Below are positions 1-64,000 of a DNA stretch of 64,000 bases, piece after piece. The stretch comes from Massalongia carnosa (taxonomy: Eukaryota). Below the pieces are notes generated by a model. It was not told the origin of the DNA. It worked only from the letters and a program-made list of their open reading frames with translations, and did not search any database. How positions within the stretch are numbered: the stretch's first letter is position 1; every line of letters begins with the position of its first letter. The DNA lies in NCBI GenBank assembly GCA_965645245.1, contig OZ287067.1:186001-250000 (forward strand), written 5' to 3'. The position numbers and the translations under genes are program-made.

Positions 1-1890
1 CGGTCGTCGATTTCGTAGGTAGTTGGCGGTGAGAACCATTTCAGCCCAATATTTGATGTCGAGTTTAGTGCCTTCTCGCATGGTGCTGGCTAACTTGTGA
101 AGCGTTTGACCTAGGCGCTCGGCTGTCCCGTTCATGAGTGGATTTCCCGGTACGGTAGGCTCCCACTGAATGCCATGCTCGTTTATGAAATTCTCGAAGT
201 CTTTGGAGTCATACTCACCCCCGCAGTCCGATCGCAAGCGCTTAACTCGTTTGTCCACATATTCGTTTTGCTTCTTGTAGTTTTTAAAGCCTTGAAGGAC
301 TCCGCTTTTGACGCGCAGTAAAGTGACGTGAGACCGTTTATCGAAATCGCAAAGAAAAGTCACCATATATTTGGCGCCATTCAAGGATTCTGGGAAAGGT
401 CCTAGACATCGCTGTGAGTTAAGTCCAGCGGGTGCTTGCCTAGTTGGATGGGGGCCCGGTGTGGTTCTACTTGGGACTGAGCGATGGCGCACGGAGGACA
501 GGCGTCTTGGGGCGGGGGCTTGATGAGGTCCATTCCTTTTGACATGCCAGCGAGCTTGAGAATGTTTTGATTTCCAAGATGGCCTAAACGAGCGTGCTAC
601 ATTTTTATCGCCTCGCTATTAATTGCAGCGAGAGCGAGAGCGGCTTCAGAGACGTTCCACATGTTCAGGATATACAGATTGTTGTCCTGGCGGCGAGCAG
701 TGATACCATAGTTCCCGATTTCAATTCCCTCTGGTACGATCTTCAGGGGACATCCATCTCGTTGTAATTGTCCTTGGGAAATGAGATTTAGGCCTCCGTC
801 CGGAACGTATAACACATCGAAAAGAGGGAACTCCCGAAGACCCTTGTTACCGGCACACAGCAACATGATGTTACCTATTCCTTTGGGAATTAATACTCCT
901 CCAATGCCTTGAATTGGTGGGCAATCGGATGTCTTGAATGAGGTGAAGATGGAGCGATCGTGGGTAATATGTTGGCTAGTTCCAGAGTCACAGATCCAGA
1001 GCTTAGATATTTTGGTTATATCCGCGGTGGCCATGTAGGCGCAGAAGGCTCCTTTGGTTGAGTCATTGTTTCCGGTTGGCTTTTGACTTTGACCTTGACT
1101 TTTGGAACTCCTGCGACGCTTATTGGACTTACGCCGTGAGTCTTGGTTAACGAGGTGTGGATATTTTTCATGACACTCGCTCTCTACGTGATAGTCCTTT
1201 CCGCAGTGGTTGCAATACTTGATGGTCTTGGTGATGATTCGAGAATGGGCTGTTCCAGGTTGAGCTCCGCGTTTGAAACTGCTGCCATTGCGATTACGGC
1301 CTTATCGTTGGACTTGCTTGGGTTGGTCACCGTGTTTTGGAAATGCTGCATAGCCTGACTTAATGTGTGCTTGAGTTCACCCATTTCATTGAAAGGATCA
1401 TGATCCTGAGCGTATCGTTCAAAATAGCTGTTGTATTCGAGGCATAAATTGGTATGAAAGCGATAGATAAGCCAGTTTTCGTCCAGGCTTAGCTTGCTTG
1501 AGAAGGTGCGAAGCTTATTGACCGTGGCGCGAAATTGGGTAATAGGGCTGCTGCAATCCGATAGGATAAGGTTGTCTAATTTTCTGAAGGTGTCATTGAG
1601 GAATCCCGAACCGCGAGGCTTATGGTTTGATTCAAGTGAAGCCATCATTGGGAGCGTTTGGTCCCATGTCCAGGTTGGTTTTCACTCCGTCACCGCCGAG
1701 CCCGTGGACGAAGACAATACTGTATGGTCAGTACCAAACAACCCGGACGAGACATGACATCTGGTGCGTACTATATTCGCGTCTGGAGAATCAAAGAGGG
1801 GGTCGCCTAATCCGTACAGTTCGGCCGTGCTGGCGTTGTCATCGCAACACAGAGGAGTCGTACGAAGGTTCGGGTGAAAAGTATTGACGG
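1..1890 (-). mobile_element. Degenerate Ty1/Copia element: gag, protease and integrase region; runs off the window start, 5' LTR not identified
   Basis: ORF 1184..1648 is gag-like. ORF 597..1034 has the Copia protease motif WICDSGTSQH and GAG-pre-integrase LYIL. Below 597 the minus strand reads HARLGHLG..C..C and RLRSDCGGEY..WEPTVPGNP..NGTAER (integrase core). Stops and frameshifts present. Confidence 0.85.
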
Positions 1891-2039
1891 ATTAAGCGAG
1901 AAAATCAAAATCGATCTGTCAATCTCAACAATCAAAAATATTACACCTTAAGTTTAACATGATTATTTTTACAATTGATAGCAAAGTCAGATGTACGTAT
2001 GAAGTAGTAAATCTGAAAATTTGAGGCATATTTTACACT

Positions 2040-2330
2040 CAATATTTGTTGAAAAAACCGTGATTTTTAATCAAAGCCCGAAAACTATTCCGCATCGTTT
2101 TGATCCATTTCACATGCTTATTCTTCAGCACCAAATCGTTCCATTCGTTCGTTCCTGCTATGAACATATTCCTTGCGTTCGTGACTAAACGAGATATCGT
2201 TTGATATTCTGTTTACAGCCTTTCCACATGTACTCGATAGGATTGAGGCCGGGACTCGAAGGGGGCTAGTGTATGATTTCTATTTGATATTGTCGTAACC
2301 ACAAACGAGTGTAAAGGTAATCATTAAAGT
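2040..2330 (-). pseudogene. Remnant of a Tc1-like DDE transposase C-terminus
   Basis: Minus strand reads WLRQYQIEIIH*PPSSPGLNPIEYMWK, a decayed WPxxSPDLNPIE motif. Confidence 0.55.
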
Positions 2331-2987
2331 AAGGGTGTGTACGGAGTATGACACCATTAATTCTACGTCCCCCCTAAAATCTGCAGCTAGGTTTTAGGCT
2401 TTCAGTCAATTTTTATACCCCTGCAAATTTGTATGCAGGGATGAAGTTTTCCTTAATTTTTACCTTATAGCTTGAATTTGCAAATATTGTAAACGTTGTA
2501 GGGGGTTGGAGCGGTGATACTCTAAATTCAAATTGCTAGCGGTTCGGGAGTTGGTTCTTTTCGGCTGATACTCGGTAAAGGTAGCGGGGAAGTCAGGTGA
2601 CAGTCTTTCTTTTAGTTTAGTTATAGATAGTTATTTTCCTTTTAGAGCAAGCATGCACGTAGTAATAGCTACAACACATAGCATCAACACATATAGTTCA
2701 CAGGCACGAGGCATCAGGCACGAGGCGCGAGGCTTACAGTGAGCTTATCCGAAACATTTGATTAATGAAGAATCGAAAAATTCGACTCGTTTTCTCTATA
2801 AATTTCGGGAACTGGACGCATACTTGGAAACAACTTCAATTCAGTGATGAGAGCACGTTTTACACGGGCAAACACAAGAAAGATTAAATTCTTCGCAAGA
2901 CGGGAGAAGAGTTCTGTCTTGATTGAATTAAGACTCGTTTTCGGAGTTTTAGAACGTCTTTTTCAGTATTGGAAATAGTTGGATAGG

Positions 2988-3146
2988 TGTTGCGTCTAGG
3001 CAAGATTATACGAGTGTTGAAAGATGTTGATTAAATGAGCAAGTCTGCTCGCCTATATAAGCTTAAAATACGCTAGTCTCAATTGAGACTTCCCATAAAG
3101 GGAGCTACGACTATAGTTATAATACCATGTTACCATAACCATAACA
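2988..3146 (-). repeat. 3' LTR of G0
   Basis: tgttgcgtc...cataaca, direct repeat of 6734-6892. Confidence 0.95.
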
Positions 3147-3171
3147 GATGCCGACAAACAAAGCAAAAAGG

Positions 3172-6100
3172 TTAGCGACCTCGCTGACGCCCTCTACCCT
3201 TTCGTCCACTTGGAGTATCATTCCACACTACGAAGCATGGATAGCTGAACGTTGTAGGTTGAGTGGTGAACTTAAGTTTTCCCTGTTCCTGAAGCTTTTC
3301 AAAAGTTGTGTCGATACATTCTTTATCTGGTTTTGGTACGATACCTGATTTCAGGTTGATGGGCATCCATTCTTCCTCCGGAATTCCCACGGTCGTACCC
3401 TGATCGATGAACACATCTTGGTATTCGGTGACAAGGTCAGAGAGCGGTTGATTCATACCGATATGGCCATAAACGGTAACTCCGTTAAATAGCTTCATCT
3501 CCATATCGGGAGCTATAACTGAGTTGGGTTTTATCGAAGTGGTGGTATCAACACCGATTGTGCCACTAGATGATACGGATGTGGCATAAGCCGTAGCCAT
3601 TAAGGCCGCTCCCTTTGTGATTAATGATCTTATAGATCTTCCAGTCTTCCATCCTGACGTAGCTAGATGGGCTTCCGCTGGTAATGTCATGTAGCATCCA
3701 TGGTGCGTGTATTCTACCACTGATCCTAGGCGAGCTCTCTTCGGAAGAACCACCGGAGTGCTGGTAGCGTTATGAATGTTTACCCATGATAGGTCAGTGT
3801 CTACTATGGGGGCGAAAACGCCTCCCTCATGCCCCAAGTCATGACTGGCTGCAAGCTGTGGTTCGAAGAGAAAATCTCTGTCATCTGGTAACTGTCCATT
3901 GAAAGTGACTGGTACGCGCATGGTCGTTCCAGGAAGAACAGTGAAGGCATTCTTAGATCGGATCGTGCGCTTGATGTGTGGAGCAACACGGGCACGACTG
4001 TTGATGGGTATCTTGATGCCCTTGCAACTATCGATCGTCATGATCTGCTTCCCTAAGTCTAAGGTCATACCTTGAGGCGTCATGACGTCGTTTCCTATGA
4101 GTAGATTGACTTTCAGGTCATCTACTATGTGGACCTCGATGATTATTACGCCGGTAGCAGGACCATCCTTGGAGATTCCATCAAGATTTACCTGTACAAG
4201 AGCTACTTCATCTGTTCTTACCTCGCCTTTACCTACTCCACGAATAGGAACCGGAGATGCCATTCTAGTGATGACGAGATCCGGAACATGCTTCTGTAGA
4301 TAAGCACGATCTCCCATAGTAACCGAAGTTCCGGAATCCAAGCATATTTCTGACATCAGAGCGGAGCTTCCATAGGATACTTGAGCGGTAGCATAGTGAT
4401 AACCTCGAAAGGCATATCCAACACCCTTGGTTTTATCAGGGCTGATAGTTGACACTATTTTCTGTCTAAGATCGGTAGAGGAGGGTGATGTTTTTACGAC
4501 CGCTAAGTTAGGTGAAAGCTTATCCTTGGCGACTGTAGTCATCATGTTGACTGTAGTCAGCGTATCCTCCGTTTGAGACCAGCAGTCCTTTCGTAGATGG
4601 CGAAATAGTTTATTCCTTGATAAGAAGGAGGCCGCACATCTTGTGCAGGGAAAAATACTTGGTTCGACCGGAACAACAAAATTTGATGTTTCCTCATACT
4701 GGTATGGATACTCTTCTTCCGAAAACTCCTGCTCGTTCCGTTCTTCTGCAAAGTGTGTTCCTAGCACTTTCTCGCAGTTCCCGTAATCATCCTCGAGCTC
4801 CTCTGAGACCGAAGTCTGATATGCCTTCTGTTGAGGTCTTACGTGGTCAGACCAAGGACCACGATTAGATCCTGGTTGCTGCGGGTTCGTCATGAGACGA
4901 AGAGGTTGTCTAGGACCTCCGGGTGTGTTTGAAGGTACGTCCGCGATCTGAGGACGTTGGAACTGATTGGATGGTACAGAAGCTGGGGCTCTTGCGTTTA
5001 CGTTGGATAGGTTGTTCTGATAGCGAGGATCTTGTCGTGTCTGTTGTGAATATCCGTTGTGTTGGAAGCCACCATTGGGTATACCCAGATATCTTTTGTC
5101 GAAGTATCCCTGTAATTGCTGAGGCATGTAAGTCTGACCAGTTTGCGGAATACGATAAGATTCCCTATAAGGAAACTGATCCTGATCCTGAAAAAGCGAC
5201 TTTTTCTGTTGAAAAGGCGCTTGAAAAGGCCGTTGAAATGAACGAGAAAGAGACTGAGAAGGTCCTCCTCTTGTTTCGAACTTACTAGGTTGAATACGAG
5301 TGACCGGATGAGAGCGAGGTGCCTTGGCCCGAGCCCACCAGTCATGCTTACACTCATCCATGTCCTGAAGAAATTCGCTCAAGGTAGTGCCTTCCTTAGG
5401 CCTACGAAGGTCGCTTTGCCGCACCTCTTTGTCTATACCGTTATAGATAATGTCCAACTGATTCTGCACACCGGTCATACCAGCATCCTTGGCAGATCGA
5501 AGCATCTTTTGGACATACTCGCGTGGTTCCCGTCGATTAGCCGCGTCACGAATGGTATACTTCTCATGTAAGATGGCATCCATAGCTATGTTGGATGGCT
5601 GCTGGAACCTCCGTAAGAGTAACCTCTCCCATTGGCCTATCGATGTGTCTCGGCTACCTACTAGCTTGGTCATCTCCCGCTTATCGTCATCCAACTCACT
5701 GTGCCACCACTCCAATGCTTCGCCCTGTAAACACATCCACAGATTATTCCTCACTACGGTAGCACCCTTGGTGATGGCCATTTCCTTAGCCCTCTGGACA
5801 AATAGATGAACGTCTCGGAAGTAAGTCTTGGTACCGTCATGTTCTATGGCGTTCCCGGTGCTGATAGACCTTTCATTGTAATTGGGATCAAAAAACCCTA
5901 ACTCGGAAGATACCCAACGTGATTCTCCCCGAGGAGCACCAGCAATGGATCCTACGTCCTCTGTGGACACACCAGGGTCAGGTGGGGATGTTTTGGCAGC
6001 GGCAACAGCATATTTGGCTAGGGCATCTTCGACTGCCTTGCTGACCAAGGCTTCGATGTGAGCTTGGGATACAGTGGCTGCACTAGCGCTGGACCCGGCC

Positions 6101-6471
6101 ATCTCTCTTGGTTCGATGGGTTGAGGAGTGGTGCTAGAGGGACGGTTAGTATTGTCGCATTCCGCGAAGGGCTGATAGGCTGGATGCTGTCTATGAGGCT
6201 TAGTTCTTATTCGATAGTCCTCGAAGACCGCTGTCCGGATGTCTTTTTCAGACCAGTTTGAAGGGTACGAGATACTCTGAGAGCGTGTAACTGAACGGGT
6301 TCTGGCGCCAGAGCTTTCCGAGATCTCCCGTAAGCCTTTTGGTCGAGGAGAGACTGTAACCAGGTACTTGACAAATCTTGCTATGCGAAGAGGTAGTTCC
6401 AAGGTCAAGCTGGGATGGTCCGCCAACAGGTCGTGGATCTGAAAGGTCAGAACGAGAAGATCCTCTTCCAC
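3172..6471 (-). CDS. Gag-C2H2 zinc finger-aspartic protease polyprotein, ending at the start of RT
   Basis: 1099-codon ORF: gag-like CLQGEALEWW, CTRC..F.SRNKLFRHL finger, protease CLDSGTS...LLIGND, then RT N-terminus FSYPCFVVW..KGR and stop. No YxDD, RNase H or integrase. True ATG may be downstream (MAGSS, ~6101). Confidence 0.85.
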   Translation of the reverse strand: MEEDLLVLTFQIHDLLADHPSLTLELPLRIARFVKYLVTVSPRPKGLREISESSGARTRSVTRSQSISYPSNWSEKDIRTAVFEDYRIRTKPHRQHPAYQPFAECDNTNRPSSTTPQPIEPREMAGSSASAATVSQAHIEALVSKAVEDALAKYAVAAAKTSPPDPGVSTEDVGSIAGAPRGESRWVSSELGFFDPNYNERSISTGNAIEHDGTKTYFRDVHLFVQRAKEMAITKGATVVRNNLWMCLQGEALEWWHSELDDDKREMTKLVGSRDTSIGQWERLLLRRFQQPSNIAMDAILHEKYTIRDAANRREPREYVQKMLRSAKDAGMTGVQNQLDIIYNGIDKEVRQSDLRRPKEGTTLSEFLQDMDECKHDWWARAKAPRSHPVTRIQPSKFETRGGPSQSLSRSFQRPFQAPFQQKKSLFQDQDQFPYRESYRIPQTGQTYMPQQLQGYFDKRYLGIPNGGFQHNGYSQQTRQDPRYQNNLSNVNARAPASVPSNQFQRPQIADVPSNTPGGPRQPLRLMTNPQQPGSNRGPWSDHVRPQQKAYQTSVSEELEDDYGNCEKVLGTHFAEERNEQEFSEEEYPYQYEETSNFVVPVEPSIFPCTRCAASFLSRNKLFRHLRKDCWSQTEDTLTTVNMMTTVAKDKLSPNLAVVKTSPSSTDLRQKIVSTISPDKTKGVGYAFRGYHYATAQVSYGSSALMSEICLDSGTSVTMGDRAYLQKHVPDLVITRMASPVPIRGVGKGEVRTDEVALVQVNLDGISKDGPATGVIIIEVHIVDDLKVNLLIGNDVMTPQGMTLDLGKQIMTIDSCKGIKIPINSRARVAPHIKRTIRSKNAFTVLPGTTMRVPVTFNGQLPDDRDFLFEPQLAASHDLGHEGGVFAPIVDTDLSWVNIHNATSTPVVLPKRARLGSVVEYTHHGCYMTLPAEAHLATSGWKTGRSIRSLITKGAALMATAYATSVSSSGTIGVDTTTSIKPNSVIAPDMEMKLFNGVTVYGHIGMNQPLSDLVTEYQDVFIDQGTTVGIPEEEWMPINLKSGIVPKPDKECIDTTFEKLQEQGKLKFTTQPTTFSYPCFVVWNDTPSGRKGRGRQRGR

Positions 6472-6721
6472 GGGGATGGGGATGGAAGATGGAGCCAGGT
6501 GATAGCTGTTTCAGTCAATGTACTGGTGGACTAACAGCTAACACGGATAAAAGATAAGGTGAAAGATGTGCAGGATAGTAAGGTCGGATGTGAATGTCTG
6601 CTAAGGCAGACCGAGCTTGGTTGAGTTCCTCAGCAAACAACTGGTGCCGGAGGACTGGTGATAGCTGAAGACGTATCAATTGGTGTCTAGAAGCTATCGT
6701 ACTGGAATCAAGAAATCAAAA

Positions 6722-6732
6722 CAGTGCTACCA
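6722..6732 (-). promoter_or_regulatory. Putative tRNA primer-binding site of G0 (TGGTAGCACTG)
   Basis: 1 nt inside the 5' LTR boundary; TGG pairs with tRNA CCA and TGGTAGC matches the usual initiator tRNA-Met 3' end. Confidence 0.65.
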
Positions 6733-6733
6733 T

Positions 6734-6892
6734 TGTTGCGTCTAGGCAAGATTATACGAGTGTTGAAAGATGTTGATTAAATGAGCAAGTCTGCTCGCCT
6801 ATATAAGCTTAAAATACGCTAGTCTCAATTGAGACTTCCCATAAAGGGAGCTACGACTATAGTTATAATACCATGTTACCATAACCATAACA
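6734..6892 (-). repeat. 5' LTR of G0
   Basis: Direct repeat of 2988-3146, adjacent to the PBS. Confidence 0.95.
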
Positions 6893-7500
6893 ATAGGGAT
6901 ATAAATCAAAATTGATGTTTTGCAGAATATTTTGAAACCAGAGGGGGAAGAATCAAGGAAGACTATATAAAACAGGTGCTATTATCGGTTGTTTCTCCGG
7001 AATTTCCGGAAATTAATTATATTTCTTCTTATGAACGCATCTAGTATTCTCTTCATGCTCGAGAGTCCGGTGAACTTCTCTTTCAGGAGGATAAAAATCG
7101 AGCTTATGATTTGGGGTTTGGAAAGCAAAATCTTTTACAATTGGAAGATTCACTCAGAATTTTATAATTTAACGATGATGCATGGCCTTCATGTCAAGGG
7201 ACTGGATTGGATGGTCAAGCTTTCTAATTGACTGAGTGTATAGCTACAGCTAGGCTAGATTAGCTATTCAAGAAATCGGACAAGGAAGCAGAACTTTCGA
7301 GACTCGACCCCTTCTTTTATATCTGTTCCTTACCTCCTTACCCCTTTGTTTCCTTGATCTTCGATGTCTCCTATTCATCTCCTTTTCCTAAGTTAATACG
7401 AAGACACCTAATGGGGACCGGGTAATTATGGTTTCGAAGATCGGAGGCGGAGCCGTACTCGATCTAACCGCATCGAGAAAGTTTGGAATAGCGCGCACTG

Positions 7501-7640
7501 ACCAATGAAGCTGTAGTAGGTCTAATAAACCTGCGGTAGGCCCAATGAACCCGCGGTAGGTCCAATGAACCCGCGGTAGTTCCAATGAACCTGCGTTAGG
7601 TCCAATGAACCCGCGGTAGCTCCAATGAACCTGCGGTACG
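7501..7640. repeat. 20-bp minisatellite, 7 units (consensus tccaatgaaccygcggtagg)
   Basis: Head-to-tail units with substitutions and no spacers. Confidence 0.9.
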
Positions 7641-7925
7641 GTAGGTAGGGACAGGATAGAGGGGGCAACTAGGGATAAGGCCGAGATCCTTTTGGTTCGA
7701 AGCCGTTTCATGACACTTCATTGCTTACTAGATTTTAACATAATCGAAAATTTTTGGAGGTCAGGCGCGTGAAAGAAACAGGCGGACACCAAAATAAGCG
7801 AATATTATCAAAATTGAACTTACTACCATCTATAAAATAATTACCATCTAGTCATCTTGCCATTCATGTCTAAAACATCATCTATTCTTTTAGGCATTGG
7901 TTCGATCCATTCATTGATCGTTTCC

Positions 7926-8463
7926 TGTCAGGGCATAGAAGGAATAAGGGCTAAGCTAACTAAGCGGGCCTTAGTTCTACGGCTAGGCTTAGTCATATGG
8001 AAAGCAGTTGGTCTGCGTTACGCGGCTGGTATCTACTGCCGAGAGTATAGTACGAGCGATCGAGATATACGAGGATGCTCGTACGATTAGTGAGCGGATG
8101 GTACGATACAGTCAGCACAGTGTCCACGATACAGTCAGCACAGTGTCTACGATACAGTCAGCACAGTGTCTACGATACAGTCAGCACAGTGTCCACGATG
8201 CAGTCAGCAGAGTGTTTAGCCGGCTTATCCGGTAGGAGTAATGGGCGGTCAAGATAGTTACAGTATCAAGGGCCCAGAGGGTCAAGGGCTTCGGTCCGGG
8301 TATATAAGGAGGCTGCTCGAGGGAGATGCAATCTTCAACGATTAGTCTTCCGCTTTACCTACATACTTCTTTTAGTATATTAGTATAGCAAATCATTAGT
8401 GTCTTCACATTGTCACATATCCCTAGGCCTGGTGTCTGATAATCGCCAGGTCTGACTCTTACA
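7926..8463. repeat. Solo LTR (538 bp) inserted in A1
   Basis: tgtcagg...cttaca ends; TSD TTTCC (7921-7925, 8464-8468); absent from copy A2. Confidence 0.9.
8102..8215. repeat. 23-bp tandem repeat (~5 units) inside the solo LTR
   Basis: tacgatacagtcagcacagtgtc units. Confidence 0.9.
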
Positions 8464-10263
8464 TTTCCTGAGAAAGACTGACCCAACCCGCCTTAATTGC
8501 AGCTATTGTGGTGTCATCATCCCAATGAGGTTGACGACCTACCCGTTGTTTGGGCACCTGCCAGCAATTTTCGATAGGAGAGAGATCAGGAGAACGAGGG
8601 CAGTTAAAGTAGTATTTTAGCCCATGCTCGTCCTTCCCCGATCCATGTCCTGAATCGCCATCTTCTTCCAACACGAAAATCGGGTCTGTTTCGAGCCATG
8701 TTTTTACTACCGGTTCCAGAACGAAGTCAATATACACCATCTGACTCATCTTTCCATTCGAATTGCCGGGAACCTCATAAAAAATCAGCTTTGATTTGAA
8801 GTTCCACCCCACAGCAGCCCAACAATGATATCGTTTCTGTTTTTTGTCCTTCTCTTCAGGCTCATGTTGTTCCTGAATGCAATCCTGACACGTACGCTCG
8901 CCAGGTTTTCGAATGATGCGTAGTCTTCGTTGAGGTCCTCGTCCGAAATGAACTTCATCGGAAAAGCGAACTCTTTTCCAATCATTCAACGAGTATGTGT
9001 TTCGTTTGTTCCAAGCCCAGTCCTTTCGTGCAATCATCAAATCTTTCGGGATGTAGGTTTTTGTGCGTGCGAGACATTTACGGTAGTTTCGTTCATGCAT
9101 CGCTCGTTGTATAGTACGCCAGGAGACGGAGGAAGTCTCAGCAGCTGCACCCAGTTGATTCCAGGTCAGTGATCTTCCCTCCAAGCCCGGTTTGCAATAT
9201 TTCATCCTTACGATCTATCTGCTTCTTTGACAGTTTGCGAGGCTGACCACGAGTCTCCGATTTGTTTGTATGATCATGCCGTCGATTAGTTTCTTGATCG
9301 TTGAGTATTTCATAACCTCGAGTATGTCCCACGCCGAAAAACTCGAAAACCTCTCGCTTTGAACGCAAAATCCCTTTCGCCTTGGTAGGAGTGGTATGCT
9401 CAGTATTTATAGTGATTCGTGACTCTAGAACAGGCTCCATTGCTTATAAAGAATTGATAAATGTGTGTATGTACGATGTAAAAATTAAAAAACTAAGGTG
9501 TGGGTGGTGCGGGGAAATTTTGGTGTCCGCCTGTTTCTGTCACGCGCGTGGAGGTTAATCAAGCAACGAATCGGAAGTTATGAAAAGATTATCACCATTC
9601 TGGATGATATAAAGTGTGACGGTTCGACTATTCGTGGTGCAGACGACAGCACCTATAGCGAACATGGTAGGAGTCCCAGTTATAGTGGAATAGAGCTTGG
9701 TCTGCGGACTAACTATTGAGCCTTTTGGTCAGGAAGGACAGGTGGCGCAATTGTAGAAATCTATTCACTATCTCTCTTCGTCACGAATGTAAATTGATTG
9801 AAGTTTAAAATTTTAAACTACGTTTATTGTTTCTTTTTTTAAACGCGCGAGTTGATAATCCGTTATTAAATAAATGATATATTTCTTAAACGAGTTAAAT
9901 CGCATGTTTTAAATTATGAAATTTTCATAAAATACTTAAAAAGTAACAAAGAATAAAACTTAAATTTTAAAAATCAAGTAGACATTTCTGATTTTTGTTT
10001 TTTATAAAGATTCAAATATTTTTCGCAGATACTCTGCGTTAGTTTTTAATAATGATGATGATATATTTATACTCCGATATGTCACCGGCCGTAGGCCGAC
10101 CCATGCGGGCAAAGCTATCTAAGTTATGTTATATGGAAAAACTTTTTCAAGTGTAAAAACCATATCCCTTGATACCCGGGTCGACGTCGGATAGGAGACG
10201 TAGAGCGAAAATATTTTGAGAACTGTGACGCCTTATAAGATAGGAAGGAAAAGATAAGTGAAA

Positions 10264-10888
10264 CTACTGTTGATTATACAATAGTGTAGATGTCAGTGAG
10301 AATTGGGTCAGTAGACCTGTTTTCATTAGCCAAGCAGTTAATATCTTTAGAGTTTTTGATGTTTCGGTTAGCTGTTGATAGTTGTTCGTGCCAGCGGCGC
10401 GAAACATCTGTTCTCTATTGTCAATAAGTCTACAGAACATGTATTCTGGAGTTTGTCTTTGCCGGCCACATGGGCAGGCCGGTGAGGTGACGGCGGGGAC
10501 CCGTCGCTGGTAGAGGAAGTCATCTAGACCGATCTTACCGGCGCGGATCTGTATTGTCAAGGCGCTTTCTGCCTTTCTTAGCAGCTTATGTATTACTGTC
10601 GTTTTTTGCTCAGTGGGACTGATTGCGCTATGGAGGGTTCGGTGACGCGATTTTGATATGAGCTCCACGAGTCGTTCCTGACTTTCAGCTGTCGTGCTTT
10701 AATTGTCTGCATTTTTTTTTGACGAGCCAACGCTGCTACGGAGACTTCGCGGGGATGCGCTGGGGGGGGGGTCGGACCATGGTGGGTGTGCTTTGGGTTG
10801 AACGATTTTTGCGTCGATCAGTAGGTTTTTGGCCCAGGTGTGCTTCAGCTCTCCTGGAGTGGATTTTTGAAGGCGTTTGCGACCTGCC
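10264..10888 (-). mobile_element. 3' fragment of a Tad1-like LINE ORF2
   Basis: LRKAESALTIQIRAGKIGLDDFLYQRRVP...CPCGRQRQTPE...C, the C-terminal Cys region typical of fungal Tad1-clade ORF2; cut by the G1 LTR at 10889. Confidence 0.75.
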
Positions 10889-11378
10889 TGTCATGGAATT
10901 ACCTCGCACCCTCCCACGTTTCCTGATCGGGTTAGTATTTAACAGGCTCTCTTGCCGTGAAACCTGCCCTGCATGTTGAATAGAACCGTGGCCCGTTATT
11001 CCGAACTATCCTGAAACCTCGCCCCATGTGTTCAGACGTTCTTCCGCTGCCTTCAGTGCACTCCCAAACTCCTATATCCCGAATCCAATCTCAACGTCTC
11101 CACTATCCAAGCCTACGACTGGGATTGCCCAGCAGAGAGAGATTGCTTCGGCATGGAGAAAGGCGGAACAGGTCAAAGCGATCATGGTTAGGAAATTAGA
11201 ACAGGAACAGAGATGAGGGCAAGTCAAGAATAGGGGAGTTAGAAGCCATGGCTATAAAACCTATGTGGTTTCTCAGGTGTTTGGAGCTCTTCGTCGGACG
11301 TCTTGTATACTATCCCTAGACCTAGCTTTCTAAATAGTAACTCTTGTATATCTCCCTATCTGGACCTTGTCCGTGACA
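10889..11378 (+). repeat. 5' LTR of G1 (490 bp)
   Basis: tgtcatgg...ccgtgaca; same family as the inverted solo LTR 27260-27748; TATAAAA at 11253. Confidence 0.92.
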
Positions 11379-11441
11379 TTACGTCCGACCTACATTCAAG
11401 TGTTTCTTTGTTTTCTCTTTCCCCTATAACGATTGTTAATC

Positions 11442-12657
11442 ATGTCTTTTCAAGAAGAAACCGCAAATCTGCCTCAGGAACCTGAGGTAGCCCAAAAGGA
11501 GCGAGAACATGTCAGCAATAACCCGGACGAGTTCATCGCCGCCTATCGAGACCTGGAACGACAATTAGCTGAGATTCGAAACGCGGTTCCTCCAGCCATT
11601 AATCAAACGTCTTCCAACCCATTATTGGCAACCCCGTCATCAACTCCTTCTCCTTCCGTTCCGAGCTCTCAGCTGGCCGCCATTATAGAACAGCTAATGA
11701 AACGACCAGCGTTTCCGCTCAGGTCCGAGAAACTTCCTGACATACCGGAGTATGATGGTGACGAGGACAAACTCGATGCTTGGGAACAGAATCTAATTCA
11801 AAAAATTCACATTAACCATGACCGATACTTTTCCGATGAGGCCAAGATAGCTTATGCGGAGAGCAGACTCACCATCAGCAAGCGAGCCCATCTGCCCATG
11901 ACTCCCTACCGGATAGATGGCTTATGCCGCCTAACCTCTTTTTCGGACTGGAGAGCGAAACTTCGTCTGGCCTGTGGTAACCCCTTCGAGCAAGAGGATG
12001 TCCGTAAATATTTTGCGAGACACCCTGAAACAGGGTAACCTAACCTTTGAGGAATATTACAACCTTTTCTCTCAGAAGAAGGAACGATCTAGAATGGAAG
12101 ACGCCTCCCTCATCGATGCGATGAAGGCCAACATCAACTATTCCACCCAAACAGCGGCCATCCATTATCGAGTTCCCGGAACTAATCAGGAGCCCGTCAC
12201 CTTCGACGAACATGTTGCAATGTGGTCCCAAACGGATCGAAAAATTCGTCAAATCAGGCATATCTCGCCACGCCAAGCCTCTGGAGCCTCAATTAGCAAC
12301 TCCTCAACTAAAAAGGGGGCATCCGTCGCCACCACCACTGCTGTTGTCAGGAGCCCTGCCCTCCGCTCCTCCACCATCGTCGTCGCTCCAGCCGTCACCC
12401 CTGCTGCGGTTCCTTCTCTTCCTGCAGGGGATCCGATGGACCTCAGCTCCGCCATGGCCGCTATGAAAGGCCAAAGCCTGAAAGTCCCCGGAGTCAGGGA
12501 ATTCTGCGAGCAATGGAGACTATGCTTCTACTGTAAGCAATCGCACCCTGGGAAGACCGCAATCGACTGTCCCAACAAGAAGGCCCCGTCTACTATTCGG
12601 TCTCTTATCCCTTACAACGACTCCGACGCCTCTGACGATGCAGCGGGAAAAGCCTGA
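11442..12657 (+). pseudogene. gag: G1 gag, one frameshift near 12015
   Basis: ORFs 11433..12038 and 11974..12657 together align with the uninterrupted G4 gag (SEKLPDI.EYDG, CFYCKQSHPGKTAIDC). Confidence 0.88.
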
Positions 12658-15600
12658 GCCCCGTATTCAGTCGCATACGAGGGCTTCGAAAGTCTGATTT
12701 ATTGATTTCTGCATGTCTCCTTTCTTCATCATTTTCACCCCCCCTAATGTCCAACGCTCGTTTTTCTGCAGCGTCCGCTTTAACCTTGTTTGAAAACGAT
12801 GAAACTTTCAAAGATAGCCATATGGTTGTCTCATGTATATTACGTCGTCTGCAAGCAAGGATAAGAGCTTTAATTCTCGTGGACTGTGGTGCATCAGGTT
12901 ACTCATTCATCAATAAAGAATTCGCGCACCTTCATCAATTCCCCCTTCACCCCCTTAAATACCCTCGCCGACTCCTAGGTTTCGATGGTCAGCCTGCTCT
13001 GACCGGAAACATCACCCATGTGGCAGAAGTAACCATGGATCTCAATGGACACATAGAGAAACTGTTCCTATATGTGACCGGATTAAGACATTACCCCATC
13101 GTCCTAGGACACCTATGGCTGCGTCGACATGGCGCTATCACTAACTTCGCCAATAATACCCTGTCATTATCCTCCCCATTTTGCCTAGCACATTGCTGTC
13201 CCGGCCCCGTAATGGTTCATTCAACCACCGCCGAGGAAGAACAGTTCCTTATGCCTGCCGAAAGTCAGAAGGTATGGGAGACTAAAGATCAAGAAAACAT
13301 TCTGCAATCTAGTCAAACAGAACCATCGAAATTTGACTTTCAGGCTGAAGACGGTCCCAGTCGAATCCTAACCGCCATGCAAAAAGGCGTCTCCCCTAGG
13401 ATCCGATACCGGTCCGGGAGCTACGTTCGTTTAGCACCTCGCCTACATACCTCAAACCCCCTGCCCAGTAAACTAACCGCGGTTGAATCCGCACCAACCT
13501 ACCCAGCCCAGCTTCGAGTCAGTGAGGTGAGCGCCGGCACATTCGACCGCCTCGCAAGACAGAAGGACCACGAGATATTCAGTATCTCCCTACAAGAAAT
13601 AGACCGGTTCTTAGGTATAGAATCGCCTTTAAAACCCCCTAGCCCTAGCTCCAGGTCATCTATTAAGTTAATAGCAACCCAAGTTTTCCCCCCTTTTAAC
13701 ACTAAGGCCTGTCCAAGTGATAAGGACATGCACCTAGCCATTTGCAGAATGCACAATGAACTCACCCTAGAAAGCTCCGTCACTCAAGAAGAACTTGAGC
13801 ACGTTCGGCAGCAAAAGAACGTTGACCCGGCACCTCTGCTTCCAAAGCAATACCACGACTACCTAGATGTCTTTTCCAAGAAAGGAGTCCGATAAACTAC
13901 CGGAACACCGCTCCCATGATCACGCCATCGTCTTAAAAGAAGGTTTTCAACCACCTAATCAAGCTCTTTACGGGATGAGTCGTGATGAGATCCAGAAACT
14001 TCGTCGTTATCTAGATGAGAATCTCACCAAAGGATTCATTCGATCTAGCCGCTCACATGCAGCCTCCCCGGTTATGTTTGTTAAGAAGCCCGGCGGAGGA
14101 CTTCGATTCTGCGTTGACTACCGAGGACTAAACGCTGTCACCATAAAAAATCGTTATCCAATACCTCTAATCACCGAGACCCTCAACCGTTTGTGCAAAG
14201 CCAAGATATTTACCAAGTTGGATATTATATCAGCATTCAATCGCCTGTGAATCAAAGAGGGAGACGAAGAACTTACTGCTTTCCGGACTCGTTTCGGTCT
14301 CTACGAATATCTTGTCATGCCTTTCGGTCTGTGCAACGGACCTGCCTCGTTTCAACATTTTATCAATGACACCCTGAGGGAATACCTAGATAGATTCTGC
14401 ACCGCGTATCTAGATGACATCCTCATCTATAGTGATGACGAAATCGAACATGCCCTACATGTAAAACAAGTCCTTGTCAAACTCAGAGAGGCCGGACTCC
14501 AAGCGGACATCACCAAGTGCGCCTTCGGAGTCACCGAGGTCCCCTATTTGGGTCTCATCGTCACTACTAAGGGAGTCAAGATGGATCCTGCCAAGATCGA
14601 TACCGTCATCAATTGGCCTGCGCCCGTTAACGTTAGGGATGTTCAAAGCTTTCTAGGATTCGCCAATTTCTACAGGCGTTTCGTATTTGGGTTCAGTAAA
14701 ATAGCCTCGCCGTTGACGAACCTAACCAAGAAGGGAACGAAATTCTCCTGGACTAGTGATTGTCAGCAAACCTTCAATACGATGAAAAAGGCATTTACCT
14801 CCGATCTTATTCTCATGCACTTTGATCCAGACAAGAAAATCGTGGTCGAAACGGACGCCTCCGACTTTGTATCGGCGGGTATCCTATCGCAATATGATGA
14901 AAAAGATATCTTGCGTCCCGTCGCATACTTCTCGAAAAAGCATAACCCTGCCGAGTGTAACTATGAGATCTATGACAAAGAACTCATGGCCATAGTTCGA
15001 GCTTTCGAGGAATGGAGACCTGAACTAGAAGGCTCCGCCCAACCCATCGATGTTATTTCAGACCATAAGAACCTGGAATATTTCACCTCTACCAAGCTTT
15101 TGAGTCGGCGCCAGGCCCGATGGAGTGAGTTTCTAGCTCGATTCGACTATAAGATAGTCTACCGACCTGGGAGAGCCGGCGGTAAACCGGATGCCCTAAC
15201 TCGACGGTCAGGAGACCTCCCTGAAGAAGGGGATGAAACCGATGAGCGGAACTCATTTCAGCATCAGACGATACTGAAAACGCATAACCTAGACGACGGA
15301 GTAGCCGAGAGCTTCAATTCAACCGTGGTTGGAACCTCCCCAGACCCCATAGTGCTCGCTCCTGCTATTCTTGATCAAGAACAAGATCTTGACGAGGATG
15401 ATGACACAGAAACGGATCATGAAGAACCCCAACTAGATTTAGTTACTGATCAGCTAAACCCCGACGATGACCCAATGGACGTGGCCACTCAGGACCTTTG
15501 GAACCGAGCCTTGGATAGGGATAAGTTTTCACCCCGTGTTCTAGAAATGCTTCGAAACGGATCGAGATATCATAGCGGCATACAACTAGCAGAGTGCGAA

Positions 15601-16274
15601 GACAGAAATGGGATTTGTACTTCAGAAATCGACAATACGTCACAAATCAGATAGCCTTCGCCTAAGAATCCTACAACTCGCTCACAATAGTGTTGCAGGT
15701 GGACACCCAGGCCGTGCCAAATGTTATGAACTCATCAGTCGCTCTTATTGGTGGCCTAGCATGCACAAAACGGTGCAACGATTCGTCAGAAACTGCCATG
15801 TCTGCAAAAGAGCCAAACCCTCCCGTGAACGTTATCAGGGGTGGCTTAGGCCCTTACCTCCACCTGAGCGTCGCTGGCGCGATGTTGCTATGGATTATGT
15901 CGGACCCCTCTCGGCTAGCACCTTCATGGGAATCACCTATCGGTACATTCTAGTTTTCATAGATCGCCTAACCAAGATGCGCCATCTGGCTCCAGTCACA
16001 TCCATGGAAGTCGAAGAAGCCGTAGATGCCTTCTATCAGAATGTATGGAAGCATCATGTCAGGGTCCTGAGGTCACCTGACATCAGACTAGCATCGATTA
16101 GGTAATGTGCCGAGGAACCGACTTTTCAGGGGTTATATAGAACTCCGCCCGAGTAAAGCTTTTGGACTTCGTCTGAAGATTTTGGTGTAGAACTAGGCTA
16201 TTGAAATTGAACTCGTTTTATCCCTCACACAATCTTCAGACCTACAATCAGAATCATTAGGCTAATCAGAAAAC

Positions 16275-17867
16275 ATGAACTCATTAGAATCATCCAGCAG
16301 AGATGTCGCTCCCTCGGGGCCGGCCTTCAACACTAGAGCTCGCTCCATGTCGCGACAATCGACACAGAGCATACCAGGCGAATATGAACCCGCCGACGAA
16401 GAGGTGGGAAATGACACTGTTTTGCCGACAAACAAAGACAAAGGCAGGGAACCGAAGATCGAGGCCCCGACCTCAGAACCGAAAATCGACATAAGCAATT
16501 ATGCCATTTATCGAAGTCTGACGGAAAGCAATCCGTCGAAATCAGCTATGATCATCAAGGTGGCCAATCGAGAAGAGTTGAGAAGGGCCCTCGTCCTAAA
16601 GGGAGACGGCGACATATGGTACACTGTTCTAGCCGGCACGCTCCTACAACATGAGGTCTTGATCGAGAAATATCAGGACTTGAAAAAAAGAAACAAAGAT
16701 CTAAAAGGTCTACAGGCAGAATGGACCCGAATGATAAAGAGCTGGGATCACGAGAGACTAGTATTTGAGGAGGATATCGCGGCTGAAAAATTGGAGACTC
16801 AGAAGGTCAAAGCGGAAAACTCGGACCTCATTCGTGAAATATCAGAGATGAAACGTCTAGCTCGCGAAGCTACTCAGACGTCGACCTCATCGACTGGTCA
16901 AACTGAAGATCAATCCGCCGTCGCTGCCCCCTTAAGCAATTATCGACCCAAAGGCACCAACCCGAAGGAGGCCCTCGACGGTTCCAACTCAGACGCCTAT
17001 AGTGCATGGGCGTTTACGGTGGAAAGAAAAATCAGAACCGACTCCCCAATGTACACTAGTGAGGAGTTGAAAATCGACTACGCCTTATCGCAGATGAAGG
17101 ATCCCATTTTCGACGCCATACACACCTGGGTAGTGGATGCCGGTCCCACTCTCTCTTTGAATACGTTCTTCAAGGAAATTGAGAGCTATCTCGGGATAGC
17201 ATATTTGACAAAGGACGCGAAGAAGGAATTGAAAGAAATAAGCATGAACAAAGATGAAACGGTGACTGAATACTATCATCGAATGTTCAAACTCTGGCAA
17301 CGTGCAAAAACCCCCGCGGATGAGAGAATTGAGACGTTCAAGGACACCCTGCGGCCGAACATCGCGCTGTCTCTATTGGGACGGGACTTCATCAGTCTAG
17401 AAACCCTCTTGCATGAAGCCAGGAAAATCGAACAGGGAAGAAAGGAGATGAATCAGAAGTACGCGAAGTCGGAATCTCAGAAGCCCGCGAAAACGACGAC
17501 TTCTCCTTCTTCTTCCGTCGGTCGTGGTTTAAACAAAACCACGACCGCCACCTCCAGTACCTCGATCACAGTCAAACCAAAAGCGACTACGACCAACTCC
17601 GCCATCTCCGCCAACCCGAACTCGAAATTCGGACAGGTCTCGACCAAACCGGAAGGATGGGTAGGAGCTTGGTACGAGGGGACGCTTCACCCGCCCAAGT
17701 TGGAGGACGGGGAACGAGAGACTCTGTCACGACAGGGCCGATGTTGGTCGTGCAGAGGATCAGGGCATAGGGGCCGAGACCCCTGTTGCATTAGGCAAGC
17801 AGTGAATCTCAGTAGAGTCGCCATTCGAGAAGACTCATCCGAGTCCGAGGACTCGGAAAAAGAATGA
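16275..17867 (+). CDS. gag: G2 Gag (530 aa)
   Basis: Coiled coil, retrotransposon gag core, knuckle CWSCRGSGHRGRDPCC. Confidence 0.92.
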   Translation: MNSLESSSRDVAPSGPAFNTRARSMSRQSTQSIPGEYEPADEEVGNDTVLPTNKDKGREPKIEAPTSEPKIDISNYAIYRSLTESNPSKSAMIIKVANREELRRALVLKGDGDIWYTVLAGTLLQHEVLIEKYQDLKKRNKDLKGLQAEWTRMIKSWDHERLVFEEDIAAEKLETQKVKAENSDLIREISEMKRLAREATQTSTSSTGQTEDQSAVAAPLSNYRPKGTNPKEALDGSNSDAYSAWAFTVERKIRTDSPMYTSEELKIDYALSQMKDPIFDAIHTWVVDAGPTLSLNTFFKEIESYLGIAYLTKDAKKELKEISMNKDETVTEYYHRMFKLWQRAKTPADERIETFKDTLRPNIALSLLGRDFISLETLLHEARKIEQGRKEMNQKYAKSESQKPAKTTTSPSSSVGRGLNKTTTATSSTSITVKPKATTTNSAISANPNSKFGQVSTKPEGWVGAWYEGTLHPPKLEDGERETLSRQGRCWSCRGSGHRGRDPCCIRQAVNLSRVAIREDSSESEDSEKE

Positions 17868-20800
17868 TTCCTGATGATAGTCGCCATCAGGAATGTCGAG
17901 AAGTTTCATTAAGGGTTGTTAGAGCATCTGTTCTTTCTGTCGATCATCTCGTTCCGGGCAAGCATCTTTTATTTAGATGTAGTATAGCCTCTAATGAAAA
18001 TCAGCTGATGATCGATAACGGAAGTGAAGCTCAATTTCTTCATGAATCCTTTGCGCGCAAAAGAAAACTAGAGACCATTAGACTAAAAAAAAGAGACAGG
18101 GTCAGACTGGAACTTGGGGATGGAAAAGTCCATCAAATCATTGATAAGGCCGTTATCGTTCCCGTCAGAATCGGAGATCATGAGGAAAAGTTATTCTGCT
18201 ATCTGGCCGACATAGGTAATCATACCTTGATCATCGGTGATGGATGGCTGCAGGAGCATAACCCTCACATTGATTGGGTTGAACGCACCATGACGTTCTC
18301 CAATCGGTGCGTCAGTAAGGGATGCGCACCTCGATCTCATTCAGTCTCAAAATTTGAATCCACAATCTTGGAGAAGGAAACGACTGCCTCAGCAAAGAAC
18401 GAGGCCTTTGAAAATTTCGATATTCAGTCCCTCACCCCGAAGCGATTTATGAAACTTCTTCGAAGATCGGGTCATCAGACTTACTGTTTCTATCCGAGGG
18501 AAAAGCTCAACAAGAAGTTAGATAGGTACGAGAAGAAGCTTCTGACTGCTTCAAGTATCAACGCAGTCACCAGCGACGATGATGAGAAGTTCATGAAAGA
18601 CAAAGTCGAATATACTCTGGAAGAATTGAAAAAACGAGTACCCGAGGCCTATCATGGCGAGATTGAAGTCTTCATGAGGGCTAAGGCAGACGAGTTGGCA
18701 CCTCATCGAAAAGAGGATCACGAAATCAATTTGATGCCCGGGATCGAGCCCCCGTTCATCAAGAATTATCGGCCCATGTCCGAACAGGAATTGACCGCGG
18801 TAAGAAAATATCTAGATGAGCACTTAGCAAAAGGGTTTATTCGTCCAAGCTCGTCAAAGGCGGCCGCGCCGGTACTATTGGTCAGGAAACCAGGCGGGGG
18901 TCTTCGCTTTTGCGTAGATTATCGAGATCTGAATAATATCACGGAGAAAAGTCGATACCCCATTCCATTGATCAGCGAGACATTGGCGAAACTCGCCAAA
19001 GCAAAGTGGTTTACTAAATTGGACGTCATTCATGCATTCAATAGGATGAGGCTTAAAGAGGGACAAGAGTGGCTCACGGCGTTCAATACTCGATACGGTC
19101 AATTTGAATATCTTGTGATGCCCTTCGGACTATGCAACGCTCCATCAACATTTCAGAACTATATCAATAACTCCCTGCGAGAATACTTAGATTATTTCGT
19201 CACCGCCTATCTGGACGACGTACTGGTGTTCAGTGAAACAGAGACGGAGCACATCGAGCAGGTACTGAAGGTACTTCGTCGTCTGAAAGAAAGAGGACTT
19301 CAACTGGACATAGACAAGTGTGAATTCTCTGTCTCCGAAGTCAAGTACCTCGGAATGTTCGTGGGAGTGAATGGCGTTAGAATGGACCCAGAAAAGGTGA
19401 CGGCCATACTAGAATGGAAGACGCCCGCGTCAGTAAAAGAGGTGCAGTCCTTTCTTGGATTCGCTAACTTCTATCGTCGCTTCATTGAGCGATTCTCCGA
19501 AAAGGTGAAGTGTCTGACCGAGCTAACCCGCGGAGAGCAATATGTCACGAAAGGCGGAAAGAGACGCACCAAGTATCAAGACTTCGTGTGGACCACTGAA
19601 TGTCAGCAAGCTTTCGAAGACATGAAGATTTCTTTTACCTCTGCGCCGATTCTTGCTCATTACGACCCAAGGCTAGAGACCTGGGTGGAGACAGACGCAT
19701 CTGACTTCGTAGTATCGGGGATACTCTCTCAGATGCATGAAGGCGTTCTGAAACCCGTGGCTTATTTCTCGAAGAAGATGAGCCCCGCCGAATGCAATTA
19801 TGAGATCTACGATAAAGAACTCCTAGCCATCGTAGAAAGTTTCGTCATCTGGAGACCGGAGCTAGCGGGAGTGGAGCAATCAACAAAGGTCTACTCAGAT
19901 CATAAGAATCTGGAGACCTTCATGACTTTGAAACAACTAAATCGCCGTCAAGTGCGTTGGGCTGAGATGCTGGCGGAATATAATTTTCGCATTATGTATA
20001 GACCAGGCAAGCAAGGGGGCAAACCGGACGCCCTCACCAGAAGAGAGCAAGATCTGCCGATGGACGCGGAGGATGATCGCACCAGATATCAATATCAGGT
20101 GCTGCTAAAAGAAAATCAGCTGGACGATGAAGTGAAACAGGACCTGAAGCTGTACGTGACAACCAGATCCATGGCCAATCGAGAACGGGTTGAAGACAAC
20201 ATTACTACTGACTCATCCGATCAAATCAGGGATGAGGAAGTAGAGGACTTGACGGTAGAGGAGTTCACAATCAATTCGAATGATGATTCGGATGCAGAAA
20301 AGCCTGATGAATTATTAGAAAATCTTTTAGCGGAGGCATATCAAGAAGACACAATGATTCAGGAAGTCATGAAGGCTAAGTTGGAAAATCTGAAGAAATT
20401 GCCCGATAAAATTCTAAGCAACGGGCTGAGACTGGCGATGGGTGACTTGGAAGTCCGTCACGAAAGACTATACTACAAAACACGCCTCTTCATTCCGAAT
20501 TTCGACAAGCTGAAGCTGCGTCTTTTATCGGATCATCATAATCCCCCGATGCAAGGACACCCCGGGTATCGAGGCATGTATGCCAAAATGCTGGAGAACT
20601 ATTTCTGGATGTCCATGAAGGATGATTGTCGAAGATACGCTACTAACTGCTCTACATGCCGAAGGTCCAAGGCGTACAAGGATCAGAAACAGGGACTATT
20701 AGCCCCACTACCCATACCTCAAAGAAAATGGACAGACTTATCTCTGGACTTTGTAGTCAAACTGCCCAAATGTCACAGACGGGGCCGGACGTACGAAAAT

Positions 20801-21934
20801 ATCTTGGTTATCGTGGACAGATTGACCAAACGTAGGTTGTACGAACCTATGGTGGATATAGGCACGAAGGACGTACTAGAAGTCTTCAAACGTCGGGTCT
20901 TTTCAACATACGGCTTGCCAAACTCCATCGTCCACGATCGCGGGACGCAATTGACAGCCCATCTGTGGAAGCGAATTTGTCAGCGATTAGGAGTCAAATC
21001 GAAACCGTCCTCCGCGCATCATCCAGAAACAGATGGTCAAACCGAAAATGCGAATAAGGTTATGAAGAACTACCTGAGAGCATACGTCAGACATGCTCAA
21101 GACGACTGGGTGGACTACTTACCAGATGCCGAATTTGCAGTCAATAATCATACGAACGCTTCAACCGGAATGTCCCCCTTCTTCGCTGATCACGGTTATC
21201 ACCCTCGTAGTGGCTCGGAGCCGCCTCAGCCTTTTGACTCAAATGTCACCGGACGCGCGGAACTGATGTCGGCAGACAAAATAACCGCCCGACAAGAAGC
21301 CATGACCAAATGGCTTATCGAGCACCTAACCTGGGCACAGGCAGATCAGATGAGATATGCCAATGAGTCGCGGGCCCCACATCCAGACTACAAGATAGGA
21401 AACATGGTATATGTCAACACCAAAGATTTCTCCGTCGACAAGCAGAGTCGCTCCCTGAGTTCCAAAAACGCGGGGCCATGGAAAATCATCCGAAACATAG
21501 ATAACAAGGCCTATGAATTGGAAATTCCCGAACACTTGAAAAGAGTGGGGCTCACACCCATATTTCATCCATGGAAACTTCATCTGGCTCCTACGAACCC
21601 ATTCCCCGGTCAACTTATTGAACCGGGTCCCCCGATACTGATTCAAGAAGACGCCGAATCCAGTCTTCATGAAGAATATGAAGTCCTCGAAATCGTCGAC
21701 TGCCGTGAAACTAAGAAATACGGCACTCAGTATAAAGCAACCTATATCGGCTCATGGGATGACTGGAACGCAAACCCACCTTGGCAGCCATGGACTGATT
21801 TCATTCGCGCCAAAGAAGAAATCAGAAAATTTCATACAGACAATAAAGGAAAACCCAACGCCCCAAAGGATGTCCTATTCATGAATAACAGTCAACCATC
21901 GACGTCCGGAGCCGCCGTCTCAGAGGAGGGGTAG
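17864..21934 (+). CDS. pol: G2 Pol (PR-RT-RNase H-IN-chromodomain), in the -1 frame relative to gag
   Basis: MIDNGSE, YLDDVLVFS, ETDASD, H..GHPG..C..C, DRGTQL, HPETDGQTE, GPW, C-terminal EYEVLEIVD..WQP. Confidence 0.95.
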   Translation: MIPDDSRHQECREVSLRVVRASVLSVDHLVPGKHLLFRCSIASNENQLMIDNGSEAQFLHESFARKRKLETIRLKKRDRVRLELGDGKVHQIIDKAVIVPVRIGDHEEKLFCYLADIGNHTLIIGDGWLQEHNPHIDWVERTMTFSNRCVSKGCAPRSHSVSKFESTILEKETTASAKNEAFENFDIQSLTPKRFMKLLRRSGHQTYCFYPREKLNKKLDRYEKKLLTASSINAVTSDDDEKFMKDKVEYTLEELKKRVPEAYHGEIEVFMRAKADELAPHRKEDHEINLMPGIEPPFIKNYRPMSEQELTAVRKYLDEHLAKGFIRPSSSKAAAPVLLVRKPGGGLRFCVDYRDLNNITEKSRYPIPLISETLAKLAKAKWFTKLDVIHAFNRMRLKEGQEWLTAFNTRYGQFEYLVMPFGLCNAPSTFQNYINNSLREYLDYFVTAYLDDVLVFSETETEHIEQVLKVLRRLKERGLQLDIDKCEFSVSEVKYLGMFVGVNGVRMDPEKVTAILEWKTPASVKEVQSFLGFANFYRRFIERFSEKVKCLTELTRGEQYVTKGGKRRTKYQDFVWTTECQQAFEDMKISFTSAPILAHYDPRLETWVETDASDFVVSGILSQMHEGVLKPVAYFSKKMSPAECNYEIYDKELLAIVESFVIWRPELAGVEQSTKVYSDHKNLETFMTLKQLNRRQVRWAEMLAEYNFRIMYRPGKQGGKPDALTRREQDLPMDAEDDRTRYQYQVLLKENQLDDEVKQDLKLYVTTRSMANRERVEDNITTDSSDQIRDEEVEDLTVEEFTINSNDDSDAEKPDELLENLLAEAYQEDTMIQEVMKAKLENLKKLPDKILSNGLRLAMGDLEVRHERLYYKTRLFIPNFDKLKLRLLSDHHNPPMQGHPGYRGMYAKMLENYFWMSMKDDCRRYATNCSTCRRSKAYKDQKQGLLAPLPIPQRKWTDLSLDFVVKLPKCHRRGRTYENILVIVDRLTKRRLYEPMVDIGTKDVLEVFKRRVFSTYGLPNSIVHDRGTQLTAHLWKRICQRLGVKSKPSSAHHPETDGQTENANKVMKNYLRAYVRHAQDDWVDYLPDAEFAVNNHTNASTGMSPFFADHGYHPRSGSEPPQPFDSNVTGRAELMSADKITARQEAMTKWLIEHLTWAQADQMRYANESRAPHPDYKIGNMVYVNTKDFSVDKQSRSLSSKNAGPWKIIRNIDNKAYELEIPEHLKRVGLTPIFHPWKLHLAPTNPFPGQLIEPGPPILIQEDAESSLHEEYEVLEIVDCRETKKYGTQYKATYIGSWDDWNANPPWQPWTDFIRAKEEIRKFHTDNKGKPNAPKDVLFMNNSQPSTSGAAVSEEG

Positions 21935-23467
21935 TGTCAGGGTCCTGAGGTCACCTGACATCAGACTAGCATCGATTAGGTAATGTGCCGAGGAACCGAC
22001 TTTTCAGGGGTTATATAGAACTCCGCCCGAGTAAAGCTTTTGGACTTCGTCTGAAGATTTTGGTGTAGAACTAGGCTATTGAAATTGAACTCGTTTTATC
22101 CCTCACACATCATGGCCTACCTGATGTTCTCGTATCAGATCGAGGTTCGCAGTTCGTATCGGAACTATGGGAATTGCTGTGTAAGCGGCTAAAAATCGAC
22201 GCACGGTTGTCCACCGGATACCACCCGGAAACCGATGGCCAGAAAGAACGAGCCAACGCCTCCATGGAGCATTACCTTAGAGCCTATGTCAACCATATGC
22301 AGGATGATTGGGCCAAGTGGCTACCAGGCGCCGAATTCGCGGCTAATAATACGGACTCTTCCACAACTCTTGCTTCGCCATTTCTAGCAAATTCTGGTCA
22401 ACACCCCCGTATAGGATTCGAACCCTCCGAGCCTCTCCCGACGGACATTACCGCTCAAAGTCGAAATAATCTGATCGCAGCTAATAAGTTCGCGGACAGG
22501 ATGAGAGACTTAGAAACTCATCTTCATGATGAAATGTTAATCGCTCAAGCCATCTATGAATCCACTGCCAATGCAAACCGCCGACCATGCCCCCGCTATA
22601 AAGTGGGTGATATGGTATGGTTAAACACAAAGAATCTTCAAACAGCGAGACCCACCGTCAAGTTAGACGATCGAAACATCGGACCCTATGCGGTCAGTCG
22701 AGTTTTCTCGTAATAGGGTAGGCCTAGTATGCGTTCGTTGAACGTAAGACTGGCCTATGTGGCTATGTGGGATACGTACAGCCAAAACAACCACCAAGAC
22801 AATAAGGTCCCGCCTAACCCAGTTAGGCATAGTGTGGGGACTTAACTTATTATGGGGGTGTTTTCGTAGTACACAAAGTATCCCCTCGCCTCGCCTCACC
22901 TCCCCTAGCTCGCCTGCCTAGTCTCATCTACCAGTGTCTTTCGGTGACCGAAGTATTTCGAAGACCGAAAATACCAGGTAGTATGGACAAGGTACGGAAG
23001 AAGAGCTTAGGTTGTGGATTGTCCTATTCTATATAGATCAATGATCATACACTTCAAAAGGGTAGCATTTAGTCTACCCTTTGACCCGATCCAACCTATT
23101 TGTACCTCTATTGTGACCATCACGTTGTGTAGCCCCTGTAGATCCTGTCTTCCAGTAGTGAATGCCTGCTGGGAGAAGGTCTCCCCGTTTCACTTAGTCC
23201 CGTTGCCTAGTTTGTCCCGTTGCCCAGTTAGTTACGTTAGATGCACTCCTAGGCACATAATTATACTCCATTTTCCACCACATGCGACAGTCGTGCTGAG
23301 TCACTTTACCCTTTAAATCATCATTGTACTAGTCCTGAAGAGCTTTTCGCTGAATATTCTTGATTCCATGACGGGTTTTTTTCGGAAGAGGGAAATTGAC
23401 AAAGACATAAAGACAAGCCATTCTCGGGACAAATTTACAGCAGAATCGTAGCAAATATATGACAGCT

Positions 23468-23739
23468 TGTTGAAATAGGTATATGACTATGGCTATATGG
23501 CTATGTAATAATAAAGGTATGTATGACCGTGATATTAAGGATGAAGAGTTGCTATGCAGCAATCTTTTCCAATTACTGGTCACCCTTCTAAGCGAGGTGA
23601 TCTTATCTTATCTTGGGACTAAGCCTAATGCGGCATCTACGGTTTCCGTAGATCATCTGTCAATCTAGGGCAGCCGTAGGTGCTATGTTCATTGAACTGA
23701 TAGGTGTTTATTGTGCTAGTAGGAATTGGATATTCAACA
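23468..23739. repeat. Solo LTR (272 bp)
   Basis: tgttgaa...ttcaaca; TSD CAGCT; inverted homolog of the interrupted LTR 46931-56819. Confidence 0.92.
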
Positions 23740-24725
23740 CAGCTTAATTACCTCGCTATAACGAACGTCACCAAAAATTTGAAAATAATTCTCGTTATAT
23801 CGTTATAAAGTGTTATTCGTTATCCCTTCGTTGGCCAGAATAGCAGCTATTTCGGTAGTATTGAATATTACAACACCGTCAGTCGGGTAATGACTAATAA
23901 CTTTAATCCGACCAATCAGATTTACTGAATTTTCTATTTTCGTAAAAAATGAGTACATCGCTATCATTACCTAGGTAAAATGTCTAGCGGCTATTTTTAA
24001 AATGTCCCAACACGACTCCCATTTATAACAAGCCCCATAGCTCTTATATTGCCATATGGTCTGAGATGCGCGTCTTTTTTTGGTGCAGTTTCTATTCGTT
24101 TCCTGTAATTGTCGGCGCCGCTTGAGCTGAGGTAGTTGACTTTTTTATCTTTTTAGAAAAATACTCCCGTTCGCACGGGGACGGAGTCGACTTGACATTC
24201 CGATTAGAAATTACCACGACGTCTAATTTGCCTTTTCGCAGGGCACCAGCCTGATTAGTGAGTAAAGCTTTCAATATTTATTGTTGAAATCTCGATGACT
24301 CAACGCTGAATTAGAGTACAGAATTTGCAAAAGCTTGACTGCGTTCAACACAGCTGTTTTCAAAATGAAAATGAATGAAGGCCATCAATAGCGACGATCA
24401 GATGCCCGAGGATTATAGTATGATCGTTGTTGTGCATTACTATCCGACCTACCCATATATTGATTGTATTCGACAATAAGCATTGGAAATAGAAGCTTCT
24501 TTTCATTAGCATTACCATTAATAGTAATAGCCGAATCTTCGGGAATTCCATGACGACGCCGAGAATCTTTATAGACAAAAGTTGATAAATCCTCAATGAT
24601 ATGAATAGTAGTCCTAAATTGTCCTTTGTTTAAATCTACCCAAGCTAAATATAACATATTACCTTCTTCAATATTTAATTTCTTATCAGCTTTGACCGTC
24701 ATGAAAGCTTTTTTCCCCTAGTACT

Positions 24726-25090
24726 TGTCATGGAGTGACTGGGCACCTGCCAGTTAGTTCATTGAACCAACCTTAGCTGCTTGAACGAAGCACTAGCCGG
24801 CTAGCCGATCCGAAAGGAACTAAGCTTAATCAGGTTTAGTTAGGGCAAAGGTAAGTGTTCCGGCTGAAGGTAAGTGTTCCGACTGTCATAGCGATAGTTT
24901 CATGCTAGGGACTTGGGGGAAATTGGATCAACGGCTGGATTGGGACTAGTTCCGTTCGCCAGAGTCTTATACTCGCCCACCTTGGATTTTCTGTTTCTTT
25001 TCTCCTTGTCGAACGTCTTGTCCACCTAGCTAGACAATCAAGTAACACGTTTGCACCACCTGAATTCCTACCTAACCTCGCACCGTGACA
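24726..25090. repeat. Solo LTR (365 bp)
   Basis: tgtcatgg...ccgtgaca; TSD GTACT; homolog at 26598-26964. Confidence 0.92.
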
Positions 25091-25568
25091 GTACTTATTC
25101 TTAGTAGCAGCTGCAAGAAGTCGTAAAATTTCTTTAGAAAATCCACATCCGGCCTCAGCCGTCCCACAAGCACCTATCCCTATAGTTTTTTAAAGCTTTA
25201 AATAACTTCGTACTGGTGAAGAAGTTATCTAGAAATATAACGTATTTAGTTAAATAGTATATCAGTGAGGGAGGAGAGAAGACTACATGAAGGTATGTTC
25301 TATTGAGATCTGTCTACATGGCTATTATATACTGCCTAGCGCGCCAAGGCTCGCAGGGCTACGCTACACCTATAAAGGGGGTTACAGGATAATTTAACAT
25401 CATCTTATCTTTGAGGTAAAAAGAAAATAAAGAGATAATTTTCTTGATATAGACTGTAGATTTTAAACCCTACCCCAGCAGCTTTAGTGGCAATTAGCAT
25501 GGTGCGACAACTTCTCCCTCTGAATAAAATCAATGTTCATCAATTGACAAATGACTACCAGGTATCTA

Positions 25569-26581
25569 TGTAATACGGATGGCGCTAGAAGGATACGTGA
25601 TCGCCTATGGCGGTTGCGGGATTAACTAGCGTGGACCATGCCGTAGTACGAAGTCGCATAAGCCGTCGAGGCTGACACACTGCCATCTTGCCCTGAAACT
25701 TCGGAGTTATTGTTATCACGTTCTTGACTACTTACAGATCAAACACCTGTCGAGGCCGTGGTGGTAGATTGCCATGGAGTGTAAGGCGGACTCCTGTGGA
25801 GACGCCGAGGAACTCTATATGGGATCTACTGGCCTACTCGGAGCTACTGGATCTCTTGATGGATCAAGAGAGGTAGCAGGAGGCACGGCTCGCTGGACGC
25901 AGCTTGAGCTAGGCTCCCCGGTGTAAACTTCAGCTTCAACCTTTATTACTACGTTGGTAGTGATGTCGGCTGAATGAACCTACATGACCTCGTTGTCTAG
26001 ACCTTGTGTCTAGAGGCAGGTCCGCAGTGTAGCGAGGTATTCAGTCGGAGGTAACCTTCCATCACTAGGTAGTGGTGACGGCGAAATGAAGCTACATAGC
26101 CTGAGGCATGTAGTGAGGGATCTAGCCGGGGGTAGAATTGTTCTACCTTGCAAGGGAAGATCTAGAAGGCTGCTCGAGGCTGACTAGATGATACAGCGAA
26201 CGCCGAGTTCGTGGATGGATCCTGAGGGATGGTTGGATGTAATGCGATAAAGTCAGATGTGGATTGCAAGGCTGTAATGCTCGCAAGACTCCCAAGGCTT
26301 GCAAGGCTCCCAAGGCTATAGGCTTGGGGTGAGTAGGATAAATATCAGAACAAATCTTGTAGTATTCGTTAGCAATTAGTCTTTATTCTATGAACAACCT
26401 ACGTTTGGGTCTCGGACGAGATCTCTTGGTCTAAGCACTTCCACATCCATTAGTTCTTTGGATCACGTATACTCTCGGAGACTAGCAAGTAGTAGCTATC
26501 TTCCTCCTCTGACGCTGAGCATTTCCCCTTTCGAGATCAGTGTCGCTCGTGATAAGCTTACTGGTCTCGTAGCCCATTACA
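25569..26581. repeat. Long solo LTR (1013 bp)
   Basis: tgtaat...attaca inverted ends; TSD ATCTA (25564-25568, 26582-26586); its first ~80 bp recur at 35464. Confidence 0.85.
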
Positions 26582-26597
26582 ATCTAATACTTTTATA

Positions 26598-26964
26598 TGT
26601 CATGGAGTGACTGGGCAGTTAGTTTATTGAATCAACCTAAGTTTATTAAACCAACCTTAGCTGTTTGAACGAAGCACTAGCCGGCAAGCCCATCCGAAAG
26701 GAACTAAGCTTAATCCGGTTTAGTCAGTGCGAAGGTAAGTGTTCCGACTATCAATAGTATCATGGCGATAGTTTCATGCCAGGGATTTGGGGGAAATTGG
26801 ATCAGCGGCTGGATTGTGACTAGTTCCGTTCGCCAGAGTCTTATACTCGCCTACGTTGGATTTTCTGTTTCTTTTCTCCTTGTCGAACGTCTTCTCCACC
26901 TAGCTAGACAATCAAGTAATAAGTTTGCACAATCTGAGTTTCTACCAGACCTCGTACCGTGACA
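26598..26964. repeat. Solo LTR, diverged direct copy of 24726-25090
   Basis: Same termini and body; flanks TTATA/TTTTG do not form a clean TSD. Confidence 0.85.
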
Positions 26965-27083
26965 TTTTGAAGCCATTCGAAAATTCGTTGCTTAAGGCTC
27001 AAGTTTTTTCTACCAATCAGGGCCCCGTGTATCAATATTCTTATCATCATCGGGATTGGAAATTTTCAATATCCGTTTGAGTT

Positions 27084-27872
27084 TGTTACGATAATATAAC
27101 TGAGTATGCTTTCGTACTCTAACCCTTGCTTATCTCCGTGATTAGCCCGGCTTAACCGGGTAACTCTTTAGACCTTCCATGATACAAGCTGGTGCAGATT
27201 AGGACTAGTCTAGATTAGCTGTATATAGACGAGCTTGCTCGCATATCTCAATGGACATCTGTCACGGACAAGGTCTAGATAGGGAGATATACAAGAGTTA
27301 CTATTAGAAAGCTAAGTCTAGGGATAGTATACAAGATGTCAGACCAAGAGCTCCAAACACCTGAGAAACCACATAGGTTTTATAGCCATGGCTTCCAACT
27401 CCCCTATTCTTGACTTGCCCTCATCTCTGTTCCTGTTCTAATTTCCTAACCATGATCGCTTTGACCTGTTCCGTCTTTCTCCATGCCGAAGCAATCTCTC
27501 TCTGCTGGGCAATCCTAGTCGTAGGCTTGGATAGTAGAGACGTTGAGATTTGATTCGGGATATAGGAGTTTGGGAGTGCACTGAAGGCAGCGGAAGAACG
27601 TCTAAACACGTGGGGTGAGGTTTCAGGATAGTTTGGAATAACGGGCTACGGTTCTATTCAACATGCAGGGCAAGTTTCACGGCAAGAGAGCCTGTTAAAT
27701 ACTAACCCGATCAGGAAACGTGGGAGGGTGCGAGGTAATTCCATGACAACATCCTTTCACAAAGCCTTATTATGATGAGTACCTTTACGGAGTTGCTGCC
27801 AGCGGCAACGAGTTATACTCTTAAAAATCAATTCATGAATAGCAAACTTAGGATCCGTTATCTAGTACCGTA
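27084..27872. repeat. Probable older LTR hosting the G1-family solo LTR
   Basis: Begins tgttacg and ends ccgta (expected cgtaaca), apparently cut at that TA by the pogo element; no TSD visible. Confidence 0.4.
27260..27748 (-). repeat. Solo LTR of the G1 family, inverted
   Basis: Reverse complement of 10889-11378 with scattered substitutions; TSD ACATC. Confidence 0.93.
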
Positions 27873-28439
27873 ACTCACTAGTCAACGGGACAAACCGCTC
27901 AACGGGACTAAGAAAATCCGAAAATATCAATTTTTGGACTATCTTACATGTTGAAGCCTTTTTATCGTACATTTTCCATACAAAAGTAGCTTCAAATAAT
28001 AAAACTAACCAATATCATATTATTAAACAGTATAGTCATTGCCATTTGTAAAAAATCCTCCTCTAAAAAAACCTCCAAGCTTCTTTCTTCCCACCCTACC
28101 TCCGCGTATCAACAACGATAACAATCAGCTTTTCTGGCCTGGAAACAGACCGACAAGACTCTTTCCATCACGAAGGCAGCTGCTCTGTATGGCGTTTTAA
28201 AGTCCACCCTTAATGCACGCATTCAGGGTCGTCAACCACGATTTTCATCCGATCAAGTCAGACAGCTGTTGACACCTATGAGAGGGACAGTATACACTAG
28301 TCCTAATGGGTTATAATGCTCAGTGTGACTGCTAATAGATTGCTAGATGCTAAAGCTAAAAGCTGATTCCCTGAAGATGGGAATCGAGCTTTCTATATAC
28401 CCCTTGGGGTCCTATTTACTAACTACTTGTCTGGTTACC

Positions 28440-28570
28440 TGTCTGCCTTGTTGTCTTCAGCTGAGGTCTAGTAGATAGCCTTGCTGCCTTCAGCTGAGGT
28501 CTAGCAAATAACCTTGTTGCCTTCAGCTGAGGTCTAGCAGATAGCCTTGTTGCCTTCAGCTGAGGTCTCC
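28440..28570. repeat. 33-bp tandem repeat, ~4 units
   Basis: gccttgttgccttcagctgaggtctagcagata units. Confidence 0.88.
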
Positions 28571-28822
28571 TAGGCGTCCCAGGTGTAAGGAAGCTGTCGT
28601 CGATTCTAATCAACCGCTATTAAACTAAAATTTATCTACAAAAGAAGAAAAGAAACATTGTGCGCGACTCGCTAGAAATATCTGCACCGAGTGTCGCGCT
28701 AGCCTCGCGTGCTCGCGTGCTCCCCCCTTCCATCTCAGCCTTATGTCAGGCTAGGACCCTGACACTATCCCCCCTTCTATTGGCAAGGTCTCCGAAGCGC
28801 TAAGTGGCAGGCGCCCTGCCAG

Positions 28823-31800
28823 CTAGCCTGATTCTTGATTATCATCTATTTTTGTTAGATCATCTGGTGGTTTGGGTTTCTGTGGATGTTCTCGATGATA
28901 TTGGAGGATTTTGTCCTTTGAATTCTTGAAGTCGGTCCATGGTTGCCAGTAAGGGTTCGCGTTCCATTCATCCCAATTTCCAATGAAGGTTGCTTTGTAC
29001 TGCACGCCGAACTTTCTTGTTTCGCGGCAGTCTATTATTTCGAGGACTTCCCATTCTTCGTGGGCCTCCTCTTCGTCGTTTTCGGTTATGGCTATGGGCG
29101 GTCCAGGCGGTACGACTTGTCCTGGGAATGGGTTGGAAGGTGCGAGATGTAGCTTCCACGGATGAAAGATGGGGGTAAGCCCGACGTTCTTTAACTGATC
29201 CGGGATCTCTAATTCGTATGCTTTATTGTCAATAATTCTTATTATCTTCCATGGTCCTATGTTCTTGAAGCTTAATGATCTGCTGGGTCTTTCTGAAGCA
29301 AAGTGCTTGGCGTTTACATAAACCATGTCCCCGATTTTGTATTCCGGGTGAGGTTGACGGCCTTTGTTTGCGTGTCGTGTTTGTTCTTCCTGAGCCCAGG
29401 CTAATTGATCTCGGAGCCAGGTTCGCATGGCTTCTTGCCGTTCTATGATTTTGTCAGCATGCAGTATCTCTACTTTTCCTTTTCCTTCGTATGTGCCTGG
29501 TGGTTCGATGCCACAGCGTGGGTGGAAGCCATGGTCTGCGAAGAATGGAGTCATTCCCATTGATACATTTACATGATTGTTGGCGGCAAACTCTGCGTCT
29601 GAAAGATAATCCACCCAGTTGTCTTGTGTGTAATTGACGTATGCTCGGAGATACTTTTTCATTACCTTGTTGGCGTTTTCGGTTTGACCGTCTGTTTCGG
29701 GATGATGTGCAGATGAGAATTTGATTTTCACCCCGTATCTTTCGCAAACTCTTTTCCATAAGTGAGCGGTTAGTTGACTACCGCGATCGTTTACTGTTGA
29801 TATAGGAAATCCGTAAGAGGAGAATAATCTCCTGGACATCGCATCCATCAGTTCATCAGTAGAGAGAGAGGTTAGTGGTTCATATAATCGTCTTTTCGTT
29901 AAACGATCTACTATCACTAATATGTGTTGATAGACTCTGTTTCGTCTTCGGCATTCTGGAAGGAATTCGACGAAGTCCAATGACACGTCCATCCATTTTC
30001 TATTTGGAATAGGAAGAGGATTCAGCAGGCCTTGCTTCTTGTCGTTGTATGCTTTTGATCTTCGGCATACGGAGCAGTTAACTGCGTATCTCTTGCAGTG
30101 ATCCTTCATTTCAAACCAGAAATAATTTTCTCTCATTATCTGATACATACTTTTGTATCCCGGATGGCCCTGTAATGGTGGTTCGTGATGCTTTTTCAGT
30201 AAATGTAGCTGCAATGGCTCGTAATCTGGTACGTATAGTCTTCCTTTGACATACAGCTTGTCGTTTTCTAGTTTGAGGTCCCCCATTGCTAGCTTTATTC
30301 CTCTTTTTATGAGGTTCAATGGGAGTTTCCTCACTTCCTTCCTCTTTGCTGCTACTATGTCTTGAACTGTTTCGTCTTTTTCGTAAGCTTCTTCAATTAG
30401 TTCCTCCAAAGTCTTCGTTACTGAGCTCTCGGTCTCGTCGATCACTGATGTAGGTTCTGCGTTGGGTTCCTCCGATCCTGTTGTGTCTTCCTCGATGAAT
30501 TCGCTTTGATTATCTTGATTGTTATCGTCGTCGTCGTCGTCCGCTGTGTTTGCGCAGAACACGACTGCTAACGCTTTTCGTACATCGTCATCTAGTTGAT
30601 GCTCTTGAAGCAGCGTTTGAAACTGATGTTGCTCTCTGATATCTTCGAATCCTTTCGGGAGATCTTGAGAGCGTCGAGTAAGCGTATCCGGTTTCTCTCC
30701 TTGCTTTCCCGGTCGATACATAATCTTGAAATTAAATTCGGAAAGAAATTCGGCCCATCTGGCTTGCCTTCTGTTTAGCTGCTTCGTGGTCATGAAGTGC
30801 TCTAAATTCTTGTGATCGGTGTATACTTTAACAGGTTTATCAGGAGCAGCACTTGCAACCTCGGGGCGCCAGACTTCGAAGCTCTTTACAATAGCGAGGA
30901 GTTCCTTATCATAAATCATATAGTTACACTCGGCAGGGGTCATCTTCTTGGAAAAATAGGCTACCGGTTTCAGTACTCCATCGTGCATTTGAGAGAGTAC
31001 TCCGGCGCTGACGAAATCTGAAGAGTCAGTCTCGACCCATGTTTCCAGGGCCGGATCGTAATGTGCTAAGACGGGAGCGGTGGTGAACGCAATTTTTAAA
31101 TCTTCGAAGGCCTTTTGACAATCTTCAGACCATACGAACGAATTATACTTGGTTCGTTTCTTTCCTGATTTCGTCGTTATTTGTTCGCCCTTTGTTAATT
31201 CTGTTAACGATCTCGTCCGTTGCGAAAATCTCGATATAAATCGTCGATAAAAATTCGCAAAGCCTAAAAATGCTTGCACGTCTTTTACGGAGCCTGGGGT
31301 CTCCCATTTCAGAATCGCCTCGATTTTCTCCGAGTCCATCTTTATTCCATCGGTGGTAACTATTAATCCAAGATACTTTACTTCCGTCACAGAGAATTCG
31401 CATTTGTCTATGTCCACTTGCAGTCCTTTCTCCTTCAATCGAGTTAGAACTTTTAACACTTGTTCGGAATGCTCTTCTTCCTTTTCGCTATAAATTAGGA
31501 CATCGTCCAAGTACGCAGTGCAGAAGACGTCTAAGTATTCTCTGACTGTATCGTTAATGAAGCTCTGAAAGGTTCCCGGAGCGTTGCAGAGACCGAATGG
31601 CATTACCAGATATTCGAACTGACCATATCTGGTATTGAAAGCCGTTAGCCATTCGTGGCCTTCCTTCATTCTCATACGATTGAAAGCGGTAATCACATCC
31701 AGTTTTGTGAACTTCTTGGCTTGTGATAGTTTTCCCAACGTTTCATTTATCAACGGTATTGGGTACCTGTTCTTGATCGTGATGGAGTTTAAGGCTCTAT

Positions 31801-32857
31801 AATCTACGCAAAATCTTAAACCACCCCCTGGTTTTCTAACTAAAAGAACGGGGGCTGCTGCGCTTGACGAACTTGGACGGATGAAGCCTTTTCCCAGATG
31901 CTCGTCGATGTATTTTTTAACCGCTTCCAATTCTTGTTCTGACATGGGTTTATAGTTCCTTACGTACGGAGCTTCTTTTCCCGCTTCGAGATTTATCTGA
32001 TGATCCTCCTTCCGGTGTTCAGGCAGTTCATCCGCCTTGTGCTTCATGAAAACATCTATTACGCTGTGATAAGCTGCTGGGACTCTCTCCAACAACTCCT
32101 CTCGGGTGTATTCCGGTTTTCCCTTCATGAACTTGTCGTAATCTCCTGATGTCACTGCTCCGGTGGTAGTTGCGCAGAAGGCCTTCTTTGTTTCTCGAGG
32201 AATCCATAGATAGCCGTCGTGATCCTTCTTTCTGGCCATTCGAAATAAGTGTTTTGCGTTGACTGGAAGAACTTCGATGTCTTCCTTAGGCTCGATCCTA
32301 TTCTTAACCTTGCTTCCCACAGCGAATTCGGTGCAAGTTATCCCTCGTGTAAGACATCCTTTTTCAAGACAATCTGATGAGTTGAACTTCATCGTTCTCT
32401 CTTTCCAATTGATCATTGGGTTGTGCGTTTGCAGCCATCCATCCCCTAAAATGACTGCATACGCTTCTAGTTTTGCCAAATAACATAAGACTTGCTCTTC
32501 GTGATCTCCGATTTTCACGTCGATCAAGGCGGCCTTCGAGAGGAGCTGTACTACCTCTCCATTTCCCAAAGTAAGTTTCACCTTCTCATCCAATTTGAAG
32601 GTGTTCAATTTGTGTTTACGCACAAAGGATTCGTCAATGAGTTCAGCTTCACTTCCATTATCGATAAGTAAACGGGTTTTAATTCCAGCTATGCTAGTTT
32701 TAAAAACTAAATGCTTGCCCTCGATTTTCTTTTCAGTATCGCGGACAGCACAAGTAGAGACCCTAATCATTTTCGTTTCAGTGTCACCGTTCCCATTAAC
32801 AACCTCCTTGTTTGTAAGCCCTTGATCGCGATTTCGATCAAGGACTAGGCTTTTCCC
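28823..32857 (-). CDS. pol: G3 Pol (PR-RT-RNase H-IN-chromodomain), entered by a probable -1 frameshift near 32855; ORF track start 32770
   Basis: LIDNGSE, YLDDVLIYS, ETDSSD, HHCC, DRGSQL, HPETDGQTE, EWEVLEIID..WQP. Confidence 0.94.
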   Translation of the reverse strand, partial: GKSLVLDRNRDQGLTNKEVVNGNGDTETKMIRVSTCAVRDTEKKIEGKHLVFKTSIAGIKTRLLIDNGSEAELIDESFVRKHKLNTFKLDEKVKLTLGNGEVVQLLSKAALIDVKIGDHEEQVLCYLAKLEAYAVILGDGWLQTHNPMINWKERTMKFNSSDCLEKGCLTRGITCTEFAVGSKVKNRIEPKEDIEVLPVNAKHLFRMARKKDHDGYLWIPRETKKAFCATTTGAVTSGDYDKFMKGKPEYTREELLERVPAAYHSVIDVFMKHKADELPEHRKEDHQINLEAGKEAPYVRNYKPMSEQELEAVKKYIDEHLGKGFIRPSSSSAAAPVLLVRKPGGGLRFCVDYRALNSITIKNRYPIPLINETLGKLSQAKKFTKLDVITAFNRMRMKEGHEWLTAFNTRYGQFEYLVMPFGLCNAPGTFQSFINDTVREYLDVFCTAYLDDVLIYSEKEEEHSEQVLKVLTRLKEKGLQVDIDKCEFSVTEVKYLGLIVTTDGIKMDSEKIEAILKWETPGSVKDVQAFLGFANFYRRFISRFSQRTRSLTELTKGEQITTKSGKKRTKYNSFVWSEDCQKAFEDLKIAFTTAPVLAHYDPALETWVETDSSDFVSAGVLSQMHDGVLKPVAYFSKKMTPAECNYMIYDKELLAIVKSFEVWRPEVASAAPDKPVKVYTDHKNLEHFMTTKQLNRRQARWAEFLSEFNFKIMYRPGKQGEKPDTLTRRSQDLPKGFEDIREQHQFQTLLQEHQLDDDVRKALAVVFCANTADDDDDDNNQDNQSEFIEEDTTGSEEPNAEPTSVIDETESSVTKTLEELIEEAYEKDETVQDIVAAKRKEVRKLPLNLIKRGIKLAMGDLKLENDKLYVKGRLYVPDYEPLQLHLLKKHHEPPLQGHPGYKSMYQIMRENYFWFEMKDHCKRYAVNCSVCRRSKAYNDKKQGLLNPLPIPNRKWMDVSLDFVEFLPECRRRNRVYQHILVIVDRLTKRRLYEPLTSLSTDELMDAMSRRLFSSYGFPISTVNDRGSQLTAHLWKRVCERYGVKIKFSSAHHPETDGQTENANKVMKKYLRAYVNYTQDNWVDYLSDAEFAANNHVNVSMGMTPFFADHGFHPRCGIEPPGTYEGKGKVEILHADKIIERQEAMRTWLRDQLAWAQEEQTRHANKGRQPHPEYKIGDMVYVNAKHFASERPSRSLSFKNIGPWKIIRIIDNKAYELEIPDQLKNVGLTPIFHPWKLHLAPSNPFPGQVVPPGPPIAITENDEEEAHEEWEVLEIIDCRETRKFGVQYKATFIGNWDEWNANPYWQPWTDFKNSKDKILQYHREHPQKPKPPDDLTKIDDNQESG

Positions 32858-34491
32858 GCCTCAGATTCCGCTCCCGAATCTGTTTCTACTGTTCTCATGG
32901 TGCTCAAATTCTTGTCCCTGTATTGAGGACAAATGGTATCGTTTCCTCGATGTCCTGATCCCCTGCATGCCCAGCATCGGCGTTGACGGGAGAGGGACTC
33001 GCGCTCGTCGTCCTTCAGCTTCTTTGGGTTTGGGTCTGGATCATACCAGGTGCCTACCCAACCGGCCGGTTTGAATATCGTTGGCATCAGTTTCGCATTC
33101 GGCCGATCATCAGATTTCTTGGAGCTGGTTTGATTGATGGAGGATGAGGCGGACTTTCCGCCGGAGGACTGGGTTGAGGATTGTCCGCTGGAGAAGTTGC
33201 TTCGTTGGCTGGAATTCTTCGTTGCGGCTGGTTTATCGGGACGAGGAAAGTGGTGCGCCACATCTTTGCGGCGGTCTTCGATTCTTCGTGCTTCGTCAAG
33301 TAAAGGGCGGAAATCAGTAAAGACTGAACCCATAAGAGAGTTGGAGATGCTAGGCTTTAACGTCACGAGGAACTTCTCAATTCGCTCGTCAACGGGAGTT
33401 TTAGCTTTCTGCCATAGCTTGAAGATTCGGTGATAATACTCGCTGACGCTTTCGCCCCCTTTCATGGTGACGGTGAGGAGTTCTTTCTTGGCGTCGCGAC
33501 TCTGGAGGTGAATGCCCATATAGTGCTCTATCTCTTCGAATAAAGCGTCGGCCGATAGTGAGTCTCCCATATCCACTATCCAAGAGTGCATAGCCCCGAA
33601 GATCGGCGCTTCCATTTGAGACAGCGCGTAACCGACCTTTTCGTTCTCATCGGCGTAGAGGGGTGCGTCTGTCTTCAGTTTATTGCGGACGGAGTACGCC
33701 CAAGGACTATACTCCTCCGAGTCCTCACCTTTAAGTGGCTTGCTAGGGTTTATACCACGGGGTCGCCAATTCTGGGGGTTGGTGTTGGTGCTTCGGGTAG
33801 TAACGGTATCTTCTCGTTGATGACGTGGTGTTTCCCGTGTTTCCGCTAACTGGCGGACCAGGGAGTCTATGTCTTTCTGTAATCTCTCTTTTGCTATAGT
33901 CATTGCCTTTAATTCGATATCTCTATGCGATAGTTCTTCTTGCGCGAGAAGGGCCTCTCGTTCGGCATCGTCTTTTTCCGTGATGAGACGTTCATGTACT
34001 TGTTTGTAACGTCTGTTGATCTTTTTGACCTCGCCAAGCTTCTCCAGGTCGCCCTGCAAGGAGATGTATTTGTTGAATAGGGTCTTGTCGTATTCGAGCG
34101 CTCTCGCGAGGAAGTCATACCATCGGGGTCCTTCTTTCTCGTCTCGCAAGATGCTCTGCAATTCCTTCAAATTGTGTGCTGCAACGTGGGACGGATGTTC
34201 CGCGGCTTCCTTCTCGTAATATGGATGATCGGAGACATCGATCTTCTGAAAAAACTTCTTTTCTTTTTCACGTCCTGCTCTTGGGGTTTTTTCCCACGTC
34301 CCCTCCGTGGTTTCTTTAATCTGTTCGTTCTGAAGTAATTCGGAGTCTTCAAACGTTCCCGGCATGCTGCTATCCGAGCGAGACGAATGATGGGAGACGG
34401 AACGAGCACGGGTGTTAAATGCTGGGCCGGTCTGGGCCTCTGCGGGAGGGGCTACGGCCTTTCTCGCCGTCATGGGCGTTTTTGAGCTCAT
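32845..34491 (-). CDS. gag: G3 Gag (548 aa)
   Basis: Homologous to G2 Gag (GPAFNTRARS, YALSQM..PIF, EYYHR.FKLWQ, CWACRGSGH). Confidence 0.92.
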   Translation of the reverse strand: MSSKTPMTARKAVAPPAEAQTGPAFNTRARSVSHHSSRSDSSMPGTFEDSELLQNEQIKETTEGTWEKTPRAGREKEKKFFQKIDVSDHPYYEKEAAEHPSHVAAHNLKELQSILRDEKEGPRWYDFLARALEYDKTLFNKYISLQGDLEKLGEVKKINRRYKQVHERLITEKDDAEREALLAQEELSHRDIELKAMTIAKERLQKDIDSLVRQLAETRETPRHQREDTVTTRSTNTNPQNWRPRGINPSKPLKGEDSEEYSPWAYSVRNKLKTDAPLYADENEKVGYALSQMEAPIFGAMHSWIVDMGDSLSADALFEEIEHYMGIHLQSRDAKKELLTVTMKGGESVSEYYHRIFKLWQKAKTPVDERIEKFLVTLKPSISNSLMGSVFTDFRPLLDEARRIEDRRKDVAHHFPRPDKPAATKNSSQRSNFSSGQSSTQSSGGKSASSSINQTSSKKSDDRPNAKLMPTIFKPAGWVGTWYDPDPNPKKLKDDERESLSRQRRCWACRGSGHRGNDTICPQYRDKNLSTMRTVETDSGAESEAGKA

Positions 34492-35463
34492 GACTGGATT
34501 CTGAAAATGGGATAGCTTGATTCCCTGATTCTAAAAGTTCTGGAAGTTCTGGAATTTGGATCGGTTTGGATTCGCACAAACGATCAGTCTGGAAAGTTAC
34601 TGGAACGGGTTTTCACCCTATCTGGAAGAAAGTTGCTGGAACGGGACCTCGTCCCTACTGGAAGTTCTGGAAGAAAGAATACTAATAGGTAGATAAATTG
34701 TGTAAGGAAGCTGTCGTCGATTCTAATCAACCGCTATTAAACTAAAATTTATCTACAAAAGAAGAAAAGAAACATTGTGCGCGACTCGCTAGAAATATCT
34801 GCACCGAGTGTCGCGCTAGCCTCGCGTGCTCGCGTGCTCCCCCCTTCCATCTCAGCCTTATGTCAGGCTAGGACCCTGACACCAGGCCTCCCATGAGATC
34901 GAGGCTTATCTGAATAGCTTCAGTTGCTGCCTAACAAACTGGTAAGGCTGATTGCTGATGGCTTAGTATTGCTATCCGCCTTATCATGACTAAGCATCCG
35001 GATTATCAGTCACCCGGTCTTCTTAGGTGAGTCATCCCAGGAGCTAGCCCAGTCCTGTATTGCCGCGCTATTACACCTCCCGGGGTTTTACAATTGTACG
35101 CCTAGGGCTTGCCTGCTAAAGTCGCACAATTGCGTCAGATGGCTATCGAATTATTGCGAGCAAGGGGAAATCATACTGCCCTGGGAGTTAATTGGTAACA
35201 GCATTTTTTACATCGTCATCCCGATTTGCAGGCCAAATATAGTCGCATATTGGATCAAGAACGATTATTTGCAGAGAACGAAGAGATTTTAAACATTGGT
35301 TCGAGCTTATTCTTTCCGTCAAACAAAAACACGGAATTCTTGATGAAGCCATCTATAATATAGATAAAAAAGGGTTCATGATTGGGGTAGCCGCTAGTGC
35401 TAAAGTGGTAATATCCAAGCACGAAAAGCAGGCTTTTTCAGCACAATTAGGTAATCGAGAATA

Positions 35464-35545
35464 TGTAATACGGATGGTGCTAGAGGGATACGTGATCGCC
35501 TACGGCGGTTGCGGGATTAACTAGCATGAGCCAAGCCGTAGTACT
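35464..35545. repeat. 5' fragment of the 25569-26581 LTR family
   Basis: tgtaatacggatgg...gccgtagtac matches 25569-25649; cut off by element E. Confidence 0.8.
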
Positions 35546-35547
35546 TA

Positions 35548-37253
35548 CGAAGGATGACGCTGAAAGTCCTTACCAACGCTAAATATGCAGCTAAAAAAGC
35601 CACTTTACATGGGTATATTTGCATGGATAGATATTTATTAAATATTCAATCCATCGAATAATCGCATGAAGCTATTTAGAATTACTACCTCCATCATCTT
35701 TATCACTCACAGTCATCGCTGTCAGTACTTTCTCGTTTGAGATGAGCGTGATGATATCGAACACGGCGATCTTCTGTATTATACGGTCGTACGACTCCGA
35801 TCTCTCTACCTTCTCTATACTCGTTACCTCCGTCCAACAATATCACATCGTCAACATGTCGCTTTACACGTTCAATCCAGGACTGAATTCTTTTCTGTGT
35901 CAACTCCTCTGTCCAGCACTTTGTCCAGGCCTTTTTAGCCTCAATACGAGTCCGCGGAGCTCCTAAGCGAGTGGTTCTTCGCTTTATCCAGAACCAACAA
36001 GGCTCGATTATGTTCAGATCAGGAGAGTTTCCAGGCCATAACAGACGCATGACGTTGAAATCCATAAAGATCAGATTTTGATGTTTGGATGCGTGACTGA
36101 GGCCTTGTCTTCCTGTACGATAGTGTTTGGTCGATCTATCATGCATTCTTTTGCAAACGGAAGAAGCTTAGGAATTAAGACGAGTTTTTGATAACGATAC
36201 CAGTCCACACCTCCCTTGCCATCTCGAACGACTTTACCGTGTGTTTAATCCCATTTCCAGATAGGTTTTCGACCTCCTGGATTACGTAGCTTCATTCGTC
36301 TCATGCTGGTTTCTAACTCCCAATTCTCTTTAGCTTCTGATTCTAAAGTCTCATTGAGATTATCTAACTCAATTTGAGCCTCTCTTTTTTCTTTTGCAGT
36401 CTCTGTTTTCCAGATATGAAAAGGTCCTTTCTTAACGTACGAAAAACAGCCCCGAAACAAAAACTCGGAGCATCCTTTCCATCTACTTCGAATACACGTT
36501 TTAGCATACATTTCTTTCGAGTTACGCCACTGAAGTCTTCTTCCACGTCTAGAACCCAATATAATGCTTGTTTCGCCAGTCCATATAACGTTCTTCCAAT
36601 CATCAATAGTCCAGTGCTGATATCGCAAACAAAATTGCAGACGAGCCTCTTTCAGGGTCGAATCTAGACCTGGCTTTTTCGTGCTTTTACAGGGGCGAAA
36701 CCCATTCTGTTTAAGCGTACGAAGCATAGTAGTGGAGGAGAGTTTATTATCAAAGCCAATCATAGCTGATGATTTTTCTCTGCTATTTCGATCTTGCACT
36801 ACATTATTCAATATAGCTTGCTCTACATCCGGTGTAACCTTTTTAGGTCGTCCTGAACGAGGTGCATCTTCTATATATTCTACTTTTAAAACAGGAGATA
36901 CAGCTGGATCATATCCACTCTGTCGTGCTTTGATTTTGAGAGCTGAAATCGATCTTGTGGAGACTCCAGTCATTGCTTGCACGATTTTCGCCGCAATTCC
37001 GTGTTCTACAAGCGCTAAAGCCTGTATTCTTTGTGCAATCGTGAGACTATTGCTCGGTGCATTGGGCATGATAATAATAATGATTAAAACCTTCTACTGA
37101 ATATCAGATGTAGTAGTACTATCTTTTTGACGAAGAGAACAGAAGCAATTCGAGATTTTCTAGACTATTTTAGTACTGTATTCCCCTTGTAAGCTAATAA
37201 CCACTAATGCACGTCTCATGTACGCTAGCAAGGACTTTCAGCGTCATCCTTCG
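35548..37253 (-). mobile_element. Tc1-like element E with a disrupted DD34E-type transposase (35703-37069)
   Basis: TIR cgaaggatgacgctgaaagtcctt at both ends, TA flanks (35546-47, 37254-55); WKNVIWTGET and WPGNSPDLNIIE motifs; stop and frameshift. Confidence 0.9.
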
Positions 37254-37426
37254 TACAGTCGACTGCAAAAGGTTGGTCGGGACCCTGAATTTGGGACCAC
37301 ACATCAAATATTTACGCGAAAATGGCAAAATGCCGGCAAAAATCCGAAAACTACCCTCACCGCCTGCATTCCAATAAAGTCGTACTACTGGTCAGTATTG
37401 AAGCGATTTGTAGATTAGTATATTTG

Positions 37427-39206
37427 CAGTACTAGGCCAAAAGTCTGCGGCCCCGCACCCCACTAACATTTCAATCATTCTATTCAACCAATAATCAACA
37501 ACGTCACGATTGCTGAAATGTCTTGAAACTTTACATAATGTCAAGGACTGGGTTAGGGATTGAACTAATGTTCCTAAGACTGGGATTGGGTAATCAAGAT
37601 GTCTTTATTAATGAAGCTATAGCTAGGGGATGGTTTGCTATACAAGACGTCGGACGAGGAGTCAACTATCTACAGGATATGTCCTCTTTTTATACCTGAG
37701 CCAGCCCCTTCTTTCTCATGTTTTACCTTCACCCTAGATGAGAGATTTAGGTGATGGTGGCGGCGATAAGGTGGAGCGATAAGTGGGCCCGTGGATGTGA
37801 TCGTTCTAGCGATAAGAGGGTATAGTGGAGTGAGGAGATTGGTGGAGTGGAGTAAGGGGTTTATTCAGACTCATACCGAGGATGAATCTGAATAGGCTTT
37901 CAGGTGGCTTTTACCTCGATCGCCGCTTGACGGTTCGGTAATCATTAGGTTTTAACTCAAACTTTATTTCATGACACATAATGATTACATACATACTAAA
38001 CAAGAATTCCCCCAAAATTTGATTTTTAATATTTAGTATACCATCCTTTCGACGCTATACACGCTTTTATCCTCCTATTCATGCTCTCTATTAACTTCCT
38101 CATCATTTTCACATCTATCAACGTCCAGGCTTCTTCTAACGCTTTCTAAAGTACCTCACGAACAGTTTCATCACTGCCGCTCACCAAATCTATGTTCGGG
38201 TTGACTTGATAGACGAGCTTTTTGAGCACATACCAAACGTGCTCGATAGGATTTAAATCAGGAGAATAGGGGGCCCAATCGATGACCTCTATGCCGTTCT
38301 CATTGAACCATTCCATCACCTTTTTAGCCTTATGTATAGGTGCGTTATCCTGTATGAAAATGAGGCCCAATTGCCAAATTCCAAGCAGATTATCGTTCAA
38401 TAATTCCATATATGAGTTCGCCGAGTACCCCATCTTCTTCGCAGCAAAATCACGAGCCAATTTGTAAAGATCTGACCTGTCATCTCCCCAAAAAGCTGCC
38501 CAGACCATGACACTGACTCCTTTGCCTTTGAGGACAGGTTGTATCATCTCTTTATTCCATTTTTCTTTCGGCAATCTGAACACCCACTGACGCTGTTTTC
38601 CTTACCCCTTTTCCACCGAGCACTCATCTGACAATATAACTCTTGACCACTGCTCAAAAGTCCACTCACGCCGCAGCAAGCACCAATCCAATCGTTTCTT
38701 GGCCACCTCAGGCGTCAATAAAGGTCGTTTTTTAGCCACCCAGTTGGTTAAACCATACAGTTTGAGTGCCCGATAGATGGTCGTACGACTGCAAGCGAGC
38801 CCCACTTCTAGTTGGATTTGTGCATAAGTGATTCGTGGATTGATTCGTGCATGCTTGATGATATAACGTCGATCGCGTTCTGACAGCACTTCAGGCCGTC
38901 CAGAACGTGATTTAGACACGCCGTCGTTGCGAATTGGTGCTTCTGAATGGTGCTCTGCACGGTCGATTTAGTGAAATTAAGAGTCTTCCCAATCTTGGTC
39001 GGTGTGTGCCCCAACGCCTGGGCCCCAACAATCATACCACGTTGATATGGCGTCAATTCAGTGTTACGAGGCCGATTACCACTTATGGGGGTCAAAGAAG
39101 CACGAAGCATGGTGAAATGATGAGGTGGAAGATGGGGGGTTGATGAGTTGAAAACGCGAAATCACGAAAATCACGGGTTGGGCCGCAGACTTTTGGCACG
39201 GGACTC
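37427..39206 (-). mobile_element. impala/Tc1-like element C nested in the left TIR of D; disrupted DD34E transposase (~38030-39110)
   Basis: Imperfect TIR ..gccaaaagtctgcggccc; flanks TG/TA; ILSDECSVE, FIQDNAPIH-(34)-SPDLNPIE. Confidence 0.88.
37539..37976 (-). repeat. Solo LTR of the G4 family inside C
   Basis: Reverse complement of 47510-47946; TSD CATAA. Confidence 0.95.
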
Positions 39207-39266
39207 TAGATGCCATTCCCCGTCTTTTTTCCCTCCCTCTGCCATTCCCCATTTTTTATCTCAGAT

Positions 39267-41420
39267 ATGAAACTCGTGAACCGAGAGCAAAAAGATCAAA
39301 TTCCGGCCCCCCCCCCCCGGCCGGAAAAGAGCCTTTCAAAGGTAAGAGAATCAAACTGACTTTTGGGAGGGCCGAGAGCCAGAGCCATTGTTGCCGCCGG
39401 CATCGATGAAGCCTCGCCGGAATCGACGTCGGCCCCTCCCAAGCCAAAGCCTCCCCTCAAGTCAAAGCCCCCCTTCAAGCCAAAGGCCCCCCTCAAGCCA
39501 AAGGCCCCTCCCAAGCCAAAGGTCCCTCCCAAGCCAAAGGCGCCTCCCAAGTCAAAGGTCCAGCCTCACCAGTCAAAGACTTTCGAATCGAATTATTATA
39601 GTCCCTTTGTCATTACGGAGGATTCCTCCGACGACTGGACGGATGAAGACGAGAAGCAGAGGTGGCAGGGTCAGTGGAGAAAGGAGAACGCGATGAAAGC
39701 TGTAGATGCCGAAGATGATTCCGAAGATGATGCCGAAGATGATGCCGAAGATCTCAATGTGCCTAGTAACTCGATTGTCAGTAAGAAGTCTAGAAAAGCA
39801 AGAAGAAAGGAACCCTCCCGTTTATCCCCTTCGCCACTGCCTCCGACGGTAATCAAATATCTACTAAATGTGATGTCGTATGAGAAGCACGTCGTTTTCG
39901 AGACGGTGATTCCATACGAAGTCAATTCAACTACGTCGAAAAGATTCTTTTTGAGAAGCTACATCGGGGACATGAGTTTGAAAGCCGAGACGTATGCGAA
40001 TTCCAAAATGTATGCTTGTCATTTTGTCGATATCAAAGCGACCGTGTTATGGAATGGAATCAAACCGCATGAAAGATCATCTCTCATGTTGATCGAATCC
40101 TGGCAGCCCATTGAGGAGGTTCTAATTCATTTAGAAGACAGCAGCATTCGAAAGAAAAGCTTCGCGGTTGATCTTATTTTCAACTTCAGTCGTACCAAAG
40201 ATGGCGTCATTCCTCCCGATGATCCTATTGCTGCTGCCACAGCTGTCGCCACCAAGAAATTGGGAACCGCGACCATGAAGCTGCAAAAAGAGATGGAGGA
40301 ACGAGCCATGTTGCAAGGCATGACGGCCGAAAGAATGTCCGAATTGCAAAGTCTGCATCTCTGTGAAAAACGCGCATGTAGGAATTTCGGACAGTACTGT
40401 TGGAATGATGAGACGAAGAATCAGCAATATCCTCTCAACAGTGCTCATTTCGTGACCTGGAATAAAGCACTAGATGATGGAATTTCAGGCGTTGATTCTC
40501 GAACACCTCCACCGAAGATCAGGGAGAATTTATTCTCCCTGAATAAAGGTAAGAAAAAGACTGAATCATCATCTCCAAAACAGGAAACCTCGTCTCAGGA
40601 AATGCCCTTTGGAGGTGGGCATTCCATTTATCAACATCCCATGTAGCAACACCACTCGTACCAAATCCCCCACTCGACATTTCCCCCCTCGTCATTGGCA
40701 TTCCCCTCGACATTTCCCTCGGCATTCCCCTCGGCATTTCTCCACTCGGCATTTCCCCCCTCGGCATTTTATCCTTCTCAGTATGCTCCTTCTACATTAC
40801 CTGACTCGAGACGAGCCCGTGAGGAAACGCCGTTAGATTGGAGAGATTCGAGATCATCCAGAAGCAGTCGAAGCGTGAGTCGATTTCTCCCTCTCCCCTC
40901 CGTCGCCCGCAGCAGTCCAGTGGAAGAAGATCTGGAAGACTATGTCAGTTGGCTCGTTCAAATGAAGCCTCATTTGAAAGGAGTGCTCACCAACGCCTGC
41001 GATCGATTGATGGAAGGTGGGTACGATCTGATGACCGTTCAATCCTTGAAAGGCATCGAGCATCAGACGTTCTGGCAGGAGCTAGGAATTCCTCCGGGAA
41101 TCGGGATTCAACTGGCGCGAGACGTCAGTAAATTTAGAAGAGAAATATCTTGGCAAATGCCTTTGCAAATGTCTCGACAAATGTCTCGACAGATATCTCA
41201 GCAAATGCCCCCGCCTCCCTCTCGGCGTCAACGCCATTTACCGACATCGCAAATGGCCACTCAGGCGGTCACTCAGGCGGTCACTCGGGTGGATAAGGGG
41301 ATGGAGGATGGGGAGGTGGACGGGGGCGGGGAGGTAGGATCTGAAGTGAGAGATACAATTGAGGAAGATGAGCCGCATAGTCTAGAATAAGATTATGCCG
41401 AAGACGAAGATGAGGATTAG
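39267..41420 (+). pseudogene. Second gene of element D, unknown function; 5' end uncertain
   Basis: ORFs 39363..40646 and 40695..41390 share a frame and are separated by one TAG; a further TAA precedes an acidic tail ending at 41420. Pro/Lys repeats, acidic tract, CEKRACRNFGQYCW..LNSAHFVTW..TPP motif, FPSA repeats, SAM-like WQELGIPPGIGIQL. Confidence 0.7.
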
Positions 41421-41435
41421 ATACTATGTATCTAA

Positions 41436-42471
41436 TCAGATTGAAATGGTGGGATACTGAATGCCAGCCAATCTAAATAAATTTCCCGGGTCTCCCATTC
41501 TCAGATCTTTGACTGCATCCCGAAGAAATTGTCCGAATCCCCCATACTCCTCCGTGTACGAAAGACTCATTTCTCCATTCCGTCGAATCCATGCCTTTAG
41601 CAATGCAAACGACGTTCCAATTGGATTGAAATCTGGAGAATAAGGAGATAGTCGTGCCAAGGTGACGTTGGCTGTCTCGCACATCTGAATAAGGTCCTGA
41701 TTCCAATGAATGCTGGCATTATCTAGTACTAAAACAGATCTAGAACCTCCATTGGCAGTCGTCTGAGGAAGAACCTGATTTCGAACGAAGTCGTTGAAAA
41801 TTTCGGCAGTTATGGAGCCCTGATGCACCTCCCAAGCTATATATCCATCGACGGTAAATGCAGGAAGAATGCTCCATCTCTTTGACCTTTTCAAATCCTG
41901 AATCATGATTGGAGGGACGCCTGCCTGAGCCCATCCGTATCGTCGATCACCTAGTGAGAAAGTCAGAAAAATGACGAAGATGGGATGAAAGATGAGATAG
42001 GAAATAACCGGTTCTTTCGCAAGCTGCACTTTCGTCCAAAAAGATCAATTGCTCTGCAGTCAATTCTCCGAGTCTCTGCATCCATCCATCTCGAAGGCCT
42101 TGATTTCTTTGAGCTGCTTGTTTGATCACCTTCTTTCGATTCCAACCAAGCCTTTTTAGGGCACGACCAACGGTGGTCTCATCTGCAGAGATCTGAAATT
42201 CGTCCCAAATGAACCAGCACATTTCGTCCAGATAGGCAGGCGGACGTTGCTCCAGATATTTAATCTCATGAAATTGACTGAGTTTACGAGGGCGATGTCC
42301 AATTGACAATTGAGGTAGAACCACATCTCCAAAATGAGTCCAATTACGTCTCATTCGTTGAATCTGTTTGATGCCAACACCAGTGACAGATGCAATTGTC
42401 TTATTGCTGTCACCTCGTACAAAACGAAGCGTGATTGTCTCACGAAGGGTCTCACTGAGAGGGGGGGGCAT
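41436..42471 (-). CDS. IS630/Tc1-type transposase of D, 2 exons (42471-42009, 41950-41436), 325 aa; third catalytic E changed to G
   Basis: 58-nt GT..CTGAC..TAG intron at 41951-42008 joins FLDESAACERTG to DRRYGWA in frame; VLDNASIH-(34)-SPDFNPIG. Confidence 0.85.
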
Positions 42472-42926
42472 TTTGGGAAAATGGCAGAGGAGAGAGGGAA
42501 AAAAGACGGGGAATGGCATCTACATATACTAATCTACAAGTCGCTTCAATACTGACCAGTAGTACGACTTCATTGGCATGTAGGCGGTGAGGGTAGTTTT
42601 TCGGATATTTGCCGGTATTTTGCCATTTTCGCGTAAATATTTGATGTGTGGTCCCAAATTCAGGGTCGCGACCAACCTTTTGCAGTCGACTGTATCTGAT
42701 ATTCTAAGCGGCGGAGGAGCAATTTCAATCCCGAAACCCGTCAATTATTTACTGCTCCGCTATCGAACGCAAGCAACAAGTAATTTCCGACTTTTGGATT
42801 GTAGACTTGCAATAATCAGGACTTGAAAACTTCTTTTACCATTATACCGACAAGTAAATCGTAAGCCCCGTACTTATCTCTGGACTTGATTTCACTTAAT
42901 ACTTATCCCGCGATAGCACTCGAAAA

Positions 42927-43940
42927 ATGAATACCAGTCTCACAATGTCAAATGGTGCCAACGCCGACAATGGATGGATCACTCTTTTCGACGAGGAGAC
43001 TAGTGATTGGGGCGAGGGAACTTGTGAACATGCCCTGTCAGTGATGCTTAAGGATTATCTGGTTTCAGACGGAGATTCTATCGCAGTGGACACAGCACGT
43101 CGACTACATGGGTTTTACGAACAAGATTATCTCATTTCGGATCCACTCATGAAGTTTGAGGTTGATCAAGGAATGGGAGGGTTCCTAAGCAGCTTCTACG
43201 AAATTATCTTCACTCTCGCAAGACTCATCCCGTACAATTGCTCCGAACAGGACAAACTTGTGCGGCTTTTGCTAGAGCTTCGTCAGTTACCTCCAAGGCA
43301 GTTCAAGTTATGGAGGGTATTTCATGTTCTTTTTTGCGCTGTCTTCATCGTAGTGTTGATCTTGACATCATCGCCAGGAGGACTGCCTTGTGTGGACTCG
43401 TGAACCAGTGTCCGCGGTGTTGATGGAGGACAACTGGAACGGAAATCACCGTACGTCGGAATGAGTCTATCTCATTTGTATCTTAAGTATAGGTACTAAT
43501 AATGTCTAAAAACAGCAAGCAATGCCAAGGAGAGGAGCGGCGGAGACGGCGAACACTCGTTTCAAGAGGTGTGTGACGAATGGGTTAACTTTTCAAGCTT
43601 CCTCGCACGCTGCATCGAAACCGGTCTCAATGACGCCTACGAAAACCGGTGCAAGTACCCGAGCATTGACATTTCGGAAGGTCTAGAGCAGGATATGCCG
43701 CGTGGACTGAAGCGCGACTGTAAGGTGATGGTGGCAGCCCAGTACATCTTGCTGGCTGGTCAAACCTTAGCCGATGACTTCTTGAAAAAGCCGGTCGGGG
43801 GCTTTAGACCGCGCAAATTGAGGCGCTGGGCAGAAAAGCTTAAAGAAATATCGACGCAGGAGCGCAGCAATACATGTTTGGCCGCCGCTACGGATCAAGC
43901 GTGCAAATATATGGTTTACCTACTCCCCGAAATATTTTAG
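42927..43940 (+). CDS. Intact 3-exon host-type gene, 295 aa, DUF3632-like
   Basis: Exons 42927-43316, 43378-43450 and 43516-43940 splice in frame via GT-AG introns of 61 and 65 nt. Motifs QDKLVRLLLEL, EWVNFSSFLAR, VAAQYILLAG, RW resemble fungal DUF3632 proteins (from recall, not searched). Confidence 0.75.
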
Positions 43941-44120
43941 CTTTTCTGAGAATGATATTAGAGGTCGTGGCTAAAGATCGCCTGAGTACGCTGAGCAGGA
44001 TAAGTCTTGACATCTTGCTAGGGTTCCGTTTAAGTAGAGATAGTAAGAAAGAACAAAATGTGAATCACGTGTAATCGTCGGCCTCGAATAGCTGCCTCCA
44101 TACGAGGTGTACCACCTCTA

Positions 44121-44770
44121 GTCGGGGAAAGCGGTCTGCGTAGGCAAGCGGTCTGCGTAGTTTCAATTTCAGGATTTGTCTGGATTCACCCATTTTACCA
44201 CCTATTTTGCACGACCGCAACCTACGACCGTTAGCTGTTATTATTCATACCATAGATAGATATCAACTGCACATCCTAACTGCTCATTTATCAACCGGGA
44301 ATGCATTATATTTTTTCCAATTTCACCAGTTTTATCACCTACTTGCAACTCATTTGCGACGCCGTCTCATCATGATTTGCAACCTCCATTTGCTTTATTT
44401 TCAACCTCATTTGCAAATATTATTGATAAGAACGGGAGAAGGTGGTTGATGACCGGCGGCGTTGATGCTTTCGATTATGATGAGAGATTTGCGATTTTCT
44501 GGACTGATTGAATAGAACTCCTTAATATCTGATGGAACCATAATTTCATGACCCTTCATACACTCAACTCGAAATCCTGCTTCATCAAAGTTCCAGATAT
44601 CTTGGGAACGAGTTATCCCCAACTCTGCAAGGACCCGCTGATATCGATCAAATCATGATCTCACATCTGACTCCTGAGCCGCAGTATATCAAACAACTAC
44701 CAGCGGCTTGATCTTTATCTTGTGCAGGCTGTTGTCTTTCCACCATTGTATAAACTACCAGCGGACTTGA
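44121..44770 (-). mobile_element. pogo/Fot1-like fragment with one terminus
   Basis: DIWNFDEAGFRV..ENRKSLIIIESINAAG in ORF 44407..44622; duplicated aagcggtctgcgtag after a TA at 44119, typical of Fot1-type TIRs. Confidence 0.65.
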
Positions 44771-44773
44771 TCG

Positions 44774-46247
44774 GTGCAGAAAATATGTGATGAGGTGCGG
44801 AAAAAACAATTAGATCAGGAGATTTTGTGCAATCAACAGCGAATACGCAATCCTAGATTGATCGATAGAAATGCTTTTACGTTACTCATTGGGAAAATTA
44901 CGCATCATGCCATTGGCCTCGTTTCCAGAGAACTCGATGCCGCCAAATCATTAGCTGAACGAATCCTTTCTATTGTCCTTGATGGTGGAAGCTGTGTTTA
45001 TGATTGTGAGTTGCCTTTAAGGTACGGTCTCCCATGCAAATGCTGATTGTATAAATGCATCATGGACTCAGTCCCTATTCCCGTTTCCCTCATCCACCCC
45101 CGCTGGTTTTTTGATGGCCCACCTTATGCGGTCTCTTGGCAAATGACCTTCGATTTCGCTCGCGGCTCGGAGCCCGAGGTCGAAAAGATCGTCGATGAGG
45201 TCGAAGGGACGGGAGAGATTGAGGCGGATAAGGATGAGGTCGTGCTCGAAGAAGGCGTGCTGAGTGAGGATAGATTTCGCCGCGGGGGCCTTGATTTGCT
45301 ACATTCTGTGGCATATCAATCTATTGACCTGCATCAATCAATAGAAGATTCTCATCGAAGGGAGGAGTACGCTCGCGAGCATGCTCACATCGTTGAAAAG
45401 TTCAATAAGAAATGGCAAAAGAAGGAGCTGGTAAGACCTCTCATCCCACCACATTCCCCGACGAAATTCGGCCCAAAGAAAACCTCATGTATAAGAAAGG
45501 AGGGAGTCGTCGACGTGCCTACACTGGTCGCGAGGCAGCTGAGGCTAGAGAAACTGAACAGCGACGTACTAGGCGAAGCGACTCTATTGAACAAGGGAGG
45601 AAGCTTAGATATAATAGATTGCGTGCTGGGGGCGACGATGAGGTTGAAGGTGAAACAGAAGGTAAAATTCACGATGGTGCAAAGTTATTGCGCTCGGGTC
45701 GGCTAATATTGGGTACAATAGTTTAGGAGAAAACTTAGTTATGGCGAGAATCGAAAACGCGTCTATCGTCTCCGACGACGATGACGAGGTGCAGTATATA
45801 AGCACTCAGCCCATTCTCGGTCGTTCTATGGATCCTATGCTTCCTTCGGATGACGGAAATGATATTATTCTTACATCAGAAGCCTCGTCGGATTCGCTCG
45901 AAGATATTGACGATGTGCTTGCCAAGCATAGTCAAAAAGCCCTACCTCAGGCAGCGCCGGCTCCATCTCTTTATAGTCTTAGCCAAAACGTGTGCGCCAG
46001 TCAAATTCTCCCTACTTCCTCTGCAACAACGCGAAGGTCTCGGGGTGTGGCGAAGAAATCAAAGGCTCAGTTGGAGTTGGAATCTCAGCAAAGAGTAGAG
46101 AAATCAGTCAAACAGGCTAGGGCTCAAGCGAGAAAGGAAACGGCGATGAGAAAGGTGGCTAAAACCATGAAGCCTAGAAAAGATGATGTATCGCAATTGG
46201 CTGACGAGTTTTTGGAGTTGAAGTCATCGCAATCGGTAGATTTGTAG
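44774..46247 (+). pseudogene. 3' part of a MULE-like transposase
   Basis: SWIM-like CVYDCELPLRYGLPCKC followed by IPVSLIHPRW, then a low-complexity charged tail; stops and frameshifts. Confidence 0.65.
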
Positions 46248-48024
46248 GTGTGGAATACACTTAGTCAGTAACAGCAACATTATTAATACGTAGTGTAACT
46301 GCTAGCTTGTACGCACCCTGGATGAGTAGTAAAAAGGCTGTTTAGTAAAGATTTACACAGGGGGGGGGGGGGGGGGACGGTCGGGGAGTGTCCCTAAGCA
46401 TCTCGGAACATAAACTCAGTAAATCCTTTATATCTCTCTCGTATAGTGGAAGTTACTGGTTCTTGTCTCTCCTGTGCTGTCCTGTCCTCCATATTCGATT
46501 ATTTCCTCGACGGTGTCCCAATACCACACTAGTCTCATCTTATGAAATATAAATTCACTTTGTAGGTATAGTAGCATGATTGTCATTGAAGGTAATTATC
46601 TATGTGGGCTATTTGTCTGCTTTATATAGCAGTCACAAAACAGTCACATCTAGGAGGTCAGACCTTGTCCCCCTGACGGTCAGACTTTGTCTCCCATCTC
46701 TGCTTGTTTAGGCACTTTGCAAGGCACCTCCCGAGGCTCATGATGGATGCCCATGATAATGGTGGCCTCATCATCTAACATCCAACACATCTGTCCAAAT
46801 TACACGTTTCCAATCCTCCATTGTCCAATCTTTGTACTTGATAGCGAATTCTAGGCGGGATTTCTTCATAGCGGGAGTGAGATCTGGCTTCCATATTGGT
46901 TTGACTTTTTTATATCCATTATTTAGTATGTGTTGAATATCCAATTCCTACCAGCACAATGAACTCCTATCAGTACAATGAACATAGCACCTACGGCTGC
47001 CCTAGATGGACAGATCATCTACGAAAACCATAGATGCCGCATTAGGCTTAGTCCCAAGATAAGATAAGATCACCTCGCTTAGAAGGGGGTGACCAGTCAC
47101 GCGCGTGACAGAAACAGGAGGACACCAAAATTTCCCCGCACCACCCACACCTTAGTTTTTTAATTTTTACATCGTACATACACACATTTATCAATTCTTT
47201 ATAAGCAATGGAGCCTGTTCTAGAGTCACGAATCACTATAAATACTGAGCATACCACTCCTACCAAGGCGAAAGGGATTTGGCATTCAAAGCGAGAGGTT
47301 TTCGAGTTTTTCGGTGTGGGACATACTCGAGGTTATGAAATACTCAACGATCAAGAAACTAATCGACGGCATGATCATACAAACAAATCGGAGACTCGTG
47401 GTCAGCCTCGCAAACTGTCAAAGAAGCAGATAGATCGTATGGATGAAATATTGCAAACCTGGCTTGGAGGGAAGATCACTGACCTGGAATCAACTGGGTG
47501 CAGCTGCTGTGTCATGAAATAAAGTTTGAGTTAAAACCTAATGATTACCGAACCGTCAAGCGGCGATCGAGGTAAAAGCCACCTGAAAGCCTATTCAGAT
47601 TCATCCTCGGTATGAGTCTGAATAAACCCCTTACTCCACTCCACCAATCTCCTCACTCCACTATACCCTCTTATCGCTAGAACGATCACATCCACGGGCC
47701 CACTTATCGCTCCACCTTATCACCGCCACCATCACCAAAATCTCTCATCTAGGGTGAAGGTAAAACATGAGAAGAAGGGGCTGGCTCAGGTATAAAAAGA
47801 GGACATATCCTGTAGATAGTTGACTCCTCGTCCGACGTCTTGTATAGCAAACCATCCCCTAGCTATAGCTTCATTAATAAAGACATCTTGATCACCCAAT
47901 CCCAGTCTTAGGAACATTAGTTCAATCCCTAACCCAGTCCTTGACATTACGTCGGACCTGATCATTATAAGTGCCCTCCAAAGCATTTTTCTCCCATCTA
48001 TCCCCTTTACCATAATCCATCGTC

Positions 48025-49182
48025 ATGACTGATCAAATGGATACCGAATCGACTCAAACCGCCGCAGAATATCTTCAAGGACATATCAACGAAAACCCTC
48101 AAGGACTCGTTGATAGCATCGCTCGCATGCAGGCCGAGAATGCGGAACTTCATCGACGAATCGATGCTTTGTCGACTCAGGCTCCTGTCCCCGCTCCCGT
48201 CCCCGCTCCTGCTATCAATCCCACCTTGGACTCTCAGCTGGCTGAGGTGATGAAGATCCTCTTAGCCAAAAAACCCGTCGATATCCGTTCCGAGAAGCTC
48301 CCTGACATCTCCGAATACGATGGTGAGGAAGCCAAATTGGACTCCTGGGAGCAAAGCCTGATCCAACGAATGCATGTTAATCATGATCGTTATCCAACCG
48401 ACGTCGCCAAGATCGCCTATGCGGAGAACCGACTCACCATTGGGAAAAGAGCTCACAACCTCATGAACGCCTATCGATTAGACGGCATCTGCACGCTAAA
48501 GACCTTCTTCGAATGGCGTACCGCTCTTCGTAAGGCTTGCGGTAATCCCTTCGAGCAGGAAGATGCTCGCAAGTATCTTTGCGAGACCCTTAAACAGGGT
48601 ACTCTGAGTTTCGAAGAGTACTATAACCTCTTCGCCCAGAAAAAGGATCGCTCCAAAATGGAGGATGCTTCTCTAATTGATGCCATGAAGTCCAACATCA
48701 ATTATGCCATTCAAGCCGCCGCCGTCCACTATCGAGTCCCCGGAACCAACCTGGAACCAGTCACCTTCGATCAACATGTCGCAATGTGGTTGAATACCGA
48801 TCGGAAAATTCGCCAGATCAAACACCTGGCTCCCAACAACAGGACTACCCCGACATCCACAACCACCTCGTCTCAGCGAAAGGATAAAGCGACCATCACT
48901 CTCGCCGCACCCCTTGCTCGCACACCGGATATCCCTTCCGCACCAGTCCCAATTCCTTCTATCGGAGATCCCATGGACCTGAGCCAGGCTATGGCAGCCG
49001 TCAAGGGTAAATCGCTGAAAACGGAAGGGGTGAGGGATATCTGTGATAAATGGAATCTCTGCCATTATTGCAAGCAAAAACACCCGGGGAAGACAGCCAT
49101 CGACTGTCCTAATAAGAAAACCAGTCTTCGCTCATCAGATACGACCTTCATTTCCGAGCTCGAAGACTCGAAAAAAGCCTAG
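48025..49182 (+). CDS. gag: G4 Gag (385 aa)
   Basis: Open ORF with GDPMDLS and CHYCKQKHPGKTAIDC. Confidence 0.92.
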   Translation: MTDQMDTESTQTAAEYLQGHINENPQGLVDSIARMQAENAELHRRIDALSTQAPVPAPVPAPAINPTLDSQLAEVMKILLAKKPVDIRSEKLPDISEYDGEEAKLDSWEQSLIQRMHVNHDRYPTDVAKIAYAENRLTIGKRAHNLMNAYRLDGICTLKTFFEWRTALRKACGNPFEQEDARKYLCETLKQGTLSFEEYYNLFAQKKDRSKMEDASLIDAMKSNINYAIQAAAVHYRVPGTNLEPVTFDQHVAMWLNTDRKIRQIKHLAPNNRTTPTSTTTSSQRKDKATITLAAPLARTPDIPSAPVPIPSIGDPMDLSQAMAAVKGKSLKTEGVRDICDKWNLCHYCKQKHPGKTAIDCPNKKTSLRSSDTTFISELEDSKKA

Positions 49183-52100
49183 GTCCTGCGCATCGTCGCG
49201 CGCAGGAACCATTTCTCATTTCTTCTTGTCTGCTAGCCAATTCTTTTTCTCCCCCCCTCCGATCAAACACTCGCTTTTCTGCAGCAACCGCTTTGGAGCA
49301 ATTTGAGTCTGAAGAGGCGTTTAGAGATAGCCACTTAGTGGTTTCATGTACTTTACGTCTCGGTAGATCTCGAATTCAAACTCTTAGTTTGATTGACTGT
49401 GGTGCATCCGGCTATGCATTCATTGACAAGAAATTCGCGCAAACTAATCAAATCCCTCTTCATTCTCTGAAATACGCTCGACGCCTCGAAGGTTTTGACG
49501 GTCAACCGGCCCTGACTGGAAACATCACTCATGCGGCCGAAGTAATCATGGATCTAAACGGACACACGGAAGAAATGTTTCTCTTCGTAACTGGATTGAA
49601 AACATACCCCATTGTTCTCGGACACCCGTGGCTGCGTCGGCATCAAGCCCATATCGATTTCAACACCAACTCTCTATCATTGGCGTCTCCTTTCTGCCTC
49701 GCTCACTGCTGTCCTCGTCCGGTCAAAGTACAAGCTCGTACTGAGGAAGAAGTTCTTTCGCCTGCTGAAAGTCAGGAGGTGTGGAAATCCGAGGACATAA
49801 ATCCAGCCTCAATTGAAGCCTCAATTGAAACCTCAACAATCACAATCACGCCCGAAAACGTCGGCCAGGAGACCTCCGTGAAGGAGGAGATGAAAGACGT
49901 CAGTCGCATTGAAAAAGCGATTGAACAAGGCAACCCACCAAAAATTCGATACCGAAGCCCCTCCTCCAAACGAACTTCGGTAGAAAGACGCGCCGCTCAG
50001 CAAAAAACCAAACCCTCAGTCATGGACATCTGCGAATTGTCTCGGACGCAAAGAAAACCACGAGATGTTTAGCCTCTCCTTGAAAGAAATCGATCGCTTC
50101 CTCGGAGAGACCCCAACCGAACCCAAAACCGAAATCCAATCCGCAACCGAATTCAGTCGCCATAGCAGTCTGAATAAACCGAAACCAACCTATCAACCCA
50201 ACCCGCGTCACAGTCCTAGTGAAAAGGAACTTCATCTAGCCCTGTTTCGCATGAACCAAGCCCTGACACTGCAGACATCAGTGACCGCCCAAGAATTAGA
50301 CGAATATCGCAAGCAGAAAAACGTCGATCCAGCCCTCCTCCTTCCCAAGCAATACCACGACCTATTGCACGCCTTTTCCAAAAAAGACTCTGACGTCTTA
50401 GCCGATCATCGACCCTATGACCATGCCATCAAGCTAAAAGAAGGCTTTCAGGCACCCAATCAAGCTCTTTACGGCATGAGCCGTGATGAGATTCAAGAAC
50501 TTCGTCGCTATCTGGATGAGAACCTGGCTAAAGGTTTCATTCGAGCGAGCAAATCGCCCGCCGCGTCCCCGGTTATGTTCGTAAAAAAGCCGGGAGGAGG
50601 ACTTCGCTTTTGCGTGGACTATCGAGGTCTCAATGCAGTCACCGTAAAAAATCGATATCCACTTCCCCTGATTGCTGAAACCCTGCATCGATTAGCCAGG
50701 GCCAAGATATTCACCAAGCTAGATATCATTGCAGCCTTTAATCGCCTTCGAATCAAAGAGGGGGATGAGGAACTCACCGCCTTTCGAACTCGTTTCGGCC
50801 TATTCGAATCCCTGGTCTTGCCTTTCGGTCTGTGCAACGGACCCGCCTCTTTTCAACATTTCATCAACGACATTCTTCGAGAATTTCTTGACGATTTCTG
50901 TACAGCCTATCTCGATGATATCCTTATCTATAGTGAAACCGAAGGCGAACACGAGATCCATGTCAGAAGAGTTCTCAACAAATTGATAGAAAACGGGCTA
51001 CAATGCGACATCACCAAATCCAAATTCCATGTTAAAGAGGTTGCATATCTGGGATTAATCGTAACCACCGAGGGTATCAGAATGGATTCTGCCAAAGTCG
51101 AAACCGTAACCAACTGGCCAACCCCGATCAACATGAAGGATGTTCAAAGCTTTTTGGGATTCGCTAACTTCTATAGAAGATTCATCTATGGCTTCAGTAA
51201 TATAGCCGGTCCACTAACGAATCTAACCAAGAAGGAAGTCGAGTTCAACTGGACTGATCAATGTCAGCAAGCTTTCAATACTCTCAAAAATGCTTTTACC
51301 TCCGAAAAAGTGCTTCTGCATTTCAACCCTGACAAACCCATCATCGTCGAAACTGACGCTTCCGATTATGTCTCCGCTGGTATTCTCTCGCAATATGATG
51401 ATGAAAACGTGCTGCGCCCCATCGCCTACTTCTCCAAAAAACACAATCCGGCCGAATGCAACTACGAGATCTACGACAAAGAGTTAATGGCCATCGTCCG
51501 TTGCTTTGAAGAATGGAGACCCGAGTTGGAAGGCTCTGCTTTTCCCATTAGCGTAATTTCAGACCATAAAAACTTGGAATACTTCGCTTCCACCAAGCAG
51601 CTCAGTCGCAGACAGGCCCGTTGGTCTGAATTCTTGTCTCGTTTTGACTTTAAAATAGTCTATCGACCCGGAAAAGCTGGAGGAAAGCCAGATGCATTAA
51701 CTCGTCGATCAGGAGATCTCCCTAAAGAGGGGGATGAAACCGACGAAAGACAAAAATACCAGCATCAAACCATACTGAAAACTCACAACCTAGATGATAA
51801 AGTTGCAGCAAGCTTCCTCTCCACCATAATGCTAGCCCCTACGTTCATCGAACCCGAGCCCGAGTTCATTGCACCCGATCCCGAGTTCATCGAACCCGAC
51901 CGAGCTGACGAACCCCAGTTGGATCAACCTACCGATCAAGTCGATTCCGATCAAGACCCTCTAGATGTCCCCACTCAACTGTTATGGGAACAGGCTCAAC
52001 TTCGAGATCAATTCGCATCAAAAATCCTAGACGCACTCCATGACAACGTCCGTCATCATCCTAAAATTCAGCTAGCCGAGTGTGAGAATAGAGATGGAGT

Positions 52101-53517
52101 TCTTTATTTTCGCGATCGCAAGTACGTACCCAAGTCAGATCGCCTGAGACTTCGTCTCATCCAGCATGCCCACGACAGTGTAGCGGGTAGTCATCCTAGC
52201 CACTCCAAGTGTTATGAGTTGATGAGTCGATCGTACTAGTGGCCCAATATGCATCAAACCGTAAAAAGATTCATTCGCAACTGTCACACCTGTAAGCGAT
52301 CCAAACCGTCCCGTCAACGATATCAAGGCTGGCTGCGCCCTCTATCCCCGCCTGAACGTCGATGGCGTGATGTCTCTATGGACTATGTAGGACCACTGCC
52401 TCCTAGTACCTTCATGGGTGTCACCTATCGATATGTTCTGGTCTTCATCGACCGTCTCTCCAAGATGCGACACTTTGTCCCTACCACCTCCATGGAGGCA
52501 GAAGAAGCTGCCAACTCCTTCTATCAGAACGTGTGGAAATTACACGGACTCCCCGACGCCTTGACTTCCGATCGAGGCACTCAGTTCACCTCCGACTTCT
52601 GGGAACTCATGTGTAAACGTCTTAAGATTGATGCTAGGTTATCAACCAGCTTTCACCCTGAAACCGACGGCCAAACCGAAAGGGCTAATGCGACCATGGA
52701 GCACTATCTTCGAGCCTATGTCAGTTATATGCAAGACGACTGGGCTCAGTACTTACCAGGTGCTGAATTCGCTAGCAACAACACCGACTCCTCCAGTATC
52801 CTCGCTTCTCCCTTCCTAGCCAATCACGGACAACATCCTCGAGTAGGATTCGAGCCCGAAGAACCTCTACCCCATGATCTGACCGCTCAAGGAAGAGCCA
52901 ACCTGGTTGCCGCTAATCAGTTCGTGGATAAGATGAAGGATGTAGATACTCATCTTCATGACGAAATGTTAATCGCACAAGCCTCCTACGAAGCCACCGC
53001 TAACGAGAATCGTCGCCCGTGCCCCCGCTATCTCGTGGATGATATGGTATGGTTAAATACTCGAAACATTCAGACAGCCCGACCGGCAGCCAAACTGAAT
53101 GATCGACACGCCGGCCCCTATAGGGTCACCAAAGTATTTTCCAATCCTCTTATCGTTCAGCTTGAACTTCCCGACACGCTACAAGTTCATCCCGTTTTTC
53201 ATGTCAACCTTCTGCAGCACGATGCAGACGATCCTCTTCCTGGCCAACTTCACGAACCTCGAAATCCTATAGTCGGTACAGACGGTCAACGCGAGTGGTA
53301 TGTCAACAGTATTCTCAACTCAAAGACGGATCGACGTTATCAACCACCGCTCCTCAAATATCTTGTGAATTGGGAAGGACATCCTATGACATGGGAACCT
53401 TTTAACCTGCTAACCAATTGTCAGCAAGCAATCGATGAATTTCATGAAGCTTACCCTCATGCCATAGGGCCTCACATAATCCCTTGTCTCATTCCTCGAT
53501 GTCAGTGTCATGACTGA
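49170..53517 (+). pseudogene. pol: G4 pol, with a frameshift near 50040 and a TAG at 52237
   Basis: [39 protein letters not shown], chromodomain WYVNSIL..YLVNWEG..TWEP. Confidence 0.92.
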
Positions 53518-54841
53518 ACCAGCATCGCAGGAGCTCAGCCTTCGAAGGGGGAGCTACTGTCATGAAATAAAGTTTGAGTTAAAACCTAATGATTACCGAA
53601 CCGTCAAGCGGCGATCGAGGTAAAAGCCACCTGAAAGCCTATTCAGATTCATCCTCGGTATGAGTCTGAATAAACCCCTTACTCCACTCCACCAATCTCC
53701 TCACTCCACTATACCCTCTTATCGCTAGAACGATCACATCCACGGGCCCACTTATCGCTCCACCTTATCACCGCCACCATCACCAAAATCTCTCATCTAG
53801 GGTGAAGGTAAAACATGAGAAAGAAGGGGCTGGCTCAGGTATAAAAAGAGGACATATCCTGTAGATAGTTGACTCCTCGTCCGACGTATTGTATAGCAAA
53901 CCATCCCCTAGCTATAGCTTCATTAATAAAGACATCTTGATCACCCAATCCCAGTCTTAGGAACATTAGTTCAATCCCTAACCCAGTCCTTGACATGCTG
54001 AGACTTCCTCCGTCTCCTGGCGTACTATACAACGAGCGATGCATGAACGAAACTATCGTAAATGTCTCGCACGCACAAAAACCTACGTCCCGAAAGATTT
54101 GATGATTGCACGAAAGGACTGGGCTTGGAACAAACGAAACACATACTCGTTGAATGATTGGAAAAGAGTTCGCTTTTCCGATGAAGTTCATTTCGGACGA
54201 GGACCTCAACGAAGACTACGCATCATTCGAAAACCTGGCGAGCGTACGTGTCAGGATTGCATTCAGGAACAACATGAGCCTGAAGAGAAGGACAAAAAAC
54301 AGAAACGATATCATTGTTGGGCTGCTGTGGGGTGGAACTTCAAATCAAAGCTGATTTTTTATGAGGTTCCCGGCAATTCGAATGGAAAGATGAGTCAGAT
54401 GGTGTATATTGACTTCGTTCTGGAACCGGTAGTAAAAACATGGCTCGAAACAGACCCGATTTTCGTGTTGGAAGAAGATGGCGATTCAGGACATTGGATC
54501 GGGGAAGGACGAGCATGGGCTAAAATACTACTTCAACTGCCCTCGTTCTCCTGATCTCTCTCCTATCGAAAATTGCTGGCAGGTGTCCAAACAACGGGTA
54601 GGTCGTCAACCTCATTGGGATGATGACACCACAATAGCTGCAATTAAGGCGGGTTGGGTCAGTCTTTCTCAGGAAACGATCAATGAATGGATCGAACCAA
54701 TGCCTAAAAGAATAGATGATGTTTTAGACATGAACGGCAAGATGACTAGATGGTAATTATTTTATAGATGGTAGTAAGTTCAAATTTGATGATATTCGCT
54801 TATTTTGGTGTCCGCCTGTTTCTGTCACGCGCGTGCCAGTA

Positions 54842-56711
54842 CGGAGGCGAATCTCAAAAGTAATGATAATACGCTAAAAGCTAGTGCCGTAATTTAAATT
54901 TTCCGTACCGAGCAAATTTTCCCCTTTTCTTTCCCCTTTTCTCATCCCAAATCATTTACGAACCAACATTTGATCAAATCATCATCATGGTCAATAAATC
55001 AGCTGATATTTCTTTGCGGGCTCAGGTCTTGACGTTGTCTTATTGCACCCCGGCCTCAATTGAATTTATTGCAGCTACTACAGGTTATTCTGTCCCCAAC
55101 ATTTATCGTATTCGTCGCATTGCCAGGGATCGAGGATTTGATCCCGCCATTTCTTTGCAGGTGCTTGATAAATACGCCCGTCATGAAGAAAAATCTGGTC
55201 GACCGAGAAAGGCTACTACTGAGAAAGAAGATGAAGTCATTGATCTAGTCATAAAAGACAGATACGCCCGTGAAAAAACCAGTGCCCAGTTGGCAAGAGA
55301 AGTTGGACTGTCCAGATGCACCGTGTGGAGAATCCTGAAACAAAGAGGCTATAAAAAAGTCAAACCGTCGTATAGACCAGGGCTTACTCCTGAAATGAAA
55401 GCGGCTAGACTGGCTTTTTGTCTCCTGTATAAAGACTGGACCGTGGAGGATTGGAAGCGGGTTATTTGGTCAGATGAAACAGCAATAGTGCTTGGTCACC
55501 GTCGCGGAGCTGTCAAAATTTGGCGTACAACCAAGGAAGGAAGAAGACCAGTCAAATCCACCGTACGTGCCAGGTGGCATGGGGCTCATGAATTCATGTT
55601 TTGGGGATGCTTTTCCTACGATTGGAAGGGGCCATGTCATTGCTGGAAACCGGAGACAAAAGCGGAAAAAGCGGAAGCCAAAACCAAGCTTGACGAGATG
55701 AATGCTGCATTGGAAGCCAGTGAGAGATTAAATTGGGAGCTGACCAATGGAATGAGACGTCTTTCAACTCGCAATTTACCAGGAAAAAAGCCGCAATGGA
55801 AATGGGATGAGGAACATGGAAAGATGATCAGAAAAGAGGTAAAGGAGGCATTGATTGGTGGCGGTATCAAAACGTCATACTTCTGCCAAAATTGATTCCT
55901 TTTGCTCAGCAATGCAATGCAAAAAGAAGAGAAGCCGGATTGTCTGAAATGATCGTACAGGAAGATAAGGCTCCGTCTCATGCTTCCAAGCATCAGATTC
56001 CCATCTTCTCTCGTCATGGCATCGAGCGTCTTTTATGGCCCGGAAATTCTCCTGATCTCAACATGATTGAACCCTGCTGGCCCTGGATGAAGCGACGTAC
56101 AACTGCCAAAGGTCCTCCTAGTTCTCGGTTAATTGCTGAATCTATGTGGCATCGCACTTGGGACGATCTACCTCAGGAGAATATTCAGGCATGGATTGAA
56201 AGAATTCCACGTCACATTGCAAAAGTCATTGAATTGGAAGGTGGAAATGAGTATTGCGAAGGACGTTTGGACGTTGATGGACGGACCAAAGAAGGAAAAA
56301 TGCGACTTCAACAGCTGAGGGAAGAATTGCTCAGTAATACAGCAAAACCAGCTTCTTCTTCTTCTTCTTCTTCTTCTTCTGTGGCGTCAACGAGACCATC
56401 ATCCAGACAATCAAATGATGATACACCCAGCCCGTTGAATGTCAGGGCAGTTACCCCTGAGCCCCCTACACAGAAGCCATTGACACCCCCCTTATTGAGA
56501 AAAAGAGCCGTTTTATCTCCGAAAAATCACCTTCCCCCACGCATTCAGAAGGTTATTCGTACTGCAGCCAGTTTCAGACCAAAAAGACGTTGATTAGATG
56601 GTTGGTAATGGCATTTGTAGATAGTTGGTAGAATTTCAGGCTCGGTATGGAAAATCTAAATTACGGCGCTAGTCTTTAGCGTATTATCATTACTTTTGAG
56701 ATTCGCCTCTG
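54842..56711 (+). mobile_element. Tc1-like element B, ~70-bp TIRs, TA TSD; DD34E transposase 54987-56593 with one frameshift
   Basis: cggaggcgaatctcaaaagtaatgataatacgctaaa.. inverted at 56640-56711; VIWSDET, QEDKAPSH-(34)-SPDLNMIE. Confidence 0.92.
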
Positions 56712-56911
56712 TAATAGGAAAAGATTGCTACCTAGCAACTCTTTATCCTTAACATCACGGTCATACATACCTTTATTGTTACATAGCTATATAGCCATAG
56801 TAATATACCTATTTCAACAGTATGCGAGCTACTGAACTTTGAGATACCTTTACTTCCGCAGCTATCTCAAGGGTTGATTTTTCTCTTCCATGTCGATGTG
56901 TGGTGACTTTT

Positions 56912-59900
56912 TGTAGGACCGTTCTTATTGATCTGGAAAATGATCTTCTCCTTGTCTATCTAAACTGGAAATTCTAGCTAGTTATATAGACCATTTCGCC
57001 ACATTCTTTCATAATCTAGATATCTTCCAGCCACTTCTATTTACTAATAGATCATTAGTGATCCGGAACCCATGCGAGGTACAATGCTTTGAAATCATTG
57101 AGTATTAGAAATCAGATATATGGCATAGAAAGAAATAGCATCTGAAAGATCGAGGCCTCGGTTATTAGTCCTAAATCACGTGCTTTTCCTTCAACAGGAT
57201 CTTACTTCGGGAATTGGCTTGAACCACGGTCTATTAATATCGACATACCCCCCCAGATTTAGCATACTATGCTGAAGCTGCTTCCTGACCTTGATTAGCC
57301 AGTATGACTGATATGTCAGTCAAATGCAGCTGTTTGATGAAATCGTCATGTTTCTGACGAGGTAAGACCTTGGTAAATCCGTCGGCAGGCATTTCCGCTG
57401 TGGGCATCCAACTGACGTTTATACGACCAGCTTGAACTTCTTGCCTTAACCAGTGACGATGTATATCCACATGCCGAAGCTTAGTATCTAGCTTCAACAT
57501 CTCTTTATCTAGGATTCTGAGGGTCTGGCGATTATCGCACCGAATGTGCAACTTTTCCATGGGATTGAACCGAATGGCTTTGAAAAAACCGTTTCCACCA
57601 CATAGCTTCCTTGGCGGTCCGAGACAGGGCTAGCAACTCGGCTTCAGTACTCGATGTGGTGACCGTGGCTTGTTTAGCTGCTCGCCAGTCTATTGGTCCA
57701 CCATACAGCTGAAAAAGGTAACCATCGGAGCTTCTTCGAGTCAACTCATCATCAGCAAACGCTGCATCGCTAGCACACATCAGAATGTCAGTTTTCTGAT
57801 GCCCGTTATATTCTATAGCCAGTTTTTTAGTCCCATTTAGATAAGCAATAACCCGATCGGCCGCAGACAGATGATCCGGGCACGGGTTTTGTAAGAATTG
57901 AGCTAATTTTGCAGTTGCAAATGCTATATCGGGCCGGGATATTACCGCTGCGAAGTTCAATGAACCTACCCGTTGCTGGTACGCATATATACGTTGACTG
58001 TCTGCTTTTTGCTCGTTTTCATTGGCTGGAGGCACCACTGTCAGTGGTGTTTTCGCGGTTTCCCCGTGCTGATTAAATTTCGCAGCCATTTTGGTAATGT
58101 ATGAGTCCTGACATAACCATATCTTCTTATTTGCTCGGTCTCGGGTAATCCTTATACCGAGAAACCATTTCAATTCCCCTAGAGCATGCATTTCGAATCG
58201 TTTCAGGAGAGCTTTCTCAAATTCTTGTAATTTGTCCGAATTATGCTTCCTGCATATGACCACAATGTCATCGACATAGAAGAATAGGATAATCCACTCA
58301 TTGGCAAATAGACAGTTGACCCCTGGGACTGGCGCTAGTCCGAGTTCCTCTAGGGCCATGGTTAGGAGCTTATACCATAGAATCGGTGCTTGTTTTAATC
58401 CGTACAGAGCTTTTCTAAGCTTCCAACAGTATCCGGGCTTGTCAAAACCTTCTGGACACTCACAAAAGATTTCCTCATCAATCGGGCTATTTATGAAAGC
58501 ACTGACCGCATCATACTGGTAGATATCAAGGTCAAATGAAGCTGAAATAGCCATTAGAGCTCGAAACGTTCTCGCTGCCAATGTTGCAGCATACGTATCT
58601 TGCTGAGTCATCTGAAGATCTCCTCGTACACATAGACGGGCCTTGAATTTCTCAACATAGCCGTCGGTGTCATGCTTATACTTAAATACCCAGGTGAGTG
58701 GTATCCGGTCCTGTCCCTGAACTTTTTCCACTAGCTCGTACGTGCCACGCTTTTCAAGCTCGGTGAGCTCTTTGATGGCCGCTAGCTGGAATTCCTGCGA
58801 AAAACGGTGATGGAGCATCTGCCTCCAATATCGGGGCTCCACCGGGATCTCATCCCGATGGAATTTCTTCAATGTTCCGACCTGTGGCCGTTCTAGGCCG
58901 ACCGAAAACGCTGCATGGAACGGGGTTAACTTGCTGACTGATGCCAGCGCAATTGCATATGCCTGTTTCCTTGATCTAGTGTTCCTGGCAATTGATTCAT
59001 CCGTTGTCTCTACCACCCGAGGCGTCCGTCTCGGCCTAGCCGACTATCTCGGCTGGCTCGGTCCGTCCTCGGTTGATTGAACACCTGGCATTCCTTGAAC
59101 GTCCGGCTCGGAGCTTATTTGAACGTCCGATTGCAGAGTCTTTTCCAAACCATCATCACGCTCCGGTGTCTTTTCAGGGGTAGGTAAGTGAGGATTGTTT
59201 TCCATATCGGTATGAGGAAACATCGTCTTTTCTGACGTTTCTGTTTCACTAGGTTGATTGGTTGTTTGGTCCAATCTCGGACCTACCTCCTCATCGTCTT
59301 GCTCAATCATCACTCCTGCAAAGAATGTTTCGGGCACTTCCAACACCTGAATCACGTTTTCCACGGTTATGTTTAATAAATGTCCTATATCGAGCTCATT
59401 GGGCTCATAGAATCTTGTCTTATCAAACATTACATCCCTGGTCCGGATGACTTTCATACGGCTGGGAATCCATATTCGAAAGATGTTAGTGGAGTCGTAC
59501 CCCACCAGGTATCCAATAAAAGCCCTTGGTTCGAGCTTCTCTTTCCTGGGAATCACCTGATTAAGCGGGAACGCTCGACAACCATACGGCTGCAGGTGAG
59601 ATAGTTTCGGTTTTTCCCCGGTTAATTTATCTATTGGTGTTTTCCACCCTAGCATCTTCTTCGGGGTCCGGTTATTTAGATAACCAACCGTTTTGAATAT
59701 TTCTGGCCACATACTAGCTGGCAAATTTGCTGCTATGCGCAGGGCCCGCGCTCGGATCACCAGTACCCCCCCAGATCGCTCGGTTTGACCGTTTTGTGCT
59801 GGAGTATATGGGGCCGATCTTTCGGTGGTGATACCTCTCATTTTCATGAACTCGGCGAATTCTAAGCCGAGGGTTCGCTCGTCGTCTGTTCGAAAAAACC

Positions 59901-62359
59901 GAACGGTCTGATCGTATCTAGTCTTGGTCATTTTCAGGAATTCCTTGATCACCCCTAGAGCATCATTTTTTCGAGTATGGGTGTAGAAGAAGTCCATACT
60001 GGTATAAAAACACCTGAAGTGCTCACCCAGTTGTCCCCGTTGTATGCTTCAGTCAGCTGAATAAGGTCATACCCTACTCGACCGAGCGGAAATTCGCTGG
60101 CTCTTCCTATCCCGAACGTCTCGAGATCAGGTGATGGGCTTTGATCAGCGAGCATGTCTCGCATTGCATCGTATTCGGTGCTGACTCGGGTACTGTTACC
60201 TTAACTCCATCTACCCCCTTTTCGAGGTGAGAAATTGTTTCCGGTCCAGGATGACCGAGCATCTCGTGCCACTCTTTTCCCGTCGCTATCAATTCCGGTT
60301 TCGGACTGGTACTGGCCGCAAATGCTCTATGCGACCTTACCGTTGGTGGGTTGTCTTCTATCACCCAATGGCCCCCTATTTGCTTGGTGCGGCAGAACGT
60401 CTTTCCCTTCTGATGCAGATGAGAATGTTCGGTGTCCCAGTGAACCCCCTTCTTTGTTAGCTTGCTTAGGCACACCAAATTGGTGAAAAATCCTGAGGAT
60501 AGCGCCACATCTAGAAGCCTGATTGGCACCGGCCCATGAGGTCCTTGTGCCGTGATATCTACCGTTCCATATCCATCTATGCTATAAACGGTTTTTCCGG
60601 CCATGAGCTTGTCATCAGTGTTTGCTATACGCGTCAACTGAAACCGCTCCGGATCATTGCATACATGAATGTCTGTTCCGCAATCCAGGGTCCAACAGTT
60701 GACCAACCTATGTGGCTCCGGTTCGGAAGCAACTGCAAACTTTGAAAACGATCTAGGTGGTGCGGCAGGCAAGATCGAGACTGATGATCCGGCAGGCGCT
60801 ATCGAAACTGCAAATGCTGCAGGATCGGATTTTTCTGAAGACGATTTCTCTTCCTTTCCGACTTTTTCGACTTGTTTTGCGTGCTTATCTCGGACCGACT
60901 TGATGATCTTATCTAGCCGATGATTCTTAGCTAGCTTTTCTTCTATTATTTTCTCAATGCTCTTATCCGGGGTCCACCCCTCTGGCCTCAGGTCCTTGAG
61001 CAAATAGTAGCAATCCTTGAAGCGGTGCTTCTTGCCACATATGCACTTCTTCTCGGAATTTCCTTGGTCCGAGTTAGATCCCTGAGCTGATTTTTGACTC
61101 ATTGTCGAGTTCGATTTTTCTTGATCTGATTGGTCAGATTCCTTGAAATGTTGCAAATGCCGAATGGGTAGCCCCCTTGCTATCTAGGGCCCTGGCGGTT
61201 CGCAAATGATTCCGGAATTCTTCCAGAAGATCCCTTATCAAGAAATCTTCCTCATTCTGATGAATTTTATACTGTAATATGGCCTCTCTACCGGCCACAA
61301 ACGAACCGTCCACTGTCCTTAGCGCATTCAAGAAATCATAAATGCATCTATGTCCCTGAACGTCCGGAATTTTCAGTCTATCCGCTTCTGCATAGACTTT
61401 CTCCCATTCCAACAACCAGTGATCCAGTTGCTGACTCTTGGGGGCACGTTGTAGGTCCTTATATTTCCGAATAACTTCGAGTTCTCGGATCCGGTCCGTC
61501 GGTGCAAGCCTCTTCTTTAGAGCTGATAACTTCTTATATATCGAGTCCTGTCCCCTGAGATATAACAAATTGGTCCGATCCACGGTGGTCAATATATATG
61601 CTTCCAGGTTTTTTAGGGCTTCGGTCTTCTCCCGATACGTACGCAAGTCTTCTCTATGATCCTCTCTTCGCAATATCAGATCCCGTCACTGTCCCTCGGT
61701 TAAGTCCTCGGATGACACGGCACCTGCTTTCATGGAAGAGAAGGTAGGGGTAATGGGTCTGATTGGCTCGTCTGGCTCAGGTTTCGCCAGGTCCACATAC
61801 TGCTCGATTCCACCTCGCTTGGCCATGGACTCCACGATAAGGATCCATTCATCCCAGTCACCGGGCTCCTTGAGGACTACCACGGTTTTCTGACTAGAAG
61901 CGGGCAAGGTAGAGAAAGACATCTTCTGTTCGATTGTCCAAAGAAGATGGAAGAAGTAACAATAAAGGTCAATAAGAACTTGGGGATACTGATCGCTGAA
62001 TGCAGCGATTAGGAAGCCGGGCTCATAACTGTCGGACCGTTCTTATTGATCTGGAAAATGATCTTCTCCTTGTCTATCTAAACTGGAAATTCTAGCTAGC
62101 TATATAGACCATCTCGCCACATTCTTTCATAATCTAGATATCTTCCAGCCACTTCTATTTACTAATAGATCATTAGTGATCCGGAACCCATGCGAGGTAC
62201 AATGCTTTGAAATCATTGAGTATTAGAAATCAGATATATGGCATAGAAATAGCATCTGAAAGATCGAGGCCTCGGTTATTAGTCCGAAATCACGTGCTTT
62301 TCCTTCAACAGGATCTTACTTCGGGAATTGGCTTGAACCACGGTCTATTAATATCGACA
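56912..62359 (-). mobile_element. Full-length Copia element with frameshifted gag-pol (57267-61922)
   Basis: LTRs 56912-57245 and 62030-62359; G-rich PPT next to the 3' LTR; WTLDCGTDIH protease, WHEMLGH..C..C, RTDDER..QNGQTER integrase, FKARLCVRGD, YVDD, SDAAFAD..SSTEAE RNase H. Confidence 0.93.
62017..62029 (-). promoter_or_regulatory. Ty5/copia-type half-tRNA-iMet primer-binding site (GTTATGAGCCC)
   Basis: Directly after the 5' LTR on the minus strand; matches the GGTTATGRGCCC PBS of Ty5 and Drosophila copia. Confidence 0.8.
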
Positions 62360-64000
62360 GAATTCTACGAAATAGTGGAGGAATTTCGCAGTTATATTCG
62401 AATGCATCAAACGCAAAAGATCAATCAAAACACGCATTCAGCCTTTGCATCCGAGAAAAAGAAGGAAGGACAAAGGCAAGGAGCGACATTCAATGGGCAA
62501 AAAACACCCGATCCATGTCTTTGCGGGATGATTCACTGGTATAACAACTGCTACTATCTAGTATCAGAGAAACGATCCTCAAACTGGTCTCCAAACCCTG
62601 CTACCCAAGCTTAAGTTAATGAGAAGATGAAAGATCCACAAACCAAAGCTAGGGTGGAAAGACTTCTTCAACGTTCCAAGCAAATGGATTTAAAAAAGGA
62701 TAGAAACAATAAAAAGGCTACTGAGGAGAAGGAGCTCGGAACGTTTACATCGATAAAAACTGCATCATTTTTCTCAGCAGATAGCTACACGATCAGAGAT
62801 TCATGGATATTGGATAACGGGTCTAACAGCCACGTGTGCAATAGCACCATGAAAGAAAGATATCAATATCAACGAAAGGCCGATGGAGAGTATCTTATTG
62901 CTGGCACACAACGCCTAGCAATAGAGAGCTATGGCACAATAAACATAACTGTGCCAACTCCATCCGGTCCCAAATCCATGACTCTGTCAAACGTCGCATA
63001 TGTTTCAGATTTCATGACTAATTTAGTCTCTCAAGATTTGCTCTATATCAAAGGGGTGTATTTTGATAATTGGAAACTTCATCTTCATAGAGAAGGAACT
63101 TCTATTGCTTACGTTAAACGCCACAACGGACATTATCTCATGGAGGACAACACAGCAAAACAAGTATCAGCCTTTCCAAGTTAAGAAGACGGAACTGGCT
63201 AACATCAAGAACGAAACAGCACAGAAATGGTATCAAATCTTAGCACATGCCTCGAATGAAGCTATACAGCTTCTCGAGACATCCGCTAAGGGGGTGAAAA
63301 TATCTAGTGAGGAAGTTCCTAAGACAAATGAATGCGAGCCTTATGCATTATCTAAAGCACATCGTATCGTATCTCGATCATCGAAAAATGCAGAATCATC
63401 AAAAGAGCCTTTTTATAGCATCACATATGATTTCATGCTGCTTAACACTGCTATGAATAAAGATGAATGGGTCTCTCATTTTGCATGCCATGCAACCGAT
63501 TTTAATATGGTATTTACCCACGCTCACAAATCTGACGCTGCTAGGATAGTCAAAGAAGCTGTCAATATTATCGAGACTCGCTTTAAATCAATGGTAGTAT
63601 TTATTCGACCAGACGGAGAATGTTCATTGGGAAATGAGTTCAAAGATCTGCTGATTGAGAAAGACATTACCTATGAATCATCAACACCCGATACCCCGGA
63701 GCAAAACGGCCACTCTGAGCGAAAGGGAGGTATATTGGCCATGAAAGCTCGGGCAATGAGAATCGACGCTGGCCTACCAATCTATCTTTGGCCAGAAATC
63801 GTGCGCACCGCGGGTTATATAGCTAATCGAACACCTATGAGAAAGCATCAATGGAAGACTCCGTATGAGCTTGTCATAGGAAATCCACCCGATCTGAGTC
63901 ATCTTCGCCGGTATGGGTGCAGAGCCTACACTTTAAATAAGCAAATTTCAAAGAAACAAAAGCTACAAGAGCGTGCACATATCGGTCATCTCGTGGGCTA
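62360..64000 (+). mobile_element. Degenerate Copia fragment (gag C-terminus, protease, integrase); 5' part missing, runs off the window
   Basis: CLCGMIHWYNNCYYL, WILDNGSNSHVCN, FIRPDGE..PEQNGHSERKGG..LWPE..NRTP; in-frame stops. Confidence 0.88.

Follow-up and report, generated by a model that had tools for sequence, protein, structure and literature searches.

Structures that stimulate ribosomal frameshifting are usually seen as mechanical roadblocks whose shape alone matters, and the few known cases of sequence-specific unpaired elements have revealed new forms of control, as with cardiovirus 2A, arterivirus nsp1-beta, and the long-range pairing of luteoviruses. The gag-pol junctions considered here lie in four Ty3/gypsy retrotransposons (G1 to G4) within a 64,000-nt stretch of DNA from Massalongia carnosa (contig OZ287067.1; hereafter, the window) and in dozens of related loci from soil metagenomes (prefix L). 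They resemble those of HIV-1 and SIV in that gag ends with a slippery heptamer, which a short spacer separates from a plain hairpin and not a pseudoknot, with a role in setting the Gag:Gag-Pol ratio that is here proposed, and the SIV frameshift loop is known to be sequence specific and structured. They differ from HIV-1 and SIV in that the heptamer is N_NNA_AAN with a P-site codon often unable to re-pair, the hosts of the clade are fungi (probably ascomycetes), the system is known from sequence alone, and an 8-nt loop, nAAGUCGC, recurs in elements with RT-RNase H regions only ~45 to 76% identical to that of G2.

Other comparisons are as instructive. In cardioviruses (EMCV and TMEV), too, a stem-loop follows the shift site on its 3′ side, and the conserved nucleotides of its loop are read by the trans-acting 2A protein; this is our favored working model for how the loop might act, although the cardiovirus spacer is longer (13 to 14 nt) and its protein known, whereas here the spacer is 5 to 7 nt and the trans reader putative. 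The stimulatory hairpins of BYDV and RCNMV likewise bear a conserved stretch that is unpaired, but the defining feature of those systems, a conserved or covarying distal complement, was sought here in the sequence covered and not found. Ty3, also a Ty3/gypsy element, has a 3′ stimulator that is sequence specific and may act directly on the ribosome, and Li, Stahl and Farabaugh reportedly proposed in 2001 that this +1 stimulator pairs with helix 18 of 18S rRNA. The Ty3 stimulator (described in the excerpted text of PMC5009743) is unstructured and its shift is +1, whereas the shift here is −1 and the motif sits atop a hairpin. The sushi-type Ty3/gypsy gene PEG10 is related, with PEG10 clusters among the feature look-alikes of the G3 gag, and has a G_GGA_AAN shift site in common with elements here (GGGAAAC in PEG10). 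Its gag stop lies in loop 1, according to an excerpt of PMC13622457, which may be compared with five loci (L014, L025, L026, L028, and L037) whose gag stop falls within the hairpin loop. Unlike PEG10, which uses an H-type pseudoknot, our elements have no downstream partner for the loop, and it is the loop sequence itself that is conserved.

An Rfam search of the whole window at the gathering threshold gave 0 matches, and one of the G2 junction with E values up to 10 gave three chance-level matches to unrelated families; the loop motif is unreported among the matches listed by a full-text literature search, which covered its sources in part. The −1 frameshift cassette is of a known type, and what is new is the conserved-loop variant, for which neither Rfam nor the portions of the literature searched hold a counterpart. 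Hairpins of fungal elements may already be described in the survey of gag-pol recoding signals by Gao et al. 2003 (RNA 9:1422), a survey taken up in the review PMC5009743.

Elements of the window show the LTRs, gag, and pol order (PR-RT-RNase H-IN) of Ty3/gypsy elements (Metaviridae). In RT-RNase H, G3 is 76%, G1 60%, and G4 59% identical to G2, and G1, a degenerate copy, has G2 inserted within it.

16057..22109, plus strand: G2, whole element (LTRs 16057-16231 and 21935-22109, 100% identical)
16266-17867 and 17816-21934, plus strand: open gag and pol frames, respectively, of G2
28583..34891, minus strand: G3, whole element (LTRs 28583-28774 and 34700-34891)
32845-34530 and 28823-32860, minus strand: open gag and pol frames, respectively, of G3
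47510..53996, plus strand: G4 (LTRs 47510-47947 and 53558-53996)
48016-49182, plus strand: open gag frame of G4, whose pol is broken by later frameshifts

The elements belong to one clade of Tf1/sushi-like Ty3/gypsy retrotransposons and, from their sequence, appear to prime their own reverse transcription: G2 and G4 have the self-priming (Tf1-type) layout, in which a stretch after the 5′ LTR (a 9-nt match, found by eye and without statistics) is complementary to the LTR interior downstream of the TATA box.

A preliminary description of the window had placed a hairpin at each gag-pol junction; all four are found at its coordinates, and pol is in the −1 frame in 4/4 elements. They are also the only sites in the window matched by a covariance model of the cassette, whose E values are given below.

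12645..12651, plus strand: G1 shift site GGGAAAA (G_GGA_AAA in the gag frame)
12655..12657, plus strand: G1 gag stop TGA
12657..12685, plus strand: G1 hairpin (5′ arm 12657-12666, loop TCAGTCGC 12667-12674, 3′ arm 12675-12685, one bulge; E = 5.4e-08)
17855..17861, plus strand: G2 shift site GGAAAAA (G_GAA_AAA), at which perfect re-pairing is possible for the A-site tRNA only
17865..17867, plus strand: G2 gag stop TGA
17867..17894, plus strand: G2 hairpin of 10 bp (5′ arm 17867-17876, loop ATAGTCGC 17877-17884, 3′ arm 17885-17894; E = 3.8e-10)
32851..32857, minus strand: G3 shift site GGGAAAA (G_GGA_AAA)
32845..32847, minus strand: G3 gag stop TAG
32817..32846, minus strand: G3 hairpin of 11 bp (5′ arm 32846-32836, loop GAAATCGC 32835-32828, 3′ arm 32827-32817; E = 2.9e-11)
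49170..49176, plus strand: G4 shift site GAAAAAA (G_AAA_AAA)
49180..49182, plus strand: G4 gag stop TAG
49182..49210, plus strand: G4 hairpin with one stem bulge (5′ arm 49182-49191, loop ATCGTCGC 49192-49199, 3′ arm 49200-49210; E = 8.1e-09)

Folding with RNAfold yields z-scores of −2.83 for G2, −3.97 for G3, and −4.38 for G4 but only −1.0 for G1, whose hairpin on its own is no better than shuffles (its stem is bulged and the copy degenerate). The window has 156 hairpins that combine an 8-nt loop with a stem of 9 or more pairs, and no ending of their loops is commoner than TCGC, with five occurrences: three at gag-pol junctions and two in copies of an unrelated Tc1/mariner transposase hairpin (54155-54184 and 8955-8984). 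Because that hairpin shares the ending, a TCGC loop by itself may be due to chance.

By pol protein similarity alone, ignoring the hairpin, a wider sample of 80 related metagenome loci was gathered, of which we read 35 as A-type (an A_AAN shift site, a spacer of 5 to 7 nt, a 9- to 11-bp stem, and the loop nAAGUCGC), 19 as B-type, and one as having gag and pol fused without a cassette; the junction could be assessed in none of the remaining 25. A search of a viral contig collection returned no relatives. Less biased views than the A-type rows, which were chosen partly by loop pattern and a pairing filter, are offered by an energy-ranked hairpin list and by a count of the junctions in the window and loci that we read, from open reading frames alone, as true −1 gag/pol boundaries: a hairpin lies at or over the gag stop in 33/33 of these, 28 of them A-type and 5 B-type.

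Within the cassette, the distance from A-run to stem is fixed, and the gag stop wanders: it may precede the stem, fall in its 5′ arm, or, as UAA, lie within the loop. The effective spacer is put at 5 to 7 nt because the outermost nominal pair is mostly unpaired. The A-site part of the shift site is A_AAN in 26/27 lineages, the exception being L009, which has U_UUU (a T-run). Canonical X_XXY_YYZ heptamers occur in G1, G3, L001, L007, L013, L014, and L046, and re-pairing in the P site is impossible in G2, G4, and many loci (G_GAA_AAA, G_GTA_AAA, and G_CCA_AAA). An alternative is that RNA polymerase II or reverse transcriptase slips on the run and adds one A, with no slip by the ribosome. Every shift site has a run of A (of T in L009), one extra A would put pol in frame, and cassettes from retrotransposons slip in vitro (excerpts of PMC5737552). 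According to those same excerpts, however, efficient slippage needs at least 9 A, against the mere 4 A of most runs here (GGGAAAA). The excerpts of PMC5737552 further state that stimulation of slippage by reverse transcriptase requires a structure 5′-adjacent to the run, and that, with one reverse transcriptase, base addition was not stimulated by a stem-loop so placed beside a run of A5; the hairpins here lie 3′ of the run, 5 to 7 nt away. Contigs from four sequencing runs covering 17600-18100 (G2) show neither a change in the hairpin nor an inserted or deleted letter in the A-run, which is weak evidence since contigs drop rare variants. We consider polymerase slippage highly improbable.

The stem covaries, and the hairpin is thus taken to be real at the RNA level. 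Across 33 distinct sequences, 82.4% of stem cells are paired, versus 35.5 to 45.7% when the 3′ partner is slid, a figure inflated, like those for loop conservation, by the use of the loop pattern and pairing filter in selecting A-type rows. Changes on both sides are seen in 11/11 stem pairs, and the covariation score of 0.737 (0.285 in shuffles) was reached by 0/500 shuffles, although these controls overstate significance because the sequences are kin. Information per position, over 27 lineages, is 1.38 bits in the loop and 0.65 and 0.67 bits in the arms, subject to the same inflation, and the A-run columns hold A in 26/27 lineages. Within the loop, A3, C6, and G7 are each kept in 26/27 lineages and C8 in 25/27; position 5 is freest (U, G, A, or C), and the other seven of the eight are constrained. 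Where the closing pair is mismatched, giving a 10-nt loop (L004, L008, L017, L019, and L067), the motif persists. As a comparison of sequences, the signal in this sample (covariation and loop conservation) is beyond chance, so that the fixed loop on a varying stem, first noted in the four window elements, holds far more widely (1.38 versus ~0.66 bits). The TCGC described as the ending of the loop is indeed conserved, but it is part of a longer core, nAAGUCGC, and includes the least constrained position, position 5. The earlier reading of the junctions as −1 gag-pol frameshift cassettes is likewise supported, on comparative evidence alone.

The preliminary description had named in advance one explanation that might overturn its account, namely, amino-acid constraint on Pol: the loop would be kept solely because pol needs Ser-Arg at this site. 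Over the loop, the pol frame mostly reads xxA AGT CGC, and most lineages accordingly encode x-Ser-Arg. Nonetheless, four independent groups (L019/L020, L021, L027, and L046/L063) use the other phase, NAA GTC GCN (K/Q/E-V/A/G-A), and synonymous codons go almost unused in the first: nearly every lineage has CGC for Arg, and any Ser encoded there is always AGT, versus 442/1828 Arg codons (24%) and 151/1556 Ser codons (9.7%) in the same pol open reading frames. The first loop codon, moreover, stands for various amino acids (S, N, R, I, or T) while its nucleotides are kept. Given the two reading phases, we judge this explanation refuted and its probability vanishingly small.

Another alternative, proposed alongside the hairpins, is a kissing interaction of the loop's UCGC with a GCGA far off on the same RNA molecule, like the long-range activation of BYDV and RCNMV. 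The search for a partner in cis covered exact 7-, 6-, and 5-nt complements over whole loci, 4- and 5-mers up to 110 nt upstream or downstream, and the sequence flanking distant matches. The reported lack of an adjacent pseudoknot partner is borne out: within 110 nt downstream, GCGA occurs in only 6/33 cases and GCGAC in 2/33, no common 5-mer stands out, and the frequency of GCGA (6/33 downstream, 9/33 upstream) is at or below chance level. Kissing systems typically show a conserved, unpaired loop atop a stem that covaries, parts of many elements (LTRs and UTRs among them) lie outside the sequence searched, and a partner of 4 nt is beyond statistical reach. Against a kissing partner, the reverse complement of loop nucleotides 4 to 8 is absent from the covered sequence of L005 (6713 nt), G1, L046, L063, and L065; where this 5-mer does occur at a distance, its flanks are not homologous between elements; and for the loop variants CCGC, GCGC, ACGC, and UCAC, no matching change in a partner was found. 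The long-range GCGA partner is thus unsupported, and we give it little credence. The apical loop nAAGUCGC is, as judged from these comparisons, under selection at the RNA level; protein coding, a local pseudoknot, and a cis partner of at least 5 nt in the sequence covered fail as explanations.

The account that we lean toward, with moderate confidence, is that the hairpin is a −1 frameshift stimulator whose loop would be recognized in trans, either by a protein or by the ribosome. A fraction of ribosomes would pass from gag into pol by −1 programmed frameshifting: by analogy with known cassettes, the ribosome would pause with Lys or Asn tRNA on the A_AAN of N_NNA_AAN, the 9- to 11-bp hairpin, starting 5 to 7 nt downstream, would stand at the mRNA entrance, and the tRNA would re-pair one base back. 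A putative partner (a host protein, a protein of the element, e.g., Gag, or the ribosome) would then read the single-stranded loop and set or regulate the Gag:Gag-Pol ratio. Because the motif occurs in loops of 8 nt, of 10 nt, and of 10 to 16 nt (in these last as the related GAUGGCAC core), we infer, and purely infer, this single-stranded reading in trans.

A compact loop with its own structure would account for the conservation equally well: nAAGUCGC would fold on itself and be harder for the ribosome's helicase to open, with no partner needed, much as the SIV frameshift hairpin has a structured 12-nt loop. Constraint acts on all loop positions but one, the search for a cis partner came up empty, position 5, in the middle of the putative turn, is freest, and positions 4 and 8 vary mainly by G-to-A and C-to-U changes, whose G:U and A:C variants are compatible with a purine-pyrimidine wobble pair (GTCGT in L037 and L010; ATCGC in G3 and L067). 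Such transitions are, however, the commonest mutations anyway, and no true double change of positions 4 and 8 occurs. In the RNAfold structure of G3, loop nucleotide 1 pairs with nucleotide 8, leaving a 6-nt loop. Against a structured loop, nearest-neighbor folding gives an open 8-nt loop, the motif survives mismatch of the closing pair, in the 10-nt loops of L004, L008, L017, L019, and L067, and the core on the 3′ side of the 10- to 16-nt B-type loops is hard to fit to one compact fold. We regard the structured loop as fairly unlikely. As to its form, one possibility is a 3-nt turn closed by a G4:C8 pair, with the adenines stacked.

Under the favored reading, in which the loop is read in trans, more specific versions can be formulated. 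That a trans-activator docks on the loop, making the whole a regulated frameshift switch of an entire clade of fungal retrotransposons, seems to us unlikely. In a Gag version, the element's Gag would bind nAAGUCGC and feed back on Gag:Gag-Pol in a manner analogous to cardiovirus 2A. In an rRNA version, the loop could pair with small-subunit rRNA at the decoding region; here, two sequence matches are to be treated as leads that may well be coincidence. The B-type loop UGGCAC is complementary to GUGCCA, which we take to be the universal 515F primer site in helix 18 (presumably the helix once proposed for Ty3), and the A-type AAGUCG is, we assume, identical to the helix 44 strand in the ITS5/1492R primer site.

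In a quick IQ-TREE phylogeny of RT, A-type loops are present in every clade except one derived B clade (31 rows, aLRT 99), whose loops are longer (10 to 16 nt) and carry the related GAUGGCAC core at their 3′ side. Outgroup hairpins have different loops. A held-out set of 27 loci from prokaryote MAG bins, outside model building, contains three matches to the model (L096, L104, and L102), and held-out loci bearing other loops fall outside the A+B clade (FastTree, midpoint root). In a single case, L002, the sister of L001, gag is fused in frame to pol and the cassette is missing.

This last case also bears on whether the hairpin is mainly a Gag-binding signal for packaging, dimerization, or another step of replication that merely lies at the gag-pol junction. 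A conserved loop fits a protein-binding site, a CCHC zinc knuckle ends most gag open reading frames just upstream of the hairpin, and HIV-1 has a packaging enhancer that overlaps its frameshift site. Even so, the cassette is missing from L002, the one relative with fused gag-pol, the distance between hairpin and A-run is fixed in 26/27 lineages despite the moving gag stop, and the loops are mostly not self-complementary, arguing against a dimer kissing loop. We hold a primary packaging role to be improbable; a dual role in packaging and frameshifting is possible and overlaps with the favored explanation. The zinc knuckle is uninformative as to loop class since most gags of both classes carry one CCHC. 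Two candidates were dropped: a self-complementary dimer loop, as TCGCGA or CGCG appears in some lineages only, and a 5′ splice site, as GTAAGT is found in L025 alone.

Overall, the comparisons point to a readable loop motif on the frameshift hairpin of a eukaryotic retroelement. Any such reader would be a factor of the host or of the element that tunes Gag:Gag-Pol across many fungal transposons of a large group; should the loop merely be a stabilizing fold, it would still be a new RNA loop motif. The relatives constitute a natural mutagenesis series, with ~27 lineages, two phases, loops of 8, 10, and 10 to 16 nt, a derived core, and one fused relative without the cassette, and the 48-nt model (R1) would provide a handle for annotating gag-pol junctions in fungal genomes. 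The label of chromovirus, given to the four elements in the preliminary description, is to be taken as provisional: a Pfam search with E values up to 10 detected no family of the chromo type; in the last 164 aa of G2 pol, residues 77 to 136 have a weak phmmer match in PDB to the CDYL chromodomain (E = 0.007).

At the gag-pol junction, four Ty3/gypsy elements of the window (G1 to G4) show the anatomy set out in the preliminary description: a G/A run at the end of gag, 5 nt that include the gag stop, and a 10- to 11-bp inverted repeat enclosing an 8-nt loop whose last bases are TCGC. Pol had also been placed in the -1 frame, and stop-to-stop ORFs bear this out for all four elements. An 8-nt loop with this ending is not special by itself: a Tc1/mariner transposase with two copies in the window has one by chance. 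The hairpins are located as follows.

Junction hairpins and chance look-alikes in the window
12657-12685 (+): junction hairpin of G1
17867-17894 (+): junction hairpin of G2
32817-32846 (-): junction hairpin of G3
49182-49210 (+): junction hairpin of G4
54155-54184 (+) and 8955-8984 (-): chance look-alike, an 11-bp hairpin with the 8-nt loop GAGTTCGC, located in both copies of a Tc1/mariner transposase (Pfam DDE_3, HTH_Tnp_Tc3_2)

Within the window, a covariance model of the 48-nt cassette (shift site, spacer, stem, and loop) matches the four reported sites and nowhere else. RNAfold recovers the hairpins, with energies clearly better than those of shuffled sequences in G2 (z = -2.8), G3 (z = -4.0), and G4 (z = -4.4); the RNAfold energy for the degenerate G1 is no better than that of shuffles (z = -1.0).

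In G2 and G3, pol encodes protease, RT, RNase H, integrase, and Tf2-type SH3 domains (Pfam), and G2, G3, and G4 are bounded by long terminal repeats (LTRs). G2, whose 175-nt LTRs are identical to each other and which is therefore a young insertion, occupies positions 16057-22109 and splits the older, degenerate G1 (11430-16056 and 22110-~23000); G1 resumes past G2, where 22135-22434 is 72% identical to 52567-52866 of G4. In both G2 and G4, the 9 nt immediately 3′ of the 5′ LTR are complementary to an LTR-internal stretch downstream of a TATA box, as judged by eye alone:

Complementary pairs in the window
G2: 16232-16242 with 16171-16181
G4: 47949-47957 with 47826-47834

This layout is that of Tf1-type self-priming, not of tRNA priming. 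A feature search with the G3 gag returned clusters mostly from Ascomycota, with PEG10 also among them, and a search for a chromodomain gave no Pfam match and a weak phmmer match in PDB to CDYL (E = 0.007). Sequencing run X5, examined over 17600-18100 (G2), yielded many contigs of 60 to 84 nt with very high stated depth and adapter-like loose ends.

Pol translations were aligned, and the 80 best relatives in public metagenome contigs (L001 to L080) were taken by protein similarity alone. Junctions were listed by ORF geometry alone (one ORF, 150 aa or longer, terminating within the start of another), and reading them across the window and the loci gave 33 true -1 gag/pol boundaries. A hairpin lies at or over the gag stop in all 33, with the loop type of the window elements in 28 and a longer loop in 5. 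The same picture emerges from an energy-ranked list of hairpins near the expected junction, from a pattern scan, and from the covariance model.

Junction classes among the 80 loci
A-type, loop nAAGUCGC with at most two departures: 35
B-type, longer loop with a related core: 19
gag-pol fused without the cassette (L002): 1
junction lies beyond the locus or is truncated or unresolved: 25

A second sample, kept out of model building, comprises 27 eukaryote-like contigs in prokaryote MAG bins (L081 to L107). Although binned as bacterial or archaeal (e.g., Acidobacteria, Paracoccus, Tolypothrix), these contigs encode eukaryotic Ty3/gypsy pol and are probably eukaryotic DNA mis-binned into prokaryote assemblies.

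When 33 distinct A-type junctions were lined up by their loops, the result was an ungapped alignment of 48 columns, in which stems differ in sequence and are nonetheless paired: across the 11 named stem pairs, 82.4% of cells are paired, versus 35.5 to 45.7% when the partner is slid by one to three columns, and the loop averages 1.38 bits per position versus 0.65 and 0.67 for the arms (27 lineages, near-identical families collapsed), all figures inflated by the gathering of rows partly by loop pattern and a pairing filter. Two-sided changes occur in all 11 stem pairs, and the covariation score of 0.737, calculated on related sequences with no tree correction, compares with 0.285 in shuffles (0/500 as high). 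Judged from these sequence patterns, the A-type stem is a real RNA structure, and the gag-pol hairpin is a real, conserved feature.

Most frequent base at each loop position (27 lineages)
position 2: A, 22/27
position 3: A, 26/27
position 4: G, 23/27
position 5: U, 24/27
position 6: C, 26/27
position 7: G, 26/27
position 8: C, 25/27

Further copies bring all four bases to position 5: the L046 family has G there; L049, L051, and the second L070 copy have A; and L009 and L021 have C.

The distance from the A-run to the stem is fixed (columns 9 to 11 are A in 26/27 lineages), and the outermost nominal stem pair is unpaired in 21/33 junctions, so that the effective spacer is 5 to 7 nt. Read in the gag frame, the shift site is N_NNA_AAN, with AAA, AAC, or AAT in the A site, always preceded by A, and a variable P-site codon (GGA, GAA, AAA, TTA, GTA, CCA, GCA, or CTA). 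The position of the gag stop varies: it falls directly after the heptamer, one codon on, where the stem begins, or within the loop as UAA (L014, L025, L026, L028, and L037). Given this anatomy and established knowledge of -1 frameshifting, the hairpin would stimulate a -1 shift of ribosomes at A_AAN. Slippage of a polymerase or reverse transcriptase on the A-run is an unlikely source of the frame change, as the run usually has just four A residues and the structure lies at too great a distance and not on the side required by the rules in PMC5737552. In L002, sister to L001 and a close relative of G2 and G3, gag, protease, and RT share one frame, and the region from zinc knuckle to protease (L002:1315-1464) holds neither an A-run cassette nor a covariance-model match; this loss of shift site and hairpin along with gag-pol fusion, a single case, fits the prediction of a frameshift function.

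Amino-acid constraint on Pol was considered as a cause of loop conservation and is ruled out by the use of two reading phases and by unused synonymous codons. In most lineages, the pol frame divides the loop into xxA AGT CGC (Ser-Arg). L019/L020, L021, L027, and L046/L063 read these nucleotides with the phase displaced by one, as NAA GTC GCN, and belong to the clade to one side of the RT tree's midpoint root. In the Ser-Arg phase, the Arg codon is CGC with few exceptions among lineages, and every Ser is encoded by AGT; within these pol ORFs, CGC accounts for 442/1828 Arg codons and AGT for 151/1556 Ser codons. The amino acid of the codon preceding CGC varies (S, N, R, I, or T), with most letters retained.

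A quick maximum-likelihood RT-RNase H tree (78 rows, midpoint root) places A-type loops on both sides of the root and all B-type loops in one clade (31 rows, aLRT 99; L018, L022, L029, L034, L039, L040, L048, L053-L055, L059, L066, L075, L077, and others) nested among A-type clades. B-type loops are 10 to 16 nt long, and their 3′ side holds GAUGGCAC, UUGGCAC, or, in L048, GAUGGCGC; UGGCAC is the complement of a segment of the 515F universal primer site in small-subunit rRNA. Compared with AAAGUCGC and the L046-family AAAGGCGC, the B-type core looks like one motif, RAWGNCRC, set in a larger loop. Further loop variants stand behind G_GAU_UUU or G_GGU_UUU sites in L003/L006 and L058/L064. In the held-out sample, the model matches L096, L102, and L104; in the FastTree tree, from which L096 is absent because its RT match was too short, the A+B clade includes L102, L104, and also L090, whose loop is the variant GAGAGUCUC and which the model failed to detect. 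Seven held-out loci (L083, L085, L086, L088, L095, L098, and L106) have junction hairpins with other loops and fall outside the A+B clade; the loop motif thus marks one clade, not all -1 shifting Ty3/gypsy elements. Also outside is L087, whose gag and pol share a frame interrupted by a single TGA (L087:1099-1104), a junction of the readthrough rather than the frameshift type.

Possible pairing partners of the loop were sought in cis. The preliminary description saw no adjacent pseudoknot partner, and indeed GCGA occurs within 110 nt downstream in just 6/33 sequences (upstream, 9/33), with no 5-mer in those 110 nt common beyond composition. It also proposed a long-range kissing partner containing GCGA; for at least 5 nt of pairing, this found no support. 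The complement of loop nt 4 to 8 is absent from the available sequence of L005, G1, L046, L063, and L065 and, where present, has flanks unrelated from element to element. With complements absent, nonhomologous, or at composition level, neither a pseudoknot nor kissing with a partner of at least 5 nt is supported in the sequence examined; a shorter partner of 4 nt may exist, as may one elsewhere in the elements. Our tentative preference is for a reader acting in trans, since the motif is kept where the closing pair is mismatched and where the loop is far larger, as expected of a linear motif. A loop that is structured by itself is a good rival to the trans reader, though a less probable one. 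A survey of gag zinc knuckles did not discriminate, most gags of both loop classes having one.

Among known stimulators, the HIV/SIV hairpin signals may work similarly to the G1 to G4 junction hairpin, whereas the PEG10/sushi signals, related by descent to this cassette, use a pseudoknot. In the sequence examined, the cassette does not show the defining features of pseudoknot-type or long-range-type stimulators. It resembles the 2A-dependent stem-loop of cardioviruses in combining a conserved loop with a stem whose sequence is free. Rfam holds no matching family for the hairpin, and the loop motif is unreported in the literature searched by full text, which did not cover Gao et al. (2003), the one survey that might describe it.

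The remainder of the window is transposon rich (1-1681, 57532-61685, 36245-37093, and 41436-42519 on the minus strand; 62615-63998 on the plus strand); it contains portions of Ty1/copia pol (RVT_2, Pol_BBD, SH3_retrovirus) and more Tc1/mariner fragments, in none of which the covariance model finds the hairpin. A 1112-aa open frame at 3172-6510 (-), with no Pfam match even at an E value of 0.01, is flanked by 159-nt direct repeats that are 100% identical (2988-3146 and 6734-6892, 3746 nt apart); together, frame and repeats may constitute an unknown or nonautonomous LTR-type element.

Follow-up and report, generated by a model that had tools for sequence, protein, structure and literature searches.

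The segment from 37256 to 42692 of the window (the whole 64,000-nucleotide stretch of DNA that was analyzed) is very probably a decayed copy of a two-gene, cut-and-paste transposon of the Tc1-like DD34E group in the IS630/Tc1/mariner superfamily, with TA target-site duplications, terminal inverted repeats (TIRs) starting with CAGT, and convergent genes for a transposase and an accessory protein (gene 2). As part of the same explanation, and with the same good confidence, the intact form would measure about 3.65 kb, with the TA duplications and TIRs of about 210 bp enclosing two convergent genes that fill the interior. Transposons of this group are known as single-gene elements, so a conserved second gene facing the transposase is unusual among them, and full-text literature searches turned up no description of a two-gene Tc1-like family.

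The ends of the element, as read from the terminal sequences, a repeat search and blastn, are as follows.

37254 to 37255, unstranded: left TA target-site duplication
37256 to 37424, plus strand: outer 169 bp of the left TIR, opening with CAGTCGACTG, 95-97% complementary to 42524-42692
39209 to 39246, plus strand: inner part of the left TIR, pairing with 42480-42522
42480 to 42692, minus strand: right TIR, 213 bp, unbroken
42693 to 42694, unstranded: right TA target-site duplication

At the left end TA is followed by CAGTCGACTGCAAAAGG (37254-37256), and the right end is the reverse complement followed by TA (42692-42694). Three pairs of TIR arms were found: 37254-37350 with 42598-42694 (97 nt, 97% complementary), 37347-37423 with 42524-42600 (77 nt, 95%), and 39207-39239 with 42490-42522 (33 nt, 97%); blastn gave 95.3% over 169 nt and 93% over 43 nt, extending to 39246 and 42480. 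From these alignments, the left TIR is approximately 207 bp long in two pieces and the right TIR 213 bp (about 205-213 bp across both), which agrees with the TA-flanked element with TIRs of about 215 bp described in the first-pass annotation. The ATG codons of both genes lie 9 to 21 bp inward of the TIR inner ends, where about 20 bp had been claimed, and the genes are arranged tail to tail. In the window copy, the stop codons of gene 2 (41418-41420) and the transposase (41436-41438) are 15 bp apart, as originally read from positions 41420 and 41436 and taken as a sign of full packing; in the copy P0003, gene 2 continues to a TAA at 41433-41435, leaving no base between it and the transposase stop.

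A motif scan located six copies of TGCCATTYYCS.

42476 to 42518, minus strand: inner copies, at 42476-42486 and 42508-42518
39211 to 39221 and 39240 to 39250, inner region of the left TIR: mirror copies
37317 to 37327 and 42621 to 42631: outer copies, one per TIR

All six matches in the window fall in the TIRs of the two-gene element, compared with 0.27 expected for a motif that was picked after the sequence had been viewed. Each TIR has three copies, the outer one inverted relative to the inner two, and these are candidate protein-binding sites.

The transposase gene has 325 codons in two exons separated by one predicted intron.

42009 to 42471, minus strand: exon 1, with the ATG at 42471 and the HTH_33 DNA-binding region (Pfam)
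41951 to 42008, minus strand: intron of 58 nt, GT..AG, placed from the reading frame and the junction ERTG/DRRYGW, which fits the family consensus
41436 to 41950, minus strand: exon 2, DDE_3 (Pfam)

Pfam matched the DDE_3 catalytic domain (PF13358; E 5e-22, 78.8 bits against a cutoff of 28.6) and an N-terminal paired-like helix-turn-helix (PF13592, HTH_33; E 6.9e-6, 26 bits against a cutoff of 25), while PF13384 scored under its cutoff. The spacing from the second aspartate to the third catalytic position is 34 residues, and the third residue is glutamate (NPIE) in 12 of 12 aligned relatives and glycine (NPIG) in the window copy. TA was also found beside the CAG terminus in the relatives L015, L016, L026, L006, and L009. 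The family thus has the DDE_3 domain, triad spacing of 34, TA duplication, TIRs, and helix-turn-helix region of Tc1-like DD34E elements, the window copy itself being mutated at the glutamate, and the intron-bearing DD34E transposase first read on the minus strand is confirmed. Named transposase relatives, short introns, and neighboring transposable elements indicate that the host of the family is probably a fungus. At the transposase intron site, inserts that are read through occur in P0078 and P0091, and no joint skipping the intron turned up.

Gene 2 and its three confidently modeled domains are laid out as follows.

39267 to 41435, plus strand: gene 2, accessory protein of about 720 codons, intronless (open reading frames and comparison of copies)
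39413 to 39579, plus strand: seven 18-bp tandem repeats (family D1; repeat search), encoding a basic (K-P-K-x-P-P)n tract
39849 to 40205, plus strand: domain 1, predicted PB1-like beta-grasp (model of P0018 residues 80-194, pLDDT >90)
40251 to 40550, plus strand: domain 2, a predicted fold of one long helix, one hairpin, and a pair of helices, bearing the conserved pattern C-x4-C-x7-C-x9-H (model pLDDT 91.5)
40911 to 41144, plus strand: domain 3, an SSPV motif and then a predicted SAM/(HhH)2-like five-helix domain with PGIGIQLA (model and alignment)

The start is assigned to the ATG at 39267 because P0022, P0006, and a second subfamily (P0021) begin the conserved N terminus MKLR.PR.KR there, which upholds the plus-strand gene of about 700 codons placed at that codon in the first-pass annotation. 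The (K-P-K-x-P-P)n tract belongs to the basic N terminus. The best fold match of domain 1 is 4mjs_A (VIA Z-score = 7.2, RMSD = 3.0, 85 of 88 residues aligned), with other beta-grasp proteins close behind; the PB1 profile itself was unmatched in Pfam. Domain 2 is the best-conserved stretch of the gene 2 family, and no structural match to it was found in the PDB (best VIA Z-score of 4.7 among 48,161 chains; best Foldseek E value of 1.9). Domain 3 matches 5jti_A (Z-score = 6.2, RMSD = 2.5, 60 aligned residues) and 8gj9_B (Z-score = 5.2), with Z-scores of 6.2 to a tankyrase SAM domain and 5.1 to 5.7 to N-terminal domains of the RAD51 family, and has no Pfam match; the PGIGxxxA motif visible in its alignment is presumably HhH-like. 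These matches, with Z-scores of 5 to 7, lie under the caution line of 8 of the structure-comparison tool. The whole protein matched no Pfam family at E values up to 1, apart from chance-level hits, and no PDB sequence below an E value of 0.04. As judged from these models and searches, the accessory protein represents a new protein family of its own, including a domain without a structural match. Annotation pipelines will call it a host "hypothetical protein."

Comparison of copies and relatives establishes that gene 2 is an integral and vertically co-inherited part of the transposon lineage, that it is under purifying selection, and that even deeply diverged relatives have it in the same tail-to-tail place within their TIRs. 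The gene is multicopy, with 5 clusters and 25 member open reading frames on ENA contigs of 14 different sizes (0.23-3.8 Mb), which form two subfamilies, one sharing approximately 95% identity with the window copy and the other 51-57%. Eighty metagenome loci were fetched by alignment with the transposase only and then scanned with a gene 2 profile, which matched 14 of them, always on the opposite strand and downstream of the transposase. Among the nine loci with a transposase score of at least 310 bits, eight carry the gene 2 match, and in the ninth the downstream flank ends after 9 bp. A single TIR pair (31-144 nt, 92-99% complementary) surrounds both genes in 5 of 7 loci in one set, and both are enclosed in 2 of 5 in a second set (7 loci overall), so the tail-to-tail co-occurrence that the first-pass annotation had proposed to look for is present. 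In these relatives, the transposase ATG lies 5-70 bp from the inner end of the left TIR (5 loci), the gene 2 ATG lies 1-29 bp from that of the right TIR (3 loci), and the stop-to-stop gap is 47-89 bp in 4 of 5 loci. A chimera, in which gene 2 belongs to another mobile element that landed in a one-gene Tc1-like element of this genome or recombined with it, might be suspected in a transposon-nest region where the window copy itself bears a nested insertion; however, gene 2 is flanked by neither TIRs nor a target duplication of its own, its stop abuts that of the transposase, and the two-gene unit lies within one TIR pair in those seven unrelated loci, which makes this origin extremely improbable.

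The two genes, whose trees the first-pass annotation had proposed to compare, also diverge together. The Mantel correlation was 0.69 (6 of 5,000 permutations as high), and it was 0.76 (38 of 5,000) once the pair P0077/P0036, matched only by both coming from 4066-bp contigs, was left out. In a tree built from 106 transposases, the gene 2 label requires two changes, against a mean of 8.4 for shuffled labels (0 of 500 shuffles as low). Gene 2 is the faster-evolving of the two, with 17-44% identity between relatives versus 33-62% for the transposase, and some related lineages are without it, as would suit captured host DNA carried as passenger cargo with no role for the element. We nevertheless regard cargo as very improbable: position, orientation, and domain order (the last unchanged even in the distant loci L025 and L019) are constant where the transposases are only 33-45% identical, gene 2 co-diverges with the transposase, it retains long open exons in diverged loci, and no known cellular family occurs among its 53 homologue hits. 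Selection points the same way, pN of gene 2 (0.39-0.50) being below pS (0.68-0.77) in 6 of 6 pairs; transposase pN is 0.22-0.30 in 10 of 10 pairs. The dN/dS that had also been called for is a bound and not an exact value since synonymous sites are saturated. Taken with the adjoining TIRs in P0006 and P0022, these results sustain the original view that gene 2 is integral and not random cargo.

A single-copy host gene unlinked to transposases, which had been named as an outcome contrary to that view, is the opposite of the multicopy gene found paired with a transposase inside TIRs. The view also withstands the other contrary outcome, that further family members lack the gene, since gene 2 is kept in deeply diverged two-gene relatives. 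Some related transposase lineages do lack it: L007 and L013 are 1.4-kb elements with only a transposase. Six loci of the same broad clade (L002, L007, L011, L013, L023, and L033) have no gene 2 although their downstream flanks run to 1.4 kb or more, and therefore the transposase lineage can do without it; gene 2 is thus a property of certain clades and not of every relative. These sister lineages offer a natural comparison of one-gene and two-gene elements.

Because both ATG codons lie within tens of base pairs of the TIR inner ends, each TIR would have to supply the promoter and 5' untranslated region of the adjoining gene, and the 3' ends of the two transcripts would overlap since the stops abut or are about 50-90 bp apart. 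With its basic tail, PB1-like beta-grasp, Cys3-His domain, and SAM/HhH-like domain with PGIGxxxA, the modeled accessory protein would most likely be a self-associating nuclear DNA- or chromatin-binding cofactor that aids assembly of the transposase on the long motif-bearing TIRs, pairing of these TIRs, or target choice; we hold this reading tentatively, at less than even confidence. A conserved, element-encoded protein may, on the other hand, counter host genome defense or regulate the element, as an anti-silencing factor, a copy-number regulator or inhibitor, or a chromatin tether, and take no part in transposition chemistry. The predicted folds match protein-protein or polymerizing modules (PB1-like, SAM-like) and not a known transposase cofactor, the single-gene relatives imply that transposase chemistry does not need gene 2, and the convergent abutting genes imply an antisense overlap that a regulator could use. 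The cofactor model, however, fits the same data, and gene 2 showed no similarity to known silencing suppressors in the Pfam and PDB sequence searches (no family; no match below E 0.04), so we consider a defensive or regulatory role rather unlikely. Taken to its full extent, the cofactor reading would make this old, widespread, and probably fungal Tc1-like lineage a true two-component system, in which transposition depends on the accessory protein multimerizing on the TIR motifs, the two TIRs each act as an inward promoter, and antisense self-regulation arises from the overlap of the convergent transcripts; this is possible but doubtful.

The standard case of a transposon that requires nothing but its own transposase is Tc1/mariner, and these elements have spread across kingdoms and are used as gene-transfer tools because the transposase alone suffices. 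A true two-component system would break this textbook view of self-sufficient one-protein machines, and a second gene kept through deep divergence points to something extra that the element needs or profits from, such as synapsis of the TIRs, targeting to the nucleus or chromatin, or defense evasion. In PIF/Harbinger elements, two proteins are encoded and the second, a DNA-binding one, is needed together with the transposase; by analogy, this cofactor may serve as a working model for gene 2, whereas the present element has a DDE_3 transposase, a TA and not a 3-bp duplication, and a second protein that is not Myb/SANT-like. Membership in PIF/Harbinger is ruled out by the DDE_3 match, the TA duplication, and the lack of a Pfam family for gene 2. 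Elements of the Sleeping Beauty IR/DR type have a single gene, and its transposase is bound by the repeats in their TIRs of about 200 bp. The TIRs here are similar in length and in their repeated internal motifs (three TGCCATTYYCS each), but the element has two genes and the outer motif copy is inverted. The Tc1-like DD34E group includes Tc1, Minos, and fungal Tc1-like elements such as impala (in part after PMC7325037). The present family shares with these the DDE_3 domain, the 34-residue D-E spacing, the N-terminal helix-turn-helix, the TA duplication, the CAGT TIR starts, and the cut-and-paste type, but has a second conserved gene (about 480-770 codons) convergent inside the TIRs, whereas classic members and the sister lineage L007/L013 have the transposase only. 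The TBE/Tec elements of ciliate germline genomes, multi-ORF members of the same superfamily, also combine a DD34E transposase with further open reading frames, of which one is read from the complementary strand, between long TIRs; there are three in all, including a zinc-finger (or zinc-finger/kinase) protein, an open reading frame of unknown function, or a site-specific recombinase (PMC7325037). The present element differs in host and has two genes, not three, and TBE/Tec membership is ruled out by this number and by the absence of a recombinase, kinase, or classical zinc finger in Pfam.

The window copy is dead and unable to move by itself because it has the glutamate-to-glycine change, a 9-bp transposase deletion, a gene 2 broken four times, and a split left TIR. 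The catalytic codon is GGA (C at 41617 of the window) in place of GAA in other copies, and the deletion lies in exon 1 after 42261. In gene 2, one nucleotide is lost after 39273 and one gained at 39361, and there are premature stops, a TAG at 40644 and a TAA at 41388; at every one of these decay sites, other copies read differently from the window copy. The TAG at 41418 is common to the window copy and P0014. The decay and the split of the left TIR are points absent from the first-pass annotation.

The region around the two-gene element is a nest of transposons, with a nested element in the left TIR that itself holds a solo LTR.

37427 to 39206, minus strand: nested Tc1-like element of 1780 bp, interrupting the left TIR and foreign to the two-gene element (PF01498, PF13358, and HTH_SB matches)
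37533 to 37978, minus strand: solo LTR within the nested element, 99% identical to 47508-47952 and 53558-53996

The nested element is flanked by tg and TA and has its own transposase in three broken open reading frames; in P0006 and P0022, which are without it, the TIR reads straight into gene 2. The two LTR matches flank Ty3-like pol open reading frames, and the joint from 37532 to 37976 at the solo LTR was present in four of four runs.

The Tc1-like element at 37256-42692 has TA on either side, and both of its ends read CAGTCGACTGCAAAAGG..., inverted relative to each other. A repeat search of the window found three collinear inverted-repeat pairs, and a blastn comparison of element and window aligned the arms of the terminal inverted repeat (TIR) at 95.3% identity along 169 nt and at 93% along 43 nt, the latter as far as 39246 and 42480. 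Taken together, the repeat pairs and the blastn alignment therefore define the right TIR as a single unbroken 213-bp block and the left TIR as the same block split by the stretch 37427-39206, without which the element measures approximately 3.65 kb.

Features of the two-gene element
37254-37350 with 42598-42694: outer inverted-repeat pair, 97 nt, 97% complementary
37347-37423 with 42524-42600: middle inverted-repeat pair, 77 nt, 95%
39207-39239 with 42490-42522: inner inverted-repeat pair, 33 nt, 97%
39267 (ATG) to 41418-41420 (TAG), plus strand: gene 2, without intron
42471 (ATG) to 41438-41436 (stop), minus strand: transposase gene, 325 codons; exon 1 to 42009, intron 42008-41951, exon 2 to the stop codon

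The ATG of gene 2 lies 21 bp inward of the inner end of the left TIR (39246), and that of the transposase lies 9 bp inward of the opposite inner end (42480). The first-pass annotation had described a transposon with two genes, each starting close inside a TIR; this observation is real and correctly described, and its TIR length, both start codons, and the stop positions agree in every number with the repeat pairs, the blastn alignment, and the ORF coordinates. The motif TGCCATTYYCS, which was selected after viewing the sequence, occurs three times per TIR, and all six of its matches in the window are inside the TIRs (0.27 expected by chance).

The transposase passes all tested defining features of Tc1-like DD34E elements: Pfam places HTH_33 (6.9e-6) in exon 1 and DDE_3 (5e-22) in exon 2, and 34 residues separate the second D from the third catalytic position. 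The predicted intron is 58 nt long with GT..AG borders, the exon joint ERTG|DRRYGW agrees with the family consensus ERTGDRKYGW, and read-through inserts occupy exactly this site in the relatives P0078 and P0091. No joint across the intron was observed in the contigs of four public runs, which has no bearing on expression. For gene 2, the conserved N-terminus MKLR.PR.KR.N.GPP begins at the position of ATG 39267 in two other copies (P0022 and P0006) and in the second subfamily (P0021). A short intron after this ATG was ruled out, because the other copies align collinearly at this place and two 1-nt indels set the window apart from them. The TAG stop is common to the window and one further copy (P0014); in another (P0003), gene 2 continues to a TAA at 41433-41435 that abuts the transposase stop codon.

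The window copy itself is dead, i.e., a fossil. Its third catalytic position is G, versus E in 12 of 12 aligned relatives, and the contigs of the four public runs differ from the window wherever they cover a lesion site, as follows.

Lesions of the window copy and the corresponding contig readings
41617: contig T, giving GAA (E); window, G residue
40646: contig T, giving TAT; window, TAG
41390: contig C, giving TAC; window, TAA
after 39273: contigs have one more T; window 1 nt shorter
39361: contigs have one base less; window 1 nt longer
after 42261: contigs have nine more bases, restoring three residues present there in 11 of 12 aligned relatives

The protein copies concur with the contig readings at these sites. 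Differences with A/T in the window and G/C in the contigs are approximately twice as common as the reverse.

A word-indexed search of related assemblies, in which 7998 candidates were scored, yielded six gene-2 proteins, one of them the window's own; 25 ORF fragments make up the five other clusters, and the ENA contigs that carry them have 14 distinct lengths (0.23-3.8 Mb). The copies form two subfamilies, with approximately 95% and 51-57% identity to the window, and several long open copies occur in each (e.g., three 584-aa copies and a 573-aa copy with the N-terminus). When 1.84 billion representatives were searched exhaustively with HMMER, 53 homologues of up to 771 aa were recovered at E <=1e-3, 17 of them at E <=1e-10. 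The profile of the gene-2 alignment recovered only the query itself from a 5.8-billion-protein set, a metagenome scan with a single protein (P0053) gave 21 pattern matches and no confirmed one, and the Protein Atlas held no usable relative. Three tracts of gene 2 vary in length, i.e., a poly-C run (39307-39319), an 18-bp KPK repeat (39413-39579), and a 12-bp acidic repeat (39704-39752); relative to other copies, the length difference is 3 bases for the poly-C run and 12 for the acidic repeat, and the frame of one copy (P0011) changes within the poly-C run.

A single architecture is common to these 53 homologues: the N-terminus is basic, a conserved core precedes the C..C..C..H block, and a Pro/Tyr-rich linker leads to the SSPV motif and the helical domain at the C-terminus. 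The 18-bp tandem repeats of the basic N-terminus encode a (KPKxPP)n tract, and acidic runs follow the N-terminus and recur at the end of the protein. Pfam gave no match at E <=0.01 in the gene-2 pieces of the window and only chance-level rows at E <=1 in four intact relatives; the single PDB sequence-profile match (E 0.041) was disregarded. The AlphaFold2 model of one gene-2 protein (P0018), built from a 54-row alignment, contains three well-predicted parts (block pLDDT mostly >90) with disorder between them. Residues 80 to 194 are predicted to form a beta-grasp whose top match is the PB1 domain of 4mjs_A (Z = 7.2, RMSD = 3.0, number of aligned residues = 85), followed by streptokinase, MAP2K5, and the NBR1 PB1 domain (Z = 6.2-6.6), all of which are below the caution line of 8; a whole-model Foldseek search gave only weak matches to beta-grasp proteins, including superantigens, none better than E 3e-3, which indicate fold class only. 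Residues 421 to 501 appear to form a SAM-like five-helix domain, with matches to the tankyrase SAM domain (Z = 6.2, RMSD = 2.5, number of aligned residues = 60) and RAD51-family N-terminal domains (Z = 5.1-5.7) that are likewise below this line. PGIGxxxA, which we take to be a helix-hairpin-helix signature, is conserved in this domain of the gene-2 alignment. The middle domain, in which conservation across the family is highest, is predicted to consist of a long helix followed by a hairpin and two more helices, with the pattern C-x4-C-x7-C-x9-H; a separate model of this domain, built from the window sequence, reached a pLDDT of 91.5. No convincing PDB match to it was found (best VIA Z = 4.7 among 48,161 chains; best Foldseek E 1.9). 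As judged from these searches, gene 2 is a new protein family.

The first-pass annotation had regarded the second gene as integral to the transposon and not as random cargo. Loci were retrieved with the transposase alone (six aligned relatives), which gave 586 confirmed metagenome stretches, and the best 80 loci were kept. The gene-2 profile matches 14 of these 80, and in all 14 it lies downstream of the transposase on the opposite strand. Of the nine among these 80 loci whose transposases are most similar (HMM score >=310), eight have the gene-2 match, and the ninth ends 9 bp past the transposase. Both genes are inside TIRs of 63-144 nt (92-99% complementary) in five of seven loci examined (L015, L009, L006, L016, and L026), the other two being short contigs, and inside TIRs of 31 and 79 nt (97%) in two of five examined (L025 and L019). 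The two-gene metagenome elements are 2.8-3.5 kb long with TA adjoining CAG at their ends; the transposase ATG is 5-70 bp from the inner end of the left TIR (five loci), the gene-2 ATG is 1-29 bp from that of the right TIR (three loci), and the gap between the stops is 47-89 bp in four of five loci and 306 bp in L009. In a 106-transposase tree, two changes suffice for the gene-2 label; shuffled labels need 8.4 on average, and none of 500 shuffles was that low. The 11 labelled rows include P0077, which was labelled by inferred pairing with the gene-2 homologue P0036, each of the two being on an ENA contig 4066 bp long. The pairwise identities of the two proteins are correlated (Mantel r = 0.69; 6 of 5000 permutations as high), also without this inferred pair (r = 0.76; 38 of 5000). 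Gene 2 diverges faster (17-44% identity, versus 33-62% for the transposase), and its pN of 0.39-0.50 is below a saturated pS of 0.68-0.77 in six of six pairs; the transposase has a pN of 0.22-0.30 in 10 of 10 pairs. Because pS is saturated, dN/dS proper was rejected. The copies, metagenome loci, co-divergence, pN/pS, and layout together lead us to reject random cargo and a local chimera, and sequence comparison, as far as it reaches, bears out the earlier interpretation.

In L025 and L019, the profile matches the Cys-His block only, yet their ORFs again run from a beta-rich domain through the Cys-His block to an SSP motif with a helical domain behind it. Both are distant two-gene elements of approximately 3.5 kb (L025:39-3513 and L019:1015-4523); L025 is AT-rich by eye, and its accessory gene has three exons and an extra Cys-rich N-terminal region. 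This suggests an old two-gene layout that was later remodelled. No gene-2 match was found in six loci of the same broad clade with >=1.4 kb of downstream DNA (L002, L007, L011, L013, L023, and L033), or in any of six loci from the distant half of the tree with >=1.5 kb of downstream flank. The expectation that gene 2 is no single-copy host gene held, as it is multi-copy and linked to the transposase, but it is not universal among relatives: the TIRs of L007 and L013 are tight around the transposase alone and delimit 1.4-kb single-gene elements. All of these results together support a two-gene transposon lineage with single-gene sister lineages.

These comparisons establish the anatomy of the element and the conservation and co-inheritance of its two genes. 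The promoters of both genes would be inside the TIRs, because no other space is left for them, and the two transcripts would be convergent with overlapping 3' ends. The accessory protein is probably nuclear, and it may bind DNA or chromatin via its basic tail, Cys-His domain, and HhH-like domain and self-associate via the PB1-like or SAM-like modules. We tentatively prefer the reading that it is a cofactor aiding transposase assembly on, or pairing of, the long TIRs. Since single-gene relatives exist, it is plausible that the transposition chemistry itself needs no gene 2, which favors the main rival, i.e., that the protein acts in regulation or against host silencing; we consider this rival rather unlikely.

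According to passages of PMC7325037, the members of this superfamily known to carry several ORFs are the ciliate elements TBE and Tec, whose additional ORFs are of other kinds than gene 2, and the sections of a fungal survey that we consulted (PMC5751038) mention accessory domains and no two-gene Tc1 element. A literature search of article full texts returned no description of such an element. The likeness to PIF/Harbinger is a functional analogy only. The two-gene family would depart from known Tc1-like transposons by carrying a new protein family.

In the transposases of six metagenome relatives (L006, L009, L015, L016, L018, and L026; plus strand), three to five open pieces are separated by breaks near profile positions 70, 119, and 243, versus a single intron near position 158 in the window; intron positions therefore differ between clades. 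The closest transposase relatives with a named source (P0079, P0080, and P0091) have an unusual residue make-up, with LNESAA, LILNNARIH, and NLIE for LDESAA, LVLDNASIH, and NPIE as examples, and their composition was also flagged in tree building. These odd residues are compatible with C-to-T mutation, such as RIP, which may have occurred in their hosts.

The 1780-bp insertion in the left TIR (37427-39206) is a nested Tc1-like element of another family, with short and degenerate inverted ends flanked by tg/TA and a transposase in three broken ORF pieces (PF01498, 2.3e-18; PF13358, 1.5e-14). Within it, a 446-bp stretch (37533-37978) is 99% identical to 47508-47952 and 53558-53996. The latter two border Ty3/chromovirus-like pol ORFs (48016-53517), which identifies them as LTRs and 37533-37978 as a solo LTR, so that the nest has three levels. 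The entire window (1-64000) is a transposon nest; of the 15 long ORFs scanned, none was recognisable as an ordinary host gene.

Other transposon ORFs and remnants in the window
14251-21934 (plus), 28823-34530 (minus), 48016-53517 (plus): Ty3-like pol ORFs
57532-61183 (minus), 63027-end (plus): Ty1/copia-like ORFs
36245-37093 (minus), 54885-55895 (plus): further Tc1-like transposase remnants

A 592-bp deletion derivative of the nested Tc1-like family (joint 38583->39176) is present in all four public runs, and in these runs the family has several times the summed contig depth of the two-gene element, a ratio that is not read as copy number.

Follow-up and report, generated by a model that had tools for sequence, protein, structure and literature searches.

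A clade of Tc1-like transposons in filamentous ascomycetes is flanked by 5-bp target duplications instead of TA

Members of the IS630-Tc1-mariner group are defined by duplication of the dinucleotide TA, and annotation pipelines delimit and classify transposable elements by it. We describe a Tc1-like clade, represented by two copies (A1 and A2) in a 64,000-bp stretch of the genome of Massalongia carnosa (hereafter the window), in which this feature is not found and the 5-bp duplication is a real, family-wide trait. In all likelihood these elements integrate with a 5-bp stagger at GC-rich targets, so that gap repair duplicates 5 bp and not TA. Direct observation extends to the element ends, their duplications, empty sites, the family and fold of the transposase and how widely the trait occurs in the clade.

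A 33-nt terminal inverted repeat (TIR) pattern matched the window four times with 0-2 mismatches (at 7762, 9550, 47098 and 54835), forming two inverted pairs, while a shuffled-sequence control gave no match. The elements so delimited have 33-34 bp of TIR in common, begin with CAC at their ends and are 98.5-99.3% identical. A1, 1789 bp long with a nested solo LTR, lies in the context ttttgGAGGT-CAGGCGCG...CGCGCGTG-GAGGTtaatc, and A2 in gtgaCCAGT-CACGCGCG...CGCGCGTG-CCAGTacgg. Each is thus bordered by its own perfect 5-mer (GAGGT, CCAGT), and none of the four ends adjoins a TA. Both copies carry the same frameshift and the same 8-residue deletion between D262 and E300 of the transposase and are therefore non-autonomous; consequently, either an intact relative mobilised them in trans, or they decayed from a common defective parent. 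Both are recent as well as defective, and the cut-and-paste DNA transposon of which they are copies is compact, at about 1.25 kb without its nested inserts.

Table 1. Positions of A1, A2 and the associated repeats in the window
Feature	Positions	Strand	Remarks
Host LTR, first part (target of A2 and Q)	46929..47097	+	94% match to paralog 23741-23575
A2, left TSD copy CCAGT	47093..47097	.	single in paralogous LTR
A2, whole	47098-54835	+	TIR pair and CCAGT flanks
A2, left TIR CACGCGCGTGACAGAAACAGGAGGACACCAAAAT	47098..47131	+	34-bp inverted match between ends; profile match
A2, 5' part	47098..47509	+	N-terminal HTH part of transposase, ORF 47208-47522; frameshift after ..ILQTW
Ty3/gypsy-type LTR retrotransposon nested in A2	47510..53995	+	LTRs ~439 bp, 99.5% alike, TG..CA ends
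A2, 3' part	53996..54835	+	DDE catalytic part, ORFs 54039-54554 and 54478-54756; frameshift compared with A1
A2, right TIR	54802..54835	-	inverted match; profile match
A2, right TSD copy CCAGT	54836..54840	.	
Q, separate Tc1-like element	54842-56711	+	74-bp TIRs at 92% identity; TA at 54840-54841 and 56712-56713
Host LTR, remainder after Q	56712..56819	+	92.6% match to paralog 23575-23468
Paralogous uninterrupted LTR, empty-site control, gggtgaCCAGTAattgg	23468..23741	-	
A1, TSD copy GAGGT, one side	7757..7761	.	
A1, second copy of element	7762..9550	-	ORFs 9138-9440 (HTH part) and 8459-9205 (DDE part); solo LTR inside
Solo LTR in A1, 538 bp, TG..CA	7926..8463	.	5-bp TSD TTTCC (7921-7925, 8464-8468)
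A1, TSD copy GAGGT, other side	9551..9555	.	

Empty forms were found for both insertions. The left flank of A2 and the sequence following the neighbouring element Q both meet base 23575 of the paralogous LTR, from which it follows that the uninterrupted site had CCAGTA once, as the paralog itself does (23741..23468, minus strand). The first-pass annotation had put forward this LTR as the empty site of A2; that reading holds, with the correction that the right flank of A2 is Q instead of the rest of the LTR, which resumes only beyond Q. For A1, the public runs X11 and X12 each yield one contig in which 7754 is followed directly by 9549; the skipped stretch, 7755-9548, has 1794 bases, the 1789-bp element plus 5. 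X11 also has a loose end at 9549, where a diverged version of the left flank of A1 continues straight into the right flank. The joining contigs may stem from paralogs and not from alleles, given their small length (49 letters on the shorter side) and a flank of A1 that is itself repeated at high copy number. Among the read-contig rows listed, none has a loose end at a TIR boundary.

The insertions nested in the two copies have duplications of their own. The Ty3/gypsy-type retrotransposon within A2 is flanked by the 5-mer TGCTG (47505-47509, 53996-54000) and is distinct from the Tc1-like element. The solo LTR of A1 is missing from other copies of the element, and the joint from 7920 to 8464, which skips 543 bases, occurs in X11, X12 and X14. 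A 7-bp duplication was considered for this insert and ruled out, since the insert, a solo LTR with TG..CA ends, has a duplication of 5 bp and the two extra letters are coincidental.

To survey the family, we sampled 80 metagenome loci encoding relatives of the transposase and set the element ends with an nhmmer profile, independently of the flanks. TIR pairs were lacking at 25 loci, 13 had too little flank, and four with inverted pairs but ambiguous ends (L006, L008, L021 and L058) were left out; L080 was examined separately from the tally as a TA-flanked outgroup. The 29 distinct insertions scorable at both ends, together with the two of the window, make 31. An exact 5-bp duplication flanks 19 of these, one more matches at four of five positions, and TA on both sides was found in none. 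Metagenome insertions alone gave 17/29, or 17/33 if the four ambiguous loci are scored as failures. When flanks of different insertions were cross-paired, only 8 of 930 pairs matched, and shifting the register from -4 to +4 gave 0, 0, 0, 2, 19, 0, 0, 0 and 0 exact 5-mers, the 19 falling at register 0. The prospect that most other copies would be flanked by TA or lack 5-bp repeats, raised by the first-pass annotation, did not materialise. Its proposal of a Tc1-fold lineage making 5-bp, non-TA duplications is borne out by the two window insertions, the two empty-site controls and the 19/31 count across the family.

The exact repeat is absent from the other 12 of the 31 insertions: seven have no repeat (L013, L014, L044, L045, L061, L066 and L074), three have repeats of 6-7 bp (L011, L047 and L069), the repeat of L001 is off by one base and L037 is the four-of-five match. 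Mutation of the site, recombination or chimeric assembly of the metagenome may lie behind these cases. Elements of the family measure 1.25-1.45 kb, carry a single gene and have TIRs of about 27-66 bp whose ends read CA[A/C]G (CAAG or CACG, extending as CA[A/C]GCGG..) or CTCG. Two appear intact, L002 and L004, each with 1270 bp, 66-bp TIRs that are 98.5-100% alike and a 365-aa ORF that nearly reaches the TIRs; their duplications are ACCCC and CCTGC, respectively.

The elements encode a divergent DDE transposase of the Tc1-like type, with a predicted N-terminal pair of HTH domains followed by an RNase-H-like core. Pfam DDE_3 scored above its cut-off of 28.6 (32-46 bits) in the A1 ORF, P0014, P0007 and the L002 ORF, and below it (24.9 bits) in the L007 ORF, the fourth of the clade proteins tallied, three of which exceed the cut-off. 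HTH_Tnp_Tc3_2 was detected with E-values of 8e-6 to 1e-3, always under the Pfam cut-off, and Pfam gave no match for the first HTH; the AF2 model (pLDDT 83.4) places two helical bundles ahead of the core. NCBIfam returned IS630, also under its cut-off (E 1e-8 to 2e-10). The only sequence match in the PDB was the catalytic domain of the Sleeping Beauty (SB) transposase SB100X (5cr4, E 7.8e-5), in whose alignment DGDSGH stands opposite DNDPKH and SPDLAPIEN opposite SPDLNPIEN. Foldseek ranked Mos1 structures highest (4u7b, 5hoo and 3hot, E 5e-12 to 1e-10, 4u7b being the best at 5e-12), then SB 5cr4 (TM on target 0.74-0.75) and SETMAR 3f2k. These sequence and fold matches substantiate the Tc1 hallmarks initially noticed in the protein.

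The predicted catalytic residues are D165, D262 and E300 in P0014 numbering. With the register set by the SB alignment, the second Asp and the Glu are separated by 37 residues in 46 of the 82 family proteins that have all three motifs, by 38 in 26 and by 39-56 in the rest; the DD34E spacing of the Tc1 family proper does not occur among them. Following the second Asp is a near-invariant D-S-G-H-G with a 3-residue insertion, at the place of D-P-K-H in SB. Clade proteins also have conserved CxxC (KCIAC) and CxDC motifs. These putative zinc-site motifs were rejected as the determinant of the changed duplication because L080, L071 and L079, which are TA-flanked or outgroup proteins, have CxxC or HxxC in the corresponding positions.

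Phylogenetic analysis recovered a clade of 60 tips with support of 0.98, the 5-bp state appearing in every major subclade, and L068 and L080, both TA-flanked, fall outside it. Clade proteins are about 44% identical to one another (median) and 25% (median) to the TA-flanked relatives in the set. No duplication could be called in L073, whose contig ends at the TIR, in L079, which is ambiguous, or in L071, L076 and L077, where no TIR was found; consequently, the TA state outside the clade is that of L068, L080 and Q. The clade is widespread in filamentous ascomycetes. Its 19 exact duplications are biased towards C at position 1 (13/19) and position 2 (14/19) and G at position 4 (12/19), against a background of about 0.26, giving a GC-rich, weakly palindromic consensus of approximately W-N-CCNG[G/C].

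Could the 5-mers reflect chance or microhomology, or ends set wrongly around a true TA duplication? The window holds just two insertions, and the A1 junction has a 7-letter ambiguity, TGGAGGT fitting both sides. Such an explanation is nonetheless extremely improbable given the excess of exact 5-mers over cross-paired flanks, the single working register, ends drawn from a profile and not from the flanks, the lack of TA at any window end and the empty and filled forms differing by the element plus 5. Duplications of 5 bp are typical of enzyme families other than Tc1-like, and both window copies encode broken proteins, so one may ask whether a Transib-like or integrase-like transposase mobilises these elements while the Tc1-like protein is an inactive passenger. 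We consider this very unlikely: elements of 1.25-1.45 kb encode nothing else, the ORF in L002 and L004 extends almost to the TIRs, TIR type, protein clade and 5-bp duplication travel together across proteins of such low identity, and Pfam scans of the proteins returned no RAG1-like or rve match.

A different objection accepts the biology as described and holds that the family already stands in a repeat library (Repbase or Dfam) with its 5-bp duplication. Homologues are common among sequenced ascomycetes, whose genomes have been mined for repeats, and library entries are often absent from papers. Against this, a search of the full-text literature, Repbase and Dfam entries lying outside it, found no published description of an IS630-Tc1-mariner element with a 5-bp duplication; passages of three papers state TA, or treat it, as the rule for the Tc1/mariner group (PMC7325037, PMC13469147, PMC9977792), and a fungal survey, in the portion concerned, names no 5-bp Tc1/mariner lineage (PMC5751038). 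Prior cataloguing is a possibility that we rate as rather unlikely, and fungal members of the 5-bp clade may figure in the additional files of PMC7325037. On balance, we lean slightly towards this being the first recognised IS630-Tc1-mariner clade that cuts its target with a 5-bp stagger at CCNGG-like sites, an old and widespread one with seemingly intact members.

Integration with a 5-bp stagger would be a property of the element's own transposase, as suggested by the consistent association of transposase and 5-bp duplication. The two active sites of the dimer would attack phosphates 5 bp apart, in the manner of integrases with 5-bp duplications, and not with the 2-bp spacing used on a sharply bent TA. 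The altered segment beside the second Asp, D-S-G-H-G with its 3-residue insertion, is a candidate target contact that may contribute to this change. In the SB target-capture model, P247 and K248, equivalent to this segment, lie near the target DNA, and the altered residues sit at positions already implicated in the target choice of Sleeping Beauty (PMC8934666).

Elements of the Tc1 family (Tc1, Sleeping Beauty, impala) resemble those described here in being short, single-gene and bounded by TIRs, in the order of a predicted HTH pair and a DDE core, and in the SPDL.PIEN at the catalytic Glu. They differ in duplicating TA rather than 5 bp at CCNGG-like targets, and classic Tc1 ends read CAGT, whereas ours are CA[A/C]GCGG.. 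or CTCG... Impala is listed as DD37E in a passage of PMC7325037, and this is also the spacing of the 46 proteins mentioned above; the TA duplication of the impala subgroup was not seen in our set of insertions. Longer duplications have arisen elsewhere among members or relatives of the group: Tc4 and Tc5 of Caenorhabditis elegans duplicate TNA, and the ciliate TBE and Tec elements 3 bp. Although these belong to animal or ciliate lineages and involve 3 bp instead of 5, they exceed TA and hence show that one fold can accommodate different staggers. Transib and RAG elements also make 5-bp duplications, and the window copies begin with CAC, which had hinted at a link. Transib, however, encodes a RAG1-like core, while Pfam gave only DDE_3 and a Tc3-type HTH here, with a mariner/SB fold and no RAG1-like match in the proteins scanned, and family ends are CA[A/C]G or CTCG rather than a fixed CAC heptamer. 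Both the protein family and the fold led us to reject the link; what the elements have in common with Transib is the stagger only.

Since the clade breaks the TA rule, pipelines would set wrong boundaries for, or misclassify, a large group of fungal elements. Duplication length reflects the geometry of transposase and target, and a change from 2 to 5 bp within one fold thus offers a comparative handle on the stagger, which, if our reading is true, would be a natural experiment on re-spacing a mariner-type dimer from 2-bp to 5-bp attack. Small (~1.3 kb) transposon tools without a need for TA might also be derived from the clade, and its intact, very compact members, with their GC-rich targets, could be complementary to TA-dependent ones.

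The window also contains a TA-flanked comparator for A2 in Q, which adjoins it at a distance of one base. Among the TA-flanked elements that the first-pass annotation named B, D and E, the analysis covered Q. Both are fungal Tc1-like elements in the same host genome, and DDE_3 and HTH_Tnp_Tc3_2 were detected in the Q protein; tblastn at E 1e-3 gave no match between Q and P0014. By our own count on the translation, 34 residues separate the second Asp and the Glu in Q, as against 37-38 in most proteins of the 5-bp clade.

Four matches to a 33-nt end sequence lie in the window (0-2 mismatches each, none in shuffled sequence); they pair up in inverted orientation at 7762/9550 and 47098/54835, which correspond to A1 and A2, the two copies of a Tc1-like transposon with shared terminal inverted repeats (TIRs). 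Read directly, the junctions are ttttgGAGGT/CAGGCGCG...CGCGCGTG/GAGGTtaatc for A1 and gtgaCCAGT/CACGCGCG...CGCGCGTG/CCAGTacgg for A2. Each 5-mer is perfect, the two are unlike, and TA lies directly against the TIR at none of the four ends, just as the first-pass annotation had described these flanks. Reverse-complemented A1 is 98.5-99.3% identical to A2 across the parts in common, and A2 without its nested retrotransposon is a 1251-bp element. Both copies carry a frameshift after ..ILQTW and lack 8 residues that the 92%-identical homologue P0001 has between the second Asp and the Glu; these common lesions indicate that A1 and A2 are defective copies of a single lineage.

Coordinates of elements in the window (A1 to Q) and in metagenome loci encoding relatives (L011 to L074)
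Feature	Coordinates	Strand	Structure	Flanking repeat
Tc1-like transposon A1	7762-9550	minus		
Solo LTR within A1	7926-8463		538 bp; TG..CA ends	TTTCC
Tc1-like transposon A2	47098-54835	plus		
Ty3/gypsy-type LTR retrotransposon nested in A2	47510-53995		LTRs 99.5% identical	TGCTG
Q, Tc1-like transposon adjoining A2	54842-56711		74-bp TIRs, 92% identity	TA on both sides
L011 element	668-2024			6 or 7 bp
L047 element	2738-4170			6 or 7 bp
L069 element	2765-3385		internally deleted	7 bp
L045 element	2932-3513		internally deleted	none
L066 element	507-1081		internally deleted	none
L074 element	3017-3431		internally deleted	none

On its left side (46929-47097), A2 is flanked by sequence that matches a paralogous LTR (23741-23575) at 94%. 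The flank on the right had been taken for the continuation of the host LTR, a reading that fails: after CCAGT come a single A and Q. Beyond Q, 56712-56819 matches the paralogous LTR (23575-23468) at 92.6%. Both alignments converge at paralog base 23575, inside gggtgaCCAGTAattgg, so a single CCAGTA was present at the uninterrupted site, indicating that A2 duplicated CCAGT and Q duplicated TA at one LTR site. Q landed at the TA directly beside the A2 target, so two different transposons inserted within a single 6-bp stretch of this LTR. The Q transposase is split into ORFs of 302 and 233 aa with a 4-base overlap.

An empty form of A1, with 7754 joined to 9549, was found in one contig each of the public sequencing runs X11 and X12. 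These contigs skip 1794 bases, i.e., the 1789-bp element plus 5, and seven letters (TGGAGGT) fit either side of the junction. A loose end at 9549 in X11 is a diverged copy of the A1 left flank. The summed depth of the A1 flank is very high, so the empty forms may come from paralogous sites and not from alleles; in both cases they carry the 5-mer once. Sequence around A1 (7300-7754 and 9666-9847) is repetitive and present at high copy in the sequencing runs, and the flank carries ~60-bp tandem units, with a self-match of 86% at 7502-7638.

We fetched 80 metagenome loci with relatives, 13 of which had too little flank and 25 no inverted pair; L080 was not counted among the screened pairs and was analysed apart, as an outgroup. 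From the 41 loci with an inverted pair we set aside 3 outgroup elements, 2 with a contig end at the TIR and 4 with ambiguous ends (L006, L008, L021 and L058), leaving 32 scorable loci that represent 29 distinct insertions, three of them seen in two assemblies. Together with the 2 window insertions, 31 were scored, with element ends located through an nhmmer profile built on the termini, independently of the flanks. The 5-bp habit claimed from the window extends beyond it: an exact 5-bp repeat flanks 19/31 insertions (17/29 metagenome, 2/2 window) and TA on both sides flanks none of the 31. The remainder comprise one insertion with 4/5 bases matching, three with a 6-7-bp repeat, one with a repeat offset by one base, and seven without repeat. 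Scoring the four ambiguous loci as failures would lower the metagenome figure to 17/33. Comparing each left flank with the right flanks of other insertions gave 8 matches in 930, a rate at which the binomial probability of at least 19 matches is ~7e-32. Moving both ends from -4 to +4 gave 0, 0, 0, 2, 19, 0, 0, 0 and 0 matches, the 19 falling at the unshifted register.

The direct repeats of 6 or 7 bp, not 5, at the TIRs of L011, L047 and L069 may reflect occasional stagger variation or a one-base slip of the ends. Four short forms (L045, L066, L069 and L074; 415-621 bp) are internally deleted and keep the family TIRs, and are thus MITE-like and non-autonomous; an exact 5-bp target-site duplication (TSD) was found in 0/4 of these derivatives. 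Some clade members look intact, namely L002 and L004: both are 1270 bp long and have a 365-aa ORF and 66-bp TIRs with 98.5-100% identity, and their TSDs are ACCCC and CCTGC, respectively.

The 19 duplicated 5-mers have C at position 1 in 13 cases, C at position 2 in 14, G at position 4 in 12, and G or C at position 5 in 16, against a flank background of ~25% per base. A/T is preferred two bases outside the 5-mer on each side. This gives an approximate target consensus of W-N-CCNG[G/C]-N-W, weakly palindromic and just the opposite of an AT-rich TA site.

Of 470 candidates in a search with the A1 ORF, 330 proteins reached E <= 0.001; those with a named source come from Colletotrichum, Bimuria, Rutstroemia, Pyrenophora, Parathielavia, Fonsecaea and Clathrospora. 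The window DNA is present in runs labelled lichen metagenome and also in two coded organisms. In a FastTree phylogeny of 66 loci and A1, computed from a query-anchored alignment, the clade gathers 60 tips and is monophyletic (support 0.98) on a long branch, and exact 5-bp TSDs occur in all its major subclades. Median protein identity is 44% inside the clade and 25% against the outgroup. In the outgroup, L068 and L080 have TA flanks and the ends CACTG.. and CAGTGGGG.. A search with the homologous protein P0014 did not detect Q at E 1e-3.

The 248-aa ORF of A1 matches Pfam DDE_3 above cut-off (E 5e-8) and HTH_Tnp_Tc3_2 below it, a pattern shared by the proteins of intact relatives, except that the L007 ORF stays under the DDE_3 cut-off (24.9 against 28.6 bits); the NCBIfam IS630 model gives E 1e-8 to 2e-10, under its cut-off. 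The sole PDB sequence match is the catalytic domain of Sleeping Beauty (SB), 5cr4 (E 7.8e-5), in which DGDSGH lies opposite DNDPKH and SPDLAPIEN opposite SPDLNPIEN, and three additional residues follow the His. For P0014, an AlphaFold2 model based on 62 sequences (pLDDT 83.4) has Mos1 transposase as the top match of its predicted fold (E 5e-12), followed by the SB catalytic domain (TM 0.74-0.75 on target) and SETMAR. All three motifs are present in 82 of the family proteins; the spacing from the second Asp to the Glu is 37 residues in 46 of these and 38 in 26. The DDE_3 and SB/Mos1 fold matches, together with the 19/31 exact TSDs and the empty sites, support the Tc1-fold lineage with 5-bp, non-TA duplications put forward in the first-pass annotation.

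Duplications longer than TA are known from Tc4/Tc5 (TNA) and from ciliate elements (3 bp). TA is stated to be a feature common to the IS630-Tc1-mariner group (PMC7325037), and it also flanks the newly described Dici and Tc1-OP1/MP1 families of fungi (PMC13469147, PMC9977792). Full-text literature searches yielded no IS630-Tc1-mariner element with a 5-bp duplication, nor did passages of PMC13469147, PMC9977792, PMC7325037, PMC5751038, PMC8934666, PMC2851567 and PMC3630058. That the 5-bp family already sits in a repeat catalogue such as Repbase or Dfam is, in our view, less likely than not. Catalogued or new, it represents a genuine exception to the TA rule, clade-wide and inside the Tc1/mariner fold.

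A Tc1-fold transposase gene within conserved TIRs consistently goes with 5-bp duplications at GC-rich sites, and the element's own transposase would integrate with a 5-bp stagger. HIV-1 integrase likewise produces 5-bp duplications. According to PMC8934666, SB P247, three residues past the second Asp, and the adjacent K248 are both modelled near target DNA, their mutation shifts target preference, and P247 is equated with HIV-1 integrase S119. Where SB has P247 and K248, the clade has Ser and Gly, within a near-invariant D-S-G-H-G followed by a 3-residue insertion. This motif and the 3-residue segment would be the best candidate, as a lead, for altered target capture.

Two cysteine motifs are also near-invariant in the clade: a CxxC (KCIAC) ahead of the core (P0014 residues 125-128) and a CxDC in the loop that leads from the first Asp to the following strands (residues 188-191). 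CxxC or HxxC also occupies these positions in TA-type relatives, so these residues may form a zinc site common to fungal Tc1-like transposases. Regarding the nested inserts, the retrotransposon in A2 has open frames for gag (385 aa), a protease region (259 aa), RT/RNase H (724 aa) and integrase (422 aa), and it looks young and possibly active. The solo LTR is missing from A1-type copies in contigs of three runs; it contains an internal 48-bp repeat with a spacing of ~69 bp, and its summed read depth is far above that of the Tc1-like element.
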